The notes: generated from the sequence alone by a model not told the origin. 56,202 bases of DNA, filler included, from Sphacelaria rigidula (GCA_964200075.2; 4 parts of 4 records of this genome joined end to end with filler, not necessarily neighbours in it); one strand, 5' to 3'; numbered from the whole stretch's first letter, positions 1 through 56,202 are shown. Program-made: numbers and translations.

Positions 1-233
1 CAAAAGTTGCGTGGATACCCCTTGGACCAGCGATCAACTTTCTTCCCCCTTTTGGGCAACCAGGCCGAAGAAATCGTCCTAACCGTGGAATTTTGTGTAC
101 CCACGACATTCCCTCTCCACTGTTAAAACTCGGTGAGAAAAAAAATCAAATGTGACTGCACCCGGATTCGAAACAACAACAACCCAACAATCACCACGTT
201 TCAAAGTTACCGATTAAGCCGCCAGGGCGACCG
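1..233 (-). mobile_element. tRNA-derived SINE (family A), running off the contig start
   Basis: The reverse complement starts GCGGTCGCCCTGGCGGCTTAATCGGTAAC...TTCGAATCC (tRNA-like head). It continues with AACAGTGGAGAGGGA-ATGTCGTGGGTACACAA, which matches the copy at 12193. Confidence 0.65.
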
Positions 234-1214
234 CATATGAGCTTGACCAGCCTGCGGGCGGATTTGACGTTCGCAGGCGAATGCGATGGGCGATACTTGG
301 ACTTGGAGCGTAAACTTTGGTATGAGCAACACATGAGTAATGTAAATGAGTGACCTGAGAATGATTGCCCTCAACTTTGGAAAAAAAGCTCCAAACACCT
401 CCCGACGCATTCGCTTTTCCCAAACCGGGTTTGTAGAAATTCGGTCAACAGTATTTTCCAAGCCGCTCACCGGCTCACGTTTGGTTGTTGTGGTGTGATA
501 TTTCGTGTGGGCCCACGCGATGGCATAATCGACCAGACTCGGCGGTTCGGGTTGATTTCTTCTACTGCCTTGGGGCATCCTAGTACCGGTGAAGACCATT
601 TCTCAAAGGGAACGCCCCACCATCCATGAAAAATTGGGGAAAAAATGAAGGGCCATTTTTTCAATTCGGTACACATCTGTGGGCATAACATACTGAATTT
701 TTAGTCACATTTCGAAAATATGGGCCGGAATTTAGATGAGGCTCCAAGAGCAGTGTTCATATCTGCTCAAACTCCACTCAAAATGTGAAAAATAAGAAGA
801 GAACAAAACCAAGAAAAAAGGAAAGGTGTTTTTTTCAACATCATCATGCACTAGCGGTTTTTCATGCGATATTTCATAGAACTCTTGTAAACTGAGACGG
901 ACTATCCAGTTTCAGGGCATCCACCACCTCTGCTCGTAATATGTTGATTTTGGTATGGAAACTCACGTGCGGATATCTCCAGATAAATTACAAATTAGGT
1001 GGAGGTGAGGGTATCTATCATCTCCCCGTGCTCCAGGGAAAGAGAATACCAATAATCATTATACACTAAATGTATCGTTCGAGGTTTCATGTAGATTATC
1101 GTGTGGACGCGATCGCCAGACGGGATACGAATTAACTAGACATGGGGTTGAATCAACAAGAAAATATTGGCCCAGATTTTCGAGCAGATATGCACCCTTC
1201 TCTTGATCAGACGA

Positions 1215-3870
1215 TTAATACCATATGAGGATCACGGCCCGACTCGTCCGTGTCCATGAGATTTTGCTTTTGGAGCGGTATTCCTCGGACGTGAGTAGCT
1301 CCCTTATATCATGATCGGCATATACAATCCATCCTACACCTTCGAGACCGAGAAGATGGTACGCCATACTTAGCATTTCTTTTCTAGTCAAGCACCTGTA
1401 AGAAACGTTCGGCCCCTCGTCCACGGAACCTAGCCTGCCAGACATTTGGTTCGCGTGTCGGATGCGTCGACTGGCAGCCCCGGCGTCGCGCCGTTGCCCG
1501 TCCTCCACTGGCACCGGGGCACGAAGGTACGTCACTTTAAGGTGCGGGCCAACGTACTGGAACTCTCCACCCTCTGATCGGACCTCGACAACAACGTCAA
1601 CCTGACATCGGCGGGGGAAGAAGGGGCACGGGATGAGATGAAACGCCAGGTTCGACACACAACAAATAATCGAAGAGCTTCGGTGAGCCGGGGGTATTCC
1701 TCAACGTCGACGAGGTGGTACTCCAGGGAGCAGTCTTGGGTACGATTATTGAAAGGAAGACACGGTACATCATGTCGAGACGGCTTGAAAGGGCTTTCGA
1801 TACTTCGCGTGTGCTGTACGTGCGGCCGAAAAGCCTCACCTCAACCACTCTGATGTTCGCCGTGCTGTACAAGTCTGGCCAGATCTCGCGCATGCTGGGA
1901 TAGTAAACTGAGGCAAACGTGCGACCATTTGCGCCAACCTGCAGCAGTGCGTGCGCACCGAGTGGAGGTGAGATGAGCGGAAGGTGACCTTGTTAGTGAG
2001 TCCGGCGACTTTCTCCATGTTGCAAGAATCATGCAGTTGGTGCTCACCTGAGAGCAAACCAGACGAGAACCTTTTCACATTGGAAGACTCGTATCCAGGA
2101 CATTACGGGCAAAAACTCAATCTCGTCAAAGTTGTAGGGTTTCTGTAAGATACTCCATGGCACGATTGATGCGATACATCAAAATGATACTTGAATGTGA
2201 TTCATATATGCTTCACTCAGTTGTGACCAACCCAACAAAACTGTTTCGCCACACGCAGAAAACACTCGCCTGGATCGGTCCAGCCACCTTCGTGACCTTG
2301 TGCACCGAGTCCACACCGAAGTGAGCTGTCACGGTGAGACTTCGCAGGTCTACGCCCGTACGGTCGAGGCCGCTAAAAACAAGGTGACACTGGTTTGCTG
2401 CGGAAGCCAACGAAGCCGCCGCTCGTGCACTCAGGCTGCCAGAACTTCGTCCGCTCATGAGCGCGCTCGTTGCGCTCGCAGCACAGCCTTCAAAATCAAC
2501 CTCCTGCAGAGACATACAAAAGAATCCACGGAAACCAATTTTTTAGTAAAAGTTTAGTTGCATCAGATTGGTTTACTTTCAAGACAAGAGACGTATATAG
2601 TTCGATTCCCCCCAGAAAAATCAATGGCACAAGCCGCCATTTGTCTAGTATGCGGCACTGCTCAAGGGAAAGGAAAATTGCGCGTCGAATCATGAGGGGT
2701 AGAATGTAAGAAGCCGTACCCAAAAAATATACGGGAAGCGACCTCCAACACCCTACCCAAATTTGCGAAAACTCGAAGCACGAGTTTTGAAATATTACGC
2801 GATTGAGCATACCCTGCTCTACCCGACCTTGGAAAATTCAAACTTATTTCCTGGTACAAAATCGTCGACAACCCATCGAAAATATATATCTAAGGGAGGA
2901 CAACGGGTCTCCACAACATACCTCGAATGCACTCGGGTCGAAAATTCGTGACCGCGTTTCCCTTTTTCGTGACTGGTCGTGTATCTCCACTCGACCCTTT
3001 GACTCTTGAGGGTGGGCCACCGGCAGAATCGGCATCAATATTGACTTGAAAAAAGTGTAGGTGATCCACACGGACTACCCACACCGGAGTCCAAGGGTTA
3101 ACCCGGTTTGCGACACGAACATGCGGTTATGCCGCTCAATTTTGGGTGATTTTTCGTAGGATTTCCGACACCATGAACGGGACATGTGCAAAGAAAAGAC
3201 CCCATCATCTCTTCCCCGCATTCTTTTCCGCGTGTCACTGGCTATCAAATATTCAACCATAGTCTTTTCCGCAACTGAGTTGTGAAAACTTGGGGGAAAT
3301 TATGTAGGAGGGATGATGGGTCTGAGCGCATATCTACGCATCATCTCAAAACTTCACATCAAACGATCCGAACTCCTCGTCCACATTCCCGTCAGTGTCT
3401 TGGGTAGCTCAGCCTGTAGCAAAAGACGAGTCCAACGATTGAATTCGGAGAGTAAAGGACTTCCCAGACTGGATTTTTACCCACTCCGAAATCTCGGGAT
3501 GGATGCATACTCAGGTCCCCACTGCAGCAGATTCTCCAAGACAAGTTTGACAGGCAAGATGATGCTGATAACATCAGGCCGACTTTGGAGCCTCACACGT
3601 CTCCTGCAGCGTTCACTTCCCGTCTCTACCGTCTAATCGATCAATAAGACAAGGATCGGCGAGCGTTTCATTTGCGAACGCTGAACCGTTGTGTGTACAT
3701 CGACAATGAATACGAGGAGTCAGAACCAGGACCTCGTGAGGGAGCGGACGTCATCCCGGGGAAAGTGAGCACCTCCAAGTGTGCCGTGCCACCTGGGACA
3801 TACACGACACCCAAAGTGGAATGAAACGCTGATGTGCCCATGGAAATGCACCATCCTGTACGGCTGAAAA
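1215..3870 (-). pseudogene. Possible decayed or short-intron multi-exon coding region of unknown function, downstream of the 437-aa ORF
   Basis: Several pyrimidine-tract+CAG acceptors on the minus strand (~3864, ~2505, ~2048, ~1602), each followed by protein-like stretches (e.g. EVDFEGCAAS..., VDVVVEVRSEGGEFQYVGPHLKVTYLR...). In-frame stops prevent a clean gene model. Confidence 0.25.
2987..3102 (-). mobile_element. ~105-bp TTAA/CCCTT-type MITE copy
   Basis: Ends ACCCTTTGAC...CAAGGGTTAA. The core (GAATCGGCATCAAT-TTGACTTGAAAAAAG...GATCCA) is the reverse complement of the copy at 55775. Confidence 0.55.
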
Positions 3871-3994
3871 AGAGAGGAAAGGGCAAACGTGCAGCAAAAA
3901 TAGGAAAGACACAGCTACTCCCAAAATTGCGCCTTTCCTCGGAGGGCGGCAATTTTTGCGCTGACGATAACCAAGCTGACCTGACCTAACTAAA

Positions 3995-5308
3995 TCAACC
4001 CCTTGACCGCCAAGTCGGATCAGTATGGTTTGGTCGTTTTGATTCTTCAAGTGCGAGTGATGATTCAACAGATTGCCCCCTTTGGTGGATCGAGGGTAAC
4101 AACCGAGTAAATGATCCACCCACAATATCGCTGTACGTACGAAGAACCACTCTCGGGAGCGGACCTTGTGATTGGCTAGTCAAGCTCGAGGCAAATGCAG
4201 AGGATGCGCGCTCGAGGACCACAGTTCCCCCTTTCGCAACACAAGACGTCACAAGAGTACACACCTTCCGAGAAGGCTCAACCATCACTTTCTCCATGGA
4301 CATACTGTCGGACATCCATCTCGCGCTCCCCGTTTCCTGTGATTTTCCGCCCGCGCCAGCATCCGCGCTCGTGGTGGATATACCGCTTTGATGACGAGAG
4401 GGTGCACCGTTAACGGTGGAATTGCAATCGCCTGATCGGAACAAGTTATCCACATCTGCCAAATCCATGATATTGCCGCTCGAGAACTCCCCGTCTCCGA
4501 TTGGTGTGGTATCGAACGACCATCCGCCGCGTAGGGGGGCACCGGATTGTGGTGCGGGCATGGGCGAAAGCAACCCCCCACCGCCATCGCTTTGTGTCGT
4601 CCAGTGTCCGCTGCTACCCTGCTGTGAGGCCAAAAGGAAGGGTTCGAACTCGTGCTTGACACCCGAGGATCGCGGGCTACACAGGTCCACAGACGACACG
4701 TCCAGGGAGTGTGTGGAGGATATATTCGATCGACTCGCGCCTTGGCCACCGACGGGAGGGGAGGTCATGCGGCGCACCACGTCATCCCACTGTTGGCCGG
4801 TTCCCGACAGACCTCGCTGTACCTGTTGCTGCTGTGGTGCTTGCTGCTGCTGCTGCTCCTGCGGTGGAGGCGGCGGCGGCTGTTGGACACCGACCGCCTG
4901 CTGTGGTGGTTGAGCATCTCTTTGGTGGGGTGAAGTGTGATTCATACGTAACTGCTGCATTACGCGTTCGTTCGTGGCAGCTGCGCGTGCATCCACTGCC
5001 GCTGTCGCGGCCACGTCCGCCGTGGCCGCCTGCTGCTGTGGTGCTGGAGACTGGGAAGAGCTGGCGGGCGGCCGTCCCTCCTGATCCCCACCGGGATGGG
5101 CGGAAAAGAGAGTCTTGCGCGGTGTGGCCGCGTCATCATGACCCCCGGCATTGGAAATGGCCGCGCTTTTCCCTGCCTTATCTTCCCCTTGAGGGTTGTC
5201 CATGGTCGACGTGACTGTGTTCTTCTTAGCGTCCTCTCCATCTGGATTTTTTTTTTGGGGGGAAAGGGGGTGGGTTGGGGGGAAAGCTGGAGATGTGGAT
5301 GTGGACAC
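3995..5308 (-). CDS. 437-aa low-complexity (poly-Q/P/A, Ser/Gly-rich) hypothetical protein or large exon
   Basis: 1.3-kb open frame with CAG/CCG microsatellite-encoded QQQQQ/PPPPP runs. No recognisable domain; start codon uncertain. Confidence 0.5.
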   Translation of the reverse strand: MSTSTSPAFPPTHPLSPQKKNPDGEDAKKNTVTSTMDNPQGEDKAGKSAAISNAGGHDDAATPRKTLFSAHPGGDQEGRPPASSSQSPAPQQQAATADVAATAAVDARAAATNERVMQQLRMNHTSPHQRDAQPPQQAVGVQQPPPPPPQEQQQQQAPQQQQVQRGLSGTGQQWDDVVRRMTSPPVGGQGASRSNISSTHSLDVSSVDLCSPRSSGVKHEFEPFLLASQQGSSGHWTTQSDGGGGLLSPMPAPQSGAPLRGGWSFDTTPIGDGEFSSGNIMDLADVDNLFRSGDCNSTVNGAPSRHQSGISTTSADAGAGGKSQETGSARWMSDSMSMEKVMVEPSRKVCTLVTSCVAKGGTVVLERASSAFASSLTSQSQGPLPRVVLRTYSDIVGGSFTRLLPSIHQRGQSVESSLALEESKRPNHTDPTWRSRG

Positions 5309-6899
5309 TGAGTTTGCTGGTCAGCAACGAAAGTTCGAGGTGTTGCGGTATAATGATCGGCAATTATTCATGCCCGAGGGTCGCCTGCACCGTGACCGAA
5401 CCACCGACAATTCCTTGGGTTGGCGTTCATCGCACCATGTGGAGTAGCCAGCAACACGTTCCAAAGTGGCGCGTTCACTCCGGAGAAATTGTAGAGGTGA
5501 ACCCACACTTCGGTACACTTGGCTCTGGATCAACGACCAGTTCTACAGGTGTTTCGCTGTTCAAAATGAACGCTAACGTGAATGGAGTACTGAGTCATAT
5601 TCATGTTGCAAGAAATATTGTTGAGGCCAATGGATTTTTGCCCATCCGCAGATCAGTATCATCAGAGTTCAAAAGACAAGAGGTTGCGCTTCCTCCAGCA
5701 CTCCCATGCCGACATACTAATTCCGATTCTGCTTCGAATCAGTTTCCCACGCATGAAATTCCGTAGGAAGCCTTTACTCGGTCATGGACTATATATTTGA
5801 AGCTTTCGAATAATGTCGGACGACGAAACCACAGCACGGGCATAACGACACCATAGCGAGAAGGTGGCGGCGGAAAACGAGGAAAACGGTTGTTTGCAAG
5901 ACCGTCCATGTCGGGCCTCGTTATCCTTCATCGAAAATGTACCCTTCACATCGAGTCACTCGATGAACACAAATTGATTGCCATGTTGGGAGGCCAATAG
6001 CATAACCACCCACCTGCTCACCATTTGCCTGTTGGACTTTTTTCAACGGTCTTCATACACCAATTTCTAGGTTGCGGCGTATATTTATAAGGTGCCATGT
6101 TTAGCACTTTGGACCTTCGCAAGGTGTGTCTGAGAAACGACAAAAGTCACGACGCAGTTGGTCCATCGCTCACGATGAAGGAACATCCGCTCCATGACAA
6201 CACGGCGGAAAATGTGCGGGAAGGGATTGGGGCGAGAGGGGGGCGAGGCGTATTCATTCGTTGCTTGTCATAGTCGTTCCACCATGGACCACGCATCCCC
6301 CTCTAGACGGAAGAAGGGTTGAAGAGGAGGTGAGATACCTACCGGTTTTGGGACAACGACGGTATCCAGCCGTGTGTGCGTGTGTGTCCAGGCCGATCCA
6401 CGCGTTGTCACCATATCTTATATTCTTTTCCGAATCTCTTCACGGAGTCGATTAGGGAATATTACAAGCTGAAACGCATGTTATTTCTCCGGGTTCGCGC
6501 ATTTGGCAGGGCCCCCGCGCCAACCGAGTGTGATGCTTTCTCGAATCTGGTTGTTGTGCTCTACTTCGCGCACGTAAGGATTCATTGTTTCAAGTCATGA
6601 GCGAAATCAGTAAGAGACAATTCCACACGGGTGTATAATACTGGACCTGGTAAGAATGCAAGCGAAGACCCGCGATGCGGCTGCGATGGTATCGGCGTGA
6701 AATACCTCGACAAATCAGATCTTGAATCACACCGTGTTTCGGCAACGCGACCCTGTCGTTGAGGTTTAGGGTGAGGTCTCTCGACCTCACAGTGCATGAC
6801 CCTTACTTTTGAGATTATCGGCATGGGGAAAGCGAGGACAGACCGGTGGGAAGGATGATTTTGGAGAGTCATCAGGAGGCATCATGTGAAATTCGGGCA

Positions 6900-7345
6900 C
6901 CGACGGTTGAACCTTTAAAACGCGAGGCTAGTCTAATCTGGATCATGAGTACTTCTCTCAAGTAAAATTGGTGCCGATCCAACAGATGACCCACTCTCGC
7001 TGTCTCAGGGCCAACCCTTAGACCGCGAGATGAGTCTTTTGGGTCATGCATACTTTTTTTCAGTCGAAATTGATGCCGAGTCAATAGAACAGGACACTAA
7101 CTTCGCGCTCCGAGGGTTGAACCTCGAACGACCAGGGTACTTCACCCGGTGAACCGGCATCAAGTTCACTCAAACGTATGTGTGATCCAGATGAACTACC
7201 CACATCGCGGTCCAAGGGTTGAACTGTTCTGGAACCGAAAGCCCGATACATAGTGCTAGCATGCAGGGACCCTTCGGTGAATCGGAGCAATTTCTAGTCG
7301 TGTGTCATGTAAAATTGATGCCGATTTACAAGACGGCCGCTGCGC
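6900..7345. mobile_element. Cluster of 3-4 tandem/inverted TTAA-type MITE copies
   Basis: Repeated AACCCTT(A)GACCGCGAG...AAATTGATGCCGA...CGCGGTCCAAGGGTT units in both orientations. Confidence 0.6.
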
Positions 7346-7559
7346 GCATACACCGTGTACCTGGGAATTTGCTCCTCAACGGATTGATGTGGGGAATACC
7401 GACGTCACGAATGAACAATCCCCGGCGGTGTTACATGGAAACGAATTGCGAACGGCCACAACCCAACAAACACTTTCCAGGGCATGTCTGAGCATACTAG
7501 TGTTCGATCGATCTTGAGCGGTAGAAGGCAAAAAATTTCAACGTTGTGTATAGTCGGGG

Positions 7560-7995
7560 TTTTCTGCCGGGTATTTGCCCGACAGTCCCGTGATACCTGA
7601 ACGACTTCCAAACCCTCACCCGATGGTTTTGTTCGTCCTTCAAGCCCCAATATCGTCACCTAGGGGCACGGGTATGCATTTGATGAGATACCTGGTTGCG
7701 GGTGCGGATTTCTGTGCAACTCCCACACCCTCCTGATCCGACAGATTCTGTGAGTTTTGTAAGCCTTCCATACCCTCCGTACCCGAAACTTTTGTTTGTC
7801 ATCGACAAAAACTTCACCCCCAAACTGGAGGGGCGAGTATGCCTCAATAGAGTTACCCGATTGCCACTACCGGTTTTTTGCTAGCCTCACACGCCGTACC
7901 CGAAATGTTCTGGATCTTCTGTACGACTTTCATCCCGCTACACGACGGTTCGGTGAGTTCTGTGAGGAATCCAATACCCTACAGAACATCCTACA
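7560..7995. repeat. Degenerate satellite-like repeat (CCGTACCCG...TTCTGTGAGTT-TGT motifs)
   Basis: Recurring CCGTACCCGAAA, TTCTGTGAG and TTCTGTACGAC motifs. Confidence 0.4.
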
Positions 7996-8424
7996 CACAC
8001 AACCTTGATAATTCTAATCCATCAGATCGAGCTGCATGTTTTCTACTGCACTTTTTCGATCGAGAGATGATGCCTCAAGCCACAGATCCACGAGAAGTAT
8101 AGTTGCATACTTTCGAGGGTGCCATAGTTGATCTTTGGTTCGACTCAAGGTGAAGGTGGATGGCGAAATCCGGACCCTGGGTTCGTTCTCATCGGAGAGG
8201 ATGTTCCGATGCCTCGCACGTTACACGGTACTCGTTACACATTTCACATCACACATTACACATTCCGTGTCAAAAGTTCCGTTGGGTGAGTAATTCAGTG
8301 GGTAATCATGTGGAGCGCCCTGATTTGAGTCGACTTCCGAACAGAGTTCCGTACGTGACCCACGTTCCTCACCGTAGTACTAGCCTGGGGGGTGGTCCAT
8401 CTGGGTAACATATTTCTTCGAGTA

Positions 8425-8730
8425 ACGTTCATCCCGATTCGGTAGGTAACCTACCCTCGGGCTCAACCCTTAGAACGCGAGATTAGTCTTTCTTACATTA
8501 TCATTATTATTTTATCCATCACATCAGCTCGATCTCTCGAACCCGTCTTTCTATATCATGCAAATTTTTTTCGTGAAATTGATGCCGATTCAACCCAAGA
8601 CTCATCTCGCGGTTCAAGGATCAACCCTTCGACCGCGAGGGTAGGTCACCCGCTGAATCTGCATCAATTTTGACTTGAAAAAGTATAGGTTATCCAGACG
8701 GACTACCCGCACCGCGGTGTAAGGGTGAAA
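8425..8730. mobile_element. Cluster of TTAA-type MITE copies
   Basis: CAACCCTTAGAACGCGAG...AAATTGATGCCGATTCA...CTCGCGGTTCAAGG, followed by CAACCCTTCGACCGCGAG...CGCGGTGTAAGGGT. Confidence 0.6.
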
Positions 8731-9773
8731 GGGAGAACTTTCAAGAGTGAAACGTGAAACGGTAGGGTCCTGGGATGCATTCGGTCACAATCCTTGTTTC
8801 ACGGGAGGTTGTCCCCGTAACGACCACTCTTGAGTCCTATCGAGGAGCGACCTTGTACAGATCGAGTCCACAATCTGCACGCAAGTTAAGAAATGCGGCG
8901 GGTCTGGAAGTGGTGGTTAGTCCAAGGTGTCGCTACAGGGTAGACGAAACATATCAACACAACGCTCACACCCAGCCCCGGAGAACACGTAGAGAAACAA
9001 CCCCTCAAACTCATGCGCATTAGTGTCACCGCCAACCCTTGCTCATATACACACGTAGGTCTTCACCGGAAATGCGTTTTGTATTGGACAAATGGCGCCC
9101 GCATGAGTGTCAGAATAAACGGACTAGTGTCGTTGCCGGCCGTTGTGTGAACGTGTGCTGTGCACGCGTTACATACTAATTATGATTTCCCCCTCAACTC
9201 AAATAAATTTGAGCAGGGTCAAGCACAACATGTACAGCTGGTGAGCAGCCACGGCTCGGGCCGCGTGTTTCTGGTTTGCGGAACAACTACATATCTCAGG
9301 GTCAGCTCTGATTGTGTTAGTTTATGTGGTAACCCATTGCATGCGCCCCTGTCAACAGGAGATGTATGTTCCCGTTCGGGTTGTCCAGGAACCGCCTCTT
9401 CGAATTGGGATCCGAGAAAGTATGCAGGAAGTGCTTCTGTGCTTCCTGAAATCCCCTCGAAAGGGGAGGTCGAAGATCGGAACGTGGCGAGATCTGCGGT
9501 TCGTGAAACGGGTACGAATAAGAACAATCTAGGCGAATGTGAGGGCAATTGTGGAACGGTCGATGCGAACAAATAGCTATACGAGCTACACCAACTCAAA
9601 AGTGGGTAGAAGTTGCTCACACTGCAGCTTCCCCGAATTCCTGAATGAATCCGATGTAAGCTTACCGCTAAACTGTAGACCCACCGTATGACAAGGAGCT
9701 GCGTCGCTGTTCGATTGGCAGCGTCTCGTCAATGACGTCATCGTACTTCAAAAAGTACGGGGTGTCTCATACC

Positions 9774-9881
9774 GTCAACCCCTAAACTGCGAGGGTAGTC
9801 CACCCGAATCATATATACTTTTCTTCACTTGAATTTGATCGCCGATCCAACAGAAGACCAACCTCGCGGTACAGGGGTTAA
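9774..9881 (+). mobile_element. TTAA-type MITE copy
   Basis: TCAACCCCTAAACTGCGAGG...CCTCGCGGTACAGGGGTTAA imperfect terminal inverted repeats around the family core. Confidence 0.6.
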
Positions 9882-11749
9882 GCGATAGCGTGTGGGAGTG
9901 CGACTTTTCCACGAACGCGGCGGGTTCACGTCCTCAACCACCCAGAATTTGGTATTTTTGGGGTACAGCAGCGTCACGCAAAACGTTGCACGCACGGCCC
10001 AGGTAGCCGATTCTTTAGCTGAAATTCCACGGAGACCTGCTGCCCTCAAGAAAATGATGAGTATCTGGCGCAGCTGCAGATTCTCATTTGTTTCCTGGAC
10101 TTGGAAAAATATCTCGCTAACCCTTTCGGGACCGGACTCCCGGGAGCATGTGAGTTGCACGACGGGGGCCTTTCGTGAATCGGTATCGTTTTCAGTCGTT
10201 TCCACGTGAAAGTGATACCAATTAACGGAAACGCCCTTGCGTGCAAACCACATGTTTCTGGGAGTCCGGTCCCAAAAGGATTAATGCTGAATTTTAAATA
10301 CTAACAATTTCTCGTTCCTGGTTTCTTTTGCTGGTCTCGTCATGTTCTGCACGTCCATTATAATGAGCTGGTGTCAAAATCAAAGCGTCCAACTCGTTAT
10401 TTCACGCCGTGCAACATCTGAGCAAGTATACCACCCTTGTTGGCTGGGCCAGCTCGCATGTTAGCCAGGCAGGTTGACATTCAGGCTTGGGGCAAGGGGA
10501 AGAGAAGGGGCTAAACGTTAGCTTGAATTTTCATATTTTCCCCACCCACTCGTCCGGATGTGTATGGTTAATGCTTGCTTGGGTGTGTTTAGTTGACATC
10601 GTGTATTCACCGCCGGGGTGAATAATACATCAATATCGTGATCAAATCGGGAGGGACAAGCTTCTGTCATTGTGTATCAGCACGACTTCCATGTGAAATG
10701 ACAAGAGGCGTGTGAAAGTTTATCAAGTAACAGGAATGAACTCGTACACAAATGTGTATGTTACATTCCGGCTTAGATTTGCGTTGCGTCACAGTTGATA
10801 ATTCCCATGACCTATTTTGGAACCCTCCCCTCCCTCCCCCGGCCAGACACCCCATAATTTCAAGTTGTGTAAAGAAAAGATGAGAACAGAAAATACCGAC
10901 GGCACCAATTTTCACCGTAGAAGACCAAAGGAAAGTCCAGAAGCATACGTCATGGATGTACCGAGAATGAAACCCCGGAGCGGTCAGGCTGGGTTGGGAA
11001 AATGATACGAAACGACGGGCGGAGTGTGTCCATCTGTATCCATCGACAAAACTCTCGTGAAACAGTACAACTCCCTTTCATCTGATATTTGTCAGTGTGG
11101 AATACCTGAATGTGTGTTAGGTGTGCGAACATGTCACATCAGCACAATTGAACTCAGAGGTGGTGGTGGTGTTGTTGTCGTTGTTGTCTTCTGGGTGGTG
11201 CACTCGTATACTTGAAATTTGACTGGAGCACCGTTTTGGACGGCTGCATCAAGACTTGGCGAGCGTGGAAACCCGCAGCTTGCGGTGACATTGATTTGGC
11301 AGAGCAAGTGAAAATCCTACCGCACAGATTATCGCACGCGAAGTTTCGTTCAGCGGCCAATCTCGGAGCCTCGGAGCCAAGCAAATCCGGAATAGTGGGC
11401 TAGGCTCCTCTTTGTGGGGTGATGCAAGGTGTCGGAGACATGTGTTGGCGATTGTCCCTGTTGGAGGGGCGGAACGTCAGCCGAACATCCCAGGAGTGAA
11501 CAATCCGTGGGCCAAAAATCTGTTCCATAGTTTCGTGAAGAGAGCAAATTGTTGTTCACCTGGAGGGGGGGGGGGGGTTTTCGGGGGGAGGGGGGGAGCG
11601 GTCGTTTTTGAAAAAATGGAATATCCTCTTCGAACCCTACGACCGCGGGCGTATGTCACCCGAATGATCAAGATCACTCGAGGAAATGCGTGGATCCGAT
11701 TGACTACCCGCATCACGATCCGAGGGTCGAGGGCTAGGAAGGGCCCTCA

Positions 11750-11900
11750 CTGGGGCTGTGCTCCACGCGTGCGCAAAAAGTCATGTCGAAGTCGGGGTCT
11801 ATGGCACCGATTCGAGGTCTGGCAACGCTCACGTTGACCGAGGGTTCTCGGTGTGCCTCCGTCGGGGTTGGGGTAGGGTTCAGCGTAAGTGCTCGAGTTG
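11750..11900 (-). repeat. Fragment of the telomere-repeat-bearing TIR element family (homologous to 31960-32130)
   Basis: CCGATTCGAGGTCTGGCAACG...CCGAGGGTTCTCGG-TG...TCGGGGTTGGGGTAGGGTT closely matches the reverse complement of 31960-32070. Confidence 0.5.
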
Positions 11901-12192
11901 CATCATTTTTTCAACCCTCCCAAGTGATGTCCTCCAGCCCGCAACACGGTATTTCGTGTTGTAGCGACCCGCACGTACATCGCTCTGGTTTCCTCGAATT
12001 AGTTCAGACTATGGTGACATCACGAATACTCCGTGTTGACGCCACTAGAGTTGACATGAGGACACTTGTACGCCCCCTCATGTAAATACCATGGCGCTGA
12101 CATCCAGGCGACATGAGGAGGACCGTCAAGCAGAATTTCTCCAGTGAACATGAGAGACACAAGGGAAATGGAAGGGGGTTTCCACAGTTCAC

Positions 12193-12546
12193 GCCGGTCG
12201 CCCCGGTGGCTCATTTGGTAACCTCTTTGCCTCTTGGCGGTTGAGTTGTGTGGTTCGATTCCCGGAGCGACCGGGATTTTTTCTTTCACCATGCCCAACA
12301 GTGGAGAGGGACCATGTCGTGGGTACACAATATTCGACTTGACGGTCGACGAGGGAACGGGACGGCTGGTCCCCTCTCGCGACAAAATAAAAAGGCAAGG
12401 ACCGCGGAAGGAAGGTGGGGTACTAAAAACAAATAAAAAAGCTCCCGTTTTGATTTTCTTCCTGTGTAACCCCGGCTGATACGCCGACATATCCCGAAAG
12501 GGGTGGACTGGCGCCCAGAATAGATGGGACGATAACACACTCACAA
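12193..12546 (+). mobile_element. Near full-length tRNA-derived SINE (family A)
   Basis: Pol III A-box TGGCTCATTTGG (~12206) and B-box GGTTCGATTCC (~12252), then a ~280-bp body ending GATGGGACGATAACACAC. The body recurs at 1-150 and 13244-13492. Confidence 0.75.
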
Positions 12547-13243
12547 ACCCTGGATCAGGTCATTTAGAAAAACAGGAGCAGGATTATCGAGTTCGGGCAC
12601 ACACAGGCGCAACAAGGCAGTAGCATCAGGGATGCAGGCGCGGGTCAATCCTCTTGCAAAAATGGCATCGCGTTCATTTTCACGGTATTGGTACGCTCGA
12701 CTCACGTATGCTTTCATGTGTGATTCACGTCATCGGGATCATTTTCGAAACTCTTCGAGGCGGCAAGACATTACCTCGAAATTTCGGCCACCAAATGCCC
12801 GTGGAGCGTGCGAGCAGATCATAAAGTGCTCAAAGTGCCCGACGTAAAACCCGCAACAACACAGGTTTCACCTTGATTCATGTGTCAGATACTGTCGACA
12901 CAGGGGTGTTTGTTCTTCGCCGAATCGGTGTGCTCGGTGTTGTACCCGGCGCAACTCCCAATAGATTTGGCATCATAACATGTGTGCGCAAAAATCGCGA
13001 AAAAAAACACGATGCACAAAAAAGTCATGCCCGAATCTGCGCTAGCCACACGATTTAAACCAGCGACTATGAAGGAAAGGGCATAAACGCATCACAGTCG
13101 CATCAGGTACTTCTCCATACGCGGGGCTCTTGATTTCTCAAAACCCTCAGGATAAGTTTGGAGTGCGGCTTGCCAGCAACGAGGTGTGGTGACAGCCATG
13201 CTCCCACCGCATCTTGTTTACTCAAATTTCCAAGGGAGTCGAA

Positions 13244-13492
13244 CCAGAGGCGACCACGTCCCGAGGTACACAGAGTTCGACTTGCTGGTCCATGAGGAAA
13301 AGGGACAGGGTGCTGAACCCCTCTCGAGACAAAAATTAAGGGCAGGTACCGCAGGAGAAAGGTGGAGAACCAAGTCAAAAAAGGATAAACTCCTATGAAG
13401 GCCTCCCTCCTGGGTGACCCCGGCTGGTGCACCCACATACACCAGAATATTGAGACCAGTGTACGGTGCAGATGGGACAACACACACGACAC
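13244..13492 (+). mobile_element. 5'-truncated SINE (family A) body
   Basis: Collinear with 12300-12545 (GGTACACA, CCCCTCTCG-GACAAAA, ACCCCGGCTG, GATGGGAC-ACACAC). Confidence 0.6.
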
Positions 13493-13602
13493 GGGGGCGC
13501 AGACATGCGCCAGTGCATCAGGTACTCTTCAAGGTTCGAGCCACGGCTCACGGGTGAAATGATAAGCTCGACTCTCTTCGTCGACGAACCTCCGAATTAT
13601 GC

Positions 13603-13690
13603 CACGTCTCAGTTCGCTGCGGGGTGTGGATGTCACTTCTCAGTATGCTGCGGGGTGCGGATATCACGTCTCAGTATGCTGCGGGATGTG
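13603..13690. repeat. 31-bp tandem repeat, ~3 copies
   Basis: Consensus CACGTCTCAGTATGCTGCGGGGTGTGGATGT repeated about three times. Confidence 0.7.
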
Positions 13691-13978
13691 GTCCAGGCAT
13701 CACGTTTCGCAAGAAGCCCACATTGGTCTGGTCTAGATATGTCAAGTATGACGAAAAATTTCCGCCCTTGTGAGGCTTCGGATTATGTTTCCAGTTAGTA
13801 GGTTTGGCATATCATGATATGCGTATCAGGAGGGGCGGGTGCATTTATCCAGCATCACGACGTACAAATTTCCAGTCAGTGAGACATCTTCGATCCGAGG
13901 ACATCAAGACGGGGTCGCACGGAGAAAAAAAAAGCCTCGGCCGATTGGGGCCCCCTTTCCCGGGGGCGAGCGCCCGCC

Positions 13979-14078
13979 NNNNNNNNNNNNNNNNNNNNNN
14001 NNNNNNNNNNNNNNNNNNNNNNTTAATTAATTAANNNNNNNNNNNNNNNNNNNNNNNNNNNNNNNNNNNNNNNNNNNN
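13979..14078. other. Artificial contig linker (N44-TTAATTAATTAA-N44)
   Basis: 100-bp spacer with a six-frame-stop linker. Confidence 0.97.
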
Positions 14079-16859
14079 ATCGCTTCTCCACTGATGCTCC
14101 CGAGTAGACCTTCGCTGCCGAAAGCTTGGCCAACGATTCCCCCACACTTTTTACCAGCTTCTATCATCCAAGATCCCAAGAAGTCTATGTACCGCTTGAT
14201 GCTCCTTCTCGCAATTCATGTGGTCGGTCATCGGTAAGGTCTTTGTTTCATGGGTGCATTAGGTCTTGGCATTTATGCCATGCATTGTTCATCCCTTCCC
14301 TTCGTTCGGCGCTTTTTGCACCCAATGTCGGCAATTTCTGGACATGGCTGACCAAACTTCCACCGCAAAATGGAATCCGGTAGCGTTTTACGGGTATCGG
14401 CGAGAGCGAGGGGGTCGATATGTGCCGCCAGGGTATGTCTTGACTGATGATGCAGCACGAGAGCCAAACGTGTATTATCCTGACACAATTGGTTTTTATA
14501 TCTACAGAAAAACGAAGAAGGACGGCGTTGAGCTGAGGTGATGATTTTGCAGCACAATTCTGGGCAGCTTCCGTTGCCGCATACTGAGAATGATGGACCT
14601 GGGGAAACGTTTTAGTTTGCATCTAAGGATGGAACATTTGAAGGTTTTGTGGGGAAAGCCGGGAAACTGGTGCTTCCTTCATCACAACAGGAAAAACATC
14701 TGAAAAATAGTTCGTCCACAACGTCTCACGGAGCTAGATCGGACGCAGCTACAACGGCGAGGACCAGGAGCCGACGGGGGGCGAGCATCAGTAATCCAAA
14801 AATCTCAAATAGACGAATTTAAGATTGACGACATATTATAAGGCCACCTGTTATGGCCGGCGAAGGAAAAAAGAGTGCAAGAATGCCTTTTTGGAGGTTA
14901 TGCGTCGTTTCTGTCCTAAATTAAAGCTAGGGGATTCTCACACCTTCGAATGCCTTGCTTTACTCCCTGACACGGTTGCAGCAAACCGGTGCGTTTTAGT
15001 GGTGGGTGCGATGTTTTTCTTGTCCAAAGTTGCTTGTCACGGAGACTGCTCATTTTCCCGGAGACAGGTCAACGCAGAAACCCTTGGGACTTTCAGCGGG
15101 CCTTGACCGGCCTGCAAGAAAGACGAGCAGTCTTCGGCGAAAAATGAAAGTCGGGCCAGAGGAAATCCGGACCCACCCAGGGGCGCACAGCCGTGCTGGG
15201 GCGGTGTGAATGAGTACAGCAGACATTTCAAGGTGTCAAAAGATCCTTAGCTCTCTTGTAGGACCTCAAACGACGCCGAAACTCCAAAAAACAGTTTTCC
15301 AGAATTTTTGGTTTGCCAAAAGAAATGGCCTTACTTGGAAATTGTTGCCCTGGATTCTAATATTTTTCGTCATTTATATATACATACACACATAATTGTC
15401 GGTAGGAAAATTCGGATTTGTTTCTCCCCGTCAAAGTAGGGGAAGTCTTGAAACACAGACCCGTTCATGACGCTCGCGGGTCTTTGAATTTTGGTTGAAA
15501 CGTAAATAGACGCCGTATAATGCCGTGCACGGCATAGTTGACTGACATTCGCGGCTTACAAGGTGGTAATCACCCTTCGGCCACGGAGCGGGATCACCAC
15601 CCTCTTTGTGCAACATACGCGCGCAGTATAGGAGTTAGTGCTGGGCTATGTCATGGGTAGGCGTGCCTACCTCCATCTCCGTGCCTCCCGTGGCCAACCC
15701 CCCGGTCAATCATTTTCCTCCACCGCGCGTTCACGACCGCATGTAGGTGCCGGCGGGAAGCCTCGCAGATACCCACCTAGCTGCCGCGAGGTACTCAGCA
15801 AAAAACCCAACCAAACGCGCGGATGGACTTCAAGGATCGCGGCTCGGATACGGCATCGGGCAAGGCCGGTGACGCCATGACGCACGACAAACTTGTCCCC
15901 AAAAAACTTGTCCAAGCATGCAAACGTTGCCACGACTGGCAAGATCAAATAACTCCTGTGTGGATGTGGCCCTGAAGCGGCGGTGAAGCACACGTGCGAA
16001 CGTAATTGGGCGTCCGCGAAGTTGGGAAGGCTTACCATCTTATTGTGTGTGGGTGCGAAGGGCGATGTAACCCCAGCACTGCCTCATCATCGGGTCCACC
16101 CATGGTAATATTAGGGGCAAGCATAGGAGGCGACATGACTGGGGTGGTGGCGGAAGCGGCGCACCAGTGGGCAGTGGATTCGGAGGTGGACGACGGCGTA
16201 TCATCGGATACATGTTCTGATTACAGCGGTGACAGCGACGGGGACGTGATAGACCGCTACCTGGTACGCCCCTATATCAGCGTTGATGTAAATGTCAGGT
16301 GAAGAGAGCTGGGAGGGAAGGGGAGGGGAGGGGGGGTGGCAGATGGCTGTTCTTTTGCACAAGTCACGTGCGATAAGTGAGGGGAGTCGCTGTCGTGCGC
16401 ACGTGACAAATTCCGGTACAATAAATGGAGAGCATTTGTGACGTCCGCAATATGCTTCACGCGCGATGATGTTGCTAAATGTTTTGCTCTTCCTCATTTG
16501 GTAGCACCGGAATTTTAAAGACGACTATACTGGTGGTGATTTTTTCTCGGTGCAGATGCCCGGACTTCCTCCATTACGAGATCGCCCTGAAAAGGATTCC
16601 TGATCGGGTTTGATCATATTTGTCCTCAGTAGACAGGGGACTCCGAAGCTGGTATTTTGGGATGAGAACACGCCAAAAGTTCAGGCGTGAGGGGAGGGAG
16701 AAAACAAAAAATCCTGGCGCGACCGACTACAGTACTCGGCGTGGCGACACCATTCCTCTTGTCGTGCTGTCCTCAGATGTAAACCGATCAGACGCGCCAG
16801 CTGCACGACTCACACTCATTCTATCCTCCGCCTGTAACACCCATGTTCACTGCGCCGAC

Positions 16860-17600
16860 CACGTTGGGCATCAGGTGCTCGCCGATGCGCCGATGATCGC
16901 GAGGCGGGGGGCGAAGAATGCCACGAGTAACGCCGGGGATGACGCAGGAGGACGAGGCTACGAGAGTTGAAGGATGGGTTAATAAAGTTGTGGATGGTAG
17001 TTGACGCCAGATATTATATTATATCACTAAACGCCCGTTGCCCTCATGGCAGCGCCGTTGGTTCATGCCTTGGGAGGGGTGCTTCAACGTCGGGTGTTGG
17101 TTTTGGCAGTGTGGGGAAAAAGAGGACTGTGAAGCGAATCCGACTACTTGTTCAGGATGCTGGAGGGGCTTCATTACTTGTTCAGGATGCGGGAGGTGAG
17201 TGGGAACGGTTGGAGAGGTGATGGGGAAAGGAATCCGGAGTTTTGACAGTAGCGCAAAGAGTTACACAATCGACAGTGGGCGTCTTGACTGTTTTGCGTA
17301 AAACGGAGATATGCTTCGGCAATGCACTGCATTTCCCCGGAGATCTTTGTTCGGGGAAAGACACTGCGGCGGGGCGCCCGCGATGCCGTGAATTAGGCCA
17401 TTGCAACATGGGTTTCAATGCGATGATCGGAGCCTCTGTAGCAAACGCACCTCGCCACTTGAAAAGTGAGCGCAAGTCCTACGGCTTTCTCGGAACCGCA
17501 GTTGCTGGTGAGTCGCGGGGCACGATGCATATCGCGCAATACTTTGGCCGCGGGCAGCATCATGACGGCGGCACGGCAGAAACAAATTGATAAATCGGCA
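16860..17600 (+). pseudogene. Probable decayed DDE transposase relic (piggyBac-like)
   Basis: Frameshifted peptides in the expected order: VLADAPMIARRG (cf. vDEsMi.f.G), IKLWMVVDARYYII (cf. GIK.wml.Da.t.Y), ASVA...L...YGFLGT. Resemblance judged by eye only. Confidence 0.3.
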
Positions 17601-20600
17601 TCTTATCATTTGCGGGCAACACTGGTACTGAAACGCCTTGGGTTGCAATCTCGTCACAAGCTTATCGATGTTTCCACCTGCGTTCGTACACGTATTGGGT
17701 GTGGTCTTTGTTTCCCAATATTTCCCTTGAGCCTTTGTGGTCATTTTTTTCTTGTTAATCCGCTCTTCTCTTTCTGTTTTTGGTGTCACTACTTTCATTA
17801 TTTTCACTGAAACAAGTTATTCGTGCTTACACTCTCCCTTCCTCTCCTTTCCCACCACCCTTTTTACTGTTTGGTTTGTCTCTTGCTATGTTCAGTTTAC
17901 TCTGTTTGTTGTATGATAATTTTTTCTCCCCGTTTTCTTTGCTGCCTCCCTTTATCGAGTTTCCTCTAGCATGTCAATCCGTTCGGCGAAACTTTGGTAC
18001 GTCTGTCTCGCGACCCACGGCTGGAATCCTCGAGGGTCCCTTAATGTGCGACAACCAATCCATCAATCAGTAGGCTGGCGCAGTCGGCAACGACACGATG
18101 TATGGTCCTTGATAGGTACTGGACGGACCCCCATTGAAGAGCGCACTGCGAGAAATTTCAGACGCACGCATGTGGTCGCTCATTGTCATCAAATTGAAAT
18201 CGAGGTGTTGGAATACAGTGTTGGCGTCCGAAACGTCAGTACAACCACACCAAAAACAACTTTGTTTCCAGCATTCCCTGCAGCAGAGTTCGTCACTAGA
18301 CAAGGGGAGCTCGCTGGCGACGTTGCCGTATCTTTGGCGGCTACCGGAGATCAGTAGCTTGGTGAAACGTCAATCAAACCTGTTGATACTGAGCTCTGAA
18401 ACAATTGACCCATTGCAGTGTCTTGGGCAATTAAGACAAAAAACTGCGTTGACATCAAGGCGTCAGCTTTGCATCAGTCAAAAGTCGTGAGTTCGTACAC
18501 GTCAAAAATTCATGGGGCCATCAATTGCCGGGGGTGGGGTGTTCAAGGCCCTCCGAATTACCGCCGGGCCCCTGTTGTTTAACGGTACAGCTGACATTAT
18601 TACGGGAGGGGGTGGGGGGGGGATGCGGCTTCGATTCTCACCAGGTGCGCTTGGATTGGCGTTTTTTAGAAGTGTCTGGTTTCCGTCGTTGAAAGCGTGA
18701 GGACGTGAATGGTAAAAATGGTGTGTTCGCCGGAGGTTATTAGATGACAGTCAACGCGGTGCGTGCGTGCTGATCCCATCCGCGATACCAGATTGTAAGG
18801 CGTGTAACGAGGGAGAGCTGGCTTGATTCTGTGAGGCCACGGACGCTTTCCGAGTCGTTACATATTTACACTCCACCTATGGACTCGTTCGAACGACTGG
18901 GTAGCAGCAATCTCACACACACCGGCTTTCATGACAATCCCCTGCTTGCCCTTCCATCCCGTCCCATTGCTGTCTGCGTGACCCCTTGCGGGATTCGTAG
19001 ATCGCCCGTCTTTTACCCCCTACGCGTACACCATGTACAGTACGACAGCTGTGTGGTGTTGTCATGTTATGTTCTTCGAACGAGGTTGGGCACTCAGCCG
19101 AGGACGCGTGCGGGAAACGTGATGGGCGAGGGCTCGACGTGCTGAACGAACGCGCGATAGATACACTCGCGGCATCAAAGCTACGAGCCGCACACGTGGT
19201 TCTACTATGGCCTCTCAGATGCAGGCGATAGACAATTCGGACATCGCCCGAAGACGAAATACGAGTGTGGTAGCTCAAGACCGCGATTTTACATATTGCA
19301 AGTCAGCAATAGCCTTGGAACTCCAATTTCACGTGGAAACGGTTGTGTATTCTTCAGGCTGTTTGATGAAGAAGCACGGTTCTCCGTAGTCGCCGTTGAA
19401 AGTTCTTCGGTACCACCATAGTTGCCATGTGGTCAAGCTGGGAATGAGACTCCCAGTCGGGCGATTGCGAATATGTGCACTAGATGGTGCTCGCCTCTTT
19501 CCACTTCATTACAGGTGATTTTTGTCCCTACCGCAGACCGGAGATGTGAAGGAAAAGAAGGCCCGGGAAGGTTGCCACAGTTATTTGTTGACGCGTAGTA
19601 TGAAGAGGCGACGATGCTTTATATCCCTCACACTCTCGATGGACGTTCACATCTACCGCAATGGCATCCCTACTGTACACTCACCGCATCACGCCCCGGG
19701 CCCCAGCGACCACTGGAGCAGCGTCCCCACCCCCCCGGAAAGCACCCGGAGAAGCAAATACCTCGGCACTGGCGTCAATGCTCCTCGTTCCATGTGCGGT
19801 GTGTGGTCTTACTGTACGAGTGGCGGTGTCGGCAGATTTAGTTACCACACCGCTCCAGCGTTGCCCTGGACCCGTAGGGGCGTCTGCATTGTAAGCATCA
19901 GTCCGTGTCGATGCCGACATGATGAGAATGGCAACGGAAACAATTGCGTTTGCGACATTCGACGACATGACGATGATTCAAGGATATAGGCGGAAACGGT
20001 AATATTGGGGAGCGAGTACCGGACAGGCCACTGACAAAGTTCACTTCAGACACTGGAAAGCTGTTATTTTATTGCGGGGAATTTATACTTCGCGTAAAAT
20101 GAAACACGCCTTGTTAACACAGCAACGGGCGAGAAAATATTGTTATATTCAAAAGTACGGCTGGTGAACGCTATGGCACAGGAGTACAATATCACAAACG
20201 GGGGTCCTGTCTTTGAGTTCATGATGTTGGGGCCTTCTCGCCTTTTCGAACTCGGCAGGAAATTTGCAGACCCAACTCAAGTTCAACCAGCTAGTGATCG
20301 AGAACACTACAGTCAAAGAGTGAGCGACCCAAGACTCTCAACTAAAGCAACTGGTGGCTCGGTGATGTATATACGGGGAAATAAGTCAGAGCTCGGACAC
20401 ACATGAGCACTCGGCACACCAGAGTCGAGTAGCATTGTGACTCGGTGATGAAGGGTGTCGATCTTCATCCCAACCAACAACTAATCCAAGCATTATGATG
20501 AGCACTCAGTTTCCCCAATCGAGTAATGTGTTCATCATACAGGACTTGTAGTTAGGATTTGGTACACTGTATTAATATTCACTTAGTAGCGGTTCCATGC

Positions 20601-21457
20601 TTGTCAACTGTACTACTCTGAACCCAGGTAGTAATGTTCCCCTCCCCTTCCCTCCTCATCTTCCGGTTTTTGAAGGGAAAATGGATTCCAAGGCCACGGT
20701 TAATGAGCGCGTAACCACGGGAATTGAATACCTTCTCCCCTATGTGCCTCGCTGCTCGAGGGTCGGTCTGGTGTGCCTCGCGCGAGGCTTGAACTACCAA
20801 CGACGGCGGATAACCCTGCCCCGCCACCGGGCTCGGCACCAGCCTTCGACTGCGCACTGTGATCGCGGGCATTCCAGCCTCGCATAGCTCCCGCCCAGAA
20901 TGCGGTAGAAGTCTTGCGGCGGAGGTGCCTACAGCACAGTTGCAACATTGCACGCGTACGACATGACAAAACAAGTCCTCCCTGTTCCAGACGTTTGATC
21001 CAAAACACGCCATATTCTACATGAACAGGTGTTTCAACAACGCTCGGGAATTTTGTTCTGAAGTTGCTGCATACGTTCGAGAAAGTTGTTCTAGGCTAGT
21101 GGGGTGACTGCATACGCTTGGGAGATTTGTTCTCAGGGGAATCATCACTTTCAGTTGACCCTAGCACATTTTGCACATTTCCAGGTACAGCTCCTTACCA
21201 TCATAAACCACCCTGAAAATTGCCCCCCCTTCATCGTAGGATTACTCTGTGGAGATTTTCACCAGTTCGGCAGAGTCGTTGAGCTTAATTCATATTCGGA
21301 GTACAGTGAGCTCGAAGGTGGTGAACAAAAAGGCAACAAGATTTTACTTGCAGTCGAGGGAAAGGAATTATGTTGCAGGTTGAAGATACAGCGGAAGCGC
21401 TTTGGTATGTGCGGGGAACCAACCATGAATGCTTCGTATCCCTTTGGGGGCGGTTTA

Positions 21458-21878
21458 TGTTGGCATAGAGCTGTACCTGAAATTGTGCTAAATGTGCTAA
21501 AACATGGCTATTTTCTCTTGTTCTAATCTGGCAGATATGTAACAACCTTCAGACACTCTCATCTGCTTCGACGCTGCCCTGCTCGATCCCTTGAAACATA
21601 ACAGGGGTGCCCTGTGTGGTTCGAAACTGTAGACGCAACGGTTCAGAGTCAGAAATTGTATTGATGGCGGTGTTGGCATAGAGCTGTACCTGAAATTGTG
21701 CAAAAGGTGCTAAAACATGGCTATTTTCTCTTGTTCTAATCTGGCAGATATCTAACAACCTTCACACTCTCATCTGCTTCGACGCTGCCCTGCTCGATCC
21801 CTTGAACAGAACAGGGGTGCCCTGTGTGGTTCGAAACTGTAGACGCAACGGTTCAGAGTCAGAAATTGTATTGATGGC
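21458..21878. repeat. Recent ~210-bp tandem duplication
   Basis: 21458-21669 and 21671-21878 are near-identical (TGTTGGCATAGAGCTGTACC...GAAATTGTATTGATGGCG). Confidence 0.9.
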
Positions 21879-24800
21879 GAACACAATTGTGCCAAACCTG
21901 GCACGTGCGCACGCTCAAAGAAAACTACATGGTTCTTCCGAATGCCAACATACATGCACACGTGTGCCGCTCTGCATTTCTGCCTCCCTTATTTCTTCCG
22001 CATATGGGATGGCAATTACTGACGGGTTTTATTCTTTATACCTTTCATCCATTTTCGGAGAATTTGGAACCTGCGAAATAAAGACAACTACAGTACAAAA
22101 AAATCAAGGGTAAATTTTGCCTGTAATTAGTCTGTCTGAAATTGATTTATTCCTTGACATGGTTAAGAAAATCTGCTGTTACATTTTTTGGGGAGGTTTT
22201 TTTTTTTCCCGATAAATCCTCAAACAAAATAGCCCCATTAATGAGGCTACACGCGCATTTTGACCCTTCGACCACCGCCCCCTCTCAGATTTCCTGGTGT
22301 TGCTGAGACGAGCATTGAGGCTCAGAATTATTTCTCTTTCAAACGACAAGACACATGTTCGCGGACGAAAGGGATGGTGACCGGAAGCACGTGTACTGCA
22401 GCACATGGACTCAGGATCAGATGCGCTGAGTGCTGTGCAGTGCCACTGGTTGTTCGGTACGCAGTAGAGCACTAGTTATAAGGGGTATCGGGGGAAAGTA
22501 GTGTCGGGGGAAAGTAGTGTCAGCGGGTACGATGCCATTGGACATGGTATCCGTCAGTCGTATGCTTGTGATGAGAGGCGCTGAGCCCCTCACCCTATCG
22601 AAGCATTAGAACAGGGTTGGCGAGGAACATCGACAAGGTTTGGTGCGGAACGGCTTCAGGCTAAGCCCCGCAAAACTCCTCCTGTGAGGTCGTAGTGGAG
22701 TGTTGAGCGTTTGCATTCATTCCCATGGACTACTCGGCGCAGATCTCGTGACAACACTAGAAAAGGTATGTGTTTCAACTACTGCTGCAGAGAGCATCTC
22801 GTTCATCTTCAAACAGTTGTGGGAGTGAATGAGAGCCATAACGACCACAAACATCAGTGCAAAAAAAAAAACGGAGGAATATTGAACACGTCATCAGCTG
22901 TTCCGAGTTGTTTCGAATAGGACACACGCTTTGTCCCCAATTAACTTGGTTTTAGAGTACGACAACCGCAGCACTTTCATCACGTTTTTCTCGGCAGAGG
23001 AAGCAAGCCGGCTCGTGACACCTTATCGCCCCCCGCACAAACGGTAGGGAATCATGAAATAACTCTGCTCAGATCGCCACGGCGGACCCCCCTCCAGAAA
23101 AGAAATTCAGCAAAAAACAGCATTTTTCGATATAGTGTGGTTTCGTGCAGCCTGTGTGGAACGCGTCAAGGGGGAAAAAAATATGGTTCACTAGTTCGAG
23201 TGTGTGGCAAGCGCACGCAAGAAACCGCAGTCCAATCTTCGTGGTTGCCGAGAAATCCGCGTTAAATGACTGGCAATTTTGGGTTGGGGACCGTCAGCAT
23301 CTTGACGGTACTAGCAGAAGGCCAGGGAAACGTTTCCTGCTGCTGGTGTGGTTTGAAGCGGTCACTACTACTGCTGCTGATGGTATTGATGTCTCGTGAT
23401 TTTCACAAGGTAGTGAACATGCTGTGGTAGCTTGTGGGAGTACGCTCCTCGAGTGCTACGGCAACACAACAGCAGTAGTACCCTCGTGCAACAAAAGGGG
23501 CACAACGGCAGCAGGAGCAGCAGTTTCTATCCTCCTGTTGCTATATCCCTGTGCACTGATGTACAGCAACGTTAGTCACAGGGTTGATTTTGTATTAGCC
23601 AGGTCGTTATTGGAGGTGACGCGTGTATTGTGACTGGTATTGATCGGCTCGTTTAGGCTTGATTTCTTCTGTAGACAGGTGTCGATGCACACTTTCCCGA
23701 AATGTGGTGCCCAAACTCGGCTCTCATTCACCCCCATAACAGTGTTCCCAGGCATTTACACATCCTGCCTGTAACACCAGTATGTAATATAAGGCAACGT
23801 GTAATGTAATGTAGCTCCTCGTTGTGATGCATCTGATTGGTCAGACGAACCCGTTTCCGTGGCTTAACGCGAAAGTTCACTTTTTTCGCCTGAGCAAAAT
23901 GTTTTTGGAAAAATAAATGATTGCAGTTGTAAGCTCCTCCGTTGACGTACAAACCCTGCTCTAAGAACCCCTGGGTACCCCGGGATTGTCAGACGGTGAA
24001 GCAATAATGGCTGACGCTCTAGATCATTGATATCATTCGGTTACCGTCCGAAACTACAGTAGCAGTTCCAGAAGTTCTACAAGTATCGGTTAATCCGTCT
24101 TCATGCAGTCACCTGTATTTTCTGTGACACATCGTGTATCCCTGCTACAAAAGATAATTATTTGACCAAAATGAGATGTCACGAGAGCACCACAAATCAG
24201 GCGAGAGGCGTATTTGACAGGGGGTACAACAAAGTTTCCATTAGGCCACTTCTCATTTGTCAAAAGAAATATCCTGTTGACGAGTGAATTATCAGTGAAT
24301 CTTCGGGGGGTTCACAGTCACAAGCGCTAGGCGCAGCACGCGTTTCGCCCCAAATAGGCCATTGACCGGCGGGTTATAGCTGTTTCAGCACACAATTGGT
24401 CTGGGGTACCCTCGGCGTCCCTTTCGCCTGAGGTTTCGTAGTCCGCTTTGGGTCGGGGTGTGGGCTAGGGTAAGCCTTGGCTTCGACAAAAATGAAGCAT
24501 ATGTAACAACGCGAATCGGCGACGAACTGGTGAAAAATAGCCTCATTACAACTGTACCATAACTGAACGGTCACAACATGGACGGCGACCACAGCACCAC
24601 ATACAGAATATTGCAACTAGATGTCATTTTCTTCATATGAACGTGTTCTGTTCTGTGATTTCTCACAATACTTTTGTCGCATCGAGGTAGGCACGCGCAC
24701 ATGTATGGGACAATTGTGTTCGACGTCTGCCCAACAAGAGAGACAAATACAACAAGGACCAAGAGAATGACGTTTGCATTTCCCCCCGTGCCCCGTCGGT

Positions 24801-25244
24801 GCCCCCTTCACGTTTGAGAAAATTGCTCCAAACTGGCAGATATCTGCCGATGTTTAGAAAAGTGGTTTTCCAGTAGCAGATAGGATCAACCGTTGGGGAA
24901 CGTTGTTCGAACCCTCTTGGAACCTTTCCCTCCCATCCCCGGCTTAGGCCCCCAATTATTTGAAGGTTTGAGGGAGAAAGCCAGATGGAGACAAAGAAGA
25001 CTGAGCGCAGCCATGGTTGCTGAGGAAACGCGAAGAGCGAATGTACAACCATATGCCACGCACATACTGAACGATAAACTCGGTGTGGTCGCGTTTATTT
25101 CGTCCAATACAAGAAGGTTCGGACGATTAACGTAGTGTTTTGTCCCATCCATATTTCACGTTTGCTCAAATCAATCACACGATTCGTGAACAAATTGTGA
25201 TTTGTAAATGTTTTAGGGTGATGTGTGATATTTCTTTTCAGGCT

Positions 25245-25420
25245 CTGAACCCTTTCCCTTTCCCGGGACGAGTCCGTGGTCTCAAGGGGTCGACCCATAT
25301 CTCCTCTGGTACACACCTTGCACTTTTTGCTCCGGCGAATTCGGTCAGCACTCCCGTACTGCGTCAACTCCCGCCAAGCAAACTCAGTCACCAACTCTTT
25401 GTCTACTCACGTCGTCACGC
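25245..25420 (-). mobile_element. Interspersed repeat (SINE-like family B)
   Basis: GAACCC...GGGACGA-TCCGTGGTCT...ACCCAT-TC...TACAC-CCTTGCA...CAGCACTCCCG...TACTCAC is shared with 32318-32510 and 41620-41860. Confidence 0.55.
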
Positions 25421-25957
25421 ATGAAATATACATATTCCCCTCGAAGGTACATGATTCCTATCGTGATTTATATGCATGAACCACATACATGTTTCCCGCC
25501 CTCTGAACCATGCTACATAAGCCGTAGGTGCATGTTTCCTGCCTTCCATTCATTTGGCATGAATCATCGGTACATGTTCCCCACCGTTCATACGTGCGGT
25601 ATGAATCATACGGCATTGATCACGCGCACATATTCCCCACCTTTCATTCATGAGTATGAATCAAACCGGCATTTTTACTCAGGCATCATCTGTGCAACGA
25701 AACAAACGCACGTGATCCCGGCCACCATTTTATACGCCAGAGCCCTTTATTTTGGTGCATATTCCGCAACTGCCGTTCATGAGGCAAGATTCTTCGGTAC
25801 CCTCTGCCCACCCGTCTGTTCGTGCAGTACAACTTTTGCGCATTATGACAACTCCAACCTGTCACTGATCATGACATATATATATATATAAATATATATA
25901 TATCGTACTTGTCTGCACGAGACAGGCTTGTTCGACCATTCGGGACGAATATATCAT

Positions 25958-26107
25958 ATTAACTCATTGACCATCAGGGGAGGCTGTATGATGAATTGAG
26001 AACTTTTTACTTGAAATATGAATCCAACACCCAGATGACCCACATTGGCGATCACGGGTTAACCCTTTAACCGCCAGGGGGGATCAGTTGGGCAGCCAAA
26101 GGGTTAG
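25958..26107. mobile_element. TTAA-type MITE copy plus a miniature ~45-bp derivative
   Basis: TTAAC...TTTTTACTTGAAAT...CAGATGACCCAC...GGGTTAA, sharing its TTAA with CCCTTT...AAAGGGTTA. Confidence 0.45.
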
Positions 26108-26254
26108 AGCACGGAAACTATGGAACATCAATCATGCGGAGAGGACATGCTTGGATTTTTGCGCGAATCAAATCGTACGATTCCTATGAGAACGGAGATT
26201 CGTTTGCTACCAGTGATTCATATGGCATAAATCGATAGTAAATCTCACCTGCAA

Positions 26255-26760
26255 TTTATACGGCATGAGCCATGCATACATGCTCCCCACCTAGCACTTA
26301 TAAGGCATGAATCACATGTACATGTTTTCCATATGCCATTCTCACGACACAAATCATACGTAGATGTTTCTCATCTGTCATCCATACGGCATGAATTAAA
26401 CGCGTTTGTTCCACATCTGATATTCGTACGGCATGCATCCTATGTTTCCCATCTGTCATCCATACGGCATGAACTATATGCCCTTGTTTCCCACCTGCTA
26501 TTCGTACGGCATGCATCCTATGTTTCCCATCTATCATCCATATGGCATGAATCATACGTACGTGTTTCCCATATGCTATTCTTACGACACGAAACATACG
26601 TAGATGTTGCCCATCTGTCATCCATACGGCATGAATCATACGCAATTGTTCCCCACCTGCTATTCGTACGGCATGCATCCTATGCACATGTTCATCACAT
26701 ACCATTTACACGGCATGAATCATACGTGAATATTTCCCACCCGCAATTCGTGCGGAGTGA
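26255..26760. repeat. 42/36-bp minisatellite (~12 units)
   Basis: Consensus GGCATGAATCATACGTAGATGTTTCCCATCTGTCATCCATAC. A more decayed array of the same type lies at 25420-25680. Confidence 0.85.
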
Positions 26761-28055
26761 ACAACATTTTTGTTTTCCTGCCAGTTTTTCGTTCAAGAAC
26801 TGTTACTCGTGCAAAGGTTTCACCATCCATTCGTGCCACACGGTTCGGAGCGCACCCAGTCTCGTTCGTACCTCGTGCGATATTACGTCGAATGTACAGC
26901 TTTTCTCATCCGTGATTCATACGTGATGTCTCGTTTGCACATGAATCACACTCAACGTTCACGAAGACTCATCTGGTATGAACTCTGATTCGTCCCATCC
27001 TTGCAATATTAGCACGCCCTGGCTTGAGCATGTTTTGTTGCGTTCATGGAGCAAGATTTTCACGAGCGGAAAAAACGTCTCATGTTCAGAACGTGTCTCA
27101 TCGAGACAAAAACAAAAAGGCAAAAATCTTTGTAACGAAGCGTATTCATCTCCACAACGACCAGTTCGGGTCCCACCGAGAAGACACAAAACGGGCGTTT
27201 ACGGGAGAGCGGTGTTCCTTGTGGCACTGACCGCACTCTCGAATAGTTTTGACCAATCGACAAGCACCACGACAAATGCGACTAAAAAGAACACAACAAA
27301 CGCCACTGGAACGTCACGGAAAGACGTTGCATGTACAGTATCAAGCTCGACAGAACAACCAGACACCCACTGTCCAAGAGCATCACGCCCGGCACGAGCT
27401 CTTGCCCATCCCTATGTATTGTTGTTCATTTCGTGGCGACCCTTAATTTCGAAATTGGAAGAGGGTTGGCCGTGTGTGTGCCATAAACGTTACTCACGAC
27501 GAAGCAGTCGATCTTTATAGATGTGTTCGGGCCATTATTAAGGTGTTCATTTTTCATCATTTTACATCCATTTTCATTCATTTTCTCCCATTTTCGAAAG
27601 GATGGACTTCTTCTTACCCTTCGTCCGAAACAAAAGCGCGGGGTTTTTCATCCCGCGAGGAAAAAAAATCCAACATGAGAATTGTGTCCGAAAATAGATA
27701 AAATTAATCCCAGGTGGCTCCACTCTGGGCCGTCGGGCACTGTGCACCCCATCGTGCTCGTCCGTGTACGAGAGTTGGTGAGTGCCTCGCCAGTGACACT
27801 CTAGGCGAGCTCATGATCGGAATCGGCGGAAATCTGTTGAATTACCCCCTCAAGCCCGCGTAAGAGCATACAACCAGGTCAGCACCCCCGTCTGTATTGG
27901 TACAAAATTTCATAGATGGAAAATGTACTGATGCTGTCTGAGGTATAATCAAGGGTGCACGAAGAATAAAATCCACACACTTACGAATCCCCCCCTCCCC
28001 CTTGCCAAAGAACACAGGCCTACGGCAAGCAACCAATACGAAACCCCGACCCGAC

Positions 28056-28155
28056 NNNNNNNNNNNNNNNNNNNNNNNNNNNNNNNNNNNNNNNNNNNNT
28101 TAATTAATTAANNNNNNNNNNNNNNNNNNNNNNNNNNNNNNNNNNNNNNNNNNNN
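28056..28155. other. Artificial contig linker
   Basis: 100-bp N spacer with TTAATTAATTAA. Confidence 0.97.
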
Positions 28156-28230
28156 CAGATCGCTCCGAGATTTGAATCCACGACCCAACCGTCAGAAGGT
28201 TTCGAGGTTACCAACTGGGCCACCGGGGAC
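28156..28230 (-). mobile_element. tRNA-like SINE head, cut by the contig end
   Basis: Reverse complement GTCCCCGGTGGCCCAGTTGGTAACCTCG...GGATTCAAATCTCGGAGCGA has A/B boxes like the copy at 12193. Confidence 0.65.
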
Positions 28231-29453
28231 TGTGACTGTTCCGCTGTTGATCTGATATGCGCCGTGAGTATCGTAAAATAAAGTATTCTCCAAATGTTCA
28301 AGCGGGTGACGGTGTGTAGCCCGTGATCGGATTGGGAAGAACGTTCTGGTAGTCTACGTAAATGCTCGACGGAGGCATACTTTTCCGGTTGAAACAGCTT
28401 CTTCGCTCAACTCGTCTCGCTGATCAATTTATTTTGCAAAGAAGAGGTTCCCCCTTGGGTGGGTCGGTTTTGCTTGGCACAGTGAGCTTACTGACTAAAT
28501 ACTTACTACACGCAATACGTAATCCTTCTGCCGCCGGACCCCTGAGGTGGAGCCCTGAGGTGGAGTATAGATGAACACATGAAAAAAATGTGAAACAGCA
28601 GCCTTGCCCATATTGAAGGCGCCATTATTGCGCCATTTGATGGGGTGTTATTAAAAATTGGGGGGTAAGTAGGTGATACGGAGGTAAACCAGAACCAAGA
28701 TAATTGCATATGGACAGGCTACTCACTTTCTTAAGGAGCACATACGGGCAACCCGGCGGCAAAGCACGAATCTAGCAAAAGGTTCACAACTTGCGTCCAG
28801 TATGATAGTATAACAGTATAACAGTTGCCCTGCCTTCTCTGCCCGGTGCCAGTGCAGCCGCGGGCTTTTGTCGAGTGGTTGATGACAGTGCTCGATGACT
28901 GCTGTGCAACTCAAGAGAGGAGACAAGCAATGGCGCACCACTGTTGTACTGTACAGTATGAAAGCGGTCGTTGACATGCTGTACAGACAGTACTGACAGC
29001 ACTGTACTGCGCGGTGTCCCAAACGCTAGATCACAGCATGATGTGCACGCCTCTCGCGGGACTGTCCGCCGAAGATGTACCGAAGGGAATCCCAATGCTC
29101 AAGAGGATAGCTCTGGATATCCTTAATCTTGCGACGCCGTCTATCAGTTTGCTGCACAGCCATCAAGCGCTTTGCGCCTGTAGTTGTGCTTCAAACTCCA
29201 CTAATAGCAACGTTGCATATCGTCTTGTTCGCCCCCTACAGTAACGTGCTCACAACGTATCATCTTGCTTTCGTTCAGTTGGCCGCTGCACCGCGCCGTC
29301 TTCCGTAAAACCTTGTGCTGGAGACAAGGTCGTATCCTGTCATGTAATCCTCTCATAGAATATACACTCTAAGCTAAGAGTCATTCTCACGTCCCGTGAT
29401 ACATTCTCCTGGCCTCGTGGCGGATACAATTTTTCGTTTGCGACACTCAACAG

Positions 29454-30789
29454 GCGGTGACGGAATACTCCGGGTGCAGGAAGGATCAGCCTCACATCAA
29501 ACTGTTCTGGCAAGCGCTCAGAGATTTCACGCCCGAGGAGCGGTCTATGTTGGTCAAGTTTACATGGGGACGGTGAGCGCTGAGAATCGATTCACGAGGC
29601 AACTGTGCGCAAATAATATGCGGAACTCCGTGATGCACAGAAAGAGAGTAGCCGCAAGGAGCTGTTACTTTGGGGCGATGTTCTAGAGTGTAGTGTACGT
29701 ACAAGGAACGTGGCCCGCACGCATATCCTGCCCTGCGATAATTTGTTTTGGCGCACGTCTGTAGCGCTCGCTCTACCGTACTAGTAATGCCGTGGACTCG
29801 CGGGGCTTGGCGTAGCTCTCAACGTGGTGTGCGCGCGGGTCTCTGTCCGAAATCGCTACTGTAGCACCATCGACCTCTCGCTATCGTTGTACTACAACCC
29901 TTGAATGCCCAAGGCGTGCCGCGTCGTGATGTAAACAGGACACGGCTGCCTTTGACCGCGGAAGGGTTTAGCCAGCGATTCAAGCTACAGAGCTTCAGCA
30001 GGAGTCCTCCCGACAACTACCTTCCTGTCGCCCACACTTGCTTCTTCTCTCTTGAGCTCCCTGCGTACAGCTCACTCGAGGTACGATGGTGACCTGGGTA
30101 TCATTTCATCGTTCCATCGTTGTATCCTTTGCAATTTTGGTTTTTGCACTCTCGCGGCTCTCATAGCAAGGCAATAATAGCAAGGCAAGGCAGCGTGTGT
30201 TCGCAGTTCCCATGTGGTTTGTTTTGCTAATATTTTGAATGAAGTGAAAAAACGGAACACATGATCCTCCTGAAGACTAGCAGCAACTAATGAACCGCAT
30301 AATCTTCACCCCCGTCACTTCTTTCGTGTTTGATCAAGCTGCGATTCTTACCTCCAGCCATGGAGCTACGTTAAAAGCTCAACACTAAACACCTCATTAC
30401 GCCTCTTCTTTTCCGTGGTTAATTTGCAAGACAATCGTGCGACCCGAAAGAAAAACAAGCCAGACGAAAACATGACGATCCCTAGAAATATCCCTTGAAA
30501 AATTCGGCGCCCAATGTTCAGTTTGCGAGAAACACCGCCGCATCTGGGAACTGAAAATTACAACATTCACCTTTAGGTTGGGTAGACCCGTTACTGCGTT
30601 TACTCCACAAGTGTATATATCAATTGCGGATGCCGTAGCCCTTACACACAGACGCCTTATGATTTACCGCAGGTAATGAAAGAGCGACTACGGAACGCGA
30701 TATACAATTGCCAAGCCATCGACGGAGACGACACATTCGCGGGAATGCAGGCCGCAGCGATGGGCTGGGACTGGGAAGAGGAAGATTAA
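29454..30789 (+). CDS. HECT-domain E3 ubiquitin ligase, last three exons (29454-29572, 29939-30080, 30673-30789); 5' part not found
   Basis: GT-AG introns with compatible phases give AVTEYSGCRKDQPHIKLFWQALRDFTPEERSMLVKFTWGRTRLP...[42 protein letters not shown]...WEEED*. This is a HECT C-lobe with the catalytic HTCF motif. Confidence 0.93.
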
Positions 30790-31848
30790 CCGATCGCATG
30801 CTACCCTCTCTTCTTTGCTGCTATTGTAGCACATATCAAGTGGACGTGGCCCCCCGACATTCACATATACAGCGAGCTCCACCAGTGCACGCTACCCTAC
30901 CCCAGATATATGGTCATCAGCGTGAAGGTTGACCACGGCTTCGGGTCAGGTTACGGTTCCGGTTGAGGTTGTGTTGGGTTCGGCTAGCGTGAACCCCGCA
31001 TTCAGGAGAAAATCGCCCGGAATGGTAACTAGCCCTCATAGTCGATGCCTATATTTCGATGCACGCCCGTTGTGGCCACCGTAGGTAACCGTAGGTTGTG
31101 GCCACCGTAGGGCCGACTAGACACCCTCGTGGTGAACCTCTCATATGAACGGTCCAGGTGGGCCTGAGGCCCCAGATGGACGTCCGCGCTCAGATCGAAC
31201 TGGCGCAACAATCTAGGGTTTCCAAACAGGGTTTGCCGGAGATTTCATCTTTTGAATATACTCTTCCCAGGACGGTAGTCCCATCGAGAGATTGTATGAT
31301 CGACTGTTGCAAGTTGCCACAACCGCGAAGCGCTCACCAAAACGATCAACTTTTGATGGGCAAGTATGCAAGGGCATGTGTGCAGGGTAGTCGCAATATA
31401 TATATATACATATATGGTATCGCAAGTAAAAGACCGGGATGGCGAAATAGTTTGTTTACCCTGTACTGTGGCATTCCCCCCGATAGTACAGGTTTTGAGG
31501 CAAATTTCTGTACCTGTAGAGTAGCACCAACTCATGTTTGTTGCCGGTGCTTTGTTTCGTTCCGAAGGCACATGATAGCTTATTTTCAAAGAAAAATAAT
31601 AACAAGTATTAGAGTACGAAAATCGCCCGTCCAAGACCTATCATAGTACGCAAGGAACAGCCCACCAAAACGCTCGGCCCGCCGCGATTTTGTCAAGTCA
31701 CCCCAATCAACTCAGTCGGCGCTGACTGTGTGGTCCATCCAGGATACTTTGCTTGATGTCAGGGTCATGATAAGGGTCAGGGTTAGGGTCAGGACCCCGG
31801 CTAAATCTGACATCCCAGGTGAGGTGGATATCCCAGACGGATTGAGGT

Positions 31849-32237
31849 GACTTTTCCACTCGGTAGTGGACAGATATTTCTCGGGAATGATGGTTTGTGC
31901 AGGTGCTGATGCATTTCGAATAACACTAACCCTAACCCTAACCCTAACCCTAACCCTAACCCCGACCCCAACCCCAACCCCAACGAAGACATCCCGAGAA
32001 CCCTCGGGCAAGGGGGGTTGAACGTGTTCCCTAGGAGAAGTGTCCGTTGCCAGACCTCAAATCGGCGCCCCAGGCGCCGATTAAGACAAGAATGCGTTTT
32101 GCGCACGCTAGCAGCATGCCAGGAGCATAGCCCCTTCAAAGATTTGGATTTCGGTGTCCACACTAAAATCCAATATTGCAACTGTCACAAACCGGAAATT
32201 TCCGAGAACTATCTGTCAACTACCGAGTGGTGAAGTC
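31849..32237. mobile_element. ~390-bp non-autonomous TIR element containing (TAACCC)6
   Basis: ~50-bp imperfect TIRs (CCACTCGGTAGTGGACAGATATTTCTCGG / CCGAGAACTATCTGTCAACTACCGAGTGG). Internal telomere-type repeats at 31927-31984. Confidence 0.7.
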
Positions 32238-32317
32238 TACTGGACGGATTTCTCGGTGATATTTCGCCCGGAATGAACATCTATACTCACACGTTGAAAT
32301 TTATTTTGTCGCACTTT

Positions 32318-32510
32318 GAACCCCTCCCCTTCCTCGGGACGAATCCGTGGTCTACTAGTCTCATGGGATCAACCCATCTCTCCCCGATACACGCCTTGCA
32401 TTTTGGTCACGCGGATTGCGTCAGCGCTCCCGCACAGCGTAAACGTTCGTCAAACTCAGTCAAGTACTGTTTGTTTACTCACCTTCTCACGTTCTCAACA
32501 ATGGAAAAAC
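32318..32510 (-). mobile_element. Interspersed repeat (SINE-like family B)
   Basis: Collinear with 25245-25420. Confidence 0.55.
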
Positions 32511-33604
32511 GTCAAACAAAAACCCAACATATCTGGCGGGAATTGAAGTCACGTTCTCTCCATCCTAATGGTAGCTGTCGAAGCACACCACTACTGGACC
32601 GCTTGGGCGCGGCGGCTATATATTCACGTGCGACGTGCGATACATCTCACATCCTGGATGGACATTCCATGTGGATATCCCAAATAAACTCCCATCCATA
32701 TCTAAGAAGGACACAGGGTGTCCCACGCGAACGTCTCGCGTGGACGTCCCAGATGGATACTATATCCCAGGTAGACATCACAAAGGGATGCGATATATCA
32801 GAAGATGGAGGTTGCACGACACTCGGGCCCCCCGAAAACGTATGTACCCGGCGATCGTTGGCGTCGTCGCTTTTCGGTGGCAGAAGTCGAGCAAGCAGCC
32901 AAGACTCAGTTTTTTTTTCGCTCTTCTTTTGAGGAAGCGAGATTCACCCTCCAGCCCAATCGGAGATGCTGTTTGTGAGCTACGTCATGTATTTTTGCCC
33001 TTGAGGAGGGCATCATAAGGCTCCAAGACGACACCATATTTGGATAGAAACTTGAAGGTGGGATACACACAGAAGTTTACTTACTGCTTGCGATCCGTAT
33101 CACGTATACCTGACATGTAGCCCTTGGTTGACTGAGCACGGGCTTCGTCTTTTGAATCAATCCGAGGAGGACTGAATGAAATCGGACGTTTTCAGTAGCC
33201 AAGATTACCCAATCGAAACGACAAAAATGGTGCTCGATTACGCCCACCCGCCTCCATTGGTTGTACTTATCTCCTGCTGAACGGATTTCCTGAAGCAAAC
33301 AAAATAGTTTCCTGTTAAAGTAAGAGAGGCTCGAATGCGCTTATGTGTATCAAGAAACGTCTACCTTGCATGGACCCGAGGGATGTTTCAAAATAAAATC
33401 CTGTGTAACGGGAGCTATGTCCTGTACTAGGGTTTCAGGTCAACTTTTGTTTGCTGTGTCTTCTCGTTCCTTTTTTTCCCTAGCCTACTTGGTATGTCCT
33501 GCCTTTTTTTCTGTTTTTTTTTTTCTTCTTCAGCGAGTGTTTCAGTTTAGTTTTTTTCACACTCTATAGACAATGGATACAATAATAATAGTTAAATGCT
33601 CATC

Positions 33605-33940
33605 AAGTAATAGACGCCGAAGAAAACTATCGGTATATTATATTGTCGAACACAATAGATGGTGCAATACATCTATTGATGTGTATTGCAACGGACAATA
33701 GATGTTGCAACAGTCGATCAATAGTCTATGACAACGGCAATAGATCAAGGTCACCAGCCATCGATGGCCATCGTTTACGCAATAGATTCTGGGTGTGTTG
33801 ATCGATAGCCACTGGCATACTTGATAGATTTGGTGAAACATCCATCGGTAGCCATTGGCGTCATCAATAGATTTGATGAGCCGTCTATCGGTAGCCTTTG
33901 GCATCATCAATAGAGCTGGTGAACAATCTATCAATAGCCT
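33605..33940. repeat. Diverged 42-43-bp tandem array
   Basis: CAATAGAT-like anchor at 33653, 33696, 33738, 33780, 33822, 33865 and 33908. Confidence 0.7.
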
Positions 33941-33989
33941 CTGCCGCCAACAAAGGATTTTGGGGTATCGCCCAAAACCACAGGAGGAC

Positions 33990-34290
33990 CTGACAAATTG
34001 GGGATGGATCTTTTATTGGGGATGGGAAACCCGGAGAATTTAACATTCGTTTCTACACCAAATCTTTGAAATATGGTCCCATTTCTCCACCTACTGATAG
34101 GTATTGACCACTGCTACACGCCATACAAAGTTGGATTTCGATCACCAAAATGTTGGGGTCCTAGGTGAAAAAAAATCGGAAACATTTTGGCGTCCGTTCG
34201 GACACCCGGAATTCCCCATAATTGGTTCTTCACCTAGGATCCCAACATTTCGGTGATGGAAATCCAAATTTGTATGACGTGTAGCAGTTG
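33990..34290. mobile_element. Partial copy of the fold-back palindrome family at 36300
   Basis: Hairpin at 34110-34288 (ACTGCTACACGCCATACAAA...TTTGTATGACGTGTAGCAGT). The left arm is collinear with 36310-36490. Confidence 0.65.
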
Positions 34291-34559
34291 AACTTGACAT
34301 ATATTATAAAAGTATATTTCGTACTTTTAAAATGCTTGTCAAATTACATAAATTTGTACTTATAAGAATACAGTAAGCGCTATTAAAAGAGATGAAGACG
34401 CAAAACGTTTGACTAAAAAAACATAAATAAGGGCGTGTGTGTCTTTCTTCAAAATCAGCTTTTCGGTCGATCGGCTGCTAAGCATGCAGAAAGAAAGGGT
34501 GGACCCAGAACGTGCAGCAGAGGCCATAGAAGCGGTACGCAGAAGCGAATATACAAACA

Positions 34560-34893
34560 CCGCAAAACCCACCAGACTTTTTGGGTTTCGCCAATGTTCA
34601 TTGATCAGTTTCTTACAACAAAGTTAACAGAAAAATATCCAAAAAATCAGGACAATTTTCGAAAAAATGCCCTCCGGCATCTGAGGTTCTCGGGACAGAG
34701 CGGGCAAGGAGCGGAAGCAGGCATACGAACCCCGCAAAGCCCACCAGACTTTTCGGTTTTTGTCAGCGTTTATTGGTCAATTTCTTGTAACAAAACAGTC
34801 AGAAAAAATCAAAACAGTGCTTATTGCTCATCATCAACTTCTTGCGACAAAGTTGACAAAAAAAAACTTGACAATTTTCGAAAAAATACCCCC
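34560..34893. repeat. Diverged direct duplication (~170-bp period)
   Basis: CCGCAAA-CCCACCAGACTTTT...GACAATTTTCGAAAAAAT occurs from 34560 and from 34732. Confidence 0.6.
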
Positions 34894-36299
34894 GGGCGGG
34901 GGCGTACTCATTTATTGCTTCCCTTAGTAGTTTGACCATTGGCCACACATCCCTTTCGAGACGGAGCATCGTTCTTACTCCTATTGCCCTCCGGCGGGGG
35001 GGGGGGGGGGGTAAGAGTCGGAAATTTTTCTCCGGGCGACCCCGCGTTTTCCTGTAAGAAACTAAGCGANNNNNNNNNNCGCTCCCCACCTCACTCCCTG
35101 GGCCGGGTGCTCACGTCGCTCCCGCTTCGGCCCGGCGGGGGGGGGGGGGGGGGGGGCTACGTGTCCGAAATTTTTCTCCGCGCTGCCGCCCGTTTTCACG
35201 TAAAAAAATATGCCAGTTCACACATCTTTTTCCAAAAGGGTCAAAGTACGGAACATGACACCGGCCCCAGATCGGAACGGTACGATATTACGTAATATTC
35301 CGCAAGCGCAAGCTAAAGCCCGACGCGTTGTGAGTTTTGAGTTCAGCGCTTGTGCGGAGAGACTCGGGAACCATTTCCGGGGAGAAAGTGGTGTGGTCGT
35401 TGTGGCGTTCGTGAACGGTAAATGGGCGGAGAAGAGCCGCGAATGTGGGCGCCATGCGCCATGGTTGGAGTTGGCGGGTGGATCCCCTTTCGCGCAGTGT
35501 ACCGCATCAGGTGCAACAGTGTGGGAAGCGATCGACGAGGATGGGTAAATTCTGAGCCGACTGTGGCCCAGATACGATACGATTGAAATATAATTCCTAC
35601 ATCAGGTACACCTGGAATAAACTTGGCCTAGAAGGGGGAAGTAGTGGTTCCTGGAGGCGAGACGTCATTCTGGGCATGACCATATCTCGCGAGTCTTGTT
35701 TTTTTCTGGGGGGGGTTTCGAGGCCTGGGTGCGGGGAAGCCCCTCGATTGCTGTACGCGAAAAATTCGGAGCGAAATCGGCCTAGATTGTGTGTTAAGCT
35801 GTTTTCGCGTTTCTGGTCATTTTTCGTCCCTTTCTTAGGCAAAATACGGGAAGGCATACCTTTTCAACGACACTGCCCTCATCATTACCATCACCGTCAT
35901 TATTTCATGCAAAAAGATATATGTGGACACCTTGCCTTTACGTCCAAATCGTATAATGCTCAGCATCACTCCTGCTACCGCTACATCATAGTACAAGGAC
36001 GTGCCTCACCACCACATTCTGTACAAGGTAGACATGACTTACATACCGTGACCAGTGGCGTACACTATCAATATTAATAGATGAATAGGACACATTCACT
36101 GATTACTCACCATTCCTTATTAGATCAGACACATTCACGTATTACTCACCATTCCGCCGAGAAACAATCGGGAACACACGGAATGTTATGTGCCACAATG
36201 GGTGTATATCCGCTTCAGAGCATCAAAACAAGGGAAACTCTGTGGGCAAGAACAAACTAAGTACCTGGAACATGTGTAGGGGCGGAGAAATCAACAAAA

Positions 36300-36738
36300 A
36301 ACAGCCCATCATCGAAATTGAGGATGAAGCTCTTCATTGAGGATGATAACCCGGGAAATTAAAAATCTCCACATCCACGCCAATTCTTCGAAATACGGTT
36401 CCATTCCTTCATCTGCTGGTAGCTCATGACAACTACTATACGCCATACAAAATTCAATTTCCATGACCGAAATGTGGGGATCTTAGGTGAAAGAAAATTT
36501 TGGGAATTTAATTGATCCGCATCACCTAAATTCCCATGAATTGTTGCTTCACCCAGGACCCCCAAATTTCAGTCATCGGAATCCAGTTTTTTATGGCGTA
36601 TAGTAGTTGTCAATAGCTACCAGAAGATGAAAGAATCGAACAATATCTCGGAAGAATTGGCGTGGATGCGAAGATTTTAAGTTTCCGAGTCATCATCCTC
36701 AAAGAGAAGCTTCATTCTCAATTTCAATGATGGCTGTT
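36300..36738. mobile_element. ~440-bp fold-back palindrome (non-autonomous TIR element)
   Basis: Arms of ~200 bp are imperfectly reverse-complementary along their length. Termini AACAGCC...GGCTGTT. Confidence 0.8.
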
Positions 36739-37771
36739 GAAGATAAATAATAACGTTGGCGAGGGTATGCAATCATACACCCACGCACAGTTTACTGCTA
36801 CAATCAACATTTAGGAGATCGAACTATCACCCTAGGGAAGGGCAGAATGGGAAATAAACGCTACAGAAAACGATGACCTCACGCCTCGGTAAGCTTCTAA
36901 TCTACGTACTGCATCGTAACGAAATATAGCGCTGAGCTAATTCAATCGCTACACAGTACTTACTCCATCTGCTCGGGATAAAGCAATGTTACCTACCCCT
37001 CGTGCACTTACTGCATGCGCACCCGCCCAACGCATTTCAAAAAGAACTCCTACCAAGAGTCCTAACGTTGTCCATCTTTCGACCCCCGATGTCTTTGGAG
37101 TCATGTCCGATTTGCAAAACACCACTCCCTGCAAGCCAGATGCATCAGATTTTGAAACGGTCGGCGACCATAAATGAGATACACACAAAAGTGCTGCTCA
37201 GTAGACGAAGAGTAGTAACTAGCTCTGGTGGTGGAACACATGACGCACGAGAAGCATTATAGTACCCTGCGCTGCGCCACAGTACCCCAAGCATGGCGCA
37301 GAAATGTTGCACACGAGAGCACACGGCATGGACTGCGCTGTGCGTGTTTCGACCCTTTCGAAGCGGCAAAAAGCAGGCGAAGATCGCGAAAATCACCGAA
37401 TCACAGCGATACGTGAGCGAAGGAGGTATCAACATGCCGGCAACCGCGACGAATCAAGTATAAACTCCCGCTCAAAGCCTTACAAAATTGAACGGCCCCA
37501 TCCGAAAAGTAAACAACGCAAGCACGGGAAAAAATTCTGATTTCACAGGAAAAAATAAAACAAACAAATTAATACAACAGTTTTTGCCCGGCTCTCTTGC
37601 TCAACAACAAAAACAACAATAACGACAACAATTCCACGAGCCGGTAAGGCAAATGCAGAGGGGTTTAGTGTGAGAGTATCTGCCGAGCGAACAAAATACA
37701 TTGCTCAAAATCCCAATAAACTCCCTCGAAAACAACATGTCCGCCAAGCAAAACGGGTACTGTGCCTACCC

Positions 37772-40700
37772 CTACTCTTCTCGATCACTCTCCACGTACT
37801 CATATGACATATCTTCAGATCCCACCATAGATCCCCCGGAATCCATCCCGGCCGAAGACATTGGGGAAGACCTACATGGCGTCCCTGACCCCGACCCCGA
37901 CCATGCCCCTGAACCAGACCCCGACCCCTGGGGAAGCTTCAGGTGCGGCGAGGTGTTCGTGTTTGTGGGTCGGGAACGATGTCCGCCCTTCCCTCTCCCC
38001 CCCCCTCCTCCACTTGACCAAGGTCTTCTTCGCGACGAAGCGCTAAATTCTTGGGGGTGGCGAGGTTCTAACTCGGCTGCCGCAGCCTCCAAAAACACTG
38101 CAGCTTGCGGGTGGTTGTTGAGGAGGGCCGTTGCATGCGCCGAGTTCCCTGCAAGGTCGAGATTGTCAATCCTGCTCGACAGTCGGTTTCAACAAGTCAA
38201 CCAAGTGGTGGTGGGGGTCGATACTTTCTCAGTCCCACGCTTTGTTGGAGGAACGACAAGGAATACTAGCCAATGACTAGTCAAATACCAGTCAGTACTG
38301 TCAAGTGCTAGTCACGTACTCGTCAAGCGTGGAGCTGTTATAAGACAAGAGGGGACAAATGAGGAAGACAGAGTGGCTTCACTAATGATTGACCAGCATG
38401 CCAACAGTGCCAACAGGCAGGCTGTTATTCGTCACTCGAGTTTATTCGAAAGGTCTCTTCCTCTGCCTTCCTCGAGTATACTACATGCTACAATCATCCA
38501 CCGCCGTACATCTCCAAACCCTACAGGATTGCCACGGCCTTGCGGAGCGGTACACTACTACTAATATCTACACTACCATGTACACTAGTCCCAATCCCAA
38601 TCAAGCGAGCGCACGGAGCCCCGTTCTGAACAGTATTAGTCCGCCTGCACCGAAACAAGTGCATCGTTGTAGCAGCTGCACTGTGCACTGCACTACACTA
38701 GCAGCCGTACTACTACACTAGCAACACTAGCAAAGACACGTGTACCACTACATCGTTCTCAACGAAACTTTAACGAAACTTCCTCGCTCACCTGAACGGT
38801 CCGCCATCCATCATCAAGCTGTGATCCCGCACAGCCACTGGTTCGTGAGCATCATCCTTGCCACCGCCACCGCCACCCGCCGTAGCAGCTGTAGCCGCTG
38901 TAGCAGCAGCAGCAGCTGCCGCAGCCGCCGCCGCGGCCATCGACGTCGCCTGTGGACCTACAGCACCGCCCGGGCCGGCGACACTGTTCCCCTTACCCTT
39001 CCGCATTTCTGCCACTATCACTCGTAGCACGGAAATGTGGCCCCCGCTGGCAGCGTGATGCAACGGGGTTCGACCTTCTTTGTCTCTGGTACGGTAGGGA
39101 ACGGTTGCGCGTATAAGCTCCGAGACCACCTGGTGGGCTCCGCTGGCAGCCGCGAGGGCCATGGGTCCCTTTTTGTCGTATATTGTTGAGTGTTGAGTGT
39201 TGCGTATTGACAGTTTTGCGAAGTCACGGAGGGAGGGAGGGAGGAGGGAGGAGGGAGGGAAAAGGGAATGAAGGACGGAATAGGGGCACGATCATGGGTG
39301 CGAAGTATAACGATATCATGAGCATTCCAGATATGGTCATCACCGACCGAGCGGCGGGAAGGGGGGGGGCAGGAAGAAGCGCAAACGCTCGCCGTACTCT
39401 GTCCGCTATTTTTCTTCCTTCAAAGCACTTGAATACAACAAATGATACACGCCTACATGCGGAAAATCGCCACGACTCACTCGCCGTTTTGTCGCCAACC
39501 ATGCTTGGAAAATGTTTGTATGTGTGCATGTATTGGAATACTGTGAGGAACGTTGGCATACTGTTAGAAACAGTGAATCCTATATCAGAGGCAGCCCGTG
39601 CTTCTCTCAGCGCTCACCATGCCGTCTTCGTTCGTCTTGCAAGGGCAGCAGGCCATCTTGGCTAAACGGCTTCGGTTCAAGCCAGGGACCCCGCTGACAA
39701 AAAAAGTACGCAAGGAGAGAAGCAAATCAAAATTTGCAGTGGGGTTAGACAAATAAATGCTATGGACTGCAAAACACGGCATCATAGGATTCACCAGAAA
39801 ATGAGTGTGGTCCAGTACATGCTGTAGCTACGACAACCGATATCCAAAGCCAAACGCCGTGGCATTAGTGATCGACAAGGGCGTTACAGGGAGAACAGGG
39901 AGGTAAGGAAACTCGCGTGAGGCATGGTGACCGGTACTCCATGTTACATGAACACGCCACAAGAGGTGTCTGTACAATAAACATCCATCGTATCTACATT
40001 TTTTTTTCGACGATCACCAACTTACTCTTACATCATCTACACGCCCTGGACAAAAGATTATATTGTAAGAAAATGTACTGCATACAGTGTGGAATTTATT
40101 GTCTATTGCAATAGGCGCAATAGTCGATACTGTACGCAGTACATTTCTTTACTGTATATTCAATTGTCCAGGGTGTGATAATCTACTTCTTCTTGTCATT
40201 CTAATCTTTACATTAAACGTCGTTCCGATATCGACTGTGCTCAGGAATACTCGACCCAGCTCTCATGGGCTCAACTTCGAGAAGCGCCTCTTACACATGA
40301 AAACGCAAGGGACATCGATGCAGAAGTACCTGCTGCCCACAGCTTTGGCCTTCAACAGCACCCGCACGACGAACACCTTTCCACCTTGCGCTGCATGGGC
40401 GAGGGGCGTCATTCCTCGAACGTCTGTTTTAGAGGCATCGGCCCCTTCTTCCAACAAGCACTTCGCCATAGCTTCGTTTCCTGACACACACGAAACCCCG
40501 CACAGCAAACTTTCAAACAAGCTGCTCGTACCCACACACTGTGCATATTTCGAGCTTCAAACCCAGAAGGCGGGACAGCGTAGCACCAACTTGACGTCCC
40601 AACATACTACCACCGCGCGCATCCACGGTTGGTGCACTCCTGTGCAACAGCATGCTACAGCAGCCTACACTGCGTGCACGAGGATTAACACATGCATCTG

Positions 40701-41145
40701 CTTTCAAACTGTCAAGTTTGGGCAGGAAAGAGAGTACATTTCCCCCCATGGTTGGAAGACAAAAAAGTGGCAGCTAGCCTCACAGCATGAAGGGGCACAA
40801 CGCGACGGGAAACCAAAACTCATGACTACGCATGAGTCACGTAAAATCGGCCAAGCATGCGGTGGACCCAAGTGGACCCAAACCAGACGTTACTCGATTC
40901 AGAATGGCTATAAATATTTCTAGCTACGTATCACTGCTGTTTCAACACAATGAAAACAATCACTTCACAACCTTAGCCGGCTCTGATGCCACAGCGCGAG
41001 AGCACATGCACATGGACACTCACCGTATACGGCGGCGAGAGCAAGAGGAGAAAGTCCGTCAGCCCCAGGTAAGTCGACGAACGCATTCGGCGGCGTGCCC
41101 AAACCAAATCGGAGCGCGGTCAAAACACGAGACGGGACCTCCGTC
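37772..41145 (-). CDS. Ankyrin-repeat protein, last five exons (41145-41024, 40480-40330, 39693-39618, 39168-38792, 38171-37772); 5' part not found
   Basis: All four introns are GT-AG with compatible phases. Spliced ankyrin motifs: DGLSPLALAAVYGNEAMAKCLLEEGAD, RGMTPLAHAAQGG, DGMGPMALAAASG, EGRTPLHHAASGGH, LAGNSAHATALLNNH. Ends in a Ser/Gly-rich tail. Confidence 0.9.
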
Positions 41146-41619
41146 CTGATGCACGTAGCACACAACCAGGTGGAGATGAAGGGGGACGGGGCGGTGTCAC
41201 ACCACGATCAATGCAAGGTTTGCAGATAGCTATGTGCTTACTCAAGTGTGCTTTTCCTGAGAGCGGTGACTACCTAGCTTGCCGCATGCACGCAATGAAA
41301 CGAACTCAAGCCCGCTCGCATTTATGGCTGAACGACTCGTTGGTGAAGTCATTCAGGGCACTGTCGAACCGAGGTGAGGGTGAGCGACGGACAACGGGTG
41401 GATACTGAGGAAACGGTCGCGGGTGTCTTCTGCTCATAGCCTTCGACCTCTCTCCGATACTGGGCGTATCTGCACCCGACTTTCCGCCACCGGGTTCAAA
41501 CAAAAGACAGAAGAGTCCAGCAACCGCTCGACGCATCCATTACCGGGATGTGGTACACTGATACTGAGTGCCTTGTCTACTATCAACAGGATAACTTTGT
41601 ATATTTTAGTCATACTTTC

Positions 41620-41860
41620 ATTTCAGCCTGTGCCCTCACTTCGGATGGGTCCACACTTTCGAGGGGTCAGCCCATCTCTCTCCCGGTACATGTCTGATAT
41701 TTTGACATCGCGGATTGGATCCTGACTACAAGCACTCCCGCACCGCGTCCGTTCTCAACTGCTGTTTGCTACTCACACACTCCCGCTTTCAAAGACAAAA
41801 AAAAAAGTGACTGTGCGTGTGGCTTTAGAACGAAGTTGAATGGAACGGCGACTCGACCCC
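41620..41860 (-). mobile_element. Interspersed repeat (SINE-like family B), diverged
   Basis: Shares GAGGGGTC-GCCCATCTCTC, CGCGGATTG, AGCACTCCCGCA and CTGTTTG-TACTCAC with the copies at 25245 and 32318. Confidence 0.45.
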
Positions 41861-42129
41861 TGCGAATCAGATCAAGCATAATGACGCACACGGAGTGGCC
41901 CATGGCATCATGAGATTATCACAAGCACCCTGGTATATAGTACAACACAAGCACCGCGCTGTCACCATACACATAAAAGCACAGAATAAACACGGGAGGA
42001 GCGTGCACGCATTGCCGACGATTCCGCACGAGTGTTCTCAGGTTCAAAAGTTTCACGGTTGGGACGAATCATTACGGGTTCGAATCACCAAATTCCCGAT
42101 TGCTTCGACCCGATTGCCCAAAAGGAAGA

Positions 42130-42229
42130 NNNNNNNNNNNNNNNNNNNNNNNNNNNNNNNNNNNNNNNNNNNNTTAATTAATTAANNNNNNNNNNNNNNN
42201 NNNNNNNNNNNNNNNNNNNNNNNNNNNNN
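42130..42229. other. Artificial contig linker
   Basis: 100-bp N spacer with TTAATTAATTAA. Confidence 0.97.
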
Positions 42230-42465
42230 GATGAGCACCGTGTTGACCCAACTCCACCACCACACCACAGCCTTGGTCAAGGGTAGCAGTGAGAAGGAAT
42301 CATTCCTTGAAGGTGATTCCGGCCCTACACCCGCCGGAAATACCCTCCCCACGCCGTACCGATAAGACCCGTCATGACCTTCGTTGGAGGACGGGGAACG
42401 GAGCAACAAATACTCTACTCAAAGTTTGCGTAGGTTTGCTCCAGGGGTCAACTAGCCTTTTATTA

Positions 42466-42675
42466 GAGGTATCTCAAACTCGGCTCCCGGTATCCTGGTT
42501 TATTTTCTGGCTCCAAGTTGTCTGCTATTTTTTCAAGTGAAAGTGATCGCGATTCACAGGAGGACCTGACCCGGCGGTCAACGGGTCTCATCATCTGATG
42601 GATCGGCATCACTTTCACTTGAAAAAGTAGAACAAAACCAAACCAGGATACCGGGAGCCGAGTTTGAGATACCTC
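42466..42675. mobile_element. 210-bp MITE with perfect 36-bp TIRs
   Basis: GAGGTATCTCAAACTCGGCTCCCGGTATCCTGGTTT at 42466 and its exact reverse complement ending at 42675. The interior is also partly palindromic. Confidence 0.85.
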
Positions 42676-43523
42676 AATTATGCTACAACCCAAAGTGTCG
42701 TGAAACAATTTGGTAGGTCGCCGTTAGCGCCGTTCGGATAAGCTGGTCACTCTCGATTAGATCTTGAACTCTCAATCTCACGAAAACATCGTTAGTTGAG
42801 GCCTGCACTTTACAGTTGCAGAGGAGTGAGAGGTATCAATTGAGACGGAGGGCGCTACGAAGGCATCGACGGAAACTGTTTCCGTCGATAACGCGTAAAC
42901 AGCAGCGCACAGCTTCCTGCTTCGTCTTCTGTGTTTCGGTCGACTTGGATAACATACATGGGACTGGTGTTCTATAGTAGTCCCATAGCACATCAAGAAC
43001 AGGTTCGCCCTGGGCCAGTCACTAGCTGTCTACTTCAGTTCTTTTGTTTTGCCCATCTGCTTCGTTGGTACTTCGTGGTTCTAAAGGTTTCAATGTGTTT
43101 CGACCGTAGCATAGGTCGACGGCTGGTCCGTCAAATGAGGAAAGTGAAGAAGACAACAAAAGTGCGACTTGTACACGGCGGGACGCTTGATGCGGAGCTG
43201 CCGAACGCCAAACCCCAGTTGACAATTGCCAATTGCATGATGTGGAGCATTTTGAGCATGATGCAGTACATGCTCACTACACCTCGAAGTGATGTAGCAG
43301 ATATATGCCTAGGATATATGTCAAGATTAATCATTTGAGAACACGACGTCCGAAAATAGAAAACAAACGGTAACCCGCGACGACAAATGCAAAAATACAC
43401 CATGGGTTGATATTCAACCACGTGTGTGTTTGTCGGTCCGGACGTGGACAATTTTGCGCTCTTACCCCCACGTGTTGCCAGCCCTTTTTTAATTTTTTCC
43501 CCATTCTCCGCTCCTCACGGAGA

Positions 43524-43949
43524 AACAGCCTGGATCCGTTTTTGAGGTTCAACATCCGGGTCAGGTTCAACTCGTAAACAGTGCTTTTCCTGACCTAACG
43601 TCATGGCCAATGAATGTCATACGGACGACCTCATGCCCCCCAACCTCCTTAAAACTATTTTTGGGAGTTGCCCGCCTTCCGCGCTCCCAAAGCGTTTATG
43701 CGAAAGCACAAATTTGGGGCTAAAAATGTCTCATTTTTCGCCCCGATATCGAGGCAAAAAAAGGTGCTTTCGCACATACTCTTTGGGGGTACGGAAGGCG
43801 GACAACCCCCAAAACTAGTTTGAAGGAGGTCGGGGGGCATGAGGTCGTTCATATGAAATCTATTGATCATGACTTGAGGTCAGGGAAAGCACTGTTTACG
43901 AGTTGAACCTCACCCAGATGTTGAACCTCGAAAACGGATCCAGGCTGTT
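43524..43949. mobile_element. ~425-bp fold-back palindrome (non-autonomous TIR element)
   Basis: AACAGCCTGGATCCGTTTT-GAGGTTCAACATC...GATGTTGAACCTCGAAAACGGATCCAGGCTGTT, with ~190-bp arms. Confidence 0.85.
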
Positions 43950-46900
43950 GAGTCTCTGCTGCTGTATACTACAGATGAGTGATTTTCTCATCGCTCATGA
44001 CACTTTCTACCATGGCCCATCCCCACAACCAGCCCGAACGTGTCACTAAAACCAATGGCCATATAACGCCTGGTGTTTGGGTTCGGGCTGCATGAAGCGC
44101 CTCATATTGGCGACATTGTCTAGAACGAACCCAAGCGTGGAAATTCCCAGCTGCTCGTTGTGCTCGGCTTTCCCATTTCGATTTACGTGAAGATTTTACC
44201 AGAGCCATGAACGTTTCTGAGGGGGACTATCGTGGGAAGTGTCTCATCGCTTTGAATGGGATTTTAATTTCATGCAGGCCTCTGAGCTCCTCAATGTGAA
44301 GGGTTGCAAGGGTCACATATTTTACAACTATCAACATTGTTTTAGGGGAAACAAGCCAAATACCGTTATTTTTCTTGCCTCTCATGTTCAAGCTGACGCA
44401 GCCAGTTAACAAAACCTGACTAGCTAGAGCTACCAATCCTCAGCCCTATTAGATTTAGTTGATATTTCATGCTTCGGCCACGTGCTACAGCACTTCCTCA
44501 TAAAGTTTACTACTACGTGCCATTGCCTTTGACACTGGACTTTGCAGGGGCAGCGGACGTATTCGAGCCAGAAACCCCCCAGCGCAAGCAAGCGCTTCTC
44601 GCCTACCTCGACTGGTAGGCTGACGTCCATGCTCAGCACTTCCCGCGCACATGTAGGCGAGAACATCGTCTCCCATCTTTGTGGGTTTGTCCTCTCCGTA
44701 CTTCAGGACTATACCACAGGCATTTTATGACAGTTACAACCCACGGGTATTGTCACGTATTGACGCCCCCTCTTCATATCTAATATTTTTCCAAAAACAA
44801 ATGCGAACCGTCAGAAACTACTTCGCTATTTGTTTATCTTTCATTTTAGTATACTCCTTCTTCTCCGTCGGTTTGTTCACGTTACATGACGCGCACACCA
44901 GGCTAGTATTGTTACGCGGTCAGCCGTGCTCGTCTTACGTGGATTTCATCGGAACACCTCCCTGATTTTTCCCTCCGTTCCCGTTTTGCGGTGTTGGACT
45001 CGCCACTGAAGGTTCCCCGACTCGCGAGCAGTCGTACTGCACACCCACGGTCGGCGGTAAACTGTTTTGCCCGGTCAGTAGCATACGCGCAATTTGAAGC
45101 GTCATGCTCGAGATGTGAACAATAATATCACCATCGCACCATGTGAACTTCGACGTAGTAGTCGAAGAAGACACGATGTCGATATCCCGCTATATCCTTT
45201 CATGTGTTGACCACAGACCGAGAGCGATTGGCTGCAATCGTCATTTGAGCACAGGCGACATGGAGGCACCGAAGTTCGTCTTCATGCAGCGGTGCAGCAA
45301 CCACACTTCTCCCTCCCCGGCGTTACCCCCACTGTAATCGGTAAGCCAAGCAAAATGAAGATCGCACTCTCGCGCATACTCATTCATCACCGACGCGTGT
45401 CCGGGATACGCGCTACGCAATTATAGAGCTGAACTCTTTTCAGGATGATGCGCAACTCAGGATCAACTTCAAATGTTTCAAATAAACCCTGAGTTGGTAG
45501 CCACTGTCCTTCTCGGAGTTTCGTCATATCCTCGCCTCGAACCTCAATATCATAAGATATCCCTGACTTTTTGGACCAGACCTCCCCTTCCCCTCCCATA
45601 TGACTAAGGCATGCAAGATCATGAGTACAGCCCCCTCCTCCCGAAGTCTCAAGGAAGCGGGTACCTCAAGAATATCCTTACTTACGGAATTCGTCAATCT
45701 GATTCATTCTTCATTAAAAAACTATTCCATTCTTTGCTGGTGGTCTGGGGTAAACGTCTTGTCCTCCTTTAGTAGTGCAACCGTTCGCTATCTTCTTACT
45801 GGTCCATGATTTGCGTTTTCATCGTAAAATATGTGAGCGAGGGCACACCCGCAATTCACCACACATTACGTCTAGCCATTGAACAAATCAAAATACAATT
45901 TTTCTCTCAATGAAATTTGTGGTTTATTCTCGCCTATGTTCGTGTTGGCATCGAAGTCTTGCATGAAGTTCGCTTTTACTCAGTCTATATTATTTGGAGG
46001 TGGAACACCAAAGAACAACGTGAGTGATTTGTTGACTGCTTATTGGTTTATGACTTGTGTCGGGGTCAGCGCTTTTTTGTTATCGATATTTGGAAAGATG
46101 GGAGGCTATGTGGGTGAAGAAAACCTCGATTGATCGTAATAACAGGATATCGCACCCCACAATCGTTACGGTTCTCTCACGCATTTCATAGATCGTGTTC
46201 TTCATCAGACCGCGCGTTTGTAAAACAAAAAACTTGGTGTCCGTACTCTGAAACCACTACGGTGGCTTGTGTCCCTCGACCGAACGACCATGCTCTCGCA
46301 CGGTGCGCAGGGTGACGACTGGCAGGCGATATGCGGAGCGTCACCACGAACAGCTCGAAAACTGTGCGGGAGAGAAAAAGCATGTCGTGCTGGCTTACCT
46401 CGGTTCCCTCGTAGCCAGCGACACAATTTGCCGCTTTCTGCCAGTGGCGGCGTCGAATTTGCTGTCAGGAAAACGGGGGCCGAACAACTGCTTGTCCAGT
46501 ACGGCTGGGATGGCCGATGACTTTTCCCCGACAAATTTCGTGATGATCGGTCATGCATGCACATGAAGGTTGAAGGATGACTCTCCTTACTCATCACAGT
46601 AGTCAGAGCAGCGACGCCGGGGGCTTCGACGACGCTCACGTAGGAGTGTGGGTAAAAATATCTTTCTTACTTTGTACTTCAGTGCGTTGGGTGTTTTCCG
46701 AGGCAAAAAGGACACGATAGGTTTATACGCCCGTGCGAGGGGATGTGGGTATGTTATGATCTACGGTGCGTCTCAATGTACGAGGAGGACTGATCATAAG
46801 CTGGATAGTAGGAAGACATATGAAGACATGATGTGGAATCGGAACAGATGGCATCGATAAGTGACGAACAGAAACGACCGACCTAGTGAAAGCAGTATGA

Positions 46901-47404
46901 TATGTTTGCCGTCGCTGTCGAGTGATCGTCGATGGTCCATCATGTACGTTGAAATCCGGGTGAAGAGTTCGATCGACACTTCCAGCCATGGTTCGTGCTA
47001 TATTCCTTGCGATAGTGAAACAATTCTACTGTAAAGATTCTACCCTTAGCACGTCACTGCGGATGAGTATCTACGACAAGGAGGTAAGCAAAGCAGAGCT
47101 GAAGATTGCTATTCGGGCATCGGCCTCGAGGTCTAGAGCCCTGGGACAAATCATCGGCCACCCCAGCCATACTGAACAAGCAGTTCTTCGGTCCCCGTTC
47201 TCCAGACAGTTAAATTCGACGCCGCTGGCAGAAATCGAGGACAGTCGAAGCAATCTACGAACCGAGCAATCTACGAACACCACAATCGCCCAAACCACCG
47301 ACACTTCTTTCCCCTCCCCGAAAATAGTACCGGACAACCACGGATGGTTCTTCTGTCGGGTTTTTTTCACACACCGGACAGCCTTTTGAAACCTCATTTT
47401 CATG

Positions 47405-49686
47405 TAGAACCTCATTTCATGGAATACCCTGTTACATCCTCCGTCCGCAACGTCGCCTCCTTCATCGCCAGAGCTTGCCGGAACAAAGCCTCCACCTCCC
47501 CCGCCGGGTTGAGTCAAACATCTGACCATGTCGTGCACCGTATACGCTACCTGCACATGCTCCGTCCGTAACCTCACCTCCCTGTCCACCAGAGCTTGCC
47601 GGAACAACGACGCCGCCTTCCACGCCCGGTCCGGTAGAGCCAAACATCTGGCCATGTCATGCAGCGTACAAGCTACCTGCACATCCTGCCTCTCCAACCT
47701 CGCCTCCCTGATAGCCAGCAACTGCCGGCAAAAAGCCTCCACCTCCCCTGCCCGTTCCAGTTGAGTCGAACATCTGGTCAACTCTCCCAGCATATGTAAC
47801 AGCTGAACCCGCTCCTCCTCCAACCTCACCCCCCTGGTCGCCGCCACCCGCCGAAACAACGCCTCCGTCTCACCCACCCGCTCCAGTTGAGTCAAACATA
47901 TGGCCAACGCGTACAGTGTGTAAGCTACCTGCGCATCCTTCGTCCCCAATCTCTCCTCCTTGATCGCCGGAGCTCGCCGAGACAACGCCTACAATCCCCC
48001 ACCTGGTCCGGTTGAGGCAAGCATCTGGTCAAGTCATGCAGCGTATCAGCAGCCTGTACATGCTCCGTCCCCAACCTTGCCTCCCTCATCGCCAGAGCTC
48101 GCCGTAACAACGCCTGCGCCTCTCCCACCCGGTCCGGTTGAGTCAAACAACTGGCCAACTCGTGCAGCACATACGCTACCTGAATATGCTCCGTCCGCGA
48201 CCTCGCCTCCCTGTACGCCAGAGCCCGCTGGAACAACGCCTCCGCCTCTCCCACCTGGTCAAGTTGAGTCAAACATCTGGCTACCGCCCGTAGTACATAA
48301 GCTACATGCACGTCCTCCGTCCTCAACCTCGCCTCCCTGATCGCCTTAGCTCGCCGTGACCAAGCCTTCGCCTCCCCCGCCCGCTCCAGTTTAGTCAAAC
48401 ATGCGACCAAGTCGTGCAGCGTACAAACTACCTGCACAAGCTCGTCTCCAACGTGGTCAACTCGATCGCCAGAGCTTGCCGAAACGATGTCTCCACCTCC
48501 CCCGCCCGCTCCAGTCGAGTAAAACATCTGGCCAACTCGTGCAGCGTATAAGCTACCTGCACATCCTCCGTCCCCACCAACCTCGCCTGCTTGATCGCCA
48601 GTGCTCGCCGGAATGACGCCTCCGCCTCCCCCGCCCGCTCGAGTTGAGTCCAGGCCATGTTGGGTAGCGTGTAAGCTATCTCGACATGCTCCGTCTCCAA
48701 CCTGGCCCCCTTCATTGCCAGTGCCCGGCGAAACAACGCATCCGCCTCTGCCGCCCGCTCCAGTCAAGTCAAACATCTGGCCATTTCATGCAGCGTATAC
48801 GCTACCTGCACATCTTCCGTCCCCAACCTCGCCTCCTTGATCGCCAGAGCTCGCCGGAACGACGCCTCCGCCTCTCCCACCTGGTCAAGTTGAGTCAAAC
48901 ATCTGGCTAACACGTGTTGGGCATAAGCTACTTGCACATTCTCCGCCCCCAACTTCGCCCCCTGATCGCCAGCACCTGCCGGAACAAAACCTCCCTCCCC
49001 TCGCCCGCTCCAGTTGATTCGAACATCTGGTCGACTCGTACAGCGTATAAAACAGCTGCACCTGCTCTCTCCTTAACCTCACCTCCCTGCCGCCGCCCGG
49101 CGAAACAACGCCTCCGTCCCCCTCGCTTGCTCCAGTTGAGTCAGACATCTGTCCAACTAGAATAGCGTGGAAGCTACCTGCGCATCGTCCGTCTCCAATC
49201 TCTCCTTCTTGATCGCCGGAGCTCGCCGGGACAACGCTCCCAATCCCCCACATGGTCCAGTTGAGTCAAACAGTGCGCCAAGTCGTGCAGCGTGTGGGCT
49301 GCTTGGACAGTTCCCATCCTCAGCCTCACCTCCTCGATTGCCAAGGGTTGCCGGAACAACGCCTGCGCGCCCCCCGCCCGACCCAGTTTATTAAAACATG
49401 TAGCCAACTCGTACAGCGTACACGTTGCTTGCACATCCACCGTCCCCAACCGTCCCCAACCTCGCTTCCTCCATCGCTAGCACCCGCCGGAACAGCGCCT
49501 CCGCCTCCCCTGCCCGCTCCATTTGAGTGAATCATCTAGCCAAGTCGCCCAGCGTACAAGCTACTTGCACGTCCTCCGTCCCCAACCTCGCCTCCTTGAT
49601 CGCCTTTGGTCACCGTGACCAAGCCTTCGCCTCCCCCGCCCGGCCCAGTTTAGTCAAACATGCGACCAAGTCGTGCAGCGTACAAG
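47405..49686 (-). pseudogene. ~18 degenerate 126-bp TPR repeats continuing beyond the NB-ARC-TPR stop codon
   Basis: The same 42-aa consensus (VQVAYTLHxLARCLTQLERAGEAEALFRRALAIKEARLGTE) appears in shifting frames, with internal stops and indels. Confidence 0.85.
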
Positions 49687-52600
49687 CTATCTGCACAAGC
49701 TCGCCTCCAACGTGGTCAACTCGATCGCCAGAGCTCGCCGGAACAATGCCTCCACTTCCCCCGCCCGCTCCACTCGAGTAAAACATCTGGCCAACTCGTG
49801 CAGCGTATAAGCTACCTGCACATCCTCCGTCCCCACCAACCTCGCCTGCTTGATCGCCAGTGCTCGCCAGAACAACGCCTCCGCCTCCTCCGCCCGCTCC
49901 AGTTGAGTCAAGCATCGGGCCATGTCGTGTGGCGTATTAGCTACCTCCACATGCTCCGTTCCCAACCTGGCCTCCTTGATCGCCAGTGCCCGCCGAAACA
50001 ACGCCTTCGCCTCTGCCGCCCGGTCCAGTCGAGTCAAACATCTGGCCATTTCGTGCAGCGTATAAGCTACCTGCACATCTTCCGTCCCCAACCTCGCCTC
50101 CTTGATCGCCAGAGCTCGCCGGAACAACGCCTCTGCCTCCCCGGCCCGCTCGAGTTGAGTCAGGCACCTGGCCATGTCGTGTAGCGCATAGGCTACCTCC
50201 ACATGCTCCGCCCCCAACTTCGCTTCCTTGATCGCCAGCACCCGCCGGAACAACGCCTCCGCCTCCCCTGCCCGCTCGAGTTGAGTCAAACATCTGGCCA
50301 ACTCGTGCAGCGTATAAGCTATCTCCTCATGCTCCGTCCCCAACCTCGCCTCCCCGATCGCCAGAGCTCGCCTGAACAACGCTTCCGCCTCCCTCGCCCG
50401 GTCTAGTCGAGTTAAACACCCGCCCAACTCGTGCAGCGTATAAGCTATCTCCACATGCTCCGTCCCCAACCTCGCCTGCTTGATCGCCAGAGCTCGCCGG
50501 AACAACGCCTCCGCCTCCCCCGTCCGCTGCAGTTGAGATAAAGATCCTGCCAAGTCGTGCAGCGTAAAAGCTACCTGCACATCCTCCGTCCCTAATATCG
50601 CCACCTTGATCGCCAGAGCTCGCCGAAACAGCGCCTCGGCGTCCCCCACCCGGTCCCGTTTAGTCAAACATCTGGCCACCCCGTGCAGTGTATAAGCTAC
50701 CGATATATCCTCCATCCCCAACCTCGCCTCCTTGATCGCCAGAGCTCGCCGAAACAACGCTTCCGCCTCCCCCGTCCGCTCCAGTTGTGTCAAACATCTG
50801 GCCAACTCGTGCAGCGTATAAGCTACCTGCACATCTTTTGTCCCCAATTTCGCCTCCTTGATCGCCAGAGCTCGCCGGAACAATGCCTCCGCCTCCCCCG
50901 CCCGCTCTAGTCGGATCAAACATCTAGCCAAGTCGTGTAGCGTATAGATTACCCTCACATGCTCCGTCCCCAACCTCGCCTCCTTGATCGCCAGGGATCG
51001 CCGGAACAATGGCTCCGCCTCCCCGACCCGGTCCAGTCGAGTCAAACACCAGGCCAATTCATCCAAAATCAATGTCACATATACCGCACTGATCCCTAGC
51101 CTAGACTCTGTGCTTTGCAGCGACTGACGAAACAAACCTTCTGCTTCTTGCAATCGTCCAGATTCTGATAAACATTGGGCAAGCCCAACTCGCGCGTCCG
51201 CAATCTTTGCGGAGTCAGCATCGAGGTTCGCTTCCTCGGCTGTCTTTAGCGCCCGCCTAAACCACAACTCAGCTTCACCCACTCGCTCCAACGTACGGTA
51301 ACACAAACCAAGCATGTGAAGGAACTGGACAGACTCGCAAGTAGCAGCGTCCATCCCACCAGATTTTAACCGTTCCTTCGCGACGTCCATCAAAGGCTCC
51401 ATCAAACCTCGAAGACGTCGACTCTCTACTTCATCTCGGCATCTCACCGATACCTCACAGTGCCAGAGTGCAGTGAGAGAAGCATGCGGATTCGCCTCCG
51501 GGTTGCCCTCGCATCGTTCCCATAACTTCCGCATCACGGCCTCAGCACCATGAAAATCACGGTTAATGTTATACAGCTCTGCCACAGCCGCCGCCGAAGA
51601 GAAGTACAATGGATCCGAGGAGTCTAGCGCAGACAGCGTAGAATCGTATGGGCGCAACGTGTGCAACTCTTCCCCCCCCACGAGCTCAACCGCCTGCCAC
51701 AGACCCAGAAGGCCGTATGCGTCCACTGAGCGCACCACCTCTAAAGTGGATAAATACGCCTGCCATCTCTCCACAGTTTCTCGGCGTATATCCTCACGAA
51801 TATTCACAAGAGTCCTCCTAGCGAATTCCGAACGAGCGTCGTGCATGCGAAACAGACCAGGCCCTAGCGCGGTGATGATCGCCCAACGCTCCAGAGCTGC
51901 CACCACCTGCCCAGTTCGCTCCAGATCGTGCTCTGAGTGCTCGTGACCGAACAACAACACACAAGCCTCGTACACCTCAAAGGCGTGACCGCCTGGCATT
52001 ACTGCCAAGGCAAGGTAGAGCCACCGGCTCTGCGAATCCTCGGCCCCGAGGCACTCGAAGCCGGCTCGGAGAATCGCGACACGTTTGCTCGCACTGGGAT
52101 CTTTATCTGCGCTTACATCATCATCATTACCGAAGTGTTCTTCCTGAACCTTGTCCAAATAACGCCGGATGACGGTCATCGCCTTGGACCATGAGCCTCC
52201 ATCGCTCCTCTTGTTCACCACTGTCCACCTTGCCACGGACTCCACGTACATGGGCATGTAGTCGCACAGCTCAAACAACTCGTTTACAGGTTCTGGCAAA
52301 CGAGCGCCCTCGGGAAGCTCGGCGGCACTAGCCACCAGCGCCTCTGCTTCCTCCCGCCTCAGCCGCTCCACCATAATCGCCTTGCCACCAGCGTCATCTA
52401 CCAGAACCGGATCTCGGGTCGTGAGCAGCACCCGCATGCCGGTCTTTCGCAGCTCCTGCACGACTTCCGGCTCCCACACGTCGTCCGCCACAAGTAGGCA
52501 CTGCAGACCTTGGAAATTCAAACCTGTATGCATAGCCTCTTGGACATACGCTGTGCCGTTCTTCGGATCGGTCGGTGACTGCCCGGGAGGATACCCCCTG

Positions 52601-53061
52601 CTGTGCAGCACGTTCTCATATACCATCAGCGCCAGGCTCTGCATTAAACTTGGCAGACGCTCGGCCGCATCTCTACCCACGCGGAGCCACACCACGCCAT
52701 CTGAGAACAGGGCCCGCACTCGACTCAGCCGCCCGAGAGCTTGCTGATGTGTCTCCCCGTCCAGGGGTCGGACCACACCCATTCCGTGTCTAACCACCAT
52801 GGCCGCAGCGGTGGTCTTGCCTGACCCACTACGGCCCACTAGCCCCACCATCCACGGACTGCCCTCGGCCACAAAGTGATTGTATATATCGTCCACCACC
52901 GCGTTGCGCACGACATGCCAGCCCTTGGCTTTTGGAGTACCCGCTGGCACTGCAGAAAGCTTCGGTGACGCAAGAGAAGTACACGCAAGGAGAGTCTTCA
53001 GGTCCTCCCGAGTTTCTCGTGTGTCTCTTGCAATTCGATGTTGATCCTGAACAACACGGTT
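49687..53061 (-). CDS. NLR-like STAND NTPase: NB-ARC plus 13 TPR (42-aa) repeats; large terminal exon, N-terminal exon(s) not identified
   Basis: Walker A GRSGSGKT (~52813-52836), Walker B LLVADDVW, sensor-1 LLTTR, GxP-equivalent CDYMP, and MHD (FRMHD, ~51840), then tandem 42-aa TPRs. An acceptor TTGTTTTGGTCTGTCCAG precedes 53061. Confidence 0.92.
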   Translation of the reverse strand, partial: NRVVQDQHRIARDTRETREDLKTLLACTSLASPKLSAVPAGTPKAKGWHVVRNAVVDDIYNHFVAEGSPWMVGLVGRSGSGKTTAAAMVVRHGMGVVRPLDGETHQQALGRLSRVRALFSDGVVWLRVGRDAAERLPSLMQSLALMVYENVLHSRGYPPGQSPTDPKNGTAYVQEAMHTGLNFQGLQCLLVADDVWEPEVVQELRKTGMRVLLTTRDPVLVDDAGGKAIMVERLRREEAEALVASAAELPEGARLPEPVNELFELCDYMPMYVESVARWTVVNKRSDGGSWSKAMTVIRRYLDKVQEEHFGNDDDVSADKDPSASKRVAILRAGFECLGAEDSQSRWLYLALAVMPGGHAFEVYEACVLLFGHEHSEHDLERTGQVVAALERWAIITALGPGLFRMHDARSEFARRTLVNIREDIRRETVERWQAYLSTLEVVRSVDAYGLLGLWQAVELVGGEELHTLRPYDSTLSALDSSDPLYFSSAAAVAELYNINRDFHGAEAVMRKLWERCEGNPEANPHASLTALWHCEVSVRCRDEVESRRLRGLMEPLMDVAKERLKSGGMDAATCESVQFLHMLGLCYRTLERVGEAELWFRRALKTAEEANLDADSAKIADARVGLAQCLSESGRLQEAEGLFRQSLQSTESRLGISAVYVTLILDELAWCLTRLDRVGEAEPLFRRSLAIKEARLGTEHVRVIYTLHDLARCLIRLERAGEAEALFRRALAIKEAKLGTKDVQVAYTLHELARCLTQLERTGEAEALFRRALAIKEARLGMEDISVAYTLHGVARCLTKRDRVGDAEALFRRALAIKVAILGTEDVQVAFTLHDLAGSLSQLQRTGEAEALFRRALAIKQARLGTEHVEIAYTLHELGGCLTRLDRAREAEALFRRALAIGEARLGTEHEEIAYTLHELARCLTQLERAGEAEALFRRVLAIKEAKLGAEHVEVAYALHDMARCLTQLERAGEAEALFRRALAIKEARLGTEDVQVAYTLHEMARCLTRLDRAAEAKALFRRALAIKEARLGTEHVEVANTPHDMARCLTQLERAEEAEALFWRALAIKQARLVGTEDVQVAYTLHELARCFTRVERAGEVEALFRRALAIELTTLEASLCR

Positions 53062-54280
53062 CTGGACAGACCAAAACAAGTGATGCGGATATCGTGGAGG
53101 AAGTATTACAAGCGAGAAGGGTCAACTGTACGAATTGAACTTCATCTTTCGGAAACATCGATGTCGTGCTTCGGAGGGCTACCATCGTTTATTTAGGCGG
53201 CTTATCAGATGGCTCTAGAGGCAGAAAGTCATACCTGATAGCATTTGCTCTTTTAGTCTTGAAATGCTACATAAGTCGGGTTGAACCTGAAATTTTGGGC
53301 GAAACAAGTGCCGTACAAAATCTGCACAACCGTCGTGCACAGCACCAGTCAACCAAAATACATCCACAGTCTGACCTTCCTACGACAACGGGAAGAGAAA
53401 AGGGGGTTTGTAACGGCTACTACAAGTGGTAAATAGACACAAACCTGGAGTATTGTGTCTCTCACCAATAGCAGTGCGGACTAGACTAGTGTAGCAAAAG
53501 GCTTGTGAGATGTGAAAAAAATGGCAGATGGAATAACTCTCCCTGTGGAGCGTGCTGTGTGCTCGCCATTCACACAAATATATTGCATTGTCATACCGTA
53601 ACCTCCCCATGCTGAAAGGATTTGTATATGGCTGGCGCGCATACCGAGGGGTGGACAGAGGTTGCTTTCTATCGGTCGCTGGCCAGTTGAAAATTGACAA
53701 TTTGAAGTGAGTGCTGGAGTAATAAACCCGTGATGTGCCTTGCGTCCTTCTTATGCGCAAGTGGTGAGGCGTGATGCTTGCCCCATTTCCAATGCTCGCA
53801 TCGTACTGTGTTCGTGTTCCCCTGCCGCAAGGATTCCAGTTTGAGTGCCCCTCGCGTGAGTTAAGCAGAATTTGCTCCCTGGATATTGTTGGTGGTCACC
53901 TTGCAAGCTCGATATGCTCGCAATGAAAACGGCATGATTAATTTTCCCCAAAGGGTGAAGCGGTATCTCCTCAGTCGAGTGCGTCGTTCCTCGCGGGGAG
54001 TGCTTCGGTGCCACAATATCGATTGCCGTGCTTCTTGCTTTGAGAATCAGCCCAAATATCGCCTAGGGTTCTGATACAACACTGGATGAAATATAAATGG
54101 ATTGTGGACACCTACGTTCATAGTCTGTTGTGCATGTGAAAACGATCATAATCAACAAATGGAGTATATTCACATGACCCACGGATGAACTGTAATGGCT
54201 CTCAGACTTGTAGGGACACGCTCACAGTCGGGCTGTGTGAAGAAACATCTTGAGCTACCGCGCTTTCAATCATGGCACAG

Positions 54281-54360
54281 CGCCTCGCCCGGGTGGTTTG
54301 ACTGTCACACCTTGAAACCGGGTAGGGTACAGATGAGGATTCGAATCCCAGCAGAGGTTG
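54281..54360 (+). mobile_element. Diverged tRNA-like SINE head
   Basis: CGCCTCGCCCGGGTGGTTTGACTG...GGATTCGAATCCC: B-box-like, and similar to the family A head. Confidence 0.35.
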
Positions 54361-55774
54361 TTCTTATTCCCAGCACCATGTGACTAGCTTTGCTGAAAGC
54401 GAGACGTCTTGAGCCGATGCGGTGTGGGAGTGCCGATCCAAACCGCGGTACCAAGATGTGAGGTATGTAACAAAAATGGAGTGATCTCCTGAAACCACAG
54501 GCTCGTCACGAGGAAGGATAAGGATGGGAAGTAGACGAGGTGGACGTATATCAAGTATCCCCAACTAACGCATTCGACCTGCATGACGTTTGTTAATCGC
54601 AGGTGCGCCGGCTTTGTTATCATTATGTTTCAGTGCATGGGCAATACCTGAACAAAGTATGGCGACGTACATACATAAAGTGATACCAAGGCACAGTTAG
54701 AATATTCAACTGAGGCTCCTGACTTTTCTTTTTTTCCACGGCGGCTGAAGATGTGTGCTCGGTGCACATGTACAACGGGCAGAGCCACTTGTCATGACGG
54801 GCAGAATAGCTTTTGCATACATGACCCGTCGGGGGGAAAGTGGTGTTTTATTCCGCTCAGACAACACGTGTGCAAGAGGCAGCCAACGTCGCCAATTATG
54901 CCGGTGAACACTGACAACACAAGTTGGTGAAGCCGTGTCTCCTCGTTTTTGTGGCAGGTTGTTGAGGGTTGTCTGGCGGATGGGGCGAGGGTGAGGAGGT
55001 TCGGAAATATTTCCGGAAATAAGAGGCTAGGGTTAGTCCTTGTATTGGGTAACTCTTTGACCGCGAGGGTAGCTTTGTTATGGATCGCGGCATACATGGA
55101 GGAAGGGCAGTACAATGATGGGTCCATCTAATCTGATGGAAAAGTCCCGGAGGGCTGACTGCGGGAACTGGCAATGTGCCGCAGTCAACGGGGAGGATGT
55201 TTGAGCCCGTACGCAGACGGTTACATAAACATGCCTCTTTACATCCGGCTTGAACTCGGTTCTTTCAGAATCGGTGAAAGCCGGCCCCCTGGTTTTTACT
55301 CCTATGGAAGGGAACGAAGTGACCTGAGACATGAGATTCAAAGCCACCAGTGCAAAAGAGAAATACCATCGCCTGAAGCTGTGAACAAGACACCCTAGCA
55401 TTCAGAATGAGCTGTTCCTCGTTAAACTGATCATTCCTTGTGCTGGAAAACTGTTTTGCCCTGCGATAAATGGTGGGCGAGTACGTATAAATCACTGCAT
55501 AGTGTATTGCACATGGATGAAGATGCCGCATGTTTGGTTGAAGTAGGAAATTTCACTTCATGCCCCGTCTTGTAAATATCCGTCATCACAGTGCTTGAGC
55601 AGCGATCATGGTAACCATAACAATTGAGACAGTAGTAAAAACGAACTAGTGCACGGACTAGCCAGACAGGCTACTACAATATTTTGTCCGTATCAGCTTA
55701 TCTAGTCATGCAGTGATTTCACAACAAAACTTGATACTGATTCAACAGATTGATCTATGCTCGCGGTCAACGGC

Positions 55775-55880
55775 TTAACCCTTACACCGCGAGAGTAGTT
55801 CATCTGGATCATTCACACGTTTTTCAAGTGAAATTGATGCCGGTTCAACAGATGACCTACTATCGTCGTCAAAGGGTTAA
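55775..55880 (+). mobile_element. piggyBac-type MITE flanked by TTAA (decayed tandem copy just upstream, ~55680-55778)
   Basis: TTAA-CCCTT...AAGGG-TTAA, 98 bp between the TTAAs. TTAA target sites with CCC...GGG ends are the piggyBac signature. Confidence 0.7.
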
Positions 55881-56202
55881 CGATGACTGAGTAGAGGAAC
55901 TTTCGATTTCGGGTATGTGTGATTGTGGTGCATGCTCCCAGGTGATCATACTCTCATGGTTAAAACGGTACGGGGAGTTATCAATAATGACTATCCCCCG
56001 ATAAGAGCGTACGTGTTCTGCTTCACTTGACAGATGCACATTAACTCATCCCCGAGGGATTTAGTCATGGTCAGAAGGTAAGACGTACCCAAGGTGAACG
56101 ACACGGGAACACTCGCTGAAAAAAAACCCGAAAAAAACGAAAAAAAAAAAAAAAGTGAGCTGAAAAGCTTCAAAAGAAGGAAGAAAAAAGAGACACAACA
56201 AC

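Follow-up and report, generated by a model that had tools for sequence, protein, structure and literature searches.

We found that an NB-ARC–TPR gene of Sphacelaria rigidula (GCA_964200075.2) runs into a tandem array of 126-bp repeats, and that this array continues behind the stop codon as a silent tail of further repeat units. The locus (47405–53061 of a 56,202-nt window, by which we mean the whole stretch of DNA analysed) is probably that of an expressed receptor gene whose dead repeats persist and are rearranged through unequal crossing-over or gene conversion, and not that of a gene with a maintained archive. A preliminary description of the same DNA had proposed the tail as a reservoir for receptor diversification, and had named decay after a truncating mutation as the alternative. 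The reservoir was not borne out: the exchange tract carries the stop codon, lesions were copied together with their units, dN/dS is raised in the tail, and the tail of another sample (X9) differs by indels. Decay fits better, provided that ongoing exchange among the repeats is added to it, and the tail is more than a simple decaying remnant.

The gene and its repeat array

Brown-algal NB-ARC–TPR genes are candidate immune receptors, and the locus is a member of this STAND/NLR-like family. The open frame encoding NB-ARC and TPR lies on the minus strand, runs from 53061 to 49687 and continues into the gap-free 126-bp array. The coding part of this last, giant exon (49687..53061) extends from the acceptor AG at 53063–53062 to a TAG at 49689–49687; the open frame at 49687..53079 gives 1130 aa, and from stop to stop, starting at 53121, the frame is open for 1144 codons. 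No ATG stands ahead of the P-loop in the open frame within the window, and the start codon must therefore lie in an upstream exon beyond the window. The NB-ARC domain (52168..52902, minus strand; residues 60–304 of the 1130-aa frame) matches Pfam PF00931 with E 1.3e-12 (47.9 bits, cut-off 23.5), and the TPR families TPR_12 and TPR_10 match with E 2.1e-82 and 8.5e-57. Pfam found no family in six other long open frames within the window. The invariant columns of a 14-sequence alignment (A1, numbered by a 570-residue query that starts at 53061) include G76, S78, G79, G81, K82 and T84, and further A192, D193, V195 and W196, T214, T215 and R216, and H407 and D408; among them are what we take to be the P-loop, Walker B and MHD-type motifs. 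The best solved relative by sequence is APAF-1 (1z6t, E 1.7e-4).

A protein search returned 62 proteins at E ≤ 0.001, with a best non-self match of 65% identity. The named relatives come from Scytosiphon promiscuus, Ectocarpus spp. and S. rigidula, and one is labelled as a Verrucomicrobiota MAG. Domains and brown-algal relatives thus bear out the NB-ARC–TPR assignment made in the preliminary description. A pattern search with the 14-sequence NB-ARC alignment gave 594 metagenome-contig and 600 genome-contig matches, none of which was confirmed. Automatic gene models in the family are likely wrong at their 3′ ends: the database protein of this very locus ends at 707 aa, and 5 of 61 relatives terminate in peptides that resemble an out-of-frame TPR unit, the latter a weak hint, the patterns having been picked partly after the ends were viewed.

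By our segmentation the array comprises 31 units of ~126 bp (U01–U31, 51351–47445, minus strand). Tandem Repeats Finder reports a 126-bp period over 47434–51057 (28.8 copies, 74% matches, score 3404), and self-identity is 0.557 at offset 126 vs 0.27–0.33 at offsets 120–132. A unit profile made from eight coding units and searched over both strands of the whole 56-kb window returned 33 rows, every one of them on the minus strand: 29 strong ones (E 4.9e-39 to 2e-16, 51065–47453), two weak ones (E 0.004 and 0.18) that correspond to the divergent first units, and two of noise (E 7.7 and 8.3). The possibility of plus-strand TPR units was rejected, as this search found none. The single uninterrupted array of ~31 units described earlier therefore stands, although its ends, put at 51330 and 47405, were each 20–40 nt off; every helix-A variant quoted at the time was found again.

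As previously noted, only the first 13 units are in frame. U01–U13 (49712..51351, minus strand, from segmentation and profile) have 42 aa each and lie inside the open frame 49687..53079. U01–U03 are divergent; U04–U13 are mutually 76.6–88% identical, with a mean of 82.5%. At the far end of the array, a stub of a 32nd unit (~17 nt, 47450–47434) and a TGA at 47414–47412, in frame with the TPR reading of the final half-unit, were read by hand (47412..47450, minus strand). This TGA may be the ancestral stop of a formerly longer open frame. Several relatives also terminate a few residues past a linker.

The silent tail and its transcript evidence

The protein closes at a frameshift in the linker of unit 13, as had been claimed. 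U13 is 125 nt long, which shifts the frame by −1; the peptide then ends in ...AIELTTLEASLCR and the TAG follows at 49689–49687. The rearranged linker (net −1 nt vs the canonical linker) and the stop behind it form termination module 1 (49687..49725, minus strand), which recurs at ~48428–48465, the frameshifted linker positions being 49712 and 48452. Behind the shift lie 18 out-of-frame TPR units (U14–U31, 47445..49711, minus strand), head to tail and in the same orientation, in agreement with the ~18 further units with stops and indels seen before. Stops or frameshifting indels affect eight of them (U14, U15, U17, U18, U19, U21, U27 and U31), and 10 of the 18 are still open in the TPR frame; the indels of the tail are −1, +10, −1, −4, −1, −1, −1, −1 and −5, to which five in-frame stops are added. 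U14 and U15 each have one in-frame stop just behind the shift, and programmed frameshifting was rejected because of the stop in U14. U16 and U28–U30 share the reading frame of the gene. U31 is the silent unit nearest the coding consensus, with 11 differences, which purely clock-like decay would not predict.

The silent units coded for protein in the past, as they hold fewer in-frame stops than random differences predict. Were each of the 368 changes that separate them from the coding consensus random, 12.9 stops would be expected vs the five observed, and five or fewer occurred in 0.4% of simulation runs; the coding units have none vs 4.7 expected.

The transcript evidence consists of short-read contigs only, none of which runs across the whole array, and neither stretches lacking contig cover nor summed depths were taken as evidence of copy number or expression level. 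Samples X5–X8 are classed as possible RNA by an automatic guess, to which X5 adds a splice-like contig end. Contigs of X5 cover 46937–53062, with depth in each bin of 46767–53174 and none at 53175–54500. At 53062 an X5 contig leaves the window with 212 loose letters, and three DNA runs stay collinear there; the context at 53063–53062 is that of an acceptor, a pyrimidine-rich run followed by cag. Position 53062 is a canonical splice acceptor, and the upstream exon is at least 212 nt long in X5. Thirty of the loose letters had no match within the window at up to 3 mismatches.

Inside the array, the listed X5 pieces (four over coding units and three over the tail) follow the DNA collinearly, and neither joints nor loose ends were reported among them, with the proviso that contigs drop rare isoforms. 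The abutting units and these collinear contigs confirm the earlier view of the array as intronless. Contigs of X1, X3 and X5 match the tail with 0 differences at 47445–48265, ~48580–48830 and 48880–49601, which covers 1794 of 2267 bp, or ~79% of the tail, including most lesions. Among the listed contig pieces, none bridges 48266–48579 or 49602–49839, the latter being where the U13/U14 frameshift lies. This frameshift is probably genuine, judging from the lack of indel rows at that place and from its two separately assembled copies.

One X5 record spans 46937–48265, and X5 depth falls to 2.2 at 46500–46766 while X1 continues, a weak hint, from one study, that the gene may have its 3′ end near 46937. 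The non-repeat rest of the presumed 3′UTR would then be 46937..47444 (minus strand), down to the end of the X5 contig. The tail most likely sits in a 3′UTR of ~2.7 kb, and tail and open frame would then share one mRNA. The preliminary description had left it to be checked whether the tail is 3′UTR or is spliced in: its presence in contigs of a probable RNA run, free of internal joints, makes a 3′UTR most likely, although the RNA status of that run is itself probable only.

Higher-order repeat, constraint and alternative readings

The tail forms a 10-unit higher-order repeat of ~2.3 copies, with two layers of duplication. U11–U14 are 92, 88, 95 and 93% identical to U21–U24, and U17–U19 are 79, 83 and 78% identical to U27–U29; the mean among silent units is 72%. 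Exchange was assessed by block alignment, single 126-nt units being too short for power. Copy A of the young exchange tract runs from within the latter half of U10 into the beginning of U15 (49555..50125, minus strand), spans the coding/silent border and includes the stop; copy B, exactly 10 units downstream, runs from within the latter half of U20 into the beginning of U25 (48294..48860, minus strand). The two copies are 92.6% identical over 565 columns (42 mismatches) vs 79.4% outside, and none of 300 permutations gave a likelihood ratio as high as that observed. Silent DNA alone gives 9/122 vs 46/306 mismatches (Fisher p = 0.037), a modest test of two layers. The older layer consists of U17–U19 (copy A, 48953..49323, minus strand) and U27–U29 (copy B, 47698..48074, minus strand), and is recognised by unit identity, a common lesion and the tree. 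Its copy A contains termination module 2, that is, a −1 frameshift, a basic peptide and a stop; the −1 deletion is common to U17 and U27, and so is the short out-of-frame basic peptide that ends in a stop.

The unit tree has seven starred sister pairs. Support is 100/98–99 for U11/U21, U13/U23 and U14/U24, 93/79 for U12/U22, and 95–100 for U17/U27, U18/U28 and U19/U29. Coding and silent units are intermixed in the tree (10 label changes vs a mean of 9.0 with shuffled labels). The lesions common to sister units (the U13/U14 shift in U23/U24, that of U17 in U27) demonstrate duplication after inactivation, and the tail thus grew when it was silent DNA already. The direction of exchange in the young tract is not readable from the sequence. 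A lack of mosaic tracts had been named in advance as speaking against a reservoir; the 565-column tract does link coding and silent units, yet this one tract does not show a reservoir.

Among coding units (U04–U13) dN/dS is 0.41, and among silent units it is 0.78; two young silent pairs have 1.2–1.4 and old silent pairs 0.62, from small counts. There are 21 derived changes in the silent copies vs nine in their coding sisters, and the terminal branches are 0, 0.051 and 0.017 for U11–U13 vs 0.087, 0.084 and 0.035 for U21–U23. Sample X9 differs from the window by tail indels of +5 (48992) and +1 (49604) and by −1, −1 and −2 in the 3′ flank; its sole indels in the open frame, at 51525–51528, cancel out, and in this comparison the tail is no better conserved than the flanks. 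In one X9 contig, 49661 is also linked to 48801 through 24 intervening letters of other sequence. By these measures the tail is under relaxed constraint and the coding units are under purifying selection. We found no preservation of donor units by selection: eight of the 18 carry lesions, their dN/dS is 0.78, and the X9 indels change the frame.

In the reading that we consider probable, the whole TPR sensor domain is one intronless tandem array in a ~6-kb last exon, and the rearranged linker after unit 13 (net −1 nt) closes the reading frame. The 18 units behind the stop stay untranslated and are most likely carried as a ~2.7-kb 3′UTR. Unequal crossing-over and/or gene conversion would have kept the array recombining internally in a register of 10 units, and each of the two distinct frameshift-plus-stop modules was duplicated together with its own units. 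In a later exchange of ~570 bp, the stop, the 3.5 coding units before it and the first silent unit would have become homogenised with the sequence lying exactly 10 units downstream. The silent units drift under relaxed constraint, and purifying selection continues to act on the coding units. We infer both the recombination mechanism and the lack of a selected function of the tail from these patterns.

An archive maintained by selection, in which the tail supplies the expressed array with variant TPR units through gene conversion or unequal exchange, in the germline or in somatic cells, and receptor specificity is thereby diversified, seems rather unlikely to us. It would account for the ~570-bp tract that crosses from coding into silent DNA and keeps the register of the older repeat, for the intermingling of silent and coding units in the tree, for the 10 open silent units and the near-consensus U31, and for a tail that is kept and found in transcript-like contigs. 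Furthermore, the accessible part of Zambounis et al. 2012 (PMC3341825) suggests controlled recombination for the brown-algal NB-ARC–TPR family. However, the sole clear tract contains a stop and a frameshift, and its transfer into the gene would shorten the receptor instead of diversifying it; the tail has stops, frameshifts, X9 indel differences and raised dN/dS, lesions were duplicated along with their units, and the same mosaic arises from ordinary unequal crossing-over in any tandem array. That an out-of-phase pairing of tail and gene, made possible by the 10-unit register, swaps blocks of units and alters TPR number and sequence is a similarly slim prospect. The entire locus is unlikely to be a transcribed pseudogene. 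Such a reading could draw on the missing ATG before the P-loop in the window and on the high death rate of the family (5/24 Ectocarpus loci are probable pseudogenes in the accessible part of PMC3341825), but the frame is open over 1144 codons, the nucleotide-binding motif columns are intact, the dN/dS of coding units is 0.41, indels vs other samples cancel within the frame, and X5 has a spliced upstream exon, 212 nt or longer, that could provide a start.

The bin-level presence of the tail in transcript-like contigs would also suit a regulatory 3′UTR, whose 18 TPR-like units would act as RNA (target sites, a sponge or a small-RNA source) on the gene and its paralogues. This conjecture is quite improbable, given that an Rfam gathering scan of 42230–56202 gave no match and that window and X9 do not show the tail better conserved than its flanks. 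We regard it as very unlikely that the tail is partly translated, by alternative splicing in the array or ribosomal frameshifting, into longer or variable C-termini. U16 and U28–U30 are in the frame of the gene, and the title of Teng et al. 2023 (Plant J) reportedly ties alternative splicing to the diversity of the brown-algal NB-ARC–TPR family; but X5 has no joints or loose ends in the array (from whose contigs rare isoforms may have dropped), the units are contiguous with no intron-sized spacers, and both U14 and U15 have an in-frame stop directly behind the shift. An assembly artefact, with the frameshifts as errors in a repetitive region, is extremely unlikely. Tandem arrays are error-prone, and two stretches (49602–49839 and 48266–48579) are spanned by no listed contig, yet X1, X3 and X5, three samples from two studies, are identical over ~79% of the tail with most lesions included; the first frameshift consists of a complex linker rearrangement, present in two copies with differing substitutions around it, and the silent units differ by many substitutions and stops beyond the indels.

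Significance and relation to known systems

[quoted passage not shown] The locus points to a second architecture in the family, an intronless, self-recombining array with a 10-unit register that drags a ~2.3-kb block of dead units into the apparent transcript. It is an amplifiable locus of ~4 kb, in which the frequency of unit movement between silent and coding DNA, variation in repeat number among individuals or tissues and the effect of a long repeat-filled 3′UTR on expression are all measurable. If exchange is frequent and directional, it bears on whether recombination generates the receptor diversity of brown algae; otherwise the locus is a clean case of birth-and-death within a single gene. 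Were an archive true, a brown-algal NLR-like receptor would have in this tail a cassette bank that is intronless and linked in cis. Swaps would take place in the germline or even in somatic cells, the latter as put forward for the family by Zambounis et al. (PMC3341825, accessible part). We found no description of a silent TPR tail behind an NB-ARC–TPR stop in the literature searched, a limited library that does not cover Teng et al. 2023.

In Ectocarpus, 13 of 24 NB-ARC–TPR genes have one repeat per 126-nt exon, with dead copies in introns, according to the accessible part of PMC3341825. With these loci the present one shares family and lineage, the 42-aa (126-nt) TPR-plus-linker unit, local TPR duplications, inactivated TPR copies that carry stops or frameshifts and are confined to the coding strand, and high rates of gene birth and death. 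It differs from what is described there in that the units abut without introns and none has an exon of its own, that the dead copies stand in one block behind the stop and occur in transcript-like contigs, and that a 10-unit higher-order repeat has duplicated the stop itself.

Fungal NLRs have highly internally conserved (HIC) repeats, as in Podospora HNWD and NB-ARC genes, which are held to be gained, lost and shuffled through unequal crossing-over and gene conversion; the accessible part of the same source also mentions "a sort of weak HIC" for the receptors of brown algae and, like our locus, its fungal genes have a NOD/NB-ARC module followed by contiguous tandem repeats alike at the nucleotide level (PMC13449251). 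Our coding units, at 76.6–88% identity (mean 82.5%), are weak HIC at best. Fungal HIC repeats tend to be more identical than 77–88%. A silent repeat tail behind the stop is not described for fungi in the accessible part of PMC13449251, and RIP does not apply.

The locus resembles silent-cassette systems in that an expressed gene adjoins a bank of related partial silent modules, here 18 units directly behind the stop, with at least one copy-type exchange. Such systems include chicken pseudo-V genes, pilS and VSG archives. Lamprey VLR is cited as a comparison of this type in the accessible part of Zambounis et al. 2012 (PMC3341825). Unlike in these systems, the bank units here are decayed and lie in the apparent transcript of the gene, and the clear tract includes the stop. 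With satellite higher-order repeats, which form by out-of-register unequal crossing-over, the locus shares a multi-unit period (10 × 126 bp) over a basic period and layers of differing age; it differs from satellites in having only ~2.3 higher-order copies, and in lying within a protein-coding gene and its 3′UTR.

The gene and its repeat array

The minus strand carries an open frame that, counted stop to stop, begins at 53121 and is closed by a TAG codon (49689–49687). Pfam detects in it NB-ARC (E 1.3e-12, above the cut-off), TPR_12 (2.1e-82) and TPR_10 (8.5e-57). Residues 1–570 were searched against 5.8 billion proteins and gave 62 matches, among them the gene's own product as a 707-aa model; the closest match after it is 65% identical, and the named matches are from brown algae (Scytosiphon, Ectocarpus and Sphacelaria). 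A 14-sequence alignment shows no variation in the nucleotide-binding columns, and APAF-1 is the best solved relative by sequence. Judged from sequence, these domains, relatives and invariant columns identify the gene as a member of the brown-algal NB-ARC–TPR family. One match, P0050 (37% identical to the query), carries the label of a partial TPR protein from a Verrucomicrobiota MAG; because all other named matches are brown-algal, it seems to be algal DNA that was placed in a bacterial bin.

Tandem Repeats Finder detects 28.8 copies of a 126-bp period, and self-identity is 0.557 at offset 126 vs ~0.3 at neighboring offsets. A unit profile run over the 56-kb window matched 31 copies, 29 strongly and 2 weakly; every one is on the minus strand within 51290–47453, and the rest of the window holds none. 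Segmentation yields 31 units, numbered U01–U31 in the direction of the gene (51351–47445), plus a 17-nt stub. U01–U13 share the frame of the gene and eighteen further units (U14–U31, the silent tail) come after. A rearranged linker leaves U13 one base short, and the frame closes 13 odd residues later. The preliminary description of one minus-strand array of about 31 units, the first 13 in frame and about 18 behind, is borne out. Its frameshift in the unit-13 linker does close the protein, the helix-A variants it quoted are present in the units, and as an observation it was right in every substantive point.

Elsewhere in the window, a long hairpin (43524–43949; 186-nt arms, 87% complementary, 54-nt loop) lies ~3.5 kb downstream of the gene. 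A small palindromic element sits at 42461–42680 (arm pairs of 46 and 57 nt), with an inverted 36-nt relative at 55820–55855 on the opposite side of the gene; the set could represent MITE-like elements that flank the locus. A 231-codon open frame at 26231–26926 (+), which reiterates an SHLSSIRHE-like peptide and has no Pfam match, has the appearance of tandemly repeated DNA more than of a gene. The 441-codon frame at 3995–5320 (−), rich in Q, P and A and likewise without a Pfam match, may be an exon of a low-complexity protein. The N runs are three pairs of 44-N runs, the two members of each pair 12 bases apart, at 13979–14078, 28056–28155 and 42130–42229, and one 10-N run at 35070–35079; the window is accordingly made up of several contigs.

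Transcript structure and independent contigs

Nine public sequencing runs from three studies contain the stretch, and the contigs of four (X1, X3, X5 and X9) were compared with the window. X5 contigs cover every bin of 46767–53174 and none of 53175–54500, where all three DNA-like runs continue. The single loose end of X5 is at 53062 and has 212 letters; on the minus strand at this position, a pyrimidine-rich run followed by CAG forms a canonical acceptor, in phase with the codon starting at 53061. X5 is a run from one study with only 83 million letters of contigs, and its RNA label is an automated guess; we take it to be RNA and place the start of the last exon at 53061. A search with the loose letters of the X5 contig did not find the upstream exon in the window, and its location outside would explain why the open frame lacks an ATG before the P-loop. 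There is no joint or loose end inside the array in X5 contigs, so the array is intronless, as had been proposed. The tail had been envisaged as either 3′UTR or spliced in. It most likely lies within a ~2.7-kb 3′UTR ending near 46937, and the X5 contigs hold no splice joint in the array that would speak for the second possibility; none of the listed contigs runs from the open frame into the tail. The non-repeat part of this presumed 3′UTR contains a 16-nt tandem repeat (2.4 copies, 47249–47287).

Contigs of X1, X3 and X5 show zero differences from the window over 46500 or 46937–48265, ~48580–48830 and 48880–49601. These pieces contain most of the tail lesions, which are therefore not assembly errors. 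Both copies of the first frameshift fall outside all listed contig pieces because they are located in a duplicated tract. X9 comes from an 'algae metagenome' sample. Its contigs show 10 substitutions and 2 gaps over 46925–48265 and 20 substitutions and 5 gaps over 48862–49602; five further pieces, over the gene and its upstream flank, are gap-free with 3 to 10 substitutions each. X9 indels fall in silent units at 48992 (+5) and 49604 (+1); the sole open-frame indels, at 51525–51528, cancel out and are present in both X5 and X9.

Some contigs depart from the window. Those at 51907–51937, 52161–52216 and 52409 over the NB-ARC region, in X1 and X3 and partly X5, point to a close paralogue or another allele, perhaps expressed as well. 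Two X1 contigs track the tail or 3′ flank and depart at 47080 and 47644 into 255 unrelated letters each, and may represent partial tail-end copies at other genomic sites or an insertion carried by a minor haplotype. In X9, a contig of depth 11.2 connects 49661 with 48801 through 24 other letters; the result resembles a hybrid unit whose helix A matches none in the window, and the contig may represent a structural variant of the array or a paralogous array.

Decay, duplication and exchange in the tail

Along the tail the TPR frame shifts eight times (indels −1, +10, −1, −4, −1, −1, −1, −1, −5) and five in-frame stops occur. Eight of the 18 silent units carry a lesion and ten are still open. When all 368 silent-unit differences from the coding consensus were treated as random, 12.9 silent-unit stops were expected (95% range 7–20) vs the 5 seen, and 0.4% of simulations had as few; coding units have none vs 4.7 expected. 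The shortage indicates that much of the silent diversity dates from a coding state, either their own or that of their templates. Nei–Gojobori dN/dS is 0.41 for coding and 0.78 for silent units, with 1.2 and 1.4 in the single silent pairs U14/U24 and U20/U25 and 0.62 in old silent pairs (small counts). Silent copies of young pairs carry 21 derived changes vs 9 in coding copies, and their terminal branches are about three times longer in the unit tree. The silent units are dead, but have not been so for long.

The nearest relatives of U11–U14 lie exactly ten units downstream (U21–U24; 92, 88, 95 and 93% identity, background 72%). U17–U19 match U27–U29 at 79, 83 and 78%; for U20 the partner is U25 (86%). 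In a maximum-likelihood tree built from 29 units (U01 and U02 were excluded as too divergent), seven sister pairs of this higher-order type have strong support, and coding and silent units do not separate. The rearranged linker and stop are present twice (49712 and 48452), and the −1 deletion within U17 recurs in U27, both yielding the same short basic peptide and then a stop. Since sister units share these two disabling lesions, the duplications that enlarged the tail came after the units involved had been inactivated.

We aligned U09–U20 against U19–U30 and took the best low-divergence segment. This young tract, 50125–49555 vs 48860–48294 (565 columns), is 92.6% identical vs 79.4% outside, a contrast matched in 0 of 300 column permutations; in silent DNA alone it is also less diverged than the older layer (9/122 vs 46/306, p = 0.037). 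It begins midway through U10, takes in the stop and ends early in U15, and thus crosses the coding/silent border, a mosaic tract of the kind the preliminary description had proposed to look for. In the simplest history, an old 10-unit unequal exchange within the array would have been followed by in-register conversion or a second exchange that gave the young tract, with a direction unreadable from one genome.

The tail had been proposed as a repeat reservoir for receptor diversification. The single exchange seen does cross the border as this idea supposes, but nothing indicates direction, recurrence or selection for the tail, and we consider such a role improbable. Rather, the receptor-like gene itself is likely functional and expressed, and its dead repeat tail is likely to have been retained, duplicated and now and then homogenized with the coding end through the recombination usual in tandem arrays. 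The main value of the locus is as a tractable place to measure repeat exchange in an algal NLR-like gene.

Comparison with known systems

Five of 61 relatives (P0037, P0041, P0045, P0047 and P0059, one of them from Ectocarpus sp. CCAP 1310/34) have C-terminal peptides of the type that an out-of-frame TPR unit would give, ~20 times the rate elsewhere in those proteins, although the patterns were partly picked after the ends were seen and mis-called exons could give the same result. As a weak hint, this points to frameshifted arrays in other family members, or to last exons that were mis-called.

In excerpts of a 2026 Podospora NLR paper (PMC13449251), unequal crossing-over and gene conversion act in highly conserved repeats, and 'weak HIC' is mentioned for brown-algal receptors. 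Excerpts of Zambounis et al. 2012 (PMC3341825) describe 24 Ectocarpus NB-ARC–TPR genes, thirteen with one 126-nt exon per repeat. [quoted passage not shown] Set against these excerpts, the Sphacelaria gene belongs to the same family, with the same unit and with dead units present. It differs in that its array has no introns, all its dead units stand in one block behind the stop and are seen in transcript-like contigs, and a 10-unit higher-order period has copied the stop itself.
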